DNA from: Actinomycetes bacterium
GTDB taxonomy: Bacteria > Actinomycetota > Acidimicrobiia > Acidimicrobiales > Bog-793
Assembly (NCBI GenBank): GCA_021797795.1
Contig: JAJZZB010000003.1
Span: 13,659-77,658 of the forward strand
Direction: 5' to 3'
DNA: 64,000 nt
Shown here: positions 1 through 64,000 of the stretch, one piece after another
Layout: each line of letters opens with the position of its first letter
Position numbering within the stretch: position 1 is the first letter of the stretch
Notes under the pieces: generated by a model
What the model was told of the DNA's origin: nothing
What the model saw: only the letters and a program-made list of their open reading frames with translations
Databases searched by the model: none
Made by a program: the position numbers and the translations under genes

Positions 1-1273
1 GAGAGCGAGTCTTGGCCGCCGCCAGGACGGCGTCCACACGACTCGGCGTGGGGTCCAGGTGGTGTTCGTGCAGCCAGTAGACGACGTTCGACTTGCCGCT
101 CATCGGCCCGATGGAGATCTCCTGGCTCCTCCCGACGAGCGATGCCGGCACCGCGCTGTAGACACGGTCCGCCAGCCAGGAGTCGCCCTTGGCGTAGGCC
201 TTGGCGACGGCGGCCGCGTGGACGCCCGTGCTCGTGGCGAAGGCGTCTCGGCCGATCACCGGGTAGTTGCGCGGGATCGGGACGCCGGTCATCCTGCTGG
301 CGATCCGGCAGTAGGCGGGCAGGTCCAGCAGGTCGATGTCCTTCCATCCGAGAAGGGCGATGTTGACGAGCACGAGGTCGAGCGCCGTGTTGCCGACGCG
401 CTCGCCGATGCCGAGCGCGCACCCGTGGACGCGCCTCGCTCCGGCCGAGAGGGCGGCGAGGGCGTTCACGACGTCGAGCCCGCGGTCGCGATGGCCGTGC
501 CAGTCGATGGCGGCGTCGGCGAAGCCGTGCGAGGCCAGCTCGCCGGCGACGAACTGGACGATCTGCTGGACCCCCGACGGTGCCGCGTGGCCGACGGTGT
601 CCGAGATGCAGAAGCGGGTGGCGCCCGCCTCGGCGGCGGCGAGGTACATGGTGGCGATGTCCTCGCGGCGCGCCCGCGTGGTGTCCTCGGTGACGAACAT
701 CACCTCGAGACCTGCGCGGACGGCGTAAGAGACGGCCTGCTCGATCGTCCTCGCAAGGCTCGACACGTCCCAGTCCTCGACCAGCTGGCGGATCGGGCTC
801 GACCCGATGAACAGGGCGGCGTCGATCGGCACGCCCGAGCGCTGCTGCGCCTCGGCGATGGGGTCGATGTCGTTGACGTGAGTCCGTCCGGCGCAGTTGG
901 CCCGGAGAGGGAGCCGCTCGTCGGCGATCGTCCGGGCGAGCCCGATGACGTCACGCAAGGCTGCCTCGCTCGCGCCGGCATAGCCGATGTCGGCCGCGTC
1001 GATGCCGACTCGGGGCAGATGGCGGAGAAACTCCTGCTTCTCGGAGAGGGACGGCTGGCGAACCGATGGGCACTGGAGCCCGTCGCGCAGCGTCTCGTCG
1101 TTGAGCTCGATGACCGTCGCCGGTTCGAGCCGGCACAGGCGCGGGGCGATCTCGTTCCAGTCGTAGACGAGGTCGGTCGGCTCCTCGCCGGCCTCCGCCG
1201 CGGGCGGCGTCGTCTGGGACCTGCGACTCGTCGTCCGCCCCGCTCCGTTCGTCCGCTGCTCGCTGCGTGCCAC
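1..1273 (-). CDS. LeuA-like DRE-TIM metallolyase (2-isopropylmalate/citramalate synthase family), 3' end runs off the window
   Basis: Manual translation (not in ORF track): VIELNDETLRDGLQ, VTEDTTRA, SDTVGH, WHGHRDRG (HxH metal site), GIGERVGN, GVHAAA, GPMSGKSN; in-frame GTG at 1273 with a GGAG-like RBS. Confidence 0.85.
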   Translation of the reverse strand, partial: MARSEQRTNGAGRTTSRRSQTTPPAAEAGEEPTDLVYDWNEIAPRLCRLEPATVIELNDETLRDGLQCPSVRQPSLSEKQEFLRHLPRVGIDAADIGYAGASEAALRDVIGLARTIADERLPLRANCAGRTHVNDIDPIAEAQQRSGVPIDAALFIGSSPIRQLVEDWDVSSLARTIEQAVSYAVRAGLEVMFVTEDTTRARREDIATMYLAAAEAGATRFCISDTVGHAAPSGVQQIVQFVAGELASHGFADAAIDWHGHRDRGLDVVNALAALSAGARRVHGCALGIGERVGNTALDLVLVNIALLGWKDIDLLDLPAYCRIASRMTGVPIPRNYPVIGRDAFATSTGVHAAAVAKAYAKGDSWLADRVYSAVPASLVGRSQEISIGPMSGKSNVVYWLHEHHLDPTPSRVDAVLAAAKTRS

Positions 1274-1466
1274 AGGACTCCCTCCCGCTCTCGCCACCTA
1301 CGGGCGGCCCGTGGGGCCCGAGCCCCCGCGTGCACGCCCCTCCTGCCCGCTACAGCCTCCGGCGGGCATGGCAGGCGTGCGTCCAGGGCGCACCCCTGCA
1401 CCGGGATCACCCCTTCTATGCCAGGTACTTTGCTCTACGTACTGTGGCTAGCACTACGTAGTAGCC

Positions 1467-1495
1467 AGAGTACGTTAGACTGTCCGGTCGGTCAA
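1467..1495 (-). promoter_or_regulatory. sigma70/HrdB-type promoter for the leuA-like gene (TTGACC-N17-TACTCT), overlapped by an imperfect palindrome at 1476-1495
   Basis: Reverse complement of ggtcaa (1490-1495) and agagta (1467-1472), 17-nt spacer, in an AT-richer divergent intergenic region. Confidence 0.5.
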
Positions 1496-1516
1496 GTTCT
1501 TTCTTGGGGAGGCGCG

Positions 1517-2773
1517 ATGCCCCGGCGGCGGGAGGCGGAGGACGCCCGGTCAGCGACAAGGCAGGGTGGCGACGAGGCGGCACGGCGGACCCCGGCTGCC
1601 CGCGCCTCGGAGCCGGATCGGAAGAAGGCGGCACGGCCCCACTGGGCGGATCTCTACGCCGAGGTCGTCGGGAGCCGCCTCTGCAGCGGCTGCGGCGCCT
1701 GCGTGGTCACCTGCCCGCGAGGCGTGCTCGGCTATCGGGACACCTCCCCGTTCCAGGACGACGACGGCTCGTCCGCGCACTCCTGCCGTTTCGGTGAGGC
1801 CGGCTGCGACGCCTGCACCCGCGCCTGCCCCCGCTTTCGCGCTGGGCCGACGGGCGTCGACGAGGCGCTCTTCGGCCGGCGCCGCCAGTCGGACGAGGCG
1901 GCCGGCGTCTTCGTCTCCGCTCTCGCGCTGAGAGCGGCTGAGCGGGAATGGCGCGGCCACTCCCAGGACGGGGGCCTCGTCTCGATGCTCCTCGTCTGGG
2001 CCCTCGAGACCGGCCGGATCGACGGAGCCGTCGTCGCAGGGTCCCGCCCGGGGCATCCGCTTCGCGGGGAGCCGGCGATCGCCCGCACACGAGACGAGAT
2101 CCTCGCCGCTGCCGGCTCGCGCTACACCTACGTGCCGAACCTGCTCGCTCTCGCCGCTGCGGCGCCGCAGGAACGCCTTGCCCTCGTGGGCGTCGGATGT
2201 CAGGTGAGCGGCCTTGTGACCGCCCAGCAGGCGCGCCTCAAGCGGTTCCGCTCGGTCGTCTTCCGGATCGGCCTCATGTGCAGCGAAACCTTCTCCGAAG
2301 CCCCGTTCCTCGACGGCCTGCTCGCCGCCAGGCTCGGGCTCGATCTCCACAAGATCGAGAAGGTGAACGTGAAGGGCAGGGTGGTCGTCTCGACCGAGGG
2401 CTCCCACCACGGCCACCTCGCCTCGGGTCCGGTGGCGGGCAGCCGTGCGCGCGTCGGGGGCGACGGCCGGATCGAGATCCCACTCTCCGAGGCGCGCCCC
2501 CTCGCCCGCCTCCAGTGCGCGTCGTGCTCGGACTTCAGCGCCGAATGGTCGGACCTGTCCGCCGGGGGCCTCGGGCTCGACGGGTGGACCGTCGGTCTCG
2601 TCCGCTCGCCGCTCGCCCGGGCCTGGATCGACCTCATGCTCGCCGAAGGGCTGCTCGAAGCGCGCGATCTCGGGCAGTTCCCACAGGCGGAGCGGCTGAT
2701 GCAGCGCCTCGCCGAGGCGCAGCGCGAACGGCCAGGCATCCATAGGCTGCTGCAGCCGGCACAGGGAGGATGA
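1517..2773 (+). CDS. FrhB/FdhB-family (coenzyme F420 hydrogenase/dehydrogenase beta subunit-like) Fe-S flavoprotein with N-terminal ferredoxin-type motifs
   Basis: CSGCGACVVTCP, GCDACTRACP, SQDGGLVS, AAGSRY, VGVGCQ, IGLMCSETF, CASCSDFSAEWSDLSAGG; ATG 1517 after GGGAGG; upstream part of the 59..2773 ORF is antisense to the leuA-like gene. Confidence 0.85.
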   Translation: MPRRREAEDARSATRQGGDEAARRTPAARASEPDRKKAARPHWADLYAEVVGSRLCSGCGACVVTCPRGVLGYRDTSPFQDDDGSSAHSCRFGEAGCDACTRACPRFRAGPTGVDEALFGRRRQSDEAAGVFVSALALRAAEREWRGHSQDGGLVSMLLVWALETGRIDGAVVAGSRPGHPLRGEPAIARTRDEILAAAGSRYTYVPNLLALAAAAPQERLALVGVGCQVSGLVTAQQARLKRFRSVVFRIGLMCSETFSEAPFLDGLLAARLGLDLHKIEKVNVKGRVVVSTEGSHHGHLASGPVAGSRARVGGDGRIEIPLSEARPLARLQCASCSDFSAEWSDLSAGGLGLDGWTVGLVRSPLARAWIDLMLAEGLLEARDLGQFPQAERLMQRLAEAQRERPGIHRLLQPAQGG

Positions 2774-3195
2774 TCGTCATGGAGCCACCGGTCCTGTCCA
2801 TCGTCGTCGGCTTCATCCGCAGCCCGGAGGGGCGGGCCGCCCTGGAGCATGCCGAAGAGGAGGCGCGCCTTCGCGGTGCGCGGCTCGTCATCGTCCACTC
2901 GAGCCGAGGAGGCGGCGGGGAGCGCCCCGAAGACGCGCTCGCCGACAGAGAGGAGCTCGAGCAGGTGGGCGAGCGGCTGGCGGCAGCGGGTGTCGCCCAT
3001 GAGGTTCGCGAGCTGGCACGGGGGGGCAGCCCAGCCGCCGACCTCGTCGACGTGGCGAACGAGGTCGGCGCCACCATGATCGTGATCGGGCTCCGCCGCC
3101 GGTCGAGGGTGGGCAAGCTCATCCTCGGCAGCAACGCCCAGGACACCCTGCTCGGTGCAGACTGCCCCGTGCTGGCCGTGAAACCGACCGACTGA
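2770..3195 (+). CDS. Universal stress protein (UspA family)
   Basis: IVVGF..SPEGRAALEHA, MIVIGLRRRSRVGKLILGSNAQDTLLGADCPVLAVK; ATGA overlap with the upstream gene. Confidence 0.9.
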   Translation: MIVMEPPVLSIVVGFIRSPEGRAALEHAEEEARLRGARLVIVHSSRGGGGERPEDALADREELEQVGERLAAAGVAHEVRELARGGSPAADLVDVANEVGATMIVIGLRRRSRVGKLILGSNAQDTLLGADCPVLAVKPTD

Positions 3196-3259
3196 GCGGG
3201 AGCGGGAGCGCCGCCTGGCGACCGACGGCGCAGGCGTCGCCCGCTGGGCCGCCTCGCGC

Positions 3260-4291
3260 TCAGGCTCGCCCGGTCGGCACGGGCAGGCGCCCGGCGGCCT
3301 CGACGATCGCCTGCTCGACCGCCCTGCGAGTCATCTGCTTGCGCCAGACGTAGTGCAGGTCGGCGTTGTCGAGCGGCTTGGCGACCTTGGCCGCCTCGGC
3401 CGCCACCTCTGCCAGCAGGCCGTCCGCCCCGGCCAGCACGTCGGCGGTCAGCTCGCGGCCGATCAGCGGGGCGGCGGCGGCGCTCACGTCGAAGGGCCGC
3501 GACCCGACGGCGGTGAGCACGATCCGGCAGTCGTCGACGAGCGGGCCGCTCCGGCGGAGCGCCACGGCCACCCCGGCGAGGGGGAAGTCGATCGTGTTGC
3601 GCCGCCTGACCTTCACGTACGACGAGCACCAACTCCCCGGAGCCGGGAGGCGCACGCTCTCGACGACCTCGTCCGCCGACTTCTCGAGGTAGTACTGCCC
3701 GTCGTCGCGGTAGAGCCCGTCCACCGGCACCTCCCGCCGCCGTCCGGCCGGACCGGCGAGCACGACCGACGCGCCGAGGGCGATGGCGGCGGGGGCGGTG
3801 TCGGACGAGGCGATCGCCCGGCAGCGCTTGCTGGCCGGCGCGACCCGGCAGATGTCGCCGTCCTTCTTCATGCAGAACCCGCATGCCTGTCGCCACTCGA
3901 AGCTCATGTCGTAGTAGTTGCAGCGCGTGTCGACGCAGAGGTTTCCCCCGATCGTGCCGACGTTGCGCAGGGCGGGGGACGAGACGAGGGCGGCGGCTCG
4001 CACGTAGGCGGGGTAGGCGGCCGCCAGGCGGCGGTGCGCGCTCACCTCGGCGAGCGTCACCCCTGCCCCGATCAGGAACCCGCCCTCCTCGGTCTCGGTG
4101 ACGGCGCGCAGCTCGGCGAGGTGCCCGAGACCGATGAGGACCTCCGGCTCCATCTGGCCGCGCTTCATCTTCGGGACGAGATCGGTCCCGCCGGCGACGA
4201 GCATCGCCCGCTCCCCGTGCCGGGAGAGCAGCTCGGCTGCCTCCTCGACCGAGCCCGGGCGGAGATAGCTACAGGGCGGCAGTCGCAGCAT
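3260..4291 (-). CDS. FAD-binding subunit of a xanthine-oxidase-family Mo enzyme, 4-hydroxybenzoyl-CoA reductase beta (HcrB)-like, with [4Fe-4S] insertion
   Basis: VAGGTDL, RNVGTIGGNL, insertion CVDTRCNYY..CGFCMKKDGDICRVAPASKRC, RRRNTIDFPL. Confidence 0.85.
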   Translation of the reverse strand: MLRLPPCSYLRPGSVEEAAELLSRHGERAMLVAGGTDLVPKMKRGQMEPEVLIGLGHLAELRAVTETEEGGFLIGAGVTLAEVSAHRRLAAAYPAYVRAAALVSSPALRNVGTIGGNLCVDTRCNYYDMSFEWRQACGFCMKKDGDICRVAPASKRCRAIASSDTAPAAIALGASVVLAGPAGRRREVPVDGLYRDDGQYYLEKSADEVVESVRLPAPGSWCSSYVKVRRRNTIDFPLAGVAVALRRSGPLVDDCRIVLTAVGSRPFDVSAAAAPLIGRELTADVLAGADGLLAEVAAEAAKVAKPLDNADLHYVWRKQMTRRAVEQAIVEAAGRLPVPTGRA

Positions 4292-6644
4292 CTGGCGGAG
4301 CAACCTTCACGAGCGGCGGGTAGGGGATCTGCGGGAAGCTCTTCGGACCGTAGCGGGGCTCCTTGCCCTTGGCGCGGGCGTCGAGCGCCCGCACGACCTT
4401 GTCGGGCGTGACCGGGACCTCGTCGACCCAGACGCCGAGCGCCTCGTGGACCGCTGAGACCACCGCCGGGATGACCGGGAGGAGCGGACCCTGGCCGACC
4501 TCCTTCGCGCCATAGGGTCCCTCGGGATCGAGCGTCTCCACGAGGATGGTCTCCACCTCCGGCATGTCGAGGAAGGTGAGCGACTTGTAGTCGAGCATGC
4601 TCGGCTGGCGGAGCAGACCGTCGCGGTAGGCCTGCGCCTCCATGAGCACCTCGCCGAGGCCCATGTAGACGCCCCCTTCCACCTGGCCGCGCACGGCGAG
4701 CTCGTTGATCGAGCGTCCGATGTCGTGGCCCAGCCAGACCTTGTTGACCCGGATCTCGCCGCTGCGCCCGTCTGCGTCCAGGTCGACGACGGCGGCCGAG
4801 TAGCTGTAGGCAGGGCTCGGCCCCACCCCGGCGCCCTTGTAACGGCCGCCGATTCCCTGCGGGGGCGTGTAGCTGCCGCGCGTCGAGAGCGCCCCGAAGC
4901 GCGCCTCGGCGAGCGCAGCCGCTTCCTCGAAGGCGATGAGGCCGATCCTCCCGTCGGCCACCGCCACCTCGTCGGGGGCACAGCCCTTCTCCTCGGCGAC
5001 GGCCCGGACGAGCAGCTCCCGCATCCTGGCGGCGGCCTCACGGGCGGCGTTGCCAGCCATGAAGGTGACCCGCGACGAGTACGAACCGAGGTCGACGGGG
5101 GTGAGCCCGGTGTCGCCGGTCACGAGCCGGATGTCGCCCGGCGAGAGACCGAGCTCCTCGGCGGCGATCGTCGCCAGCACGGTGTCCGAGCCCTGCCCGA
5201 TGTCGGTGGCGCCGCTCAGCAGGGTAACCCCGCCCCGGCCGACGTTGAGGATGCACTCGCTGTGCGGCATCGTGTTCCAGTAGATGGGCAGTCCCGCACC
5301 GCACATGTAGCTCGACACGGCGAAGCCCATCCCGTGCCCCGGGCGCTTCACCCGGTGCTCGTAGCCCGAGGCCTCGAGCACCCGGTCGGTGACCTCGCCG
5401 AGGCCGCACGAGGTGATCCGCAGCCAGTTGACGGTCCGGGTGAAGGGCCGCACGTAGTTCCGGCGCCGGAGCTCCACGGGGTCGATCCCGAGGTCCGCAG
5501 CCAGCTTGTCGAGATGGACCTCGAGGGCAAAGCGGGGCTGGGGAGTCCCGTGGCCGCGCTTCGGGCCGCAGGGCGCCTTGTTGGTGAACACGCGGGCGCC
5601 CTCGAAGCGGTAGGCGGGGATGGCATAGGTGGTCGTCTGCAGGGCGCCGGTGTAGAGGGTCGACGCCGGCCCGTAGGAGCCGTACGCCCCGCCGTCGAGG
5701 GCGCTGCGGAAGTGCATGGCGAGGATGCGGCCGTCGCGGTCGACGCCGGTGCGGACCCACATCAGCACCGGATGCCGCCCACGGTGGGTGTAGAAGACCT
5801 CCTCGCGGGTGAGGGTGCACTTGACGGGACGGCCCGTCATCAACGAGAGCTTGCAGACGGCAATCTCATGGGAGAAGGGGTCGCACTTGCCTCCGAAGCC
5901 CCCGCCGTGCGGCGCCGCCACCACCCGGACGCTGCCCATCGGAAGACCGAGCACCTTGGCGAGCGCGCGGTGCACGTAATGGGGATCCTGGGTCGACGAC
6001 CACAGCGTCACCTTGTCGCCGACGGCCTGCGCGGTGGCCGAGTGCTGCTCCATCGGCAGGTGGGTGTTGCCCTCGAAGAAGAAGACGTCCTCGCGCACGT
6101 GGGCCGCCTCGGCGAAGCCGGCGTCCACGTCGCCGAACTCGAGGGCGGCGAGGCGGTGGACGTTCGCCGGGCCGGCGTAGCCGTGGATCGGCTCGTCGTC
6201 GGGCGAGACGAGGGCCTGCTCGATCGACTCGACCGCCTCGAGCGGCTCGTAGCCGACCTCGATCGCCCGGCAGGCGGCGAGGGCGGTCTCCTCGTCCACG
6301 GCCGCCACGGCCGCCACCGGGTCGCCGACGAAGCGGACCTTCTCGTGCTCGAGGGCGAGCTCGTCCTCGCAGGTCGGCATGATGCCGTACTTCACCGGGA
6401 GGTCGTCGCCGGTGATGACGGCGACCACGCCCGGCATCGCCCGAGCCGCACTCGTGTCGATCGACACGATGCGGGCGTAGGGATGCTGGCTGCGCAGCAG
6501 CTTGCAGAAGAGCATGCCGGGGAGATCGATGTCGTCGGCGTAGGCGATCGCACCCGTCACCTTGGCTGCCGCATCGACCTTCGGCAGCCCTTTGCCCACG
6601 ACGTGCAATTCGCCGGCTTCGCGTCCGGCTGCGGGCGTCGTCAC
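4269..6644 (-). CDS. Molybdopterin-binding large subunit, 4-hydroxybenzoyl-CoA reductase alpha (HcrA)-like
   Basis: KVTGAIAYADD, GGGFGGK, HRGRHP, YTGAL, NKAPCGPKRGHG, GATDIGQGS, GSYSSRVTFMAGNA, GAKEVGQG; GTG start with GTGA overlap. Confidence 0.85.
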   Translation of the reverse strand: MTTPAAGREAGELHVVGKGLPKVDAAAKVTGAIAYADDIDLPGMLFCKLLRSQHPYARIVSIDTSAARAMPGVVAVITGDDLPVKYGIMPTCEDELALEHEKVRFVGDPVAAVAAVDEETALAACRAIEVGYEPLEAVESIEQALVSPDDEPIHGYAGPANVHRLAALEFGDVDAGFAEAAHVREDVFFFEGNTHLPMEQHSATAQAVGDKVTLWSSTQDPHYVHRALAKVLGLPMGSVRVVAAPHGGGFGGKCDPFSHEIAVCKLSLMTGRPVKCTLTREEVFYTHRGRHPVLMWVRTGVDRDGRILAMHFRSALDGGAYGSYGPASTLYTGALQTTTYAIPAYRFEGARVFTNKAPCGPKRGHGTPQPRFALEVHLDKLAADLGIDPVELRRRNYVRPFTRTVNWLRITSCGLGEVTDRVLEASGYEHRVKRPGHGMGFAVSSYMCGAGLPIYWNTMPHSECILNVGRGGVTLLSGATDIGQGSDTVLATIAAEELGLSPGDIRLVTGDTGLTPVDLGSYSSRVTFMAGNAAREAAARMRELLVRAVAEEKGCAPDEVAVADGRIGLIAFEEAAALAEARFGALSTRGSYTPPQGIGGRYKGAGVGPSPAYSYSAAVVDLDADGRSGEIRVNKVWLGHDIGRSINELAVRGQVEGGVYMGLGEVLMEAQAYRDGLLRQPSMLDYKSLTFLDMPEVETILVETLDPEGPYGAKEVGQGPLLPVIPAVVSAVHEALGVWVDEVPVTPDKVVRALDARAKGKEPRYGPKSFPQIPYPPLVKVAPPDAATAAL

Positions 6645-7132
6645 CTGCCCGACCTCGCCGCATCCTCGACGGCGTCGAGGATGCCCGCGTAGCCGGTGCA
6701 CCGGCAGAGGTTGCCTGCCAGTGCCTCCCTGATCTCCTCACGCGTCGGCGAGGGGTTGGCGTCGAGGAGCGCTCTCGCCGCCAGGACCATGCCAGGGGTG
6801 CAGTAGCCGCACTGCAGCCCTCCTCGCTCCATGAAGGCCCGCTGGACGGCGTCGAGCGTCGCCCCGTCGGCCAGGCCTTCGATCGTGGTGACCTCGGCAC
6901 CTTCCACCTGAGCCGGCAGGAGCAGGCAGCTCAGCTGAGGAACTCCGCCGACGAGCACGGTGCACGCGCCGCACTCGCCGAGCTCGCAGCCGTGCTTGGT
7001 CCCCGTCAGGCGGAGCTCCTCGCGCAGCACCTCGAGGAGCGTGGCGTACGGCCTCACGAGCAGCTCGCGCTCCTCGCCGTTCACCGACAGGCGCAGCACC
7101 TCGCGGCGGACGGGCGGCCGCATGACCGTCAC
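6641..7132 (-). CDS. (2Fe-2S)-binding small subunit (HcrC/CoxS-like)
   Basis: GTKHGCELGECGACTV, QCGYCTPG, GNLCRCTGY. Confidence 0.92.
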   Translation of the reverse strand: MTVMRPPVRREVLRLSVNGEERELLVRPYATLLEVLREELRLTGTKHGCELGECGACTVLVGGVPQLSCLLLPAQVEGAEVTTIEGLADGATLDAVQRAFMERGGLQCGYCTPGMVLAARALLDANPSPTREEIREALAGNLCRCTGYAGILDAVEDAARSGR

Positions 7133-7650
7133 CTCGCCCTGGCGGCGAGGGCGACGAGCAACGGCTCGATGCCGCCGTGGCTGAGCACGTCGAGCATCTG
7201 CTCGGGGATCCTGTCGGCTCGAAGGTGCGCCCGTCCCTCGCCGACGACCACCTCCCCCGCCACGATGTCCACCTCGACCACCTCGTGGTCGTGCACCGTC
7301 GCGCTCACCCCCGGGCAGCTGAGCGCAGGCAGGCCGAGCGCGATCGCGTTGCGGGCGAAGATCCGGGCGAGCGAGTCGGCCACGACCAGCGCGACGCCGA
7401 GGTCCTTCAGGTGCTGCGGGGCGGACTCCCGGCTCGAGCCGCAGCCGAAGTTCGCCCCGGCGACGAGGATGTCGCCCGGGCGTACCTGCGAGGCGAACTC
7501 GGGGCGGGCGGGCTCGAGGACGTGACGGAGCCGGATCTCCGGCGGGTCGTGGACGTACTGGCCGGGCGAGAGCATGTCCGTGCTGATGTCCGGCCCGAAC
7601 AGCCAGGCCCGGCCGCGAAGGCGGGTCATCTCGGGGGGAGTGCTCGTCAC
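7129..7650 (-). CDS. LeuD-like dehydratase small subunit (aconitase swivel domain)
   Basis: GRAWLFGPDISTDMLSPG, GANFGCGSSRESA, FARNAIALGLP; GTGA overlaps at both ends. Confidence 0.9.
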   Translation of the reverse strand: MTSTPPEMTRLRGRAWLFGPDISTDMLSPGQYVHDPPEIRLRHVLEPARPEFASQVRPGDILVAGANFGCGSSRESAPQHLKDLGVALVVADSLARIFARNAIALGLPALSCPGVSATVHDHEVVEVDIVAGEVVVGEGRAHLRADRIPEQMLDVLSHGGIEPLLVALAARAR

Positions 7651-8951
7651 CTCGTCACCTCCTGTCGCGTGTCGCTCACCGCCAGCTCGCGTGGATCGGC
7701 GATGACCCCGGCGAGGGCGGAGGCGGCGGCCGTGGCCGGGGAGCCGAGGTAGACCTCGCCCTCCGGGCTGCCCATGCGGCCCCGGAAGTTGCGGTTGTGC
7801 GTCCCGAGGCAGCGCTCGCCCGGCGCGAGCAGACCGAGGTGGCCACCGAAGCACGGGCCGCAGCCCGGTCCCTCGATGATGGCGCCCGCCGCCGACAGCT
7901 CGGTGAGGACGCCCTCCTCCGCCGCCTGGCGGTAGACGGTCGAGGAGGCCGGCGTGACGATCATGCGCAGGCCGGAGGCGATCCTGCGGCCCCGGAGGAT
8001 GCGAGCCGCCTCGCGCAGGTCCTCGATCCTGCCGTTGGTGCACGAGCCGAGGAATACCTGGTCGAGGTGCAGGCCGGCGACCTCTCCCACGTCGACGACG
8101 TTCTCGACGTGGTGCGGAACGGCGACCTGAGGCGAGAGGGCGGACAGGTCGACATGGTGGGTGGCGGCGTAGCGGGCACCGTCGCGCGCCGTGGCTGCGC
8201 CGGCGGCCGGGAACAGTGAGAACTTCGCACCCATCTCGACGCCCATGTTCGCAATGGTCATCCGCTCGGCGAGTGACAACGAGTCCGCACCCGAGCCGCC
8301 GTGCTCGATCGAGCGGTACTGCGCCTCGCTCGAGCCGATCTCGCGCACGAGGAACAGCACGAGGTCCTTCGCCGCCACGGACGGCGCCAGCCGACCCTCG
8401 AGCGCGACGAGGACGGTCTCGGGCACCTTGAACCAGAGCTCCCCGGTGGCCAGGGCGTAGGCCATCTCCGAGCTGCCGATGCCACAGCCGGCCGCACCGA
8501 GGGCCCCGTAGGTCGTCGAGTGCGAGTCGGTGCCGACCACGAGGTCGCCCGGCCGGACGCGGCCCTCCTCGACCATCACCTGGTGGCAGATCCCGCGGCC
8601 GATCTCGAAGAAGGCCTCGATCCCGTAGCGCCGGACGAGTCGCCGCGCCTTGGCCTGGTGCTCGGCTGCGGCGACGGAGGGTGCCGGCACCATGTGGTCG
8701 AAGACCACGGTGGCGCGGCCGGGGTCGTGCAGGCGCTCGATCCCGGCCCGCTCCAGCATGCCGAGGACGTCGGCGGCGAAGATGTCGTGCATCATCATTG
8801 CGTCGATCTTCGCGACGACGTACTCGCCGGGCTCCACCCGGGCGGCCCCGCTGGCCCTGGCGAGGACGGTCTCGGCAGCCGTCATCTCAGGCGGCTCCGC
8901 CGCTCCGCTCGCGTCCTTCGCCAGACGCTCGATCCTCGCGTTCGCTGTCAT
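7647..8951 (-). CDS. LeuC-like dehydratase large subunit ([4Fe-4S] aconitase family)
   Basis: VFDHMVP, GICHQV, GTDSHSTTYGALG, FLGSCTNGR, GCGPCFGGHLG, THNRNFRGRMG. Confidence 0.9.
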   Translation of the reverse strand: MTANARIERLAKDASGAAEPPEMTAAETVLARASGAARVEPGEYVVAKIDAMMMHDIFAADVLGMLERAGIERLHDPGRATVVFDHMVPAPSVAAAEHQAKARRLVRRYGIEAFFEIGRGICHQVMVEEGRVRPGDLVVGTDSHSTTYGALGAAGCGIGSSEMAYALATGELWFKVPETVLVALEGRLAPSVAAKDLVLFLVREIGSSEAQYRSIEHGGSGADSLSLAERMTIANMGVEMGAKFSLFPAAGAATARDGARYAATHHVDLSALSPQVAVPHHVENVVDVGEVAGLHLDQVFLGSCTNGRIEDLREAARILRGRRIASGLRMIVTPASSTVYRQAAEEGVLTELSAAGAIIEGPGCGPCFGGHLGLLAPGERCLGTHNRNFRGRMGSPEGEVYLGSPATAAASALAGVIADPRELAVSDTRQEVTR

Positions 8952-9034
8952 TGCTGCCTCCTCGTTCCGTCCATGCCCTCCCGGCTCGGGCCCACCTGCC
9001 CGGGCACCGGGAGAGGGAGCCGTCTCGAGCATGC

Positions 9035-17663: not shown

Positions 17664-19103
17664 CGCTCCCACCGTACGCGCGCCAGCGGGTGCGGCGTTC
17701 CAACATCGGCGCGTCGATCGCGCTACGCAGCCAGACGCCTGCCGGCGCCGGCCCTTCGCCTCCTGTGCCGGTGCCGTCGCCCCGTGACGGGAGGACGCCG
17801 TGTGCGTCCCCCGCGTGCTCTCGTCGCGAGCGGGCGTGCCGGCCCGTCACGACCGTGCCCAGCGTCGTCTTGGCTCTGGCGGCCGCTCCTCGACGCCTCC
17901 ACCGTCGTCCGGCAGACGGCTGCCCGCTCTCGACAGGACGTCGTGCTCAGCGTGACGGGCCGGCTCGTCGGCCGGCAGCCTCGGCAGCAGCCGTCGTCCT
18001 CTCCGGGGTCTCGTTCGGGGCCCAGGCGCCGGTCCGGTCCTCTGCTGCGGCTCGGTCGTGCGCGTCCTTCTCTGATGACCTGCGCAACCAGCTGCTCGGC
18101 GGGAGTGTCCACCCGCTCGACCGGCCCGGCTGACCGCGTCCCTCGCAGGCACGTCCGTGAGCAGATGCGGCCCGAAGAGAGGCCAGGACCTCCTCGCAGC
18201 GAGCTCGCTGAACCAGCCGGAGGGACAGCCGAGGCTGACGCCTTCGCCGCGCAGAGGCACCGGCTGACCCGCGCAGAGGGGGGCGGCGCGGACAGCGAGG
18301 TGGTCCTTCGCCGTCTCCAGCGTGAACGGCCTCTGCTGGTCGAGTCCGACCGCCCAGCTGGTCACCCTCGGCGTCACCGATCCGTCGCAGCTCCCAGACC
18401 CCGCTCGGAGCCGACGCGGTCATATCGGTCGGTCCGTCTAGATGGTGGCGGCCTCCTGCCGGGAGAGGTCCACCCCCGAGGCGGGCTCGAACCGGACGAC
18501 CGGTGGGGGGCGCTCGAGAGCGAGAAGTGCTCGCCCGAGGGGTCGATCCCGAGCGGTCCCGAGCGATGGGAGAGCGACCAGCCCGGGGTGCCGCCCAGGA
18601 AGAGGAAGGGCACGGCATCGATGCAGTCGCTCGCCGCACCTGCACGTTCGGCAAGAGCGCGATCCGGGGCCTCCGCGTCAGCGGCCGCCCCGGAGACCGG
18701 TGTCGTCGCGCCGAAGCTCGGGCACGGCCGGCACTGCGGTGCTCCGCCGGGAGGAGGTGGGATCTCCCGCTCCGAACAGTCTCATGCTCTTCCTGTGAAG
18801 AGGCCGAGCCCCGGCTCGGGCCGTTCGAGCCGTCCGGGAGCCGAGCGAGGACAGAGCGGGAGCATCCAGCGCGAGCCGACCGATCTGGTCGGTCGAGCCC
18901 GGCGCGGCCGCCGGCGGCCGCCCGGGAGGAGAGTGGGGACGCTCCGCTGCCGGCCGCAAGGCGCTGTGGTGCGCCCCCGTCACGAGGGCCCGCACGGGCG
19001 TACCATGCACCCGCGGCGCCGGGGCGGCGGCGCGTCCAGCGATGACCCCGGGCCCTCCTCGCCGTCATGTCTCCCGGAAAGCCACTTGAGCAAGGAGCAC
19101 CAG

Positions 19104-19877
19104 ATGACCAGCCGAGACACGGCTCCGGCCGGAGCGCCCTGTTGGGCCGACCTGTGGACGACCGACGTCGAGGGCAGCCGCCGCTTCTACAGCCAGCTGT
19201 TCGGCTGGGAGGCACTCGAGCCCTCGCCTGGATTCGGTGGGTACTGGATGTTCGACCGTGGCGGTGCACCGACAGCAGGCGGCATGGGCTCGATGGGCGA
19301 CATGACGGCGGACAACACCTGGAAGCCGTACTTCTGCACGCGCGACATCGAGGCGTCGCTCGGCGCCGCCGAGCGGCACGGCGCCACCATCCACGCAGGC
19401 GCCACGCCGGTCGCCGAGCTCGGTGTCCAGGCCGTGCTGAGCGACCCGGCCGGGGCCGTCTTCGGGCTGTGGCAGCCGGGCACGTTCGAGGGCTTCGGCG
19501 TCGTCGGAGAGCTCGCCGCCCCCAGCTGGTTCGAGCTGCACACGTCCCAGCACGCGAGGGAGGTCGCCTTCTACCGCGATCTGTTCGGCTACGAGATCGA
19601 GGCGGCGGGCGACACCGACGACTTCCGCTACTCCACCTTCCGCACTCCCGGGTCCGGCGAGGAGCTCGGAGGGATCATGGACTCGAGCCGCTGGCTGCAG
19701 CCGGGCGGGGACCACTGGGACATCTACTGGCAGGTCGAGGACGCCGCCTCGACCGCTGAGAAGGTGAAGGAGCTAGGCGGGAGCGTCGTGCAGGGTCCCG
19801 ACCACACGCCGTACGGCGTGCTCGTGCTCTGCGCCGACCAGGCGGGGGCGCTGTTCAAGCTGCGCGCGCTCGCCTGA
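19104..19877 (+). CDS. Two-domain VOC/glyoxalase family protein (CFP32/Rv0577-like)
   Basis: GAPCWADLWTTDVEGSRRFYSQLFGW, DPAGAVFGLWQ, SWFELHT..AFYRDLFG; AAGGAG RBS. Confidence 0.88.
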   Translation: MTSRDTAPAGAPCWADLWTTDVEGSRRFYSQLFGWEALEPSPGFGGYWMFDRGGAPTAGGMGSMGDMTADNTWKPYFCTRDIEASLGAAERHGATIHAGATPVAELGVQAVLSDPAGAVFGLWQPGTFEGFGVVGELAAPSWFELHTSQHAREVAFYRDLFGYEIEAAGDTDDFRYSTFRTPGSGEELGGIMDSSRWLQPGGDHWDIYWQVEDAASTAEKVKELGGSVVQGPDHTPYGVLVLCADQAGALFKLRALA

Positions 19878-19918
19878 GCCCGACGCCGGGCTCCCGCCCA
19901 CGGATCTCGCCGTCGGGC
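19878..19918 (+). terminator. Possible hairpin terminator after the VOC gene
   Basis: GCCCGACG/CGTCGGGC 8-bp stem directly after TGA; long loop, no U-tract. Confidence 0.25.
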
Positions 19919-20526
19919 GCAAGGTGACCGGCGAACCCGGTCGCCGTCCACTCCTTAAGAGTCGGGCGGCCCGGAGAGCACCCCGGCACGTGGGAACGGG
20001 AGCCGGCGCCTGGACAACTGTCGCCGCACCGCGCGCGGGCTCCTGTCCGGAAGCTGGCATGGCTCCGCCGGCACCGTATCGGCATGCCGCAGCACGGAGC
20101 TCGGAGTCGCCGGGTCCCGTGCGCACCTCCGGCCGCGGCGCCATGGTGACCTGGAGGGAGCACGTGGCCGAAGGGATTCCGCCGGTCGTGGGCACGTCCG
20201 CCGAGAGGGCGGGGAACTGGTCGCCGATCTCGTGTGCCAGCTCGATGAGAGGCGCCCGCCCGCTCACACCCAGCGGCGGCCCTCGCCCGGCTGGAGCCCC
20301 GCCAGGAGACAGAGGTGCCTCGGCGCGGGATGCCCGGCGGCGCGCCTGAAGCAGGCGGCCGACGAGCTCGCCGCCACGGCCCCCGACGGGTGCCTGGCCG
20401 GGCGGGACCGAGGGCTCGTGACCGATGCCCTGGTCGCCGCGGCGCGAGGATCGCCCACCGAGAGGGACGAAGAGGGGGCTGTCCCGTACCGGGAATCGAC
20501 CCGACCCGCCAGCGGGGCGCCCGGCC

Positions 20527-22542
20527 TCAGGAGCTCTGCAGCGAGAAGCGGATGAGGGTGATCGAGTGGGCGGGAAAGGTCATCTCGAGCAGGCCGTGCA
20601 GGTCCTGCTCGTACCACGCGGTCGTGGTCACCCTGTTCGGGTCGGCCGGGGTGTTGTAGCTGAGCGAGCTCTGTCCGTCGAGCAGCTCGCCCGTCACCAC
20701 GGGGCCAGCCGGCAGGCCCTTCAGCGACACGCTCGAAGTGACCGAGGCGGACGGGTTGCGGTTGACGACGAGGGCGTAGGCCCAGCCGCCCTTCACTGCG
20801 GCCGTCACGCTCAGGTCACCCGTGCTGAGGGTGCTCGAGCTGGCGAGCACGGGGTTGCCTGCCACCGTCGCGGCGAGCGCCGTGGCGCCGGCAAACGGGG
20901 CGAAGAGCTCGAGGTAGCTCCCCGTCGGTTCCACCACCGTCTGCGGACCCGGGGTCACGACGGCTCCCGTCGTGGCAAAGGGCGCGGCGCCGGGCAGCCC
21001 GCCGCCGATGGCGTCCGGAGCCGGGAGCTCTGCAGACAGGAGCTGCCGGTCGGCCACGGGGAGGCCGAGCTCGATCCAGTTCTGGAGCTGGCTCGCGTTG
21101 ACGAGGGCCTCGTCGAGTGAGTCGAGGAAGTAGGGGTACTGATTCGGGTTCGGGCCGGCGTTGACGCCCGTCCCGTACTCGGTCACCACGACTGGGACCC
21201 GCCGTCCGGTCGCCTCGAAGAGCTGCCGTTGCAGCGACGAGACCGACGCCTCCTCATGGGCGGGGACGAGCATGACCCGGGTCTCGTAGGCCGAGATCGT
21301 GGCGGTCTTCAGCGGGTAGACGTACAGGTGGTCCTGCAGACAGTCGTAGGGCACCGAGGAGCCCATCGCCTCGATGAAAGCCCACGTCGGGTCGGTCGCG
21401 CAGACGTGGATGTTCGGGTTCGCCCGCTTCATCGCACGGTAGAAGCCCACGAATCCGGCGTGCGGCCCGGAGACGTAGGTCGCGGTCAGGACGGTGCCCC
21501 TCGGGGGGATCGCCCCGTGCACCCCGTTGCCGAAGGTCGCCTCGCCGGTCGAGTGGTTGAAGGCGTAGACCCGCGCCCACGGCCCGGCGGTGGCGAGCGA
21601 CGAGACCTGCGTCCAGGGGTGCCCACCCACGAAGACGGAGTTCGACTGGGGGACCACAGGCGGCTCGGCGACGTAGAAGTGCTGGCCTCGCCTCCCTGTC
21701 GAGAGCGCCGCCGCCGCCGTCCGGTTGGCGTAGCGGACGAGACGTTGGCCGGTGAACAGGGTGGAGCCGCCGTAGATGTACTCACAGGTGGCGACCGTCT
21801 TGCAGGCGCCCGGCGGCCCACCGACCTTCACCGCCTGCCCGAGGCGCCATCCGCTGCGGGCATACTCCTCGTTGCCGACCTCGAACCAGGGCACGTTGTA
21901 GGGCGATCGGCGGCCGTAGCCGACGCGGAGGTCGGCGAAGTAGCTCGAGCCCGGCTGTCCGGTGAGGTACTTGACGAAGTTGGCGGCCTGCGTGGCGGTA
22001 CCGGTGTCGAAGTTGACCGTGACGACTCCCACGGCGCCCGTCCGGCCGAGCAGCGCCCCGAACTCGTCCGGGCCGACGCCCGAGCCGCTCGGACCCGAAT
22101 CGGGGCCGATGGCGTTCGGGGTCCGGAGCGACTGCGGCCCGACGGCCCGCCGCCACTGGTAGGTCTGGGCGGCGGCCCCGCCGGGGAACCGGAGCGAGCC
22201 GATGTAGACCTCAGAGCCGAGCTGCTGCAGGAAGGAGGGGTAGAAGCTCGAGGTCGTCGGGTCGAAGCTCCCCATCCCGTTGTCGAGAGCGAGGAAGTCG
22301 CTGCCGAGCACGGCCCGGCGCACGGTGCCGAGGTGCTGGCGGCCGTCGATCACGATCGAGGTCGAGCTCGAGACGGCCACGTCGTGGCGGAGAGAGGACG
22401 AGCCGACGGGGGACTCCCGGGTGCCGGCGTGCGCCGCCAGGGCCGACGTCGAGGTGAGCACCAGGGCGGCAACGAGCAACGACGCAGCGGTCAGCGCTTC
22501 CCGCCGATGCCCGGACCGCTGCCGTGTCTGCCCCGTCGCCAA
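20527..22542 (-). CDS. Secreted clan GH-A glycoside hydrolase, GH51 alpha-L-arabinofuranosidase-like, with an internal baseplate-like insertion
   Basis: Signal peptide (RREALTAASLLVAALVLTSTSALA), LRFPGG, YQWRRAVGP, GPDEF, FEVGNEE (acid/base), VTEYG (nucleophile), C-terminal beta-sandwich (ALVVNRNP...FPAHSITLI); TTG start uncertain. Confidence 0.75.
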   Translation of the reverse strand: MATGQTRQRSGHRREALTAASLLVAALVLTSTSALAAHAGTRESPVGSSSLRHDVAVSSSTSIVIDGRQHLGTVRRAVLGSDFLALDNGMGSFDPTTSSFYPSFLQQLGSEVYIGSLRFPGGAAAQTYQWRRAVGPQSLRTPNAIGPDSGPSGSGVGPDEFGALLGRTGAVGVVTVNFDTGTATQAANFVKYLTGQPGSSYFADLRVGYGRRSPYNVPWFEVGNEEYARSGWRLGQAVKVGGPPGACKTVATCEYIYGGSTLFTGQRLVRYANRTAAAALSTGRRGQHFYVAEPPVVPQSNSVFVGGHPWTQVSSLATAGPWARVYAFNHSTGEATFGNGVHGAIPPRGTVLTATYVSGPHAGFVGFYRAMKRANPNIHVCATDPTWAFIEAMGSSVPYDCLQDHLYVYPLKTATISAYETRVMLVPAHEEASVSSLQRQLFEATGRRVPVVVTEYGTGVNAGPNPNQYPYFLDSLDEALVNASQLQNWIELGLPVADRQLLSAELPAPDAIGGGLPGAAPFATTGAVVTPGPQTVVEPTGSYLELFAPFAGATALAATVAGNPVLASSSTLSTGDLSVTAAVKGGWAYALVVNRNPSASVTSSVSLKGLPAGPVVTGELLDGQSSLSYNTPADPNRVTTTAWYEQDLHGLLEMTFPAHSITLIRFSLQSS

Positions 22543-22553
22543 CTCGAGTGATC

Positions 22554-23885
22554 CTACATGGCGGCTCTCTGGCGCAGCGCCTCTCCCCCGTCGACGGTCT
22601 CCCGCACCGCTCGGCGCAGAGGCGGCGCGATGGCGACGGCCAGCGCGAGCGCCAGCGCGCCGGCCGCCGTGGTCCAGGCGAGCCCGATGCTGTCGGCGAC
22701 CGGTCCCTGGACGAGGGCACCGATCGGGTAGGCGACACCGAGCGCCATGAGGTAGAGGGCGAGGACCCTCCCGCGGTAGGCCTGCGGCGCTCGCAGCTGG
22801 ACGACCGTCTGGAGCCCCGACAGCACGCCGAGGTAGACGAGCCCCACCAGGAACAAGGCGACCACCGCGACCACAAGGGAGGCCGAGAGGCCGTAGGCGA
22901 CGAGCACGAATGGCAGCAGGCCCAGGCTGGCGGCGAGCACCCGACCGCGGCCGAAGTGGGCGGCGAGGTAGGGGATGAGGAGGGCGCCCACCACCGCGCC
23001 GACGCCCTGGGCGGTGGTGAGCAGGGCGGTGCCGGTGGCGACGGCCCGGCTGCCGCCATGGGCGAGGTGGTCGGCCATCGCCGGCACGAGGGCGATGAAC
23101 GGAGAGGCGAAGAGCCCGACGGTGGCGATGAGCAGGATCGCCCCCTTGCAGGCCGGCTCGCCGCGGGCGGTCCTCGCCCCCAGTCTCACCGAGCGCCAGA
23201 CCGAGAGTCGCTCGCCCGCCGGCGGCGGAGCGAGGCGGACGAAGCCCAGAGCCAGCACCACCGCGAGGAACGAGACGGCGTTGGCCTCGAACGCGACGGG
23301 ATAGCCGAAGAGCGCCACCGCCGCCCCGGCGAGCGCCGGGCCGATGACACGGCCCAGGTTGAACTGGGCGGAGTTGAGCGAGACTGCGGCCAGGAAGTCG
23401 CCGCGCGGGACGAGGTCCGGCAGGATCGCCTGCTGGAACGGCCCGGTCAGCGCGCTCACGCAGCCTTGAACGAGCACGAGCAGGCTGAGGGTCCCCGGAG
23501 AGTCGTGCCGGCCCGCCACGAGGACCGCGATCGCGAGGGCGACCAGTGCCGCCACGAGGTTCCCGACGACGAGCACCGGCCGGCGGGCCAGCCGGTCCGC
23601 CAGCGCGCCGCCGACGGGTGAGAGCACGCCGATCGGTAAGAAGGCGCTCGCCGCCACGACGACCGCCCACAGAGCCTGGCCGGTGTGGGCGACGACGAGG
23701 GCCCCGACGGCCACCGACTGCATCCACGAGCCGACGGTGGAGACGAGCCCTCCGGACCACAACAGCGCGAAGGAGCGGTGCCGGAACGGTCGCAGGGAGA
23801 CGGCCAACCCGACACGGTGGCTCGCCACCGTCACGGGCGACGAGACGGCGGTCATCTCGTTCGGGATGTCAGAGAGGGCGTCCAC
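22554..23885 (-). CDS. MFS transporter (TGV/macrolide-efflux-like family)
   Basis: RHRSFALLWSGGLVSTVGSWMQ, GGALADRLARR, AVSLNSAQFNLGRVIGPALAG, YRGRVLAL; start uncertain. Confidence 0.9.
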   Translation of the reverse strand: MDALSDIPNEMTAVSSPVTVASHRVGLAVSLRPFRHRSFALLWSGGLVSTVGSWMQSVAVGALVVAHTGQALWAVVVAASAFLPIGVLSPVGGALADRLARRPVLVVGNLVAALVALAIAVLVAGRHDSPGTLSLLVLVQGCVSALTGPFQQAILPDLVPRGDFLAAVSLNSAQFNLGRVIGPALAGAAVALFGYPVAFEANAVSFLAVVLALGFVRLAPPPAGERLSVWRSVRLGARTARGEPACKGAILLIATVGLFASPFIALVPAMADHLAHGGSRAVATGTALLTTAQGVGAVVGALLIPYLAAHFGRGRVLAASLGLLPFVLVAYGLSASLVVAVVALFLVGLVYLGVLSGLQTVVQLRAPQAYRGRVLALYLMALGVAYPIGALVQGPVADSIGLAWTTAAGALALALAVAIAPPLRRAVRETVDGGEALRQRAAM

Positions 23886-24524
23886 GGTCGGACTGGCAGA
23901 CTACGCGCTCGGCGGGCCGGTCCCGGCTCCGGAGTCGGTTTCTCGCAACCTCGCTCCCTCACGGCGCGGTCGCCACCACGGCGCCTGACGCCGGGTCCGC
24001 GATCCACCTGCACGACGGCGACCGCGAGCCGGTCGGGTCAGCGATGGCGCAGATGGAGCCCCTCGAACAGCCGGTGGGCCGCCTCGCCGGTCCGAGCTCG
24101 CGGCCCTGCCGGCCGGCGCTCCGGTTGCATGCGGCCGGCAACGGTCACGGCGATCGCAGGCGTGACAGCGCGCGAAGCACTCGTGCCTCGTGACGGCGGT
24201 GACCGGTCGGTGCTGCCACCGCGTGCTCGCCTATTTCGCCCTCGTGCGGGACGAGCGCCCGCCCTTCCGCCACGACTGCGGTGGGCCACGACCCCGGCAG
24301 CCCACCGGAGGCCGGGGAGGAGCGGCTCGCTGCCCGAGGCCGCATCCATCCCACGCGACACCCGACGGCAGCGCCGCCGGGTGGCACCGCGGCCGAGCCC
24401 GAGGGACGCCGGTCGCCCCGCCGGCGAGCGGGAGGGGCCGGCGAACGGGCAAGAATCCCGTTGTGGGCGCGGACACGACGACCGGCGCGGGAGCGGTGGA
24501 CCCCGGAAGCGGACCGGGCCGGAG

Positions 24525-26573
24525 ATGACGAGCGGCACCGGACCGGCGGCGGCCGGCGGCATCGAGGCGGAGGGCCCGGCCCTCAGCCACCGGAGGGTCC
24601 TCGTCGTCATCGGCGGGCTCCTGCTCGGCATGCTGCTGGCGGCGCTCGACCAGACGATCGTGGCCACGGCGCTCCCGACGATCGCGGGCGACCTCCACGA
24701 CCTTCCGCACCTGTCCTGGGTCGTGACTGCGTACATCCTCGCCTCGACCGCCTCGACGCCGCTGTGGGGCAAGCTCGGCGACCAGTACGGGCGGAAGACC
24801 TTCTTCCAGGCCGCCATCGTGATCTTCCTCGTCGGCTCGGCGCTGTCCGGCCTGAGCGCGACGATGTTCGAGCTCATCGCCTTCCGCGCGCTCCAGGGGG
24901 TCGGCGGCGGCGGTCTCATGATCGGCGCCCAGGCGATCGTCGGCGACGTCGTCTCGCCCCGTGAACGCGGCCGCTACCAGGGCCTGTTCGGCGCCGTGTT
25001 CGGCGTGACGAGCGTGCTCGGGCCGCTCATCGGCGGCTTTTTCGTCACCAACCTCTCGTGGCGATGGGTCTTCTACATCAACCTGCCGCTCGGCGCGGTC
25101 GCCCTCGTGGTCACCGCCGCCGTGCTCCCTGGCAACCTCGCCCGGGTACGCCATGTGATCGACTACCTCGGCACGGCGCTCCTCGCCGGCGCCGCCACGA
25201 GCCTCGTGCTCCTCACCACCCTCGGGGGCACCACCTACCCGTGGGACTCGGCACCGATCTTCCTCCTCGGCGCCTGCGGCGTCGTCCTGCTCGTGGCCTT
25301 CGCGGCAGTGGAGCATCGGGTCGCCGAGCCGGTGCTCCCGCTGCGGCTCTTCTCCAACCGGATCTTCTCGACCACGAGCGCCATCGGCTTCATCGTCGGT
25401 TTCGCCATGTTCGGGGCCATCACCTACCTCCCCCAGTACATGCAGGTGGTGCGGGGGGCGAGTCCGACCGGGTCGGGCCTCCAGCTGCTCCCCCTCATGG
25501 CCGGCCTCCTGCTCACCTCGACGCTCTCGGGCCTGCTCATCACGAGGTGGGGCCGCTACAAGGTCTTCCCGGTCGTCGGGACGGCGGTCATGACCGTCGG
25601 CATGTACCTGCTCTCGCTCATGGACGCCACCACCTCGACGACCGAGAGCTCGCTCTACATGTTCGTGCTGGGTGTCGGCATCGGCGGCGTGATGCAGGTG
25701 CTCGTCATCGCCGTCCAGAACGCCGTCGGCTACGAGGACCTCGGGGTCGCGACCGCAGGCGCCACCTTCTTCCGCTCGATCGGTGGCTCGTTCGGCACGG
25801 CAGTGTTCGGCGCCATCTTCGCCAACACCCTCGCCGGCAACCTCCGCCACTACCTGACAGGCGTTCGCCTTCCCCCTGGCTTCAACAGCGCGGCCGGGGC
25901 GAGCCCGGCGGTTCTCGCCAACTTGCCTCCGGTGGTGCATGCCGGCTTCGTCGGGGCCTTCGCCGCCTCGCTGCATACGGTGTTCCTCGTCGCCGTTCCC
26001 GTCTCGGCCGTCTCGTTCCTGCTGACCCTGTGGCTGAAAGAGGTGCCGCTGCGCCAGACGAGCCGGGCGCCGAGCCCGGCGGACACACTCGCTCCCACCT
26101 CGATGCCGGCCGAACGCTCCTCGGTCGAGGAGATCGGACGGGCGCTCAGCGTGCTGATGGGACGAGAGACCGGCACCCGCGTCTACGGCCGCCTCTGCGA
26201 ACGGGCGGGGCTCAGCCTCGACGCCCGCTGCTGTTGGCTCCTCCTCCGCCTCGAGGACCACCCTGAGGAGGATCTCAGCGGTCTCGCGTCCAAGCTGCAC
26301 CTGTCGGCGAGCGAGCTCGCTCCGATCGTCGACGGGCTGGTCGACGGCGGTTACCTCGAGGGTGGTCCGGGCGGCGACCGGACGGCCCCGAGAGCCGGGC
26401 CGCTGCGGCTGACCGGCGAGGGGCGCCGCTCAGCCGACGCCCTCATCACTGCCCGGCGCGACGCCCTCTCCCAGCTCGTCGAGGAGTGGGGTCCGGACGA
26501 GCACGCCGACCTCGCCGCCCTGCTCACGCGCCTCGCCCACGAGCTCACGGAGGGCCGTGCTCCGAACGGCTGA
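24525..26573 (+). CDS. DHA2 (EmrB/QacA-type, 14-TM) MFS efflux transporter fused to a C-terminal MarR-like winged-helix domain
   Basis: LAALDQTIVATALPTI, WGKLGDQYGRK, WRWVFYINLPLG; tail CWLLLRL..LSGLASKLHL..IVDGLVDGGYL..LRLTGEGR. Confidence 0.9.
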   Translation: MTSGTGPAAAGGIEAEGPALSHRRVLVVIGGLLLGMLLAALDQTIVATALPTIAGDLHDLPHLSWVVTAYILASTASTPLWGKLGDQYGRKTFFQAAIVIFLVGSALSGLSATMFELIAFRALQGVGGGGLMIGAQAIVGDVVSPRERGRYQGLFGAVFGVTSVLGPLIGGFFVTNLSWRWVFYINLPLGAVALVVTAAVLPGNLARVRHVIDYLGTALLAGAATSLVLLTTLGGTTYPWDSAPIFLLGACGVVLLVAFAAVEHRVAEPVLPLRLFSNRIFSTTSAIGFIVGFAMFGAITYLPQYMQVVRGASPTGSGLQLLPLMAGLLLTSTLSGLLITRWGRYKVFPVVGTAVMTVGMYLLSLMDATTSTTESSLYMFVLGVGIGGVMQVLVIAVQNAVGYEDLGVATAGATFFRSIGGSFGTAVFGAIFANTLAGNLRHYLTGVRLPPGFNSAAGASPAVLANLPPVVHAGFVGAFAASLHTVFLVAVPVSAVSFLLTLWLKEVPLRQTSRAPSPADTLAPTSMPAERSSVEEIGRALSVLMGRETGTRVYGRLCERAGLSLDARCCWLLLRLEDHPEEDLSGLASKLHLSASELAPIVDGLVDGGYLEGGPGGDRTAPRAGPLRLTGEGRRSADALITARRDALSQLVEEWGPDEHADLAALLTRLAHELTEGRAPNG

Positions 26574-26995
26574 CGCAGATCAGGCCGAGACCGCCGCCGT
26601 CATCCTGGTCGACGGGTGATCCGGCGGTGGCCGACCCCGGTGAAGGGCACGATCGGGACCGCTCCGCTCGCCACGGGACCCGACGGCTCGCCCGCCGGGG
26701 ACGAGACGGGCCGATGGCCGTTCCCCGGGGCTGGACAGTCCTCGGTCCCCCCGGCGCCGGATCATCGGGCTCGACATCCGCTCGCTGAGCGGCACCGACC
26801 GCCTCCGAGAGGCCGTGGGCACCGAGTGGACGGGACCGGCGGCGCCCGTCCGGCCCGAAGGCTGGCGGCCACATGAGCGGGCGCGACATGGCCATAGCTG
26901 GCTCGCCCTCGGCCCCGACGCCTGGGTCCCCGGCAGCCCGTTCGCTCTCGGCGTCGCCTGCGACTCCTCGGCCGCCACGCTCCTCACCGCCACGG

Positions 26996-27210
26996 CTTCT
27001 CGAGGTCGCCGGGCTCGGGTGGACTCTCTCGTCGGTGGCGTGAGATCTCGTGTACCTCTCGGCCAGCTGGTCGGTGGCCGGCCGCAGCGTCGAGGTGGCG
27101 GTCGTGGGCCTGCGGATCGTGGGCGTCGTCGGCCCGACGATCACCATCGGTCAGGCTCTGACGCCCCGCCCGGGCTACCCGGTCGGCCTTGTCCTGGTGC
27201 TCGGGCCTCG
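26996..27210 (+). pseudogene. Remnant of a membrane-protein (MFS-like) gene
   Basis: LLEVAGLGWTLSSVA*DLVYLSASWSVAG..VAVVGLRIVGVVGP..VGLVLVLG with in-frame TGA at 27041; GC3-rich codons. Confidence 0.3.
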
Positions 27211-27415
27211 TGTCCCTCGTCCGGGGCGCCGCGCCTGGCCGACCTCGTGGCACGGACCTGTGTCGTCTTCGGACCGGAGCGACGGCTCGGCAGAGATGCC
27301 CGGGCGGCTCACGCGCCGGCTCGCGACCCGCGGTGTGCCGGCCCGGCGGGCTGAGCGCCGGAGCCGCTCTGCTCGCCCCGCTGACAGCGTCGGCCCAGCC
27401 GGGAGTGGCGCGGCC

Positions 27416-28639
27416 TCACGAGGGCGACGGCGAAGCCGCGCCGGCCTGCTCCTCAGGCCCGGCGCCCTCCCGGCGCGCCGGGCGGGTGAGTGCGGGCAGG
27501 AGATAGCTGAAGCCCGCCCAGACCGCGCCGACGAGCATCGTCGCCACGCCGAGGAACCGGACTGCCGGGGACCCCGCCGTCAGCAGGCCACCGACGCCCG
27601 CCAGCAGGATGCCGATCATCCCCATCCAGGCGATGGCCTTCGAAGACCGGCCCGAGCGCCGGGTGAGGACGACAAGGCCTCCTGCCGCCAGGGTGAGGAA
27701 GAAGCCGAGCACGCTGTGGGTGAGGTACACGACGACGCCGCGGTGGGGGACGAAGCCGCTCGGCCGGTCGAAGGGCACCGTCAGCACGGCCATGATGCCG
27801 ATCACGACCTCCGCCCCGACCCCGATCGAGAGGCGCACGGCGAGCCGCCTCGTGGCCGCGTCGACACCCCTTCGCACCTGCGACCCCCCTTCATCGGCCT
27901 CGAGACGGGACTCGTCCATCGAGGGGCGCCGCCCCTTGCGGGCGCGCCAGGCGGCCTCCTCCTCGTGGACGAGCTGCCACCACGCACCGATGGCGAGCAG
28001 GGCGAAGATCGGCCACTCGACGGAATAGACCCAGCTCAGCCGGTTTCCCGCGAGCGCCCTGGTCGCCTGCCACCAGCCTGCGACGAAGCAGCCCGAGGCG
28101 ACGACGACCATCTCGAGGTGGAGCAGCAACGCCCGCCTCGACAACCAGCGGTGCCGCGCCGCCGAGGCGTAGCTCCCGAGCGACCGCCGCCTCCCTCCCG
28201 GATCCTCCCCGCCCTCGAGCGGTGCGAGGGCCCCGGTGGCCGCCACCCGCCGGCGCAGCTTCGCCTCGGCGACGAAGGCGCAGAACGGCACCGTCCCGGC
28301 CAGGAGGACGAGGATCATCTGCCACTTCGGGATGCGCAGCCGCAAGGTGAGCCGGAAGGCGACATAGAGGTAGACGACGTAGAGGACGCCGTGGAGAGTC
28401 CCGACGACATTGGCCAGCTCGGGCTTGCCGGCGGCGACCTGGAGCGGGACGCCGGCGAAGACGAGGACGATGAGCAGGGTCGCCGTCGTGAAGGCCATCA
28501 CCTGGTAGCGGCGAAAGAGCGAGGCCGTCTCGGCCCGGGCCCGCCGGGGAGAACGGCCCGGTGCCTCTCCGGAGCCCTCGAGCACGACAGGATGCGCCCC
28601 GGCGGTGCGCGGGTCGGAACCGACAGCGTCCGAGCTCAC
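27416..28639 (-). CDS. Multi-domain membrane protein: DUF3817 + WWQ..RA..GN/EWP module + 4-TM C-terminal domain
   Basis: FRRYQVMAF..GTLHGVLYVVY..AGTVPF; GWWQATRALAGNRLSWVYSVEWPIF; leaderless-type TAGGCT 6 nt before GTG. Confidence 0.7.
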   Translation of the reverse strand: MSSDAVGSDPRTAGAHPVVLEGSGEAPGRSPRRARAETASLFRRYQVMAFTTATLLIVLVFAGVPLQVAAGKPELANVVGTLHGVLYVVYLYVAFRLTLRLRIPKWQMILVLLAGTVPFCAFVAEAKLRRRVAATGALAPLEGGEDPGGRRRSLGSYASAARHRWLSRRALLLHLEMVVVASGCFVAGWWQATRALAGNRLSWVYSVEWPIFALLAIGAWWQLVHEEEAAWRARKGRRPSMDESRLEADEGGSQVRRGVDAATRRLAVRLSIGVGAEVVIGIMAVLTVPFDRPSGFVPHRGVVVYLTHSVLGFFLTLAAGGLVVLTRRSGRSSKAIAWMGMIGILLAGVGGLLTAGSPAVRFLGVATMLVGAVWAGFSYLLPALTRPARREGAGPEEQAGAASPSPS

Positions 28640-28788
28640 GGGGCCAGCCTACGACCGCCGGCGAGGAGGAGGAGAGCGACGATCGGCCGCCAGGCCGCCC
28701 GGTGCCGCCGGGGCGGTGGCCGGCCCGGGGGCCCGAGGGCCGCCCGAGCCCCTTATGGTGGAGCTACGCCGGCTGAGGCGCCCCGCCC

Positions 28789-29418
28789 ATGAACATCACC
28801 AACCTCGTCTCCAATTACGGCTATGGCGCCGTCTTCGTGCTCGTCGCCATCGAGAGCCTCGGCATCCCGCTCCCCGGGGAAACGGCGCTCATCGCGGCCG
28901 GCATCGTCGCCGGCCACAGCCACCGGCTGTCGCCATGGCTGATCTGGGGGATCGCGGCTGCTGCCGCCATCATCGGGGACAACATCGGGTACCTCATCGG
29001 TGACAAGGGCGGATACCGGCTGGTGCGCCGCTACGGCTCGAAGATCCGGATCGACCAGGCCAAGCTGAAGGTCGGGCGCTACGCCTTCGCCCGCCACGGC
29101 GGGAAGGTGGTCTTCTTCGGCCGCTTCGTCTCGGTGCTTCGCACCTACGCCGCCTTCCTCGCCGGGACCAACAAGATGCGGTGGCGGCGCTTCCTTCCTG
29201 CGAACGCCGCCGGCGGCATCCTCTGGTCCGGCATCTACACCTGGGCGTCCTACGAGGCGGGCAACACTCTGCGCAGGGTGTCGGGCAAGATCGATCTCGT
29301 CCTCGCCGGCGTGGCCGTGGTGGTGATCGTCGTCATCGTCATCGCCGTCCGCCGCAAGACCAAGCAGCTCGAGGCCGTGGCCGAGGAGGCCTACCCGGGC
29401 GACCTCGAACCGGTGTAG
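28789..29418 (+). CDS. DedA/SNARE-associated membrane protein
   Basis: ESLGIPLPGETALIAAG, AIIGDNIGYLIG, FFGRFVSVLR. Confidence 0.93.
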   Translation: MNITNLVSNYGYGAVFVLVAIESLGIPLPGETALIAAGIVAGHSHRLSPWLIWGIAAAAAIIGDNIGYLIGDKGGYRLVRRYGSKIRIDQAKLKVGRYAFARHGGKVVFFGRFVSVLRTYAAFLAGTNKMRWRRFLPANAAGGILWSGIYTWASYEAGNTLRRVSGKIDLVLAGVAVVVIVVIVIAVRRKTKQLEAVAEEAYPGDLEPV

Positions 29419-29548
29419 GACGAGGGGCGGATAGACGGCGGCTCCCCGGCATCCGAGTTGCGCCGGTGCCGCGGGAGGCGAGGATCGAGCGCCGCTCACG
29501 AGGGCGGGGCGGCCCCGGAGGCGAGATGCCCGGCACAGCGACGAGAAG

Positions 29549-30370
29549 ATGGCGATGACGCTGGGTCGGGTGCTCGGACGGACGGGCCTCGATGTCTCTG
29601 CCGTCGGGATGGGGACGTGGCGGACCTTCGACGTCTCGGGCCCGGATGCGACGGCGCACGCCGCCGACCTCGTCGCCGAGGCGGTGGCGGCGGGGACGAA
29701 CTTCTTCGACTCCTCGCCCATGTACGGCCGGGCCGAGAAGGTGCTGGCGGGCGCTCTCGCGCCCCGGCGCGAGGAGGTCGTCGTCGCCACCAAGGTCTGG
29801 GCGAAGACCGCCGAGGAGGGCCGCGCCCAGGTCGAGCGGGCCCTCGCCTGGTACGGCGGCCGCGTCGAGCTCTACCAGATCCACAACCTCCTCGCCTGGC
29901 CCGACCACCTCTCCCTGCTCGAGAGGCACCTCGAGGCCGGCACCGTCACGGCGATCGGCGCAACCCACTGGAACCCGGCGGCGTTCGGAGAGCTCGAGCG
30001 CGTGATGCGCACGGGCAGGATCACCGCCGTCCAGGTCCCCTACAACCCGCTCGAGCGCCAGGTGGAGGAGCGGATCCTGCCCCTCGCAGACGAGCTCGGG
30101 CTCGCCGTCGTCGTCATGCGGCCCTTCGGCGAGGGTGGCCTCACGGCACGCACCCCGGCGGGCTTCGACCCGTCCCGCTACCGCGACTTCGAGATCACCA
30201 CCTGGGCCCAGGCGCTGCTCAAGTGGGTGCTGAGCGACCCCCGCTGCCACTGCGTCATCCCGGCAACGTCCCGCAGCGGGCGTCCGAGCGAGAACGCGGC
30301 GGCGGGCGGCCCACCGTGGTTCGGACCGCACGAGCGCGAGGAGATCGCCGCCCTGGCCAGTGCCCCGTAG
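29549..30370 (+). CDS. Aldo/keto reductase
   Basis: SAVGMGTW, FDSSPMYGRAE, ATKV, LYQIHNL, QVPYN, IPATS. Confidence 0.92.
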   Translation: MAMTLGRVLGRTGLDVSAVGMGTWRTFDVSGPDATAHAADLVAEAVAAGTNFFDSSPMYGRAEKVLAGALAPRREEVVVATKVWAKTAEEGRAQVERALAWYGGRVELYQIHNLLAWPDHLSLLERHLEAGTVTAIGATHWNPAAFGELERVMRTGRITAVQVPYNPLERQVEERILPLADELGLAVVVMRPFGEGGLTARTPAGFDPSRYRDFEITTWAQALLKWVLSDPRCHCVIPATSRSGRPSENAAAGGPPWFGPHEREEIAALASAP

Positions 30371-30671
30371 CTCGGCGACGACCGCCGGCAGGGCCCACGG
30401 CACGGTTCAGCTTCCGGCGGTCGCCCGGGGATCTCCTCCGGACCGGTGCCACCACCTCAGCCATCCGAGCGCGCCCGAGCCGGCTCCCACCGCCTCGACA
30501 GGGAGTCCTCCGGCAGGCTGAGGTGCTGGGCGCCCTCCCGGTCGCGCTCGGCGAGACCGCCGCCCGGCCAGAGCGTGATGCATCGCGAGCCGTTGCGGGT
30601 CACCTCGGCGCCCGAGACCATCCTGCAAGCGGGAGGACGGCCGGCGGGGCGAGACCCCTCCGCCTACCTCC

Positions 30672-32963
30672 TCAGGAGCCGGCGAGAGCCGCGTCGAGGC
30701 TCTCGGCGAGCTCGTCGCCGTCGCCCTCGGAGAACACGAGCGGTGGCCTGATCTTGACGACGTTGCCGGCCGGGCCAGTCGTACCGACGAGCACGCCGAG
30801 GCGGCGGAGCCGGTTGGCGACGCCCTTGGCCGAGGCGGCGTCGGCCCGGCCGTCCGTGCCGAGGATGTCGAGACCGAACAGCAGCCCCCAGCTGCGGAGC
30901 CCGCCGGCGGCGTCGTGGCGGGAGACGACTTCGTCGAGCAGCGCCCGCAGGTGCGCCCCCGACGAGGCGGCGTTCTCGACGAGACCCTCCCGCTCGACCA
31001 CGCCCAGCACGGCGAGGGCGGCCGCACAGGCGAGCGTGTTGCCGCCGAAGGTGCTGAAGTAGCCCGTGGCGTCGATGAAGGGGTCGACGAGCTCGGCGCG
31101 CCCGAGGAGGGCGGCCACCGGGAAGCCGTTGCCCATGGGCTTGCCGAGGGTCATGAAGTCCGGCTCGATCCCGGACGGCCCGATGCTCCACAGCCCTTCG
31201 CCGGTCCGCCCGTAGCCGGCCTGCACCTCGTCGGCGACGAAGAGCCCGCCGGCCGCCCTGACCGCCTCGGCCGCCTCGAGCAGCCAGTCGGTCGCCGGGC
31301 CCCGGACCCCGTCGCTCGTGAAGGCCGAGTCGACGAAGAGGGCCGCCGGGGCATGCCCGGCCTCCGACAGCGCCGAGACGACACGACGGTGCCGACCGTC
31401 GTCCGTCTTGCCCGAGGGCGGGGAGAGCAGGCCGATGTGGTCGGGGGCGAAGCCCGCCGGCCACTCCTCGGGCGAGAGAGCCGTCGTCGCCTCGGTCACG
31501 CCGTGGTAGGCGTGCGAGGTGACGAGGGCGCCGCTGTGACCGGTGGCGAAACGGGCGATCCGCCAGACGATGTCGTTCGCCTCGCTCCCTGAGTTCACGA
31601 ACAGGACGCGGTCGAGCCCCGCCGGAGCCCGCTCGACGAGCCGCTCGGCGAGTTCGACGCTCGCCTCGGTCAGATACCGGGTGTTCGTGACGAGCCGGCG
31701 CGCCTGGGTGGCGATGGCGGCCGCCACCGCCGGGTGGCAGTGGCCGACGACCGGGACGTTGTTGTAGGCGTCGAGGTAGCGCCGCCCCTCGGCGTCGAAG
31801 AGGTGGACGCCTTCTCCCCGGACGAGGTGGACCGGCTCGTCGTAGGTGAGCCCGAGCGACCCGAGGACGCGGCGGCGGGCGGCGAGCAGTCCCGCCGTCT
31901 CCCGGACCTCGTAGCCCTGCCGGGGTGCCGGGCCGGCCGCGGGGCGGGCGGCGGTGGCGAGGCGGGCACCGACCCGGTCGAGGCCCTCGCCCGCCAGGAG
32001 CCGGAGGAAGTCGACCGCCCCGCCTGGGAAGGCGGGGGCGTCGGCGTGCCGGCTGCGGCGCCAGGTGCTCACGACGACGGCCGTGGCACACCGGGCGGCG
32101 ACGAGGTCACCGAGGAGGACGGCCTCGTCCTCCTCGAGGGGCGTCACCTCGCAGTAGCCGGCGATCATCGGCTCGGCCAGCTCGAGCGAGCCGGGCCGGC
32201 CGTCGAGGACGTCGGCGAGAGCCACGGCGAGGTCGCAGACGAGGGCCGTGTGGGTCATGTCGCCGAAGTCGGTGATGCCGACGACCCGCCCGGCGTCGTC
32301 GACGAGGACGTTCTCCCGGCTGAGGTCGTTGTGCACCACCTGGGCGCGGAGCCGCTCGAGCACCGGCTGGACGCGCTCGTCGAACCGGTCGATCACCTCG
32401 GTGACGAGCGCCCGGCGCTCCTCGTCGAGAAGGGGTAGGCGGTCCCGCAGGGCCGGCGTGTGCCGGACGTCCCACTGGATCGGGTAGCCGGCCGCCGGGT
32501 GGAAGTAGCCGCGCAGCGCCCGCCCGAGCCGCGCCGCGTCGCGGCCCAAGCCGGCGAGGGCGGCGGTGCCGAGCTCGTCGCGCTCCGCGTGCCGGCCGTC
32601 GAGGAAGGTGAACAGCTGGACGAGCGACTCCCTGCCGTCCGGTCCGGTGACGGCCGCGATCGTCTCGCCGCCCCGGGTGGGGAGCACCTCGGGGATCGGG
32701 AGGCTCGGGTCGACCCGGCGGATGTGGGCGAGGGCGCCCGTGCGCATCTCGACGACGTCGCGCAGGTCGGCCGGGTTGTGGATCTTGATGAGGACGCGGC
32801 GGGCGGCGCCGTCGACGCGGAAGTTGACGTCGCGCTCGCCGTGCAGCTCGTGGAGCTCCCCGACGAGGCCGTACCGCTCCTCGAGGACCCGGGCGGCGAG
32901 CTCGCGGTCGAAGGCCGGACGTGGTTCCTCGAGAGGATCGGTCATGGGCACATCCTCGCTCAT
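30672..32963 (-). CDS. Fusion: aminoglycoside/choline-kinase-like phosphotransferase + class III PLP enzyme (hydroxylysine kinase / phospho-lyase, AGXT2L-type)
   Basis: LHGERDVNFR, QVVHNDLSRENVL, ITDFGD; then YLDAYNNVPVVGHCHP, FVNSGSEAND, ADEVQAGYGR, TLGKPMGNG (PLP Lys), KIRPPL. Confidence 0.88.
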   Translation of the reverse strand: MSEDVPMTDPLEEPRPAFDRELAARVLEERYGLVGELHELHGERDVNFRVDGAARRVLIKIHNPADLRDVVEMRTGALAHIRRVDPSLPIPEVLPTRGGETIAAVTGPDGRESLVQLFTFLDGRHAERDELGTAALAGLGRDAARLGRALRGYFHPAAGYPIQWDVRHTPALRDRLPLLDEERRALVTEVIDRFDERVQPVLERLRAQVVHNDLSRENVLVDDAGRVVGITDFGDMTHTALVCDLAVALADVLDGRPGSLELAEPMIAGYCEVTPLEEDEAVLLGDLVAARCATAVVVSTWRRSRHADAPAFPGGAVDFLRLLAGEGLDRVGARLATAARPAAGPAPRQGYEVRETAGLLAARRRVLGSLGLTYDEPVHLVRGEGVHLFDAEGRRYLDAYNNVPVVGHCHPAVAAAIATQARRLVTNTRYLTEASVELAERLVERAPAGLDRVLFVNSGSEANDIVWRIARFATGHSGALVTSHAYHGVTEATTALSPEEWPAGFAPDHIGLLSPPSGKTDDGRHRRVVSALSEAGHAPAALFVDSAFTSDGVRGPATDWLLEAAEAVRAAGGLFVADEVQAGYGRTGEGLWSIGPSGIEPDFMTLGKPMGNGFPVAALLGRAELVDPFIDATGYFSTFGGNTLACAAALAVLGVVEREGLVENAASSGAHLRALLDEVVSRHDAAGGLRSWGLLFGLDILGTDGRADAASAKGVANRLRRLGVLVGTTGPAGNVVKIRPPLVFSEGDGDELAESLDAALAGS

Positions 32964-32993
32964 GGCGACTCGGCCTCCGAGCGCCGAGGCGCC

Positions 32994-34676
32994 TCAGCCG
33001 GCCTGGCGGTCGTAGACGACCGAGCCGTCGACGAGGGTGAGGTCGACGCCGACGAGTCCGATCTCGGAGGAGGGGACCGAGAAGACGTCCCGGTCGAGGA
33101 CGACGAGGTCGGCCCGCTTGCCGACGGTGATCGAGCCGGTCGTCTCCTCGAGATGGTTGAAGTAGGCCGAGCCGAGCGTGAAGGCCTCGATCGCCGTGGC
33201 GAGGTCCATCCGCTCGTCGGGCAGGAAGGGCGTCTCGGCCGCGTCGCCGCCACCGTAGGCATAGTCGGGCGGGACGGTCCGGTTGACCGCGACGTGAATC
33301 TCCGAGAGGGCGTTCGGCGTCGAGACCGGCCAGTCACTGCCGAAGCAGAGCCGGGCGCCGGCCCGCTTCAGGCTGGCGAAGGGGTACTGGGTGCTCGCCC
33401 GCTCGGGGCCGAGGAAGGGGAGGGTCAGCTCGGTCATCTGCGGCTCGTAACAGGCCCACAGCGGCTGGCCGTTGGCCAGCAGGCCGAGGGCGGCGAAGCG
33501 GGGGAGGTCCTCTGGGTGGACGACCTGGATGTGGGCGGCGCAGTGTCGGTGGTCGGAGGTTCCGTTCGCCCTCCTCGCCGTCTCGACGGCGTCGAGGACC
33601 TCCCGCACGGCGCGGTCGCCGATGGCGTGGAAGTGGGCCTGGAAGCCCTCTCTGTCCACCCTCGTGACGTACTGCTTGAGCTCCTCCGGGTTGAAGAAGC
33701 TCGTGCCGTGGTTGTGGGTGGCGTGCCCCTCCCGGTCGAGATAGGGCGTCAGCATGGCGGCCGTGAAGTTCTCGCAGACGCCGTCCTGCATGAACTTGAC
33801 CGAGCTCGCGCGAAAGCGCCCACCCGGGGCGGCCGCCTTCTCCCGGCGGGCGAGCAGGTGGTCGATCTGGCCCTCGCCGCCGTCGCGGGACCACCAGAGC
33901 GCCCCGACGACGCGTGCGGTGAGGCGGCCGTCGGCATCGAGGGCGAGGAAGGCGTCGAAGCAGTCCGGGACGACCGGGTAGTCGCCGACGATGGCCTCCT
34001 GCCAGGCGGTGATGCCGAGGCTGTGGAGGTAGCGCTGGCCCTCGAGGATGCCGTTCGCCAGCGCCTCGACGGTCGGCGCCGGGACGACTCGCTGGACGAG
34101 CGCCATGGCGCCCTCCTGCAGGGTCCCGACCGGCTCGCCGCCGGCGTCCCGCTCGATCCTGCCGTCGGCGGGGTCGGGTGTGCCGGCACGGATCCCGGCG
34201 CGCTCGAGGGCGACCGAGTTCGCCCAGGCGGCGTGGTGGTCGCGATTGGAGAGGAAGACCGGGCGGTCGGGGACGACCGAGTCGAGCTCCTCCTTGAGCG
34301 GCACTCCCCCCGGGAAGACGTCCATCGCCCAGCCGCCACCGGTGATCCACTCGACCTCAGGGTGGGCGGCGGCGGAGGCGGCGAGGATGGCGAGATACTC
34401 CTCCCTGCTGTGGGCCTCGGAGAGGTCGCACCGGCTGCGCTCGAGGCCGCCGCCCGAAGCGTGCACGTGCGCGTCCTGGAAGCCGGGCAGGAGGCTGCGA
34501 CCGGCGAGGTCGACGACCTCGGTGCGGGCGCCGGCGAGCTCTCGAACCTCATCATCGCTGCCGACAGCGACGATGACGCCGTCGCGCACCGCCACGGCCC
34601 CTGCGGTCGGCAGGTCGGCGTCCACGGTGTGAACGGCCCCGTTCTTGAAGATGAGGTCCGCCTCGGAGGTGGTCAT
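32994..34676 (-). CDS. Amidohydrolase family 3 (YtcJ/NfdA-like)
   Basis: PGFQDAHVH, FHAIGDRA, AHIQ, FGSDWPV, GSITVGKRADLVVLD. Confidence 0.9.
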   Translation of the reverse strand: MTTSEADLIFKNGAVHTVDADLPTAGAVAVRDGVIVAVGSDDEVRELAGARTEVVDLAGRSLLPGFQDAHVHASGGGLERSRCDLSEAHSREEYLAILAASAAAHPEVEWITGGGWAMDVFPGGVPLKEELDSVVPDRPVFLSNRDHHAAWANSVALERAGIRAGTPDPADGRIERDAGGEPVGTLQEGAMALVQRVVPAPTVEALANGILEGQRYLHSLGITAWQEAIVGDYPVVPDCFDAFLALDADGRLTARVVGALWWSRDGGEGQIDHLLARREKAAAPGGRFRASSVKFMQDGVCENFTAAMLTPYLDREGHATHNHGTSFFNPEELKQYVTRVDREGFQAHFHAIGDRAVREVLDAVETARRANGTSDHRHCAAHIQVVHPEDLPRFAALGLLANGQPLWACYEPQMTELTLPFLGPERASTQYPFASLKRAGARLCFGSDWPVSTPNALSEIHVAVNRTVPPDYAYGGGDAAETPFLPDERMDLATAIEAFTLGSAYFNHLEETTGSITVGKRADLVVLDRDVFSVPSSEIGLVGVDLTLVDGSVVYDRQAG

Positions 34677-36403
34677 CTCGCTGCTCGCTCCCCTCTCGGT
34701 CGCTGCCGGCGCCTGTGCGCCGGTCCGTCGTCGTTGCTCCTCGGTGGCGCCTCGAGGCGCCCGTCCGCCCGGTCGGCCTCCTCGGCGACGACCGGTCGGC
34801 GCGTCGGCGCACCGTAGCCGCCTCCCCCGCTGGTCTCGATGCGGACGACCGACCCCGGCTCGAGGGTCATGGTGACCTTGGAGGGGACGGGGACCTCGAC
34901 GCCGTCGGGCCCGAAGAGCCGGAGACGGGAGGGCGCGCCGTCACCGCCACCGGCCGCTCCGCGCGGGGGGAAGCGGGGGTCAGTCTGCTCGGAGTACATC
35001 GTCACCGTCGCCGGACGCTCGAGCACCTGGTAGTCCCGGCGCAGACCGAGGCCGCCGTGGTGCTCGCCGGTGCCCGCCGAGCCGGGGATCAGCTCGGTGC
35101 GCAGGATGCGCACCGAGTAGTCGCTCTCGGCCACCTCGACCGGCATGAGGCCGACGTTTGCCATGTAGGTGTCGACGCCGTCCAGCCCGTCGCCGCCGGC
35201 ATGGGCGCCCGTCCCGCCGCCAACGACCTCCGCCATGACGCTCGAGAGGCCGCTGCGGGGCGAGACGCTCTCGAGGTTCATGCCGAAGAAGGCGACCGTG
35301 CTGCTCGCCACGGCCTTGTGCGGCCACAGCTCGGAGGCCGCCCGCACGAGGGTGTCGGCGAGCCGCTGGCAGGTGTTGTGGCGGACCGAGACGGCCGCCG
35401 GCGGCTCGGGGTTCAACAGGACCCCGCGGGGGCAGACGATCTCGAGCGGGCGGAGGATCCCGTCGTTGGTCGCCATCGAGGGGTCGGTCATCGCCCGCAG
35501 GGCGTAGACGACGGCCGCCCGGGTGCTCGCCCAGGGGACGTTGAGCGCCCCGCTCAGCTGCGGGGCGGTGCCCGACAGGTCCACCAGCAGCTCGTCGCCC
35601 GTCTTCACGAGGCGGGCGTGGATCCGCTGGGGCGGGCCGCCGGTGCCGTCGTCGTCGAGGAAGCCCTCCGCCTCGGACTCGCCGTCGGGGAGGGCGGCGA
35701 GCGCCGCGCGGACGGCCCGCTCGACCGAGTCGAGCATCTCGTCGAAGGCGGCCAGCAGCCTGGGCGTCCCGTAGCGGGCGGCCAGCTCCTCGATGCGCGA
35801 CACGCCGATCAGGCAGGCCGCCCGCTGGGCGCGCAGGTCCGACAGCGTGGAGCGCGGGTCGCGCACGGCCGCCGCCACGATGGAGACGACGTCGGGGTTC
35901 TCCCGGCCGGCGCGGTAGAGGCGCACCGGCGGGAGCACGAGGCCCTCGGCGTAGACCTCCCTCAGGTCCGGTCCCTCGGTGCCCGGCCGCACCCCTCCGA
36001 CGTCGATGTGGTGCGCCGTCGTGCCGGTCCAGGCGACCAGGTGGCCGCCCAAGAAGACGGGCATGATCACGTTCAGGTCGGGGGTGTGCATGGCCCCCAT
36101 GTAGGGATGGTTGGCGAGATAGGCGTCCCCCGGCTCGACGGCGTCACCCCAGCGTTCGATCAGGTTCTTCACGACGAGCGACATCGCCCCGAGCTGGGCG
36201 GGGATGAAGTCGGCCTGGGCGACGAGGTCGCCGTCGGAGCGGAACACGGCGCAGCTGAAGTCGTCCATCTCGCGGATGATCGGGCTGTAGCTCGAGTGCT
36301 TCAGCACGCCGCCCATCTCGACGGCAGCCGAGTGCAGGGCGGCCGAGATCAGCTCGAAGGTGACCGCCGGCAGCCGAGTGCCGGCGCCGGTCCGCCGGCT
36401 CAC
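34673..36403 (-). CDS. Hydantoinase B / oxoprolinase subunit
   Basis: SSYSPIIREMDDFSCA, NHPYMGAMHTPD, HHIDVGG, GGGGYG; GTGA overlaps. Confidence 0.92.
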   Translation of the reverse strand: MSRRTGAGTRLPAVTFELISAALHSAAVEMGGVLKHSSYSPIIREMDDFSCAVFRSDGDLVAQADFIPAQLGAMSLVVKNLIERWGDAVEPGDAYLANHPYMGAMHTPDLNVIMPVFLGGHLVAWTGTTAHHIDVGGVRPGTEGPDLREVYAEGLVLPPVRLYRAGRENPDVVSIVAAAVRDPRSTLSDLRAQRAACLIGVSRIEELAARYGTPRLLAAFDEMLDSVERAVRAALAALPDGESEAEGFLDDDGTGGPPQRIHARLVKTGDELLVDLSGTAPQLSGALNVPWASTRAAVVYALRAMTDPSMATNDGILRPLEIVCPRGVLLNPEPPAAVSVRHNTCQRLADTLVRAASELWPHKAVASSTVAFFGMNLESVSPRSGLSSVMAEVVGGGTGAHAGGDGLDGVDTYMANVGLMPVEVAESDYSVRILRTELIPGSAGTGEHHGGLGLRRDYQVLERPATVTMYSEQTDPRFPPRGAAGGGDGAPSRLRLFGPDGVEVPVPSKVTMTLEPGSVVRIETSGGGGYGAPTRRPVVAEEADRADGRLEAPPRSNDDGPAHRRRQRPRGERAAR

Positions 36404-38454
36404 CGGACCTCCTCGATCCACAGGCTCCCCCGCCGGTCGACGCGGGCGGACTGGCCGTCGAGAACGAGGGTGGTGGCGTCGTGCTGGTGGACGATGGCCG
36501 GGCCGTCGAAGCGGTGGCCGGACCGCAGCGCCGCCCGGTCGTAGACCGGGATGCCGACCCGGTGGGCGCCGCCCGGGAGCCGGGCGGAGGTCGTCGTCAC
36601 CATCGCCGAGGACGCCGTGCTGCGACCGGCGGGAGAGACGCCCTCCTGGCGCGCCTTCGGCAGGGCGCCGAAGGCGGACAGCCGCAAGGTGACGACCTCG
36701 ACCGTTCCCTCCGGGTCACGGTGGCCGTAGGTCCGCTGGTGGAGCTCAGCGAAGCGCTCGGGCAGCTCGGCGAGCGCCGCCTCGCTGAGTGGTGAGATCT
36801 GCACGGCGAGCTCGTAGCCCTGCCCAACGTAGCGGCAGTCGGCCGAGGCGACGAGGCGGGCCGGGCGCCCCGAGACGCCGTCGTCGGCAAGCCGGGCCCG
36901 TATCTCCTCGGCCGTCGAGCGCAGCCACCCAGCGAGCGCCGGCAGCATCTCCTCGGTGAGCGGGGCGAGCACCGTGCGGGACTCGTCGACGCGCAGGTCG
37001 GTCGAGACGAGGCCGGCCGCGGCGAACAGCCCCGGGTAGCGCGGGACGAGCACGGAGCCGAACCGGAGCTCTCGCAGCAGCAGGCCGGCATGCAGCGGGC
37101 CGGCGCCGCCGAAGGCGACGAGGGTGTAGCCCTCGGGGTCGATCCCGCGCTCGACTGAGACCCGCCGGAGGGCGAGGCTCATCTGGGCGACCGACACCTG
37201 GACGATGCCGTCGGCCGCCTCCTCAAGGCTGAGCCCCATCTCCTCACCGACCCGGCCGACGACCTTGCGGGCCGCCTCGAGGTCGAGCCCGAGCCCGCCG
37301 GCGAGGGAGAGGCCGGTCGGAAGCGTGCCGAGGACGACGTGGGCGTCGGTGACGGTCGCCTCCTCGCCTCCCCGCCCGTAGGCGGCCGGACCGGGCTGGG
37401 CGCCGGCGCTGCGGGGCCCGACGCTGAGCCGGCCGGTCGGGCCGACCTCGGCGATGCTGCCGCCGCCGGCGCCGATCGTCACCATGTCGACCGAGGGGCA
37501 CAGGATCGGGTGGCCGGCGATGGTCTCGGTGGGCGTGAGCGGTGGCGTCCCGTGCGCCACCAGGCAGACGTCGAGCGACGTCCCGCCCATGTCGAAGGAG
37601 ACAAGGCGCTCGATGCCGTACTCCTGCCCGAGGGCGACCGTGCCGGCGACGCCAGCCGCCGGCCCGGAGAGGAGCAGGCGGTGCGCCTCCTCGTCGGCCC
37701 GGGCGGCGGGGACGCAGCCGCCGTTCGACTGCATGATCATTAGGCGGCCCGAGACCCCGAGGCGCTCGAGACGGGAGGTGGCCGAGACGAGGTAGCGCCC
37801 GACGACCGGGCGGAGCCCGGCGTTCACCGCCGCCGTGGCCGTCCGCGGGTACTCCCTGAACTCGCGGGCGAGGCGGGCCGAGCGGGCGACGGGCACGCCC
37901 CCGAGACGACGCTCGAGTGCCTCGGCCATCTGCTCCTCGTGGCGGTCGTCGAGGTAGCTGAACAGGAAGGCGACCGCGACGGCCTCGGGCCTGCGGGCGG
38001 CCACCTCGTCGACGACCCGGGCGATCTCCGCCTCGCTCAGCGCGGTGACGATCTCTCCCGTGCTCGACAACCGCTCGCGCGCCTCGACGCGGTCGCGGCG
38101 GGCGACGAGTTCGCCCGGACGGGGCTGCTGGAGGTCGTAGACCGACGGGCGGGTCCCGTTGCGGTAGCTGAGGACGTCCCCGAAGCCCTCGGTCGTGACG
38201 AGAACCACGCGGGCGAGCCGGCCGGTCAGCATGGCGTTCGTGGCGACGGTGGTGCCGTGGAAGACGAGGTGGGCGGAGCCGAGCGGGAGCCCCGCCCGCT
38301 CGAGCTCGGCCAGGGCCTCCTCGAAGGCGATGGCCGGGTCCTCGGGCGTGGAGGGCACCTTGGCCACGAGCGTCCCTCCCGCCGCGCTGACGGCGACGGC
38401 GTCGGTGAAGGTGCCGCCGACGTCGACGGCGACGAGGAAGCGCCCCGGTCTCAC
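36400..38454 (-). CDS. Hydantoinase A / oxoprolinase subunit (ATP-dependent lactamase)
   Basis: VDVGGTFTD, HGTTVATNA, REYPRTATA, LSGPAAGV, FDMGGTSLDV, AFGGAGPLHA. Confidence 0.92.
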   Translation of the reverse strand: MRPGRFLVAVDVGGTFTDAVAVSAAGGTLVAKVPSTPEDPAIAFEEALAELERAGLPLGSAHLVFHGTTVATNAMLTGRLARVVLVTTEGFGDVLSYRNGTRPSVYDLQQPRPGELVARRDRVEARERLSSTGEIVTALSEAEIARVVDEVAARRPEAVAVAFLFSYLDDRHEEQMAEALERRLGGVPVARSARLAREFREYPRTATAAVNAGLRPVVGRYLVSATSRLERLGVSGRLMIMQSNGGCVPAARADEEAHRLLLSGPAAGVAGTVALGQEYGIERLVSFDMGGTSLDVCLVAHGTPPLTPTETIAGHPILCPSVDMVTIGAGGGSIAEVGPTGRLSVGPRSAGAQPGPAAYGRGGEEATVTDAHVVLGTLPTGLSLAGGLGLDLEAARKVVGRVGEEMGLSLEEAADGIVQVSVAQMSLALRRVSVERGIDPEGYTLVAFGGAGPLHAGLLLRELRFGSVLVPRYPGLFAAAGLVSTDLRVDESRTVLAPLTEEMLPALAGWLRSTAEEIRARLADDGVSGRPARLVASADCRYVGQGYELAVQISPLSEAALAELPERFAELHQRTYGHRDPEGTVEVVTLRLSAFGALPKARQEGVSPAGRSTASSAMVTTTSARLPGGAHRVGIPVYDRAALRSGHRFDGPAIVHQHDATTLVLDGQSARVDRRGSLWIEEVR

Positions 38455-39503
38455 GGGTTGCCTCCGGCGAGCTCCCGGGAGCGGGGGGCGGCCCTGGTGG
38501 CGAAGAGCTCGAGGGACCGGAGCTGCACCTCCCGGGGGAGCCCGGGCAGGTAGAGGCGGGCGATGAAGTGCAGCTCGCCGCCCGCCGCCCGGCGGAAGGC
38601 GTCGATCGCATCGGCCACCTCGTCGGGGCTGCCCACGATCGAGCCGGCGCGGGCCGCCGCCAGCTCCTCGCCGCTCGGCGGCGGAGGCGTGACCGGGCCG
38701 AGCCGGCCGCGGGCGGACTCCATGTCCTCGTACTTCCAGTTGACATAGCGCAGGTGGTCCGCCGCCACGGCGAAGGCGTCGTCGTCCTCCGAGCAGAAGA
38801 CCGGCACGTGCAGGCTGATCTCGAAGGGGTGGACGGGCGCCTCGTCGCGGCGGGCCAACTCCTCGCGGGCCCAGCCGCACTGCTCGGCGAGGCCGGCCGG
38901 CTCGACCTCGGTCGCCATGAGCCCGTCGGCGAGACGCCCCGCCCGGCGCACCGCCGGCTCGCTCATGGCCCCGACGACGATCGGGGGGCCATCCGGTCGG
39001 CACGGCTTCGGGAAGACGCACGGGCCGGGGATGGGGTGGCGTGCCGTCCCGGTGACGGCCCCGCCCCCGAAGGCCTGGCGGAGGACGGCGATGGCGTCGG
39101 CGAGCCGCCCCACCCGCTCGGAGAGCGGCACGGCGAAGCTCTCGAACTCCTCCTCGCGCCAGCCAAGGCCGATGCCGAGGCGGAGGCGGCCGCCGGAGAT
39201 GAGGTCGACGACCGCCGCGTCCTCGGCGATGCGCAGCGGGTCGTGCAACGGGGCGAGCAGGAGCGCCGTGCCGACCTCGATGCGCTCGGTCCGGGCCGCG
39301 ATGGCGGCGCACAGGGGCATGACCGAGGGCAGGTAGCCGTCGTCGACGAAGTGGTGCTCGGACACGTAGACCGAGTCGAGCCCGAACCGCTCCGCCGCCA
39401 CGGCGAACTCGAGCGCCTCCTCGTAGAGCCGGCGGTCGCTGCGGTGGTCGCCCGGGTAGCGCTGGCAGGTGATCAGCCCGGCGCCGAGCCGGAGGGCCGT
39501 CAC
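38451..39503 (-). CDS. LLM-class (luciferase-like) flavin- or F420-dependent oxidoreductase
   Basis: VSEHHFVDDGYLPS, IEVGTALLLAPLHDPLRIAEDAAVVDLISGGRL, SIVGSPDEV. Confidence 0.9.
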   Translation of the reverse strand: MTALRLGAGLITCQRYPGDHRSDRRLYEEALEFAVAAERFGLDSVYVSEHHFVDDGYLPSVMPLCAAIAARTERIEVGTALLLAPLHDPLRIAEDAAVVDLISGGRLRLGIGLGWREEEFESFAVPLSERVGRLADAIAVLRQAFGGGAVTGTARHPIPGPCVFPKPCRPDGPPIVVGAMSEPAVRRAGRLADGLMATEVEPAGLAEQCGWAREELARRDEAPVHPFEISLHVPVFCSEDDDAFAVAADHLRYVNWKYEDMESARGRLGPVTPPPPSGEELAAARAGSIVGSPDEVADAIDAFRRAAGGELHFIARLYLPGLPREVQLRSLELFATRAAPRSRELAGGNP

Positions 39504-40642
39504 GACCGGGGCCGGGGCGCGAGGAGCTCGCCGTAATCGAGCCGGCGGAACGGCGTCGAGCACGGCGGGCCGTCGGCCAGCCACATTGTCCGGCTGGCGA
39601 GCTCCATCACGAGCGAGGCCACCGTCGCCCCCTGCTCGGCCGGCGGGTACTCGGGCCGCGGGTGGCAGCAGATGGCGTCGGGGTATCCGGCGTGGTCTCC
39701 GAGCAGCGCCCGCATCTCCTCGGCGCTCGGGCTGCCGTTACCGAGCTGCGCACGTGCGCGCTCGAGGCGGACGGCGCTGTCGGGCATGGCGAACAGCGAG
39801 ACGTCCTCACCGTCGAAGCGGGGGGAGACGAAGTGGTTGGTGTGCAGGTGGACGCCGACCGCGGCCGGCGAGACGAACAGGCGGGAGTGGTCGCCCGGGG
39901 CGGCCTCGACGTCGAGGGCGGAGCCGTCCTCGTGGGCGACGAGGAAGTTCGCCGAGGAGGAGCGCCTCGCCCGCTGGAGGGTGGTGAGCGCCTCGGTGAC
40001 CGTCGCGCAGTCGAAGATCGCCCGGAGCAGCACGTGGTAGGGCACCCCCGGCTCGCCGACATCGGCGGCGGTGGCGAGGGCGTTCGTGGCGAGGCCGAGA
40101 CCGGCCGAGTTCATCCCGGCCTTGGCGGCGAGTCCGGCCTCGACGACGGTGACGAAGCTCGGGCCGTCCTCCCGGACCGCCTCGAGGACGACGACAGTCT
40201 CGAAGGCGTGCGGCAGCCAGTCCCAGTTCTGGCCAATGACGACCGGCCGGTCGGAGCCCGACCGCGGGGCGAGGGCGAACGACGTGCACTCGCCGCCGAA
40301 GAAGGCGGCCCTCGCGTCGCGGGCCTTGGCCGAGTACATGATCTCGGTCCGGACGTTGATAGCGAGGACGTCGAGCAGGTCGGTGCCCACCCCCTGGGCG
40401 ATGCCGGAGAGCTCCTCGAGGTAGTCGCGCCCGAAGGCGGCGATCGGCGCCTCGTAGCCGGCCGCCACCTCCCGCACCGTGGACCAGTCCCAGCCGGCGC
40501 CCTCCTCGAACACCTCCCGGTAGGCGGCGATGGAGCGCTCGACGCGCGAACGGGTCGCGGCCCCGTAGGCGAGCCCCCGCTCACGCGGGTCGCCCTCGAC
40601 GCGGACGTGGGGGTAGGTGGCGTGCTCCATCGGTGCTGGCAT
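39500..40642 (-). CDS. Peptidase C45 / acyl-CoA:6-APA acyltransferase family Ntn hydrolase
   Basis: GECTSF (N-terminal nucleophile Cys after autoprocessing), GQNWDW, AGMNSAGL, HTNHF. Confidence 0.88.
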   Translation of the reverse strand: MPAPMEHATYPHVRVEGDPRERGLAYGAATRSRVERSIAAYREVFEEGAGWDWSTVREVAAGYEAPIAAFGRDYLEELSGIAQGVGTDLLDVLAINVRTEIMYSAKARDARAAFFGGECTSFALAPRSGSDRPVVIGQNWDWLPHAFETVVVLEAVREDGPSFVTVVEAGLAAKAGMNSAGLGLATNALATAADVGEPGVPYHVLLRAIFDCATVTEALTTLQRARRSSSANFLVAHEDGSALDVEAAPGDHSRLFVSPAAVGVHLHTNHFVSPRFDGEDVSLFAMPDSAVRLERARAQLGNGSPSAEEMRALLGDHAGYPDAICCHPRPEYPPAEQGATVASLVMELASRTMWLADGPPCSTPFRRLDYGELLAPRPRS

Positions 40643-40652
40643 GTGCTCCCTC

Positions 40653-41429
40653 CTAGATGGCGGTGGCACCGCCGTCGACCGGGAGGGCGGCGCCGGTGAC
40701 GTAGGCGGCATCGGGGGAGGCGAGGAAGGCGATCACCGCCGCCACCTCGTCGGCCGAGCCGAGGCGGCCGAGGGGGACCGAGCTCTCGAGGTAGGCGGCC
40801 GCCGCCACCGGGTCGTCGGTGAGCCGCAGCATGGGGGTGTCGATAACGCCCGGGCAGACGGCGTTGACCCGGATGCCGTGCGGAGCCCACTCGACGGCCA
40901 TCTGCCGGCTGAGGGCGAGCACCCCGCCCTTGCTCGCGTGGTAGTGGCCGGAGGGCTCGCCGGCGTCGCCGACGAGCGCCGCGCTCGAGGCGAGGTTGAC
41001 GACGGCGCCCGGGTGCCGCGCCGCCACGAGGGAGCGCCCGACGGCTCGGGAGACGAGGAAGGTGCCGGTGAGGTTGGTCTCGAGCACCTCGTGCCACTCC
41101 GCCGCCGACAGCTCAGTGAGGGCCTGGATCCGGTAGACGCCAGCGGCGTTGACGAGCACGTCGATCGGCCCGCCGAGCACGCGGGCGGCCTCCGCCACGG
41201 CCCGGTCCACGGCCTCCTCGTCGGCCACGTCGGCGATGACGAGGCTCATCCCGTCGACCTCCCCGCCGGGAGCCTCCCGGCGGTCGAGGGCCACGACCGC
41301 CCCGCCCTCTGCGGCGAGCCGGCGCGCCGTGGCGAGCCCGATGCCCGATGCCCCGCCCGTGACGAGGCAGCGCCGGCCGGCCATCCTGGCGGGCAGGGGG
41401 ACGGGCGCCTCAGTTGTGGAAGACGCCAC
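40653..41429 (-). CDS. Short-chain dehydrogenase/reductase
   Basis: TGGASGIG, VNAAG, YHASKGG, VNAVCPG, VDGG; start may be ATG near 41384. Confidence 0.9.
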   Translation of the reverse strand: MASSTTEAPVPLPARMAGRRCLVTGGASGIGLATARRLAAEGGAVVALDRREAPGGEVDGMSLVIADVADEEAVDRAVAEAARVLGGPIDVLVNAAGVYRIQALTELSAAEWHEVLETNLTGTFLVSRAVGRSLVAARHPGAVVNLASSAALVGDAGEPSGHYHASKGGVLALSRQMAVEWAPHGIRVNAVCPGVIDTPMLRLTDDPVAAAAYLESSVPLGRLGSADEVAAVIAFLASPDAAYVTGAALPVDGGATAI

Positions 41430-42180
41430 CGTTCACCCCGATCGTCTGGCCGGTCACATACGAGGCGTCGGCGGAGGCGAGCCAGCTCACCACCCCGGCG
41501 ATGTCGGCTCCCGTGCCGTGGCGTCCGAGCGGGATCTCGGCCCGCACCGCCTGAAACTGCTCCTCAAAGGAGGTCCCGGCCCGCTCGGCACGCGCCCGCA
41601 GCTCGTCCCAGTGCATCTCGGTCGCCATGTGCCCCGGGGCGATGGCGTTCACCCGGATCCCCTCTGGGGCGAGCTCGCGGGCCATTGACTGGGTGAGCAG
41701 GGCGACGCCGGCCTTCGAGGCCGAGTAGGCGGCGCCGCCGGGCACCCCCTGCTGGCCAAAGAGGGAGCCCATGTTGACGATGCTGCCGCCGGTGCCCTGG
41801 GCGAGCATTGCGGAGACGACGAGGCGCGAGACGAGGAAGGTCCCGACGAGGTTGATGTCGAGGACGTGGCGGAAGGACTCGGGCTCGGTCGAGACGACGG
41901 GCGTGCTCGGGCCGCCGATGCCGGCGTTGTTCACGAGCAGGTCGACCCCGCCGAGGACGGCGAGCGCCCCGGAGACGGCCGAGGCGCACTCCTCGACGAG
42001 CGCGACGTCGGCCACCACCGGGGCGATCGTCGCGGCCGGGGACTTGGCCGAGAGGCGCTTGGCCGTGACCTCGACGGCAGAATCGACGTCGACGAGGACG
42101 ACGTCGCCGCCATCCTCCACGATGCGGGCGGCGATTGCCTCCCCAAGGCCGCGCGCCGCGCCGGTGACGATGGCCCTCAC
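41410..42180 (-). CDS. Short-chain dehydrogenase/reductase
   Basis: TGAARGLG, NNAGI, YSASKA, VNAIAPG, TGQTIGVNGG; GTGA overlap. Confidence 0.9.
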   Translation of the reverse strand: MRAIVTGAARGLGEAIAARIVEDGGDVVLVDVDSAVEVTAKRLSAKSPAATIAPVVADVALVEECASAVSGALAVLGGVDLLVNNAGIGGPSTPVVSTEPESFRHVLDINLVGTFLVSRLVVSAMLAQGTGGSIVNMGSLFGQQGVPGGAAYSASKAGVALLTQSMARELAPEGIRVNAIAPGHMATEMHWDELRARAERAGTSFEEQFQAVRAEIPLGRHGTGADIAGVVSWLASADASYVTGQTIGVNGGVFHN

Positions 42181-42956
42181 AACGACGACGCGATCTCGGC
42201 CGCCGTCGCGACCCAGACGTCCTCGTGGCTCTTCACGTAGCCGAGGAAGGCGTCGAGCAGCGCCAGCCGGCTCGGCCTCCCGATGATCTGCGGGTGCATC
42301 GTGAGCACGAAGGCTCCTCCCATCTGCCGGATGCCGAGGAACTCCTCCTGCCAGATGGAGCGCACGTCGGCGGTGGTCGAGATCGTGTTGGTCCAGCCGG
42401 CGCCGTCGAACCAGAAGTGGGCGGCGTCGTCGAGGATCCACTGGATCGGCAGCTCCACGACGCTCGTGCCCGGGTGGCGGTAGGGGCGGATGTCGTCCAT
42501 CAGGTTGGAGCAGTAGCTGAGGCCGTACTTCTCGACCAGGCCGAGCGTCACCGGGGTGAGCTCCCAGGAGGGAGAGCGGTAGCCGGTCACCTTCGGGGAG
42601 AAGCCGCGAAGCACCTCGAGGCCGCGGCGCATCTCCTCCTCCTCCTCCTCGGGGCTGAGGGAGGTGACCGAGGTGTGGGTGTAGCCGTGATGGGCGAGCT
42701 CGTGGCCGGCGGCGACGATCTGCTCGACGCGGCCGGGGTGGCGCTCGGCCACCCGGCCGGGGACGAAGAAGGTCGCCCGCACCTGGTGGCGCTCGAGCAA
42801 CTCGAGGATCGCCGGCACAGCCACCCTGGCGCCGTAGCCCCCCTGGGAGAGCACGCCCGGGCGGGAGCCATTGGCCGGGTCCTCGCCGATCCAGACCTCC
42901 TCGGCGTCGAAGTCGAAGGTGAAGCAGGCTGCGGCGGCGGCGTCACGGGGCCACAT
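42177..42956 (-). CDS. Polysaccharide-deacetylase (CE4) fold protein, PuuE-like small-molecule amidohydrolase
   Basis: FTFDFD, GHELAHHGYTH, GYRSPSW, TMHPQIIGRPSR. Confidence 0.85.
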   Translation of the reverse strand: MWPRDAAAAACFTFDFDAEEVWIGEDPANGSRPGVLSQGGYGARVAVPAILELLERHQVRATFFVPGRVAERHPGRVEQIVAAGHELAHHGYTHTSVTSLSPEEEEEEMRRGLEVLRGFSPKVTGYRSPSWELTPVTLGLVEKYGLSYCSNLMDDIRPYRHPGTSVVELPIQWILDDAAHFWFDGAGWTNTISTTADVRSIWQEEFLGIRQMGGAFVLTMHPQIIGRPSRLALLDAFLGYVKSHEDVWVATAAEIASSL

Positions 42957-44055
42957 CGGTCGGCGCTCCTGTCGTGTCGTGGATGGCGATGGGGTCGAGC
43001 GCCCCGGCGGTCCCTCCGGCCGGCGCGACGCCCTCGGTCGCCTCCGGCTCCTCGGCCTCCTCCTCGCCTTCCTCCGCCCAGGCGGACAGGCGGGCCCGCA
43101 CCTTGCCGACGAGGCCGACGATCCCGCCGGGGACGAAGACGACGATGACGAGCAGGAAGATGCCGACGACGGTCAGCTGGACACCGGGATGGTTGACGAG
43201 CACCGTCTCGACGACGGTGACGATGGTCGTCCCGATCGCCGGTCCGAAGATGGTGCCGAGGCCGCCGATGACGAGCATGGTGACGTCGAGGCTCATCGGG
43301 GTGAGACCCATGATCGACGGGTCGATCGACTGCTCGAAGCACAGGTAGAGCGCCCCCGCGATGCCAGCGAGGAAGCCCGAGAGGCCGAAAGCGAGGATCC
43401 GGTAGCGAAGCGGGCTCACGCCCCGGGCGGCCGCGAACGCCGGCGCGTCCCGGATCGCCCTGAGGGCGATGCCGAGCCTCGACCGCGTGACGAGTGCGAT
43501 GGCGACGGTCGAGGCGACGATCACCCCGAGCAGCGTCCAGTAGTAGGCGTGCATGGAGGCGACCGGCGACAGGAACGAGTAGAGACCCTTCACGCTCGGG
43601 AAGCCGTAGGAGCCGCCCGTCAGCCCGCTGCCGTCGTTCAGGATCAGGTACTGGACGATCTCGGCGAAGGCGAAGGTGAGCAGCGAGGTGTAGATCCCGA
43701 ACAGCCGCAGCGTCGGGACCGCCATCAGCACCGAGACCGCCGCCCCGATGAGCCCGCCCACGACGACGTCGAGGACGGGCGGGAGGCCCGTGTGCAGCAT
43801 GAGGATGCCGGCGCCGTAGCCGCCGAGGGCGTAGACGGCCAGTTGGCCGAAGTTCCACACGCCGGCGACGCCGAGGATGAAGTTCCAGCTCATGTTCATC
43901 ACGAGCAGGATCATCGTGGTGACGAAGACCGAGAGGATGTACTGGTTGGACTCGACGAGGGGGAAGGCCGCCAGCGCCAGGACGACGAGGACCGCCAGGC
44001 TCCACCGCCCGCTCGTCATGTCGGGGAACAGCGCCCGGCTGTGCCCCTCGTTCAC
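42943..44055 (-). CDS. livM: Branched-chain-type ABC permease (LivM)
   Basis: MSWNFILGVAGVWNFGQ, TFAFAEI, LTGGSYG, GLGTIFGP. Confidence 0.9.
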   Translation of the reverse strand: MNEGHSRALFPDMTSGRWSLAVLVVLALAAFPLVESNQYILSVFVTTMILLVMNMSWNFILGVAGVWNFGQLAVYALGGYGAGILMLHTGLPPVLDVVVGGLIGAAVSVLMAVPTLRLFGIYTSLLTFAFAEIVQYLILNDGSGLTGGSYGFPSVKGLYSFLSPVASMHAYYWTLLGVIVASTVAIALVTRSRLGIALRAIRDAPAFAAARGVSPLRYRILAFGLSGFLAGIAGALYLCFEQSIDPSIMGLTPMSLDVTMLVIGGLGTIFGPAIGTTIVTVVETVLVNHPGVQLTVVGIFLLVIVVFVPGGIVGLVGKVRARLSAWAEEGEEEAEEPEATEGVAPAGGTAGALDPIAIHDTTGAPTDVAP

Positions 44056-44942
44056 AGCCGAGCCTCCGAGGGCTTCCCGAGCAGGCCCTGGGGCCGGAAG
44101 ATGAGGACGAAGAGGATCACCCCGTAGAGGATCGGGAGCGACCAGGTCGTCCCGAGGAACACCTCGGTCGTGGCCTGGATGAGCCCGATGACGTAGGCGG
44201 CGTAGACCGTGCCGGGCAGGCTGCCGAGCCCGCCGAAGACGACGACGATGAGCGCCTCGAGCAGCGGCAGATCGCCCGCCTGGGGGTAGGCGAAGAACTG
44301 GGCGCCGAGGAAGACGCCCGCCACGCCCGCCAGCGAGGAGGCGAGCCCCATGGTGACGGGGTAGAGCTTGGAGACCGGGACGCCCATCAGGCGGGCGGCG
44401 TCCAGGTCCTGCGCGACTGCCCGGATGGCCATGCCCCACCGGGTCTTGCCGAGGAACAGCCCGAGGCCGCCCATCAGCAGGATCGAGATGGCCGCCATGG
44501 CGATCGACTGATAGGGCAGGTTCACCCCGTGGTAGACGTTCACGCCGCCGGAGACGACCGGCGTGACGTTGCGCTGCTGGGGGCCGAAGACCTCGAGGGC
44601 GACGTTCTCGAGGATCATCGCGACGGCGAAGGTCGTGATGAAGGTGACCATCTCGAAGTCGATGGCCTTGCGCCGACCCATGAGGGGCTGGACCGAGACG
44701 AGCTGGGTCATCATCCCGAGGACGAAGGTGGCGGCGAAGGCGAAGACGATGGCGAGGACGGGGTTCCAGTGGGCCGAGACGAGGATCCCCCAGCCGACGA
44801 AGCTACCGATCATCACCATCGATCCCTGGGACATGTCGAGGATGCGCAGGGTCCCGTAGATGAGCGTCATGCCGATCGCCACGAGCCCGTAGATGGACCC
44901 AAGGATGACGGTCGTGACGAGGATTCCGACGAGGTCGGTCAT
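44052..44942 (-). CDS. livH: Branched-chain-type ABC permease (LivH)
   Basis: LGSIYGLVAIGMTLIYG, WGMAIRAVAQD..ARLMGV, VFGGLGSLPG. Confidence 0.92.
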   Translation of the reverse strand: MTDLVGILVTTVILGSIYGLVAIGMTLIYGTLRILDMSQGSMVMIGSFVGWGILVSAHWNPVLAIVFAFAATFVLGMMTQLVSVQPLMGRRKAIDFEMVTFITTFAVAMILENVALEVFGPQQRNVTPVVSGGVNVYHGVNLPYQSIAMAAISILLMGGLGLFLGKTRWGMAIRAVAQDLDAARLMGVPVSKLYPVTMGLASSLAGVAGVFLGAQFFAYPQAGDLPLLEALIVVVFGGLGSLPGTVYAAYVIGLIQATTEVFLGTTWSLPILYGVILFVLIFRPQGLLGKPSEARL

Positions 44943-45664
44943 CAGGTGATGCTCCCGAGGTAGGCCGCGACAACGCCTTCGTCCTCGGAGAGCTCCTTGT
45001 AGGAGCCGCTCCGGGTGATCGAGCCCATCTCGAGGACGTGGATCGAGTCGGCGATGCCGCCGACGTGGGTGAAGTTCTCCTCGACGAGGAGGATCGTCGT
45101 CTTGGCGGACTTGAGCTCGGCGATGGCGCCGTAGACGGCGTCGAGCGCGACGGGGGCGAGGCCGAGCGAGGGCTCGTCGATCATGAGGATCGTGGACGGG
45201 CGCATGAGCGCCCGGCCGAGCGCGCTGAGGCGCCGCTCTCCCCCGGACAGGGTCCGCGCCTGCTGGTCGGCCCGGGCCTTCACGCCGGGGAAGAGGTCGT
45301 AGACGTGGGCGAGCGAGCGGCGCCGGTCCCTCCAGGACTGCCCGAGGAAGGCCCCCATGAGGAGGTTGTCCTCCACGGTCATCTCCGGGAAGAGGCCGTC
45401 GCCCTGGGGGACGAGCACCGCTCCGAGGCGGGCGATCTGCTCGGACGGGCGGCCGGCGATCTCCTCGCCATCGAGGAGGACCTCTCCGGCGCTCGGCCTG
45501 ATCAGGCCGTTGAGCGCCCGCAGGAGCGTCGTCTTGCCGTGACCGTTCGGGCCGATGATGACGGCCGACTCGCCTGCGCGCACCTCGAGGTCGAGCTCCC
45601 TCACGACCGTCGTGGCGCCGTATCCGGCCGACAGCCGGCGCACCGAGAGCAGCGGCTCGCTCAC
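44942..45664 (-). CDS. livF: ABC ATPase (LivF)
   Basis: GPNGHGKTT, LSGGE, MIDEPSLGLAP. Confidence 0.92.
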   Translation of the reverse strand: MSEPLLSVRRLSAGYGATTVVRELDLEVRAGESAVIIGPNGHGKTTLLRALNGLIRPSAGEVLLDGEEIAGRPSEQIARLGAVLVPQGDGLFPEMTVEDNLLMGAFLGQSWRDRRRSLAHVYDLFPGVKARADQQARTLSGGERRLSALGRALMRPSTILMIDEPSLGLAPVALDAVYGAIAELKSAKTTILLVEENFTHVGGIADSIHVLEMGSITRSGSYKELSEDEGVVAAYLGSIT

Positions 45665-46416
45665 TGCGCCGCCTCCCTGCGGTGCCGCGAGCCGAGGTAG
45701 ACCTCGATCACCCGCTCGTCGCGGAGCATTTCCTCCGGGCTCCCCTCGAAGAGGGCGGCGCCGTGGTGCATGACGAGGACCCGGTCCGCCAGCGAGGTGA
45801 GCGCCCGCATGACGTGCTCGATGCAGACGACGGCGAGGTCCGCGCCCCGCGACCGCCGGATGAGGTCCATCGTGAGCTCGATCTCGCCGAAGCTGAGGCC
45901 GCCGAAGGGCTCGTCGAGCAGGAGCGCCCGGGCGCCCGAGGCGAGCGCCGTCCCGAGCATCAGCCGCTTGGTGTCGAAGACGCCGAGCAGACCGGCGGTC
46001 TCCTCGGCACGGCTCTCGAGTCCGACGAAGGCCAGCATGTCGTAGGCGGCCTCGAGGGACGAGCGCTTGTCGCCCTCGGGGAGGCGGCGGCGGAAGGAAA
46101 CGGCGAGTAGCATGTTCTCGAGGACGGAGAGGGAGCGGGCGACCGTCGGCTGCTGGAAGGTGCGGGCGATGCCGCGCCGGGTCCGGTCGTGCACTGAGGC
46201 GTCGGTGACGACCGCGCCGTCGAGGACGACCTCCCCGCCCGAGGCCCGGGTGTGGCCGGAGATGACGTCGAACAGCGTCGTCTTGCCGGCGCCGTTCGGG
46301 CCGACGATGCCGAGGATCTCGCCGGGCGCCACCGAGAAGGAGATGTCGTTCACCGCTTTCAGGCCCCCGTAGCTCTTCGAGACCCCCCGGGCCTCGAGGA
46401 CGGGGCCGGCGCTCAC
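45661..46416 (-). CDS. livG: ABC ATPase (LivG)
   Basis: GPNGAGKTT, GIARTFQ, LLLDEP, CIEHVM. Confidence 0.92.
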   Translation of the reverse strand: MSAGPVLEARGVSKSYGGLKAVNDISFSVAPGEILGIVGPNGAGKTTLFDVISGHTRASGGEVVLDGAVVTDASVHDRTRRGIARTFQQPTVARSLSVLENMLLAVSFRRRLPEGDKRSSLEAAYDMLAFVGLESRAEETAGLLGVFDTKRLMLGTALASGARALLLDEPFGGLSFGEIELTMDLIRRSRGADLAVVCIEHVMRALTSLADRVLVMHHGAALFEGSPEEMLRDERVIEVYLGSRHRREAAQ

Positions 46417-47735
46417 TTCTTCAGCCAAGGCGGAAGCTGGAAGGATCCGGTCGTGTACGGGTCCGGTCCGATGAGGACCTGCTTGCCGTTCTGGATCTGG
46501 AAGGTGAGGTGCGGCATCCCGACCGAGGGGTCCTTGGTGTAATCCGGGTACGGGTAGCAGGTGAGGTAGTCGTCCGGCCAGCTGTAGGCCCCGCAGACGC
46601 CGCGGTAGATCGTGTTCTTCACTATTGCGTTCACCTTGTCGAAGGCGTAGGGGTCGCCCGCCTCGGCCACGGCGTCCGCCCAGATGCGGACGAGGTCGTA
46701 CTGGTCGCCGGCGTTGGAGAAGCCGGGCGAGGCGTTGAACTTCTGCTCGAAGGCGGTGTTGAACCGCTGGGAGATGTAGTCGCCCTCGACGACGCCGACG
46801 ACCGTCGACCAGATGACGCCGTCGGCCGCCGCGCCGGCGAGCTGGAGGTACTGTGGGATCGACGGCGCGTACTGCTGGTAGACGAGCGAAGGGGTCGGCG
46901 ACTGGCGGAACTGCTTGATGAACGACGCCTCGTCGCCGGCCGCGTAGTCGCTGAAGAAGACGATGCCCGGCGGCGTGTTGCGGATCTGGACGAGGGCGGC
47001 CGTCCAGTCGGCCTGGGGGACGGTGAACTCCTGGAACATCGTCGTGTGCCAGCCCTGCCTGGACATCGTCGCCTGGAAGGTCTTCGAGATGTTGAGGCTG
47101 TAGGGGTCGTTGCTCGTCACGATCGCCATCGTCTTGGACGACGGCGTCCAGGTGTTCTTCTTGATGAGGTTGTCGACGAGATAGGCGAAGCCCGGCCCGT
47201 ACCAGGTCTCGGAGGGGTCGCCCTGGAAGATGTTCGTGATGCCGTTGGACTTCACGAAGTCCACGTTCCCGTGCCAGGTGTTGACGTGGAAGGTCGGGAT
47301 CTTGGCCTGGGCGACGATCGGGAACTCGACCGAGCTGTAGGTGCAGAAGGGGGCGAAGACGGCCGCCACGTTCTGGGAGACGAACTTCTGAAAGACGTTC
47401 TTCATGACGTCGGGCTGCTGCTCCTCGGTGTTGAGCACCGACAGCTGCAGGGGCCGGCCGAGCACGCCGCCGGCCGCGTTGATCTCGGCCACCGCCAGCT
47501 GCTGGCCGCGGAGCATCATCTGGCCGTCGCCGGAGTAGGCGCCCGTGACTGGCACGCCGGAGCCGATGACGAGCGGCTGTCCCTTGCCACCCGAGGCGGT
47601 CGCGTCCGAGGCGGTGGTGGAGCTGCCGTGCCCGAAGTAGCCGGCGAGGCCTCCGACGACGAGGCCGCCGGCTCCGGCTGCTCCGACGCCCTGCAGGAAC
47701 TCGCGCCGGCTGAGCGACTTGCGGTTGTTCGGCAT
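46413..47735 (-). CDS. Tat-exported ABC substrate-binding protein (type I periplasmic fold)
   Basis: Twin-arginine signal SLSRREFLQG; LVIGSGVPVTG, EINAAGGVLGRP, YAPSIP. Confidence 0.9.
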   Translation of the reverse strand: MPNNRKSLSRREFLQGVGAAGAGGLVVGGLAGYFGHGSSTTASDATASGGKGQPLVIGSGVPVTGAYSGDGQMMLRGQQLAVAEINAAGGVLGRPLQLSVLNTEEQQPDVMKNVFQKFVSQNVAAVFAPFCTYSSVEFPIVAQAKIPTFHVNTWHGNVDFVKSNGITNIFQGDPSETWYGPGFAYLVDNLIKKNTWTPSSKTMAIVTSNDPYSLNISKTFQATMSRQGWHTTMFQEFTVPQADWTAALVQIRNTPPGIVFFSDYAAGDEASFIKQFRQSPTPSLVYQQYAPSIPQYLQLAGAAADGVIWSTVVGVVEGDYISQRFNTAFEQKFNASPGFSNAGDQYDLVRIWADAVAEAGDPYAFDKVNAIVKNTIYRGVCGAYSWPDDYLTCYPYPDYTKDPSVGMPHLTFQIQNGKQVLIGPDPYTTGSFQLPPWLKK

Positions 47736-47926
47736 CCTCGGCCTCCTCAGGTCTGATCTTCGGTCGGGGGATCGCGAAGTCCGCACACGATCGCAGATGT
47801 CCGGGAGGGCGTCATCGGTCGATTGACGTATTTTCACTTCTTGCGATGGTCAATGATCGAGTAGGGTGCGGACGGCCAGGGGAGAGTCGTTCCGACCCTC
47901 GAAGGGGTGTGGTGCGCCAGACCAGC

Positions 47927-49687
47927 ATGGGCGGATCCGGGCCGCCGGCCCGGGCGATGACCGCCTGCGTCGACCGCAGCGGGAGGATCACCGGGGCGGG
48001 TACAGGCGCGGACGCGACGACCGCTCTCGGTCGGCACCCCGCCCTCGTTGACTACGCCATCGCGCTGCTGGGCGGTGAAGCCACCTCGGCCCGGTTCTTC
48101 TACAAGGGCGAGGGGCGCAGCTTGATCAAGGTGTCGCTCCAGCGGGACGACGACGGCGAGCGGGCCCTCGTCTCCCTCGCCGTCTCGGCGCTCCCCGCCG
48201 GACTCACCGCGAGGGAGCTCGACGTGCTCTCCATCCTCGTCGGGGGGCTCTCCAACCGGCAGATCGCCGAACGGCTCGTCACGAGCGTGCGGACGGTCTC
48301 GACCCATGTCGAGCACATCCTCGCCAAGCTCGGGCAGGAGACCCGTGCCGGCGCGGCCGCCGTCGCGGCCGAGCGAGGCTGGGTCCTGCTCCCCGTCCCG
48401 GGAGGGGTGGCGCTGCCGCCCGACCTCTCCGTCGGCGCCCTGCAGGCCCTCGCCGGCGGCGGCTCGGTAGCCGACACGCCCACGTCCCCCCGGCGCCCGC
48501 CCCGCCGCCGCCGAACCCTCGTCATCGGATCGGCCTTCCCCCTGAGCGGGCCGGCGGCGGCCGACGGGCTCGAGATGCTGAACGGCTCGGCGCTCGCCGT
48601 CGCCGAGCTGAACTCCCGGGGCGGGATCACCGGACGGCGGATCGAGCAGCTCGTCGTCGACGCCGACATCTTCTCGGTCGACGGCGTCCAGCGGGCGCTC
48701 GAGACGCTCGTGGCGGCCGGCGTCGACGCCATCACGTCGGGCTACGTCTTCATAGAGGATCCCGCGAGAGAGGTCGCCGCCGACTACGGCGCTCCCTACC
48801 TGCACTCGATGACCTCTGAGTCACAGGCCCGGATCGTGAGCGACAACCACGAGCTGTACCGCAGCATCTTCCAGGTCTGCCCGACCGAGCGCTACTACGC
48901 GAGCGGCTTCGTCCGGTTCCTCGCCGACCTCGAGGCCTCCGGCAGCTGGACCCCGCACGCCCGCCGACTCGCCTTCCTCGAGACTGCGCTGCCGAGCGGG
49001 CAGATGCTTAACGAGCTCGCCGTCGAGGCGGCCCACCGGGCGGGGTACTGCATCTCGGCCGAGACGGTGGCGCCGCTCGGGGCCGACTGGGGGGCCGTTG
49101 TCGACTCGCTCGAGCGCACCGACCCGGCGGCGGTGATGGTGACGCAGTTCCTCGCGAGCGAGCTCGCCGCCTTCCAGCGGGAGATCGCGAGGCGCGCCCC
49201 TCACGTCCTCGTCTACGGGGTCTACGCCCCCTCCGTACCGGAGTTCCTCGACCTCGCCGGCCCGGCAGCTGAGGGGATGTGCTGGGCGACGGTCACCGGC
49301 ACCTACTCCGACACGATCGGGGCGCAGTTCCGCCAGAGCTACGAGCGGGCCTGGGGCCGGCCGGCCGGGCGCTCCAACGCCGGCATCGCCTACGACGAGA
49401 TCCACCTGCTCGCCCAGGCCTGGTGCACCGTGGCCGAGCCGTCCGACTTCAGGTCGGTCGCCGACCAGCTGCGGCGGGTGCGCTACCGCGGGGTGAACGG
49501 GGCCTACTACCTCGACAACCCCGGGCAGTGCGGCCTCGTCTTCCCCGACGCCACGCCCGACCCCTCGCTCGCCCAGGCCCACCTCGTCTTCCAGATCCAA
49601 GGGGGCGCCCACCGCATCGTCGCCCCGGCGCCCTACGCAGACGCCACGTTCCGCTGGGCTCCGCTGAGCCGCCTCACCGCCGACTGA
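47927..49687 (+). CDS. One-component regulator: N-terminal region + LuxR/GerE HTH + C-terminal substrate-binding-protein domain
   Basis: LTARELDVLSILVGGLSNRQIAERLVTSVRTVSTHVEHILAKLG; then LVIGSAFPLSG, ELNSRGGITGRRIE; no signal peptide; start 47927 or 47957. Confidence 0.85.
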   Translation: MGGSGPPARAMTACVDRSGRITGAGTGADATTALGRHPALVDYAIALLGGEATSARFFYKGEGRSLIKVSLQRDDDGERALVSLAVSALPAGLTARELDVLSILVGGLSNRQIAERLVTSVRTVSTHVEHILAKLGQETRAGAAAVAAERGWVLLPVPGGVALPPDLSVGALQALAGGGSVADTPTSPRRPPRRRRTLVIGSAFPLSGPAAADGLEMLNGSALAVAELNSRGGITGRRIEQLVVDADIFSVDGVQRALETLVAAGVDAITSGYVFIEDPAREVAADYGAPYLHSMTSESQARIVSDNHELYRSIFQVCPTERYYASGFVRFLADLEASGSWTPHARRLAFLETALPSGQMLNELAVEAAHRAGYCISAETVAPLGADWGAVVDSLERTDPAAVMVTQFLASELAAFQREIARRAPHVLVYGVYAPSVPEFLDLAGPAAEGMCWATVTGTYSDTIGAQFRQSYERAWGRPAGRSNAGIAYDEIHLLAQAWCTVAEPSDFRSVADQLRRVRYRGVNGAYYLDNPGQCGLVFPDATPDPSLAQAHLVFQIQGGAHRIVAPAPYADATFRWAPLSRLTAD

Positions 49688-49734
49688 GAGGCCGGCTGCC
49701 CGCGCCCGGAGTCTCCCGGCGCCCGTGGCGTGGC

Positions 49735-51720
49735 CTACAGCTCGCTTCCCGCCACGAGCCCCTCGAGCACCGCCTCCTCGACGCTGCGGGGCGTCTGGCA
49801 GTCGCCGACGGCCACGGCCGGGACCGACCTCCGGGCGAGCTCGTCGAACAGCTCGCCCGCCGCTTCGTGCCCGCAGGCCAGCACGACGCCCGAGACCTTC
49901 TCCACGATGACCGGGTCGTCGGTGAGGACGTGCTGGAGGTACACGGCCTCGTCGTCGGCACCAAAGGGGCGGACGAGCGGGACCACCTCGATCTTCTGGC
50001 GGGCGAGGGCCGCCAGCTGGCGGTCCCGGACGTACTGCTGCAGCCCCTCGCCGGGGAAGTAGCCCCGGACGGCGAGCGTCACCCGCCGCCCGGCGGCCGC
50101 CAGCAGCCGGGCGGCGCCGAGGCCGACCCAGTCTCCCCGCCAGTCGACCACGACGATCCGCCCCGGCGGGGCCGAGGCAGGGTCCCTCACGATCTGCCAG
50201 GCGTCGGCGACGAAGGGCTCCCCCATCACCTCGAAGGGCGGCCGGTAGGGACGGGCGCCGGTGGCCACGACGACGACGTCGGCCGAGGCGGCCGCACAGG
50301 CCTCCGCGTCCATCTCGGTGTCGAAGCTGACCCTCACGCCGGCTCGGCGCACCTCGCGGTAGAGGTTGTCGACCGCCCCGCCGAACTCCTCCCGCCCCGG
50401 CAGGCGCTCGGCCAGCAGCACCTGGCCCCCGGGCCGGCCGGCAGCCTCGACGAGGTGGACCCGGTGGCCCCGATCGGCCGCCACGGCGGCCGCCTTCATG
50501 CCCGCCGGGCCGGCGCCGACGACGAGGATGTCCCGTGGCCTCACCGTCGGGATGCGGCGCCCGTAACGCCGCTCGCGGCCGGTCTCGGGGTGCTGGATGC
50601 ACGAGATGGGGTACCCGGCGTGGAAGTGGCCGATGCAGGCCTGGTTGCAGGCGATGCAGGCGCGGATCTCCTCGCTTCGCGCCGCGCGGGCGAGGGCCGG
50701 CAGCTCCGGGTCGCAGATGAGCGCCCGGGTCATGATGCAGGCGTCGGCCTGGGCGGCCTCGAGGACACGCTCGGCCTCCTGGGGCTGGTTGATCCGCCCG
50801 GCGACGAAGACGGGGACGTCGACGACGGCCTTCACCGCGGCGGCGGCGGGCGCCACGTAGGCGTTCGCCGAGCTCATCTCCGGGACGATGTGGTCCGAGC
50901 CCGCCAGAGTGGCCGAGGTCCCGGTCGTGACGCTCACGTAGTCGACGAGGCCGGCCCGGGCGAGGGACGAGAGCGCCTCGAGCGCGACCTCGCCCGGCAG
51001 GCCGTTCGGCTCCCGCTCGTCGAGCGAGATGCGGATGCCGACGGCTGCCCCCGGCCCGGCGGACGCACGCACCGTCTCGAGCACCTCGAGGAGGAACCGG
51101 AGCCGCCCCTCCGGCGAGCCCCCGTAGGCGTCGCGGCGCTGGTTCACGGCCGGGTTGAGGAACTGCGCCGGCAGGTAGCCGTGGCTGGCCACCACCTCGA
51201 CGCCGTCGAGCCCGGCGGCGACGAGCCGGCGGGCGGCGGACCCGTACCCCTCGACGATCTCGGCGATCTCCCCGGTGCGCAGCGCCCGTGGCATGACCCT
51301 GAAGCGCTCGTTCGGCACCGCCGAGGGCGCGAGCGCCACCGGCGCGCTGCCGTCGGTCGACTCCATGACCTCACGCCCGGGATGGAAGAGCTGGCCGAAC
51401 AGGGCGGTGCCGTGCGGTTTCACGGCCTCGGCCAGGCGGCGGTAGCCCTCGATGCAGGAGTCGTCGACCGCCATGAGGACGTGGCTCGTGTAGCGGGCGC
51501 TCTCGTGCACGCCGGCCACCTGGACGACGATCAGGCCGACCCCGCCGCGCGCCCGCGCCTCGTGGTAGGCGACGAGCTGGTCGGTGACCTTGCCGTGGTC
51601 CACCATGACGGTGTCGTGGCCGGAGGAGATGATCCGGTTGGCCAAGGCGACCGGCCCCACCACGAGCGGGCTGAACAGGCGGGAAAAGCTCGGTCCTGGA
51701 GCAGGCTGGCCGGCGCTCAC
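49735..51720 (-). CDS. OYE-family NADH:flavin oxidoreductase with Fe-S and FAD/NAD domains (2,4-dienoyl-CoA reductase/DgcA/HpbA architecture)
   Basis: ARARGGVGLI, QLFHPGR, SHGYL, CIACNQACIG..ISC, GAGPAG, AVGDCQTPR. Confidence 0.88.
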   Translation of the reverse strand: MSAGQPAPGPSFSRLFSPLVVGPVALANRIISSGHDTVMVDHGKVTDQLVAYHEARARGGVGLIVVQVAGVHESARYTSHVLMAVDDSCIEGYRRLAEAVKPHGTALFGQLFHPGREVMESTDGSAPVALAPSAVPNERFRVMPRALRTGEIAEIVEGYGSAARRLVAAGLDGVEVVASHGYLPAQFLNPAVNQRRDAYGGSPEGRLRFLLEVLETVRASAGPGAAVGIRISLDEREPNGLPGEVALEALSSLARAGLVDYVSVTTGTSATLAGSDHIVPEMSSANAYVAPAAAAVKAVVDVPVFVAGRINQPQEAERVLEAAQADACIMTRALICDPELPALARAARSEEIRACIACNQACIGHFHAGYPISCIQHPETGRERRYGRRIPTVRPRDILVVGAGPAGMKAAAVAADRGHRVHLVEAAGRPGGQVLLAERLPGREEFGGAVDNLYREVRRAGVRVSFDTEMDAEACAAASADVVVVATGARPYRPPFEVMGEPFVADAWQIVRDPASAPPGRIVVVDWRGDWVGLGAARLLAAAGRRVTLAVRGYFPGEGLQQYVRDRQLAALARQKIEVVPLVRPFGADDEAVYLQHVLTDDPVIVEKVSGVVLACGHEAAGELFDELARRSVPAVAVGDCQTPRSVEEAVLEGLVAGSEL

Positions 51721-51770
51721 CACCGGCTCCTCGTCCTCAAGGTGCCCACCTGTCGGCGGCCCAGCGCCGC

Positions 51771-53432
51771 TCACAGGAAGTACAGCCGGGAGAGGCTGAC
51801 ACGCTCTGCGGGAGGAGCGGAGACCACCTCTCCGTCGAGGCGGACCGTGCCGCTCCCGGGGTCGACGGTCACCTCGCCGGTCCGCGAGTTCCGGACCATC
51901 TCGGCCGGGCCGATTCCCCTCGTCCCGCTGACCGCCACCTTGCGCCGGGCCGTCGGCAGCCGGCCGGCCGAGCCGGCGAGGCCGGCAGCCGAGACGAAGG
52001 CGAGCGAGAGCTCGGCCGCCGCCGCCCCGTGACCTCCGAACTGGGGGCCGTAGACGAGCGGCTCGGCCCGGTCGACCGAGGCGTTCGGGTCGCCCGTCAG
52101 ACCCCAGGCGGGGAGGCCGGCCTTCAGCACGAGCGCCGGCTTGGCGCCAAAAGAGCTCGGCCGCCAGAGCACGACGTCCGCCAGCCGGCCGGGCTGGAGC
52201 GACCCGACCTCGCCGGACAGGCCGTGGGCGACGGCCGGGTTGATCGTGAGCTTGGCGAGGTAGCGGAGCACCCGTAAGTTGTCGTGCCCGGCCCCGTCGC
52301 CGCCGCGCAGCTCCTTCATCCGGGCCGCGAGGGCGAATGTGCGCCACACCGTCTCGCCCGCCCGGCCCATGCCCTGGGCGTCCGACGACGTGATCGGGAT
52401 GACCCCGAGGTCGTGCAGGACGCCCTCGGCACCCATCGTCCCTGCCCGGATGCGGTCGGCCGCCCGCAGGCGGTCTCCGTCGAGGTCGGGACGCAGGCCG
52501 TGGCAGGCGATGACCATGTCGAGCTGCTCGGACAGGGCGTCCCGGCCGAAGGGCAGCGAGGGGTTGGTGGACGAGGTGATGAGGCCCGGCCGCCCCGCCA
52601 GCGAGAGGACGTCGGGGACGTGCCCGCCACCGCAGCCCTCGACGTGGAAGGCGTGCACCGTCCGCCCGCCGATCACCGAGACGGTGTCCGCCACGCACAT
52701 CGTCTCGTTCAACCCGTCGGTGTGGAGGGCGACCTGGACGTCGTGCGCCTCGGCCACCTCGAGCGCCGTGTCGATCGAGCGCGGGTGGGCGCCGAGGTCC
52801 TCGTGGACCTTGAAGCCGCAGGCTCCGCCGTCGAGCGCCTCGTACAGCGGGTCGGGCCGCGAGGACGAGCCCCGGCCGAGGAAGCCGACGTTCACCGGCC
52901 AGGCGTCGAAGGCGGCGAAGGCCGCCCGCAGGATCCGGGGTGAGTTCACCCCGACGCCCCACACCGGTCCGAGCTCCTGGCCGATGACGGTGGTCACCCC
53001 TGAGGAGAGGGAGGCTTCGAGGATCCGGGGCGAGAGCAGGTGGACGTGGGTGTCGACCGCTCCCGCCGTCGCGATGAGGCCCTCGCCGGGGACGATCGTC
53101 GTCCCCGTCCCGACGACGATCTCGACGCCGTCCATCGTGTCCGGGTTCCCCGCTCTGCCGACTCCGGCGATCCGCCCGTCCCTGATGCCGATCGAAGCCG
53201 ACCGGATGCCGAGGACGGCGTCGAGTACGAGGGCGTTCGTCACGACGACATCGCAGGTGGTGGCCACGGAGGCGGCCTTCAGGTGCATGCCGTCGCGGCC
53301 GGTGCGACCGAAGCCGACGAGCAGCTCGTCGCCGGGCGCCTTCGAGTCCGCCTCCACCTCGACGACGAGGCCGGTGTCCCCGAGACGGACCCGGTCGCCC
53401 GCCCGGGGACCGTAGAGGTCGGCCAGGCTCAC
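51771..53432 (-). CDS. ureC: Urease alpha subunit, divergent (Streptomyces UreC2-like)
   Basis: [75 protein letters not shown]. Confidence 0.88.
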
Positions 53433-54112
53433 GGCTCTGCCACCGAGTCGAGGTAGCCGCAAGCCCTGGCAGTGGCGAGCGCCCGCTCGAGCGCGCCCGG
53501 CTCGTCGAGCGGGCCGTCGACGAGGCCGGCGAAGCCGACCACCACGCGACCGCCGGCGATCGGGACGAGACCGACCTCGCGCTCCTCCCCCGGGGCGAAG
53601 CGGACGGCGTCCCCGGCGGGCACGGCGAGGTGCATCCCGAAGGCTGCCGCCCGGTCGAAGCGAAGGCGCGGGTTCACCTCGAAGAAGTGGAAGTGCGACG
53701 TGACGCTGATCGGGACCGGGGCGGTGTTGAGCACCCGCACGTGGCGCTCGGCGAGGGGCCGGAACCCCTCGCTCCTCCGCTCGACCGCCCCCGGACCCGC
53801 GGGGGCCGGCGCCCCGAAGGGCCGCGGCACGACCGCGAGGCGCGTGCCGTCGTCGAAGACAGCCTCCACCTGCACCTCGGGAACGATCTCGGCCACGCCC
53901 GCAAGGACCTCGTCGGCCCGCAGGCACCGCCGGCCGGCCTCGATGGCCTCGGCGAGCCGGGCCCCGTCCCGGGCGGCCTCGATGACGGCGGAGGCGACGA
54001 GGGCGGTGGCCTCGGGGGCGTTCAGGGCGAGCCCACGCTGGCGCCGCCCGCTCGCGACGGCGGCGGCCGAGGCGATGAGAAGCCGGTCCCGCTCTGCTGG
54101 CGTGAGCTGCAC
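53429..54112 (-). CDS. ureAB: Fused urease gamma/beta subunit
   Basis: [32 protein letters not shown]; [33 protein letters not shown]; GGAGG RBS before GTG. Confidence 0.9.
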
Positions 54113-54134
54113 GATCCTCCCCGACCCCATGCCG

Positions 54135-54147
54135 TGACGTTTTGGCA
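54135..54147. promoter_or_regulatory. Candidate LacI-family operator (TGACGTTTTGGCA) between ureAB and the LacI gene
   Basis: CG-centred with an A/T tract, resembling LacI/GalR half-sites; only one half is convincing. Confidence 0.35.
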
Positions 54148-54176
54148 GCGGCCCCGCCGACGGTAACATTGCCGCC

Positions 54177-55211
54177 GTGGCGGGACAAGCGGCGAGCCGG
54201 TCCTCGGCCACCCCACGCCGCCGCCCGACGATCCGCGACGTCGCCCGCCTGAGCGGCGTCTCGCCGACGACCGTCTCCCATGCCCTCTCGGGCCACGGGC
54301 GGGTGGCGGCCGGCACGCGGCGTCGGGTCGAGCAGGCCGCCTCCCGGCTCGCCTATCGTGCCAACCCGGCGGCCCGGCACCTGCGGGAGGGCCGCACCGG
54401 GACGATCGGCCTCGCGCTCCCTCCGGGCGCAGGAGCCCTCTCGTACTACCTCGACCTCGCCCTCGGCGCTGCCCGGAGGGCACTGGGCGCCGGGCTCGCC
54501 CTCACCCTGCTTCCGGATCTCAGCCGGCCCTCGGAGGTGGCCGCCTTCGGCCTCGACGGCGTCGCCGTCGTCGACCCGGGCCGGGAGGACCCCCTCGTGA
54601 CCGAGCTCGCCCGCCTCGGCGTCCCGGTCGTGACGGGCGAGCGGCAGCTGACCGCCGGCACGGGGGCCGGACCTGCCGTCGAGACCGACCACAGGGAGGC
54701 CCTGAGGGAGCTGCTCGACCACCTCCTCGCCTCGGGCGCGAGGACGGTCGCCCTCGTCTCGCCGCCTCCGGACGTCGCCTTCGTCGCCGACACCCTGGCC
54801 GGCTACGAGGCATGGTGCCGCCGGAACGGGATCGCCCCCCTCGTCGCCGAGGTCCCCTTCATCGGCCAGCCCGACCAGGCCGAGGGAGCCGTCGGCGCGC
54901 TGCTCGGATCCTCCTCGCCGCCCGACGCCGTCGTCGGGGTCCCCGAGCACAGCGCCCTCGGCGTGGCGGCGGTCGCCTCCCGCCTCGGCCTCACCGTTCC
55001 CTCCGACCTGCTCGTCGCCTCCTGCGTCGACAGCCCGGCACACGCCATGGCGTGGCCGCCGATCACGGCGCTCGACCTTCGGCCCGACCTCGCCGGCGCC
55101 CGCCTCGTGGACGCGCTGGCGGCCCTCCTCGCCGGCGAGCCGGCCAGCGCCGAGCCGGTGGAGGCACGTCTCGTCGTGCGCGCCTCGACCCTGCGCCCGC
55201 CGACTGGTTAG
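54177..55211 (+). CDS. LacI-family transcriptional regulator
   Basis: [36 protein letters not shown]; TAACAT 7 nt before GTG (leaderless type). Confidence 0.93.
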
Positions 55212-56173
55212 AAGCCGGCGGGCTGGGCCTCCCCGGCCCGGGCGGGGAGCATCATGAGCCGGACGTGGGTCCCGCCCGGGTCGCTCGCGATCTCGAGGGC
55301 GTCGCAGGTCTGCCGGGCGATCCACAGCCCGCGGCCTCGGAGCGCGTACTCGGGGGGCGGCAGGTAGGCCGCAAGCGGGTCGAGGCCGTGCCCGGCGTCG
55401 CGTACGTGGCAGACGAGGACGTCCCCCTCGCAGTAGACGTGGAGCGCCCGGGGCGCCCGTCCGTGGACGAGGGCGTTCGTGAGCACCTCGTCGGCAGCAA
55501 GGACGAGGTCGCTCGCGTCCTCCGGCGGCAGGCGGGCCGAGGCGGCCTCGGATCGAAGCAGCGCTCTTGCCCGGGCCAGGTCCTCGGCCGCCTCGATCTC
55601 GAGGGAGGCAGCGTCGGAGGGGGGTGCCACGATGGCCGAGCTCGCCATGATGAACTCGGCCGGAGGGCGGTACTCCGAGCTCTCCTGCACCGCCCCGCCC
55701 CGGAGGGTCTCGGGATGGGTGCTCCGGCAGGCCGAGATCACCTCGACGGGCGCCACCGAGGCGTCGTAGGCGCACAGGATCGAGATGGGAAGTCCCCCGT
55801 AGGCCACGTTGGCCGCCGCCTCCATGCAGAGGTAGTCCCTCACCACATGCGACGGCCTCACCGACAGGTCCTCCTCGGTCACCACCCGGAGGGGGCCGCC
55901 CGAGAGCGCCCCCTCCCCGAGCCGCTCGATGAGCGAGCGGGCGACCCGCCCACGGCGGGCGACCGTCTCGGCCGCATCGAGGAAGTCGACACCCGAGGCG
56001 GCCGCCCCGAGGTCCTCGTGCAGCCATCCGATCTTGCGCCGGTCGGCCATGACCACGGTGCGCTCCTCGTTCGTGAGGCCGCTGCGGAGGAAGTCCCCGA
56101 TGCCCGAGACGTACTCGGTCGGCTGCTCGTAGATGAGAGCCCGGTGCGAGCCCGGCGAGGCCACCGGGGTCAC
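55208..56173 (-). CDS. MEDS sensor domain + RsbW-type anti-sigma/ATPase domain (PrsR-like)
   Basis: HRALIYE..EY..FLRSGL; DEVLTNALVH, VRDAGHG, GRGLWIARQ. Confidence 0.85.
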   Translation of the reverse strand: MTPVASPGSHRALIYEQPTEYVSGIGDFLRSGLTNEERTVVMADRRKIGWLHEDLGAAASGVDFLDAAETVARRGRVARSLIERLGEGALSGGPLRVVTEEDLSVRPSHVVRDYLCMEAAANVAYGGLPISILCAYDASVAPVEVISACRSTHPETLRGGAVQESSEYRPPAEFIMASSAIVAPPSDAASLEIEAAEDLARARALLRSEAASARLPPEDASDLVLAADEVLTNALVHGRAPRALHVYCEGDVLVCHVRDAGHGLDPLAAYLPPPEYALRGRGLWIARQTCDALEIASDPGGTHVRLMMLPARAGEAQPAGF

Positions 56174-57048
56174 GAGACGATCTCGACGCGCTCATGGCAC
56201 AGACCCGCCAGGTCTATGACCCTCCTCACAGGACCGGCCAGGTCGACAAGCACGATGCGTCCTCCCTCGGGGAGCCGGGAGGCCACCTCGTAGATCGCCC
56301 GGAGTGAGCCGACGTCGATGAACGAGAGGCCCTTCAGATCCAGCTGGATCTCCGGGTTGACGGCCGCCCGAGCCTCGAGCGCCCGGACGAGCTCCTGGCG
56401 GTTGGACAGGTCGAGCTCGCCCGAGACCCGCAGCCCGAAGGGCCGGTCGACGGCGAGCAGGCGGGCGAGCGGGACGACGCCGAGCTCGGGGGCGGCTCCG
56501 GTGTGCTCCGCTTCGATGAGGACCGCCTCGGCCTCCTCGAGGAGGCACTCCTCGTACTGGCAGACGGTCGTGACCGCCACCTCGCGGCGGAGCTCGCCGG
56601 CGAGCCGCTCCCAGGCGAGCAGTTGCTCGAAGGAGCCGAGGGCGTCGCGGACGCGAGTCATCTCCGTCGCGAGGCGCAGCCCCGGAAAGCCGTCGGCCCG
56701 GGCGAGGTCGACGGACTCGCGCACCTGCCGCTCGAGCTCGTCGACGCGAAGCGGCCGGGCCGAAGGGAGGTCGTCGAGCGGGCGCACCACGAGCTGGCCG
56801 CTGCGGAGGGCGGGGTCGACCTCGACGCCGTCCTCGTGGAGGGCCCTCAGGACGGCGGCGGGCCGGTGCCTGCCCGAGACGTACATCACCCGCTCTCCCG
56901 AGCCGAGGGCGTCCTCGACGAAGGTGGCCGTCACCCGGCGCCGGTGCGCCTCGTCGCGGTACAGGCAGCACAGATGCCCCCGCGGGCGGTCCAGCGGTCT
57001 CCCCGGACCGGTCACGCCTCCCCCGCCGGCGGGTCCCACGCCGTTCAT
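56170..57048 (-). CDS. MEDS sensor domain + STAS domain
   Basis: GHLCCLYRDE..FVEDALGSGER, TVCQY; LRVSGELDLSN..DLKGLSFIDVGSL. Confidence 0.85.
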   Translation of the reverse strand: MNGVGPAGGGGVTGPGRPLDRPRGHLCCLYRDEAHRRRVTATFVEDALGSGERVMYVSGRHRPAAVLRALHEDGVEVDPALRSGQLVVRPLDDLPSARPLRVDELERQVRESVDLARADGFPGLRLATEMTRVRDALGSFEQLLAWERLAGELRREVAVTTVCQYEECLLEEAEAVLIEAEHTGAAPELGVVPLARLLAVDRPFGLRVSGELDLSNRQELVRALEARAAVNPEIQLDLKGLSFIDVGSLRAIYEVASRLPEGGRIVLVDLAGPVRRVIDLAGLCHERVEIVS

Positions 57049-57107
57049 GCCCTCTTGCCTACCCGCCGGGTGCGGGGCCTACCCCTGAGGGTCAGAAGGG
57101 TTGTGGG

Positions 57108-57851
57108 ATGCTGTCGCCAGTGTCGACCGTGACCATCGAAGCCGGCCCGGGACGGCTCCCGCTCTATCTCTCCCGCCCCGAGGACGAGGGCCCGTGGCCG
57201 GGCGTCGTCGTCGTCCACGACGCCCTCGGGATGAGCGCCGACCTGCGCGCCCAGGCGGACTGGCTGGCGGGTGCCGGCTACCTGGCAGCCGCCCCGGACC
57301 TGTTCGACGGCAGGAGCAAGGCGGCGTGCATGGTCTCGATCATGCGGGAGGTGCGGACCGGGTCCGGCCCGACCTTCGACCGGATCGAGGCTGCCCGCCG
57401 GATGCTCGCCACCAGCTCCGAGTGCACCGGCTCGGTCGGCGTGATCGGCTTCTGCCTCGGAGGTGGCCTCGCCCTCGTGCTCGCCCCGGGGCACGGTTTC
57501 GCCGCCTCGAGCGTCAACTACCCAACGGCCCCGAAGCGGGCCTACGACCACCGCCTCCTCGAGGGAGCCTGCCCGATCGTGGCGAGCTACGGCGGGCGGG
57601 ACCGGATGCTTCGGGGGGCTGCCGCACGACTCGAGGGGGCTCTGGCGGCGGCGGGCGTCGCCCACGACGTGAAGGAGTACCCCGAGGCAGGCCACGGCTT
57701 CCTGAACGACCACGAGTCGGCCGGAGAGGGGGCGGGTGGCCTGTTCGGCGTCGTCGCCAAGCTCACGCCGGGCGCCGGCTACCACGAGCCGTCGGCGCAG
57801 GACGCCCGGCGACGGATCCTCGCCTTCTTCGACGCCCACCTGCGCAGCTGA
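57108..57851 (+). CDS. Dienelactone hydrolase family protein
   Basis: GVVVVHDALG, GVIGFCLGG (Cys nucleophile), YPEAGHGF; start may be GTG 57120. Confidence 0.9.
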   Translation: MLSPVSTVTIEAGPGRLPLYLSRPEDEGPWPGVVVVHDALGMSADLRAQADWLAGAGYLAAAPDLFDGRSKAACMVSIMREVRTGSGPTFDRIEAARRMLATSSECTGSVGVIGFCLGGGLALVLAPGHGFAASSVNYPTAPKRAYDHRLLEGACPIVASYGGRDRMLRGAAARLEGALAAAGVAHDVKEYPEAGHGFLNDHESAGEGAGGLFGVVAKLTPGAGYHEPSAQDARRRILAFFDAHLRS

Positions 57852-58090
57852 GGGGCTCGGGCAGCCTGTCGCGCACGCTCGACGAGCATGCCGAGGTGCC
57901 TCCGGCGGTGCAGGCTCCTGCCAGCCCGTGCTCGCGGAAGGAGGTCGACCGGCAGAACGGCCCCGCAGCCGACCACGATCGGAGCCCGCAACGGGCTCGG
58001 AGATGGAGGCCGGCCTGCGTCGTATCATCCCGGCTGGTCCGCCAGATGCTCCGCTCCCGGCGCGGCGGCAGGCGACAAAGGAGGGATGCC

Positions 58091-58348
58091 GTGCTCACCG
58101 TCTACGGCGTCGTCGTCGTCACCTTCATGATGGTGATGTACGCCCTCGAGCCGCGGGACCACCGCTTCATCGCCGCCTTCGCACTCGGCTGCGCCCTCTC
58201 CTCGAGTTACGGCTTCCTCGCCGGCACGTGGCCCTTCGGTGTCGTCGAGGCGGTCTGGTGCCTCGTCGCCCTCCGCCGCTTCCTCGGCTCCCGGGCCGCC
58301 GCCCGAGCCGCCCCGGCGACGGCCGGGCCAGCCGGGGAGGGTGGCTGA
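58091..58348 (+). CDS. Small membrane protein (about 3 TM, unknown function)
   Basis: LTVYGVVVVTFMMVMYALE..FALGCALSSSYGFLAGTWPFGVVEAVW; GC3-biased codons. Confidence 0.7.
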   Translation: MLTVYGVVVVTFMMVMYALEPRDHRFIAAFALGCALSSSYGFLAGTWPFGVVEAVWCLVALRRFLGSRAAARAAPATAGPAGEGG

Positions 58349-58366
58349 ATCCGCCACACTGGAGTC

Positions 58367-60046
58367 ATGCCAGCCCAATTCATCTTCACCATGCGCGACC
58401 TCAGGCGGTTCTACCCGCCCGACCGCGAGGTGCTGAGGGGCATCAACCTCTCCTTCTACCCGGGCGCCAAGATCGGCGTCATCGGCTCGAACGGCTCGGG
58501 CAAGTCCTCGCTGCTCAAGATCATGGCCGGCCTCGACGACGGCTACTCAGGCGAGGCCCGGCTCACTCCCGGCTTCGGCGTCGGCCACCTCCCACAGGAG
58601 CCGGAGCTCGACGACTCGAAGGACGTCGCCGGCAACGTCGCCGACGGCGTCGCCGGGTCCAAGGCGATCCTCGAGCGCTTCAACGAGGTCTGCGCCGCCT
58701 TCGGCGAGCCGGACGCCGACTTCGACGCCCTCCTCGCCGAGCAGGCCGAGCTGCAGAACAAGATCGACGCCGCCGGCGCCTGGGAGCTCGAGCGGACGAT
58801 CGAGATCGCCATGGATGCACTGCGCCTCCCGCCTGCGGACGCCCGGGTCGAGACCCTGTCGGGCGGCGAGCGCCGCCGGGTGGCGCTCTGCCGCCTGCTG
58901 TTGTCCAAGCCCGACCTTCTGCTCCTCGACGAGCCGACGAACCACCTCGACGCCGAGTCGGTCGCCTGGCTCGAGCGGACCCTGAAGGAGTACCCGGGCA
59001 CCGTCGTCGCCGTCACCCACGACCGCTACTTCCTCGACAACGTCGCCGGCTGGATCCTCGAGCTCGACCGGGGGGCGGGGATCCCCTGGGAGGGGAACTA
59101 CAGCTCCTGGCTCGAGCAGAAGCAGTCGCGCCTCTCGGCGGAGGCGAAGGCGGACCGCTCGCGCGAGGAGGCGCTCCGGCGCGAGCTCGAGTGGATCCGG
59201 ATGTCCCCCCGGGCCCGCCAGGCCAAGGGCAAGGCGCGCATCAACGCCTTCAACGACCTCGTGGCCGAGGCCGAGGCGGCCGAGCGGCGGCCCGACCGGC
59301 TCGAGATCACCATCCCGCCCGGTCCCCGCCTCGGCGACCAGGTGATCGACGCCGAGCACCTCGTGAAGGGCTTCGGCGACCGCCTCCTCGTCGACGACCT
59401 CTCGTTCCTCCTGCCTCCAGGCGGCATCGTCGGGGTGATCGGGCCGAACGGCGCCGGCAAGACGACGCTGTTCAGGATGATCGTCGGCGAGGACAAGCCC
59501 GACTCGGGCAGCCTCGAGACCGGCTCGACCGTGGCGCTCGCCTACGTCGACCAGTCCCGGGAGGCACTCGACCCCGGCGCCACCGTCTTCGACGAGATCA
59601 CGGGCGGCGTGGAGCGGATCGTCGTCGGCAACCGGGAGGTGCACGCCCGCGCCTACGTCTCGAGCTTCGGCTTCAAGGGAAGCGACCAGCAAAAGCTCGT
59701 CGGCCAGCTCTCGGGGGGCGAGCGGAACCGGGTGCAGCTCGCCAAGGTGCTCAAGGCCGGCGGCAACGTCCTGCTCCTCGACGAGCCGACGAACGACCTC
59801 GACGTCGACACGCTGCGCGCCCTCGAGGAGGCTCTGGTGGCCTTTCCCGGCTGCGCCGTCGTGATCAGCCACGACCGCTGGTTCCTCGACCGGATCTCGA
59901 CCCACGTCCTCGCCTTCGAAGGCGACTCCGAGGTCCGCTTCTTCGAGGGCAACTTCAGCGACTACGAAGCGGACCGCCACAAGCGGCTCGGCCTCGAGGC
60001 GGACCAGCCGCACCGGATCGCCTACAAGCCGCTCACCCGGAGCTGA
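58367..60046 (+). CDS. ettA: Energy-dependent translational throttle ABC-F protein
   Basis: FYPGAKIGVIG, two ABC domains, LSGGERRRVALCRLLL, ELEWIRMSPRARQAKGKAR, YVDQSRE, HRIAYKPL; leaderless-type CACACT 6 nt upstream. Confidence 0.95.
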   Translation: MPAQFIFTMRDLRRFYPPDREVLRGINLSFYPGAKIGVIGSNGSGKSSLLKIMAGLDDGYSGEARLTPGFGVGHLPQEPELDDSKDVAGNVADGVAGSKAILERFNEVCAAFGEPDADFDALLAEQAELQNKIDAAGAWELERTIEIAMDALRLPPADARVETLSGGERRRVALCRLLLSKPDLLLLDEPTNHLDAESVAWLERTLKEYPGTVVAVTHDRYFLDNVAGWILELDRGAGIPWEGNYSSWLEQKQSRLSAEAKADRSREEALRRELEWIRMSPRARQAKGKARINAFNDLVAEAEAAERRPDRLEITIPPGPRLGDQVIDAEHLVKGFGDRLLVDDLSFLLPPGGIVGVIGPNGAGKTTLFRMIVGEDKPDSGSLETGSTVALAYVDQSREALDPGATVFDEITGGVERIVVGNREVHARAYVSSFGFKGSDQQKLVGQLSGGERNRVQLAKVLKAGGNVLLLDEPTNDLDVDTLRALEEALVAFPGCAVVISHDRWFLDRISTHVLAFEGDSEVRFFEGNFSDYEADRHKRLGLEADQPHRIAYKPLTRS

Positions 60047-60066
60047 CCGCCCGCGGCGAGCCTGCC

Positions 60067-60832
60067 ATGTGCCCCGCACGATCGGTCTCCTTCGAGCGCC
60101 TCGCCGGCGGCTACGACGCCACGCGGGGAGGTCTCGCCCGCGGCGCGGGCGTGGCGGCGGATCTGGCGCCCTTCGTCGCCGGCTCGAGGCTGCTCGAGGT
60201 CGGCGTCGGCACCGGGGCCGTCGCCGCCCCGCTCGAGGCGGCGACGCCGCCGCCTCGTCGGGGTCGACCTCTCCCCGGCCATGCTCGCCGTGGCGGCGGG
60301 GCGGCTCGGCCCGGCCGTCGCCGTGGCCGATGCCGAGCGGCTCCCCGTGTCGGCTGGCGCCGTCGACACCGTCGTCATGGTGTGGGTCCTGCAGCTCGTC
60401 GCCCGCGTGGAGCGCGTCCTCGAGGAGGCGGTCCGCGTCCTCCGGCGCGGCGGGCACCTCGCGGTCGTGCTGGCGGCGCCTGCCGGGCCGCCCGACGAGA
60501 TCGACGGGATCGTCCGGCCCATGTACCTCGCCCTGCTCCCGCCCGAGGGGCGACAGGACCGCCCCGAGCTCGTCGTCGAGCTCGCCAGGGCCGCCGGGCT
60601 CCGCCTCGTCCACCGGTGCCTCACGACCCCGCAGCACTACGGCGAGAGCCCTGCAGAGGAGGCCGACCGGCTCGAGCGACGGACCGCCGCCATCCTGCTC
60701 GACCTCTCGCCCGAGGCCTTCGCGGACCTGGTCGCCCCGGTGGTCGCCGCGCTGCGCGCCCTCCCCCGGCCCGACGAGGCGCGACGGCGCAGCGCCGTCC
60801 ACGACCTCCTCGTCTTCAGGCGGGAGCCCTGA
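60067..60832 (+). pseudogene. Class I SAM-dependent methyltransferase with a frameshift near 60250 (pseudogene or assembly error)
   Basis: SFERLAGGYDATRG..LLEVGVGTG in one frame; RLVGVDLSPAML..ADAERLP..VRVLRRGG continues in the next frame. Confidence 0.75.
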
Positions 60833-60858
60833 GCGCCCGCCGGCCGTAGGCTGAGCCG

Positions 60859-61599
60859 GTGGACGGGCGGATGTGGCTCCAGGCGATCGGGGAGCACTGC
60901 GAGGCCATTGCCACGGTCGCCGTCGGCAACCTCGAGGCGGCGGTGGAGCACTGCCCCGGCTGGGACGTCGCCGCCCTGCTCGAGCACCTCGTCGAGGTCC
61001 ACTGGTTCTGGTCGACGATCGTCGCGGAGCGCCTGACGAGCCCGCCCGAGGAGGGCCGCCGCCCGCCCCCGCCGGAGCGTGAGCACCTCGTCGGGTCCTT
61101 CCGCGACGGTGCCGCCCGCCTCGTCGAGGTGCTGACGGCGGCGCCCTTCTCGGCACACGTGTGGACCTGGGCGCCCGCCCGCCAGGACGTGGCCTTCGTC
61201 GCCCGGCACCAGGTCCAGGAGGCAGCGGTCCACCACTTCGACGCCGCCCACGCGGCCGGGCGCCGCCTCGTCCTCGACGACGCCCTCTCCGCCGACGCCG
61301 TCGAGGAGTTCCTCACCTTCTCCCTCTCGACCGCCGCCGACCCGGCCGAGCCCGCCCGGCCGCCCCTTCACGGCCAGCTCGTGCTCGCCTGCACCGGGGC
61401 GGGCCGGGCCTGGACCATCGGCGACGACGTCGTCCCGGGCACGCTCCGGGTCTCCAACGGCGCGGCGGCCGACGTGCCCACCCTCACGGCGTCGGCCTCC
61501 GACCTCCTGCTCTGGCTCTACGGGCGGGTCGAGCTGGACGACCGCCACATCCCGCCCGATCTCCTCGCCCGCTTCCGGGCGCTCACCTTCACCGATTGA
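60859..61599 (+). CDS. Maleylpyruvate-isomerase-family mycothiol-dependent enzyme (MDMPI)
   Basis: VEHCPGWDVAALLEHL, ARHQVQEAAVHHFDA, ASDLLLWLYGR. Confidence 0.88.
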   Translation: MDGRMWLQAIGEHCEAIATVAVGNLEAAVEHCPGWDVAALLEHLVEVHWFWSTIVAERLTSPPEEGRRPPPPEREHLVGSFRDGAARLVEVLTAAPFSAHVWTWAPARQDVAFVARHQVQEAAVHHFDAAHAAGRRLVLDDALSADAVEEFLTFSLSTAADPAEPARPPLHGQLVLACTGAGRAWTIGDDVVPGTLRVSNGAAADVPTLTASASDLLLWLYGRVELDDRHIPPDLLARFRALTFTD

Positions 61600-61644
61600 G
61601 CCCTGCGGGCGGTGCCAGCGCTCGGCGGCCGATAGTTTCGTGAC

Positions 61645-61893
61645 GTGTCTGACTACGTGATCCCGGAGCCGGAGCCGAAGGAGATCGACGAGAAGCTGTC
61701 GATCGAGCTGCGCCACCTGGCCGACAACGCAGTGTTGAAGGGCCGTCCCTCGGGCGAGGAGCACTGCGAGAGCTGCCGGTACTACCTCGAGCCCTACAAG
61801 GACATCTCGTACTGCTGGCACCCGAAGCTGCGGATCCTCGTCGGCGACCAGTGGTGGTGCCAGTGGTGGGAGGAGAGCCCGGCCGACGACTGA
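61645..61893 (+). CDS. Small HiPIP-like 4-Cys iron-sulfur protein without signal peptide
   Basis: C-x2-C-x12-C-x14-C with W-C-x2-W ending (CESCRYY..YCWHPKLRILVGDQWWCQWW); TAGTTT -10 just upstream of GTG. Confidence 0.65.
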   Translation: MSDYVIPEPEPKEIDEKLSIELRHLADNAVLKGRPSGEEHCESCRYYLEPYKDISYCWHPKLRILVGDQWWCQWWEESPADD

Positions 61894-62004
61894 GACCCAC
61901 TGTCACAGCGCGACGGCGCTGGCAGCCGGGCTGACATCACGAGCGGTCCCCCGCGCGCCTAGGCTCCGCCAGCGGCCAGCGGTAGCCGGATCGGAGGAAG
62001 AGCG

Positions 62005-63207
62005 ATGACGGCTACGCCAGCGGTCGAAGCCTGGGAGAGCGACTTCGACGTCATGGACCCGGGGTACCTCTCCGACCCCTTCTCGATCTGGGACGAGCTC
62101 CGGGGCTCCTGCCCGATCGCCCACAGCAACCGGCGGGGCAGCAACTGGTTGCCGACGCGCTACGAGGACGTGACGGTCATCGCCCACGACATCGAGCACT
62201 TCAGCTCGGTGGAGGTGGCGGTGATCCCCTTCAAGGGCGAGGAGCCCGAGGAGCCGGTGCTGGCCTACGGCCTGCCGCCGATCTCGGCCGACCCGCCGCT
62301 GCACACCTGGACGCGCCGCCTCCTGCTGCCCTGGTTCTCCCACCGCAAGGTGGCGTCCTACGAGCCGATGACGAGGGAGCTCTGCCGCCGCCTGATCGAC
62401 GGCTTCGGCTCCGAGCACGGGGTGGACGCCGCCGCCGACTACGCCCAGCAGATCCCGGTCCGGGTGATCGCCCGCGTCCTCGGGGTCCCGGCCGACCTCG
62501 CCGACACCTTCACGGGATGGGTGCGCGACGTCCTCGAGTTCGCCGACGACGCCGAGCGGCGCCAGCGGGGGATGGGGTCGCTCATCGACTACCTGCTGCC
62601 CGAGCTCGAGCGCCGCCGGAGCGAGCCCGGCGACGACCTGTTGAGCGAGCTGCTCGCGAGCGAGGTCGACGGGCGACCGATCGAGGACAGCGTCGTCGTC
62701 GGCGCGGCGGCCCTCGTCCTCATCGCCGGCGTCGACACCACCTGGAGCGCCATCGGCTCCTCGCTCTGGCACCTCGCCACCCATCCCTCCGACCGCGCCC
62801 GGCTCGTCTCGGACACCGAGGTCTGGCCGCTCGCGGTCGAGGAGCTGCTGCGCGCCTACTCGCCGGTCACGATGGCCCGCCTCGTCACCGAGGACGTCGA
62901 GTTCCAGGGCTGCCCCATGCGAGCCGGCGACCGCGTCCTCATGAACTTCCCGGCCGCCAACCGCGACCCGGAGGTCTTCCCCGAGGCGGACCGCGTCGTC
63001 CTCGACCGGGCACACAACCGCCACGTGGCGTTCGGGTCCGGGATCCACCGCTGCGCCGGCTCCAACCTCGCCCGCATGGAGCTGAGGGTCGCTCTCGAGG
63101 AGTGGCTCGCCGCCATCCCCGACTTCCGCCTGGCCGACGAGGCGGAGGTGACCTGGGCGGGCGGCCAGGTGCGGGGACCCCGGTGCCTCCCGGTGGTCTT
63201 CTCGTGA
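62005..63207 (+). CDS. Cytochrome P450
   Basis: DPPLHT, IAGVDTT (I-helix), EELLR (ExxR), AFGSGIHRCAG (heme Cys); GGAGG RBS. Confidence 0.95.
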   Translation: MTATPAVEAWESDFDVMDPGYLSDPFSIWDELRGSCPIAHSNRRGSNWLPTRYEDVTVIAHDIEHFSSVEVAVIPFKGEEPEEPVLAYGLPPISADPPLHTWTRRLLLPWFSHRKVASYEPMTRELCRRLIDGFGSEHGVDAAADYAQQIPVRVIARVLGVPADLADTFTGWVRDVLEFADDAERRQRGMGSLIDYLLPELERRRSEPGDDLLSELLASEVDGRPIEDSVVVGAAALVLIAGVDTTWSAIGSSLWHLATHPSDRARLVSDTEVWPLAVEELLRAYSPVTMARLVTEDVEFQGCPMRAGDRVLMNFPAANRDPEVFPEADRVVLDRAHNRHVAFGSGIHRCAGSNLARMELRVALEEWLAAIPDFRLADEAEVTWAGGQVRGPRCLPVVFS

Positions 63208-63398
63208 GGATCCGCGTCGACCCAGAGAAGTGCCAGGGGCACGCCCGCTGCTACGGCCTCGCCCCCGAGCTGTTCGACATCGACGACTACGGGCTCTCGA
63301 GCGTCGCCGGCGACGGCACCGTCCCGCCCGAGCTCGAGGAGAGGGCCCGCCTCGCCATCGCCAACTGCCCCGAGTACGCCATCGGGGAGACCGGCTGA
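63204..63398 (+). CDS. [3Fe-4S]-type ferredoxin (P450 partner)
   Basis: CQGHARC..APELF..NCPEYAI; GTGA overlap with the P450. Confidence 0.9.
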   Translation: MRIRVDPEKCQGHARCYGLAPELFDIDDYGLSSVAGDGTVPPELEERARLAIANCPEYAIGETG

Positions 63399-63522
63399 CC
63401 GGGCGCCGGGCCGCCGTTCTCGACGGGGTCCGGGCCGATCCTGCCCCTCGAGCCGGCTGACCCAGGTACCCTGGGGCCACGACCGCCACGGACACGCCAC
63501 CACCCGCCCGGCCGCCCATGAG

Positions 63523-64000
63523 ATGAGCGTCCCACCCGCGCGCCCCGAGCTGCGGGAGCTCGCCGGGGAGGCCCTCCAGGCCGTCGAGCATGGGCATGAC
63601 GCCGTCGTCGGCCGCGTCGTCTCCTTCCAGGGCATCGGGGGGCGCCGGGCCGGCGAAGCAGTGCTGGCCCGGCCCGACGGCTCGCTGAGCGGGCACCTGC
63701 TCGGCGGCGCCGCCCCGATCCCTCCGGGCGCGCTCGTCGGACCGGTCCGCCTGCTCGAGCTGCCCGTGGGCGACGAGGAGGCGGTGGCGGCGGGCCTCGC
63801 CTGCGGCGGCGTCGCCACGGTTCTCGTCACCGACGCCGACGTCGTGCCTGCGGCGGCCTGGCGTGCGCTCTCCGAGGGCATGGCGGTCGCGATGGCCACC
63901 ACCCTCGAGGGGGAGTCCGGGGGCGTCGTGGCCGTCGTGGCCGACCGGGCCACCGGCTCGCTCGTCCGGTACGGCGGGCTGGCCGACGAAGCCGCCGACG
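63523..64000 (+). CDS. xdhC: XdhC/CoxI-family molybdoenzyme maturation protein, 3' end runs off the window
   Basis: Manual translation: VVGRVVSFQGIGG, DGSLSGHLLGG, GDEEAVAAGLACGGVATVLV. Confidence 0.7.
   Translation, partial: MSVPPARPELRELAGEALQAVEHGHDAVVGRVVSFQGIGGRRAGEAVLARPDGSLSGHLLGGAAPIPPGALVGPVRLLELPVGDEEAVAAGLACGGVATVLVTDADVVPAAAWRALSEGMAVAMATTLEGESGGVVAVVADRATGSLVRYGGLADEAAD

Follow-up and report, generated by a model that had tools for sequence, protein, structure and literature searches.

A two-gene urease look-alike with a shortened active-site loop, and possible substituted-urea cleavage, in a soil actinobacterium

A soil actinobacterium encodes a two-gene urease look-alike (ureAB and ureC) that is part of a large short-loop lineage, found almost always beside a second nitrogen-releasing hydrolase. 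Because its pocket is rebuilt and its lineage keeps this neighbour, we tentatively read the pair as a self-maturing hydrolase of ureido groups that may well act on an N-substituted urea; urea itself is a serious candidate.

Results and discussion

In the window (the whole 64-kb stretch of DNA analysed), a GC3 frame plot and translations placed ureAB, ureC, a spacer and a flavoprotein gene in that order on the minus strand, with a regulator gene opposite:

54177..55211, plus strand: LacI-family regulator, divergent from ureAB (Pfam LacI and Peripla_BP_3)
54113..54176, no strand: LacI-ureAB intergenic region, with a promoter-like site at 54142-54169 (plus strand) and candidate operator GCCAAAACGTCACGGCA
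53429..54112, minus strand: ureAB, fused urease gamma-beta, 227 aa, GTG start behind GGGAGGA
51771..53432, minus strand: ureC, urease alpha-subunit homologue, 553 aa, its GTG overlapping the ureAB stop (GTGA)
51724..51770, minus strand: ureC-flavoprotein spacer, 47 nt, GAGGAG ahead of GTG
49735..51723, minus strand: FadH/2-naphthoyl-CoA-reductase-type flavoprotein, 662 aa, with FMN (OYE) domain, iron-sulfur motif and FAD/NAD(P) domain

This confirms the preliminary description, which had ureAB, ureC and an Old Yellow Enzyme (OYE) gene on one strand with a 50-nt gap and a divergent LacI gene; the spacer measures 50 nt if the flavoprotein starts at its second GTG. No terminator-like site was found in the 47-nt spacer, its predicted RNA folding is no stronger than that of shuffled sequence (z = -1.3), and relatives have similar spacers (~50 nt). 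Close relatives carry a 90-98% identical counterpart of the divergent LacI gene, and in seven loci (Nonomuraea, Sphaerimonospora and uncultured actinobacteria) a 45-50% identical gene likewise stands divergent from ureAB. AACGTT-centred palindromes, e.g., AGGAACGTTCCT, occupy the same intergenic position in related loci, and GCCAAAACGTCACGGCA is the putative operator here.

UreAB matched Pfam Urease_gamma (1.1e-32) and Urease_beta (3.1e-29) and passed NCBIfam NF009671 (bifunctional gamma/beta; 282 bits, cut-off 243). UreC matched Urease_alpha (1.5e-37) and Amidohydro_1 (2.4e-43), passed the NCBIfam subfamily model (700 versus 354) and did not reach the urease equivalog TIGR01792 (600.7, cut-off 680); its closest solved structure was the Klebsiella aerogenes urease alpha subunit (E about 1e-154 to 3e-154). 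With K. aerogenes UreC as the reference for numbering and comparison, H134, H136, K217, H219, D221, H246, H272, H320, R336 and D360 are kept, and these ten metal-ligand or catalytic positions are invariant in 78/78 clade members (69-74% identity). The earlier statement that all nickel ligands are retained is borne out by this alignment, as are the changes it named (canonical loop replaced, flap CHH to CHG, SDSQAMG to SDAQGMG), which lie as follows:

52938..52982, minus strand: short active-site loop, residues 151-165 (15 residues), replacing GGGTGPAAGTHATTCTPGP and four residues shorter around Ala167 in alignments
52494..52508, minus strand: flap motif ACHGL, catalytic His320 kept, the next His replaced by Gly
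52365..52388, minus strand: SSDAQGMG, residues 349-356, ligand Asp360 kept, Ser361 replaced by Ala and Ala363 by Gly

The short Ala167 loop is fixed and A363G invariant across the 78 clade members, with S361A in 77; all 33 short-loop sequences looked at have Gly at 363. Since the catalytic set, the loop deletion and A363G are all invariant across the clade, the site appears to be working but altered and under purifying selection. The pair probably encodes a competent urease-family hydrolase with a two-metal centre. In canonical enzymes two backbone positions hold the urea NH2; both are rebuilt here, a change fixed in the clade, and apart from these every residue known to touch urea is kept (47-50% identity to solved ureases).

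Whole-assembly searches (3.8 Mb, 324 contigs, 93.75% complete) returned a single ureC and no UreD, UreF or UreG, the top UreG match scoring 32 bits against a cut-off of 204. The absence of ureD, ureF and ureG noted earlier for the window thus extends to the whole assembly; the proposed genome check for these genes and a canonical ureC showed that this is the sole urease, yet ureD, ureF and ureG do not lie elsewhere. The lack of a nickel transporter, also noted earlier, holds for the 64-kb window and fails for the genome, where a strong NiCoT nickel/cobalt permease (340 bits) lies on another contig beside a Fur-family regulator; such permeases also occur in 3/7 other accessory-free clade genomes tested.

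The three accessory genes are missing from 11/38 clade genomes (this one and 10 more, of which 3 are 95-98% complete); cultured isolates of Micromonospora and Streptomyces thermocarboxydovorans are among them. ureG is present in 24/38 clade genomes, and no UreG P-loop motif was found within about 8 kb at any of 83 clade loci; ureG adjoins ureC in all canonical control genomes. Related short-loop ureases of Chloroflexota and other phyla are mostly without ureG, which is absent from 8/8 Thermomicrobia/Chloroflexia genomes bearing them. The short-loop lineage thus probably builds its metal centre without UreD, UreF and UreG.

There are precedents for such self-maturation. Bacillus subtilis UreABC and UreA2B2 of Helicobacter mustelae (3QGA), whose structural genes function without UreDEFG, both show that a metal centre of the urease type can form without helpers; both enzymes hydrolyse urea. 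UreA2B2, an accessory-independent iron urease (PMC3919588), shares its two-gene layout with the window pair, whose protein scores no higher against it (481 bits) than against K. aerogenes urease (518 bits). The canonical nickel ureases (UreABC with UreDEFG; K. aerogenes 1FWJ/2KAU, Sporosarcina pasteurii 4CEU) have the same fold and subunits at about 50% identity and share the metal ligands, carbamylated Lys, His219, Asp221, His320 and Arg336; the window enzyme differs from them in its Ala167 loop, Ala363Gly and Ser361Ala, in a genome without UreD, UreF or UreG and in missing the equivalog score.

The resemblance to the second urease of streptomycetes proposed earlier was upheld: UreC is 69-74% identical to ure(AB)C proteins from Streptomyces, Nonomuraea and Kitasatospora, among others, and groups in a single clade with actinobacterial ure(AB)C of the SCO5525/5526 type (support 100/100). 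The ure(AB)C pair is recorded as a streptomycete gene cluster type (PMC2492869, PMC3293853, PMC5489568), and streptomycetes also have full canonical ureABCFGD clusters (PMC3293853, PMC5489568). Streptomyces coelicolor SCO5525/SCO5526 has the same fused gamma-beta gene followed by an alpha gene, with no adjacent accessory genes; the streptomycete alpha subunits aligned, which come from pairs other than SCO5525/5526 itself, are 69-71% identical and have the same short loop and GMG in the same clade. In Streptomyces, unlike the window, the agmatine-deiminase homologue SCO5527 adjoins the pair and canonical ureABCFGD lies elsewhere in the genome, whereas the genome of the window organism lacks a deiminase as well as a canonical urease, and the partners are the flavoprotein, a YtcJ amidohydrolase and the LacI regulator. 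No biochemical study of either pair was found in the literature searched.

The flavoprotein matched Pfam Oxidored_FMN (6.6e-60) and Pyr_redox_2 (1.8e-17). Its earlier OYE label fits the FMN/OYE domain, but the iron-sulfur motif CIACNQAC...C (CxxCxxxC...C) at residue 356 makes it a three-domain FadH-type flavoprotein rather than a simple Old Yellow Enzyme; the same arrangement (FMN barrel, [4Fe-4S] motif, FAD/NAD(P) domain) occurs in FadH, 2-naphthoyl-CoA reductase and trimethylamine dehydrogenase. It matches solved structures modestly (6qkg and 1ps9, about 235 bits) and reaches no NCBIfam equivalog cut-off; membership of TIGR03997 was ruled out (557 bits, cut-off 793). Relatives in Pseudomonas (55% identical) lie among polyamine-type genes (PuuR-like regulator, glutamine-synthetase-like protein, PotF). 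The gene adjoins ureC only within the genus of the window organism, and 79 other ureC loci and 45 loci around relatives of the flavoprotein lack the linkage.

Three further features lie downstream:

34752..49725, no strand: 14,974-bp block between flavoprotein and YtcJ genes (blastn of L227 against the window; junction sequences)
32994..34676, minus strand: YtcJ-type amidohydrolase (Pfam Amidohydro_3), 560 aa
30672..32963, minus strand: fused APH-type kinase/class-III aminotransferase-like protein (Pfam APH and Aminotran_3), 763 aa, last gene of the module

In the window's subclade, ure(AB)C has the YtcJ gene as its conserved partner, with homologues (51-54% identical) directly after ureC in 7 loci. 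In the window it stands ~15 kb from the flavoprotein gene, at the end of the neighbouring operon. The intervening block encodes a LuxR-type regulator, a binding protein, a LivGFHM-type transporter, a deacetylase-fold protein, two SDRs, a C45 hydrolase, an LLM oxidoreductase, HyuA and HyuB. A 99.6%-identical assembly (L227) has 69 nt in its place, and its operon runs contiguously as ureAB-ureC-flavoprotein-YtcJ-kinase/phospho-lyase. From its domains, the APH/Aminotran_3 fusion is a candidate amino-alcohol kinase/phospho-lyase; a 51% identical homologue lies near the L011 ure locus. The substrate had earlier been linked to the OYE or to the neighbouring operon. The OYE link holds within this genus and not across the clade, and the operon link is the better supported because YtcJ, which lies towards the end of that operon and adjoins the flavoprotein in L227, is the conserved partner.

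Partner genes were counted within 5 kb at 69 clade loci with flanks. An agmatine-deiminase-like gene was present at 61 (it follows ureC in G191 and precedes ureAB in G310), and a YtcJ-type gene at 6; none had both and 2 had neither. Enzymes of the agmatine-deiminase family turn a guanidino group into a ureido group (PMC6447857), so the product of this neighbour would be an N-substituted urea. Amine- and amide-handling genes recur beside distant members of the short-loop lineage. In L166, YtcJ lies upstream, with a C45 hydrolase and DAO-type flavoprotein downstream; in L220, the window's deacetylase-fold and C45 genes have counterparts (66% and 54% identical), accompanied by a deacetylase gene upstream.

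A non-urea substrate is plausible and fits both the fixed pocket change and the deiminase-type gene at most loci. The missed equivalog threshold also counts for an N-substituted urea, as does the lack of a recognised next-step enzyme, N-carbamoylputrescine amidase, for which 0/38 clade genomes had a match above the NCBIfam cut-off; G310, which has the deiminase, lacks any related CN-hydrolase. Against it, the window genome has no agmatine-deiminase homologue, and most clade genomes have a CN-hydrolase scoring ~250 bits, which may be a diverged form of that amidase. The overall identity and the kept urea-contact residues make urea the default expectation.

The main rival, which we regard as a real possibility, takes the pair for a true urease (urea amidohydrolase), able to mature with no help from UreD, UreF and UreG and recruited into nitrogen-catabolic operons, where it would mop up urea from neighbouring hydrolases or from an agmatinase-like enzyme, the short loop being a lineage trait unrelated to specificity. 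The full catalytic set, the strong match to solved ureases, the NiCoT permeases and the precedents above all agree with it. The genome that carries this sole urease-family gene also encodes an agmatinase-like ureohydrolase, which would make urea, and a Thermomicrobium short-loop ureABC adjoins two arginase-family genes, producers of urea. The pocket is the same with a deiminase or a YtcJ partner, as would be expected if a single small molecule such as urea served as substrate throughout. In the tree, moreover, the canonical clade lies among short-loop lineages, and urea hydrolysis may therefore have been the ancestral activity of the whole group. However, the known products of the deiminase at 61/69 loci are N-substituted ureas, not urea (PMC6447857), and both positions holding the urea NH2 are rebuilt and fixed. 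The co-occurrence of ureG in 24/38 clade genomes, and of full canonical clusters in streptomycetes, suggests a non-redundant role, which a metal back-up role would explain too. None of the loci examined had a recognisable urea transporter gene, and no guanidine riboswitch supporting a guanidine-to-urea route was found.

Another small C-N substrate (carbamate ester, formamide/acetamide-type amide, biuret or allantoate-type ureide), supplied by the HyuAB, deacetylase-fold and C45 enzymes of the adjacent 15-kb block, is unlikely. In its favour, formamide, acetamide and hydroxyurea are weak substrates of canonical ureases, the block encodes several folds that cleave amides or lactams, and the deacetylase-fold and C45 genes recur in L220. 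Nevertheless, L227 retains ureAB-ureC-flavoprotein-YtcJ without the block, so the urease is independent of it, and the dominant clade partner, a guanidino-group deiminase, points to ureido chemistry. It is very improbable that the pair is a relic without activity or enzymatic role (apo-urease), or that it is a canonical nickel urease with accessory genes that escaped detection: the assembly is fragmented and incomplete, and degenerate urease paralogues without metal ligands exist in metagenomes, but here the ligands are invariant over 78 sequences, and three independent accessory genes are absent from this and 10 other clade genomes, cultured isolates included, with ureG absent from all eight Thermomicrobia/Chloroflexia genomes.

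For cleavage of an N-substituted urea we propose the following scheme, in which activity, self-maturation, metal, substrate and sequence of steps are all inferred. A partner hydrolase, YtcJ here and an agmatine-deiminase-like enzyme in most relatives, would produce an N-substituted urea (N-carbamoyl amine), whose ureido group the urease-like enzyme would take as urease takes urea. Judged from the alignments and published urease structures, the deletion in the Ala167 loop and the replacement of Ala363 by Gly would give space for the substituent. Ammonia and an N-substituted carbamate would be released, the carbamate spontaneously losing CO2 to leave a free amine for further processing by the flavoprotein and the kinase/phospho-lyase. 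The reaction type (N-carbamoyl amine to amine, CO2 and NH3) is that of AguB/CPA, an N-carbamoylputrescine amidohydrolase of the nitrilase superfamily that acts directly downstream of agmatine deiminase in the agmatine deiminase pathway; its fold and mechanism (Cys-Glu-Lys triad) are unrelated to urease, and any likeness would be one of functional analogy. The pair would then be the ureido-cleaving step of a LacI-controlled nitrogen-scavenging module comprising ureAB, ureC, the FMN/FeS flavoprotein, the YtcJ amidohydrolase and the kinase/phospho-lyase.

Locus organization

Because the G+C content of the window is ~72%, raw ORF lists were noisy; gene strands and limits were taken from a third-position G+C plot together with translations. 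The urease and flavoprotein genes are all encoded on the minus strand. The features are as follows.

54177-55211, LacI-family gene, divergent from ureAB
54112..53429, minus strand, ureAB, fused urease gamma-beta subunit (227 aa; GTG start, GGGAGGA before it)
53432..51771, minus strand, ureC, urease alpha subunit (553 aa; GTG start overlaps the ureAB stop as GTGA)
51723..49735, minus strand, flavoprotein gene (662 aa), after a 47-nt spacer
34752-49725, block of 14,974 bp and 13 genes (LuxR-type regulator through HyuB); the assembly of a relative with 99.6% identical DNA (L227) has 69 unrelated nt there (L227:12707-12775)
34676..32994, minus strand, YtcJ-type amidohydrolase (Amidohydro_3)
32963..30672, minus strand, candidate kinase/phospho-lyase (fusion of an APH-type kinase and a class-III aminotransferase-like protein)

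Pfam matches were Urease_gamma and Urease_beta for ureAB, Urease_alpha and Amidohydro_1 for ureC (accessions found across the two genes, PF00449, PF01979, PF00547, and PF00699), and Oxidored_FMN (PF00724) and Pyr_redox_2 (PF07992) for the flavoprotein. The divergent LacI gene of the preliminary description was confirmed with Pfam. The ureC-flavoprotein spacer was inspected for a terminator-like site or an unusual predicted RNA structure, and neither was found. Cotranscription of the two genes is plausible. The flavoprotein gene lies ~50 nt after ureC in all assemblies with at least 90% identical UreC.

In L227, the LacI gene is followed by divergent, contiguous ureAB-ureC-flavoprotein-YtcJ-kinase/phospho-lyase genes, and the functional unit to explain is therefore this five-gene module. 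The block puts the YtcJ and kinase/phospho-lyase genes ~15 kb from the urease genes. It encodes a LuxR-type regulator, a binding protein, a LivGFHM-type transporter, a deacetylase-fold protein, two SDRs, a C45 hydrolase, an LLM oxidoreductase, and HyuAB. Both flanks are 99.6% identical between the window and L227, and in the window the last 25 codons of HyuB fall in sequence whose L227 counterpart is intergenic. Either the block was acquired or lost very recently, or it varies within the population. The preliminary description had linked the enzyme to its “OYE” oxidoreductase (the flavoprotein) or to the neighboring operon; the L227 gene order places the last two genes of that operon with the urease, and the flavoprotein is not a clade-wide partner (0/79 other ureC loci and 0/45 loci of flavoprotein relatives).

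No link was found between the LuxR regulator and control of the urease: the only palindrome detected upstream of the regulator (AGCTTGATCAAGGT, at 48119) recurs neither near ureAB nor near the flavoprotein gene. Separately, the LacI-ureAB gap of Nonomuraea and Sphaerimonospora loci (L003, L004, L005, L007, and L014) holds two tandem copies of a palindrome, AGGAACGTTCCT (as CAGGAACGTTTCT and TTGCAGGAACGTTCCTG), likely an operator pair; the corresponding region of the window offers no more than a weaker relative, GCCAAAACGTCACGGCA.

Catalytic site and family membership

The closest solved structures to ureC were ureases (~50% identity; E value, 1e-154). The locus encodes the urease N-terminal domain and amidohydrolase barrel in the alpha subunit as well as gamma and beta subunits. 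Window UreC keeps His134, His136, Lys217, His219, Asp221, His246, His272, His320, Arg336, and Asp360 (Klebsiella aerogenes UreC numbering), that is, four His and one Asp metal ligands, the carbamylated-Lys position, and the catalytic residues His219, Asp221, His320, and Arg336. Missing are the canonical loop GGGTGPxxGTxATTCTPGP, with the Ala167 carbonyl, and the SDSQAMG motif, with the Ala363 carbonyl. In published urease structures, these two backbone carbonyls hold the urea NH2 binding the second nickel. They shape one corner of the pocket, and both corner-shaping positions are therefore altered in window UreC. The differences listed in the preliminary description were all recovered by alignment: for GGGTGPAAGTHATTCTPGP, a 15-residue loop with a four-residue deletion at or next to Ala167; SDAQGMG in place of SDSQAMG, making residue 363 Gly; and CHG in place of CHH in the flap. 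An alignment of 78 alpha subunits from the actinobacterial ure(AB)C clade showed no exception to the ten catalytic positions, to the short loop, or to Gly363; Ala361 occurs in 77. The window protein is shown to be a urease-family enzyme that is intact and strongly conserved and whose pocket change is fixed.

The curated urease equivalog model was not reached by ureC (NCBIfam TIGR01792; 600.7 bits versus a cutoff of 680), and the looser subfamily model NF009686 was passed (700 versus 354), giving the protein the NCBIfam name “urease subunit alpha.” In sequence, the protein is no closer to the UreA2B2 iron-urease lineage of Helicobacter mustelae than to nickel ureases: the match to UreB2 (3qga_C) scored 481 bits and that to K. 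aerogenes 518 bits.

Eight full-length metagenome homologs of the urease alpha subunit (P0023, P0044, P0051, P0052, P0054, P0057, P0108, and P0109; 33 to 42% identical) no longer have most of the metal ligands or the carbamylated Lys and keep the canonical long loop. They appear to form a family of degenerate “pseudo-ureases.”

Relatives and phylogeny

Relatives were found at >500 loci in a species-level genome collection; the best 80 of these are 69 to 74% identical to window UreC and come from Streptomyces, Kitasatospora, Nonomuraea, Micromonospora, Actinocrinis, Intrasporangium, and uncultured actinobacteria. The likeness to the “second urease” of streptomycetes, proposed earlier, held at this identity and by placement in the same clade on the tree (96/90 and 100/100 support). 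Window UreC and clade members have in common a loop signature that begins GQE[FL], and the window has the clade layout of a fused gamma-beta gene and then an alpha gene, with accessory genes absent nearby. We take the clade to be of the type of the Streptomyces coelicolor SCO5525/5526 pair; the sequence comparison was made with other streptomycete ure(AB)C members. In the literature, the ure(AB)C pair appears as a gene-cluster type only (PMC2492869, PMC3293853, PMC5489568), and no biochemical study of it was found in the literature searched.

Two second sources, a search of 1.8 billion representative proteins and a second genome scan, gave further short-loop Gly363 ureases with full catalytic sets in Thermomicrobia/Chloroflexia, Nanopelagicales, Egibacteraceae, and Limnochordales-type Bacillota. 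Relatives with a proteobacterial ureEF(AB)CGD arrangement were sought via the representative protein P0005, to which nothing in the genome collection is closely related; scanning with it yielded Chloroflexota and other short-loop lineages instead.

In a maximum-likelihood tree, the window protein fell within a 16-member actinobacterial clade (100/100), and the canonical long-loop Ala363 ureases formed one clade (100/99) placed among short-loop lineages. The tree was rooted at its midpoint, so the direction of loop change is uncertain; under that root, the topology suggests that the long loop may be a derived insertion. The nearest outgroup (Lachnospiraceae, Oscillospiraceae, Peptococcaceae, and one alphaproteobacterium) has an intermediate-type loop, GGGAGPxTVGIExPGP, and ureG lies nearby in 4/6 of its loci.

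Accessory genes and nickel

The source assembly (3.8 Mb, 324 contigs, estimated 93.75% complete) was searched for ureDFG and a further ureC, following the proposal of the preliminary description to look for ureDFG and a canonical ureC. It holds one ureC and one ureAB and, in its entirety, no UreD or UreF; the best match to UreG was a CobW-like protein (32 bits versus a model cutoff of 204). The arrangement named there as speaking against a divergent enzyme, ureDFG lying elsewhere, is therefore not seen in this assembly. The genome also encodes one agmatinase-like ureohydrolase and, on a different contig (C283:25926-27689), a strong match to a NiCoT nickel/cobalt permease (340 bits), which indicates only possible nickel or cobalt uptake. 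The permease gene is divergent from a Fur-family regulator, which could be Nur-like, and adjoins a catalase gene with its own Fur-type regulator. Given the permease and the ureohydrolase, the metal may still be nickel and the substrate urea. Strong NiCoT matches also occur in three accessory-free clade genomes (G310, G415, and G434).

Among 38 genomes carrying the actinobacterial clade, ureG is present in 24, and a separate canonical urease cluster has been reported for streptomycetes (PMC3293853, PMC5489568). In 11 of the 38, ureD, ureF, and ureG are all missing; these 11 include three genomes that are 95 to 98% complete as well as cultured Micromonospora and Streptomyces thermocarboxydovorans isolates. 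No UreG P-loop motif was found within ~8 kb at any of 83 clade loci. Outside the clade, ureG was absent from 8/8 Thermomicrobia/Chloroflexia genomes, 2/3 Nanopelagicales-type genomes, the Egibacteraceae genome, and two Limnochordales-type genomes; it was present beside ureC in all canonical control genomes. Two Actinocrinis genomes, G405 (C36:2096-3634) and G408 (C127:4602-5822), have ureF close to ureD and no detectable ureG; the ureF-ureD gap in G405 (~470 nt) is too short for ureG.

Neighboring genes

Partner counts cover the 69 clade loci flanked by at least 2.5 kb in each direction. An agmatine-deiminase-like gene lies within 5 kb of the urease genes at 61 of them and a YtcJ-type amidohydrolase gene at 6; no locus has both, and 2 have neither. 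A guanidino- or amide-cleaving hydrolase accompanies the enzyme at nearly every locus of the clade. The window itself has neither within 5 kb, its YtcJ gene lying ~15 kb off beyond the inserted block. The deiminase gene is 3′ of ureC in one accessory-free genome and 5′ of ureAB in another, and this swapped order with retained adjacency argues for functional coupling of the two. The nearest subclade (Nonomuraea, Sphaerimonospora, and others) also has a divergent LacI gene and the order ureAB-ureC-YtcJ-permease.

The deiminase-like proteins have the catalytic residues and fall short of the agmatine deiminase equivalog cutoff. Asp220 of plant agmatine deiminase, the acidic residue that binds agmatine's far amine, aligns with Gly in them, and bacterial enzymes bind that end differently (PMC6447857). 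Their substrate may be another guanidino compound. No match to the N-carbamoylputrescine amidase (AguB) equivalog was found in the 38 clade genomes; in a test of AguB displacement, a ~250-bit CN-hydrolase was common in clade genomes, including ones without the deiminase. No guanidine riboswitch was found at nine clade loci.

Beyond the clade, a Thermomicrobium locus (L179:9321-11466) has two tandem arginase-family genes convergent to short-loop ureA-ureB-ureC, with a HyuA-like gene upstream and no accessory genes in the genome. Genes for handling amines or amides recur at more distant short-loop loci: one (L166) has the order YtcJ-ureAB-ureC-C45-DAO flavoprotein, and another (L220) has homologs of the window's deacetylase-fold protein (66% identical) and C45 hydrolase (54% identical) together with an acetylpolyamine-deacetylase-type gene upstream of ureAB-ureC. 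No urea ABC transporter was found beside Chloroflexia short-loop ureases; the transporter there is of the NMT1 type.

The “OYE” label given earlier to the flavoprotein needs narrowing. The FMN (OYE) domain is present, within a three-domain FadH/OYE layout of FMN barrel, four-Cys [4Fe-4S] motif (CIACNQAC...C, residues 356 to 375), and FAD/NAD(P) domain; the protein is thus of the 2,4-dienoyl-CoA reductase type and no simple Old Yellow Enzyme. Assignment to mycofactocin-system FadH/OYE oxidoreductase 2 was rejected (TIGR03997; 556.6 bits versus a cutoff of 793). A 72% identical relative (L082) has no ureC upstream. Proteobacterial relatives (55 to 58% identical; L092 and L087) adjoin a PuuR-like regulator, and that of Pseudomonas putida (L092:5631-13399) also lies beside a glutamine-synthetase-like protein and PotF/PotD-type binding proteins; this looks like an uncharacterized polyamine-type catabolic locus.

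Predicted function

We rank first, at just short of an even chance, that the substrate is an N-substituted urea, because deiminases make N-substituted ureas, no recognized N-carbamoylputrescine amidase occurs in the 38 clade genomes, and both carbonyl-bearing pocket elements are rebuilt. The enzyme would be active and self-maturing and would cleave the ureido group made by the partner hydrolase; the amine product would pass to the flavoprotein and the kinase/phospho-lyase.

Bacillus subtilis UreABC is a urease that works without chaperones. Helicobacter mustelae UreA2B2 is another (PMC3919588). These precedents, the high identity to true ureases, the same pocket whichever the partner, an own genome without the deiminase and with a urea-forming ureohydrolase, and the arginase-family genes adjoining the Thermomicrobium enzyme make a true urease needing no chaperones a close rival, a serious possibility that we put clearly below even.

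Extended to the whole lineage, the N-substituted-urea reading would make the short-loop ure(AB)C enzymes not ureases but self-metallating N-carbamoyl-amine (N-substituted urea) amidohydrolases, a new, chaperone-free activity of the urease fold, possibly self-loaded with a metal other than nickel. Acting with the guanidino-group deiminase or YtcJ, they would turn guanidino or cyclic ureide compounds into free amines in two steps, by a route not yet described that replaces the nitrilase-type N-carbamoylputrescine amidase in many Actinomycetota. The canonical nickel ureases, which depend on chaperones, would be one branch derived from within an older family that needs none. We hold this combined reading tentatively, as somewhat less than an even prospect when taken whole.

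The gene pair itself was recorded years ago, and routine annotation labels it urease; the S. coelicolor pair is presumably orthologous. In the literature searched, we found no definition of a cross-phylum short-loop Gly363 lineage and no description of its systematic lack of UreDFG, of the near-obligate, mutually exclusive pairing with two hydrolase families, or of the five-gene module.

Among nickel enzymes, urease is the textbook case, and its need for the UreDEFG chaperones serves as a model for the building of metal centers. Here, >500 relatives in one genome collection have the catalytic apparatus whole, the chaperones absent, and the substrate pocket rebuilt, and automatic pipelines would call them “urease” because the NCBIfam urease alpha subfamily model is passed. 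If they hydrolyze urea, they would be a natural, ready system for chaperone-free assembly of the urease center, with a bearing on metal selectivity and heterologous urease expression. If they hydrolyze N-substituted ureas, the urease fold would have a second physiological activity, a missing step of actinobacterial agmatine/guanidino-compound catabolism would be filled, and tallies of “urease genes” from soil, cave, and nitrifier metagenomes would overstate the capacity for urea breakdown.
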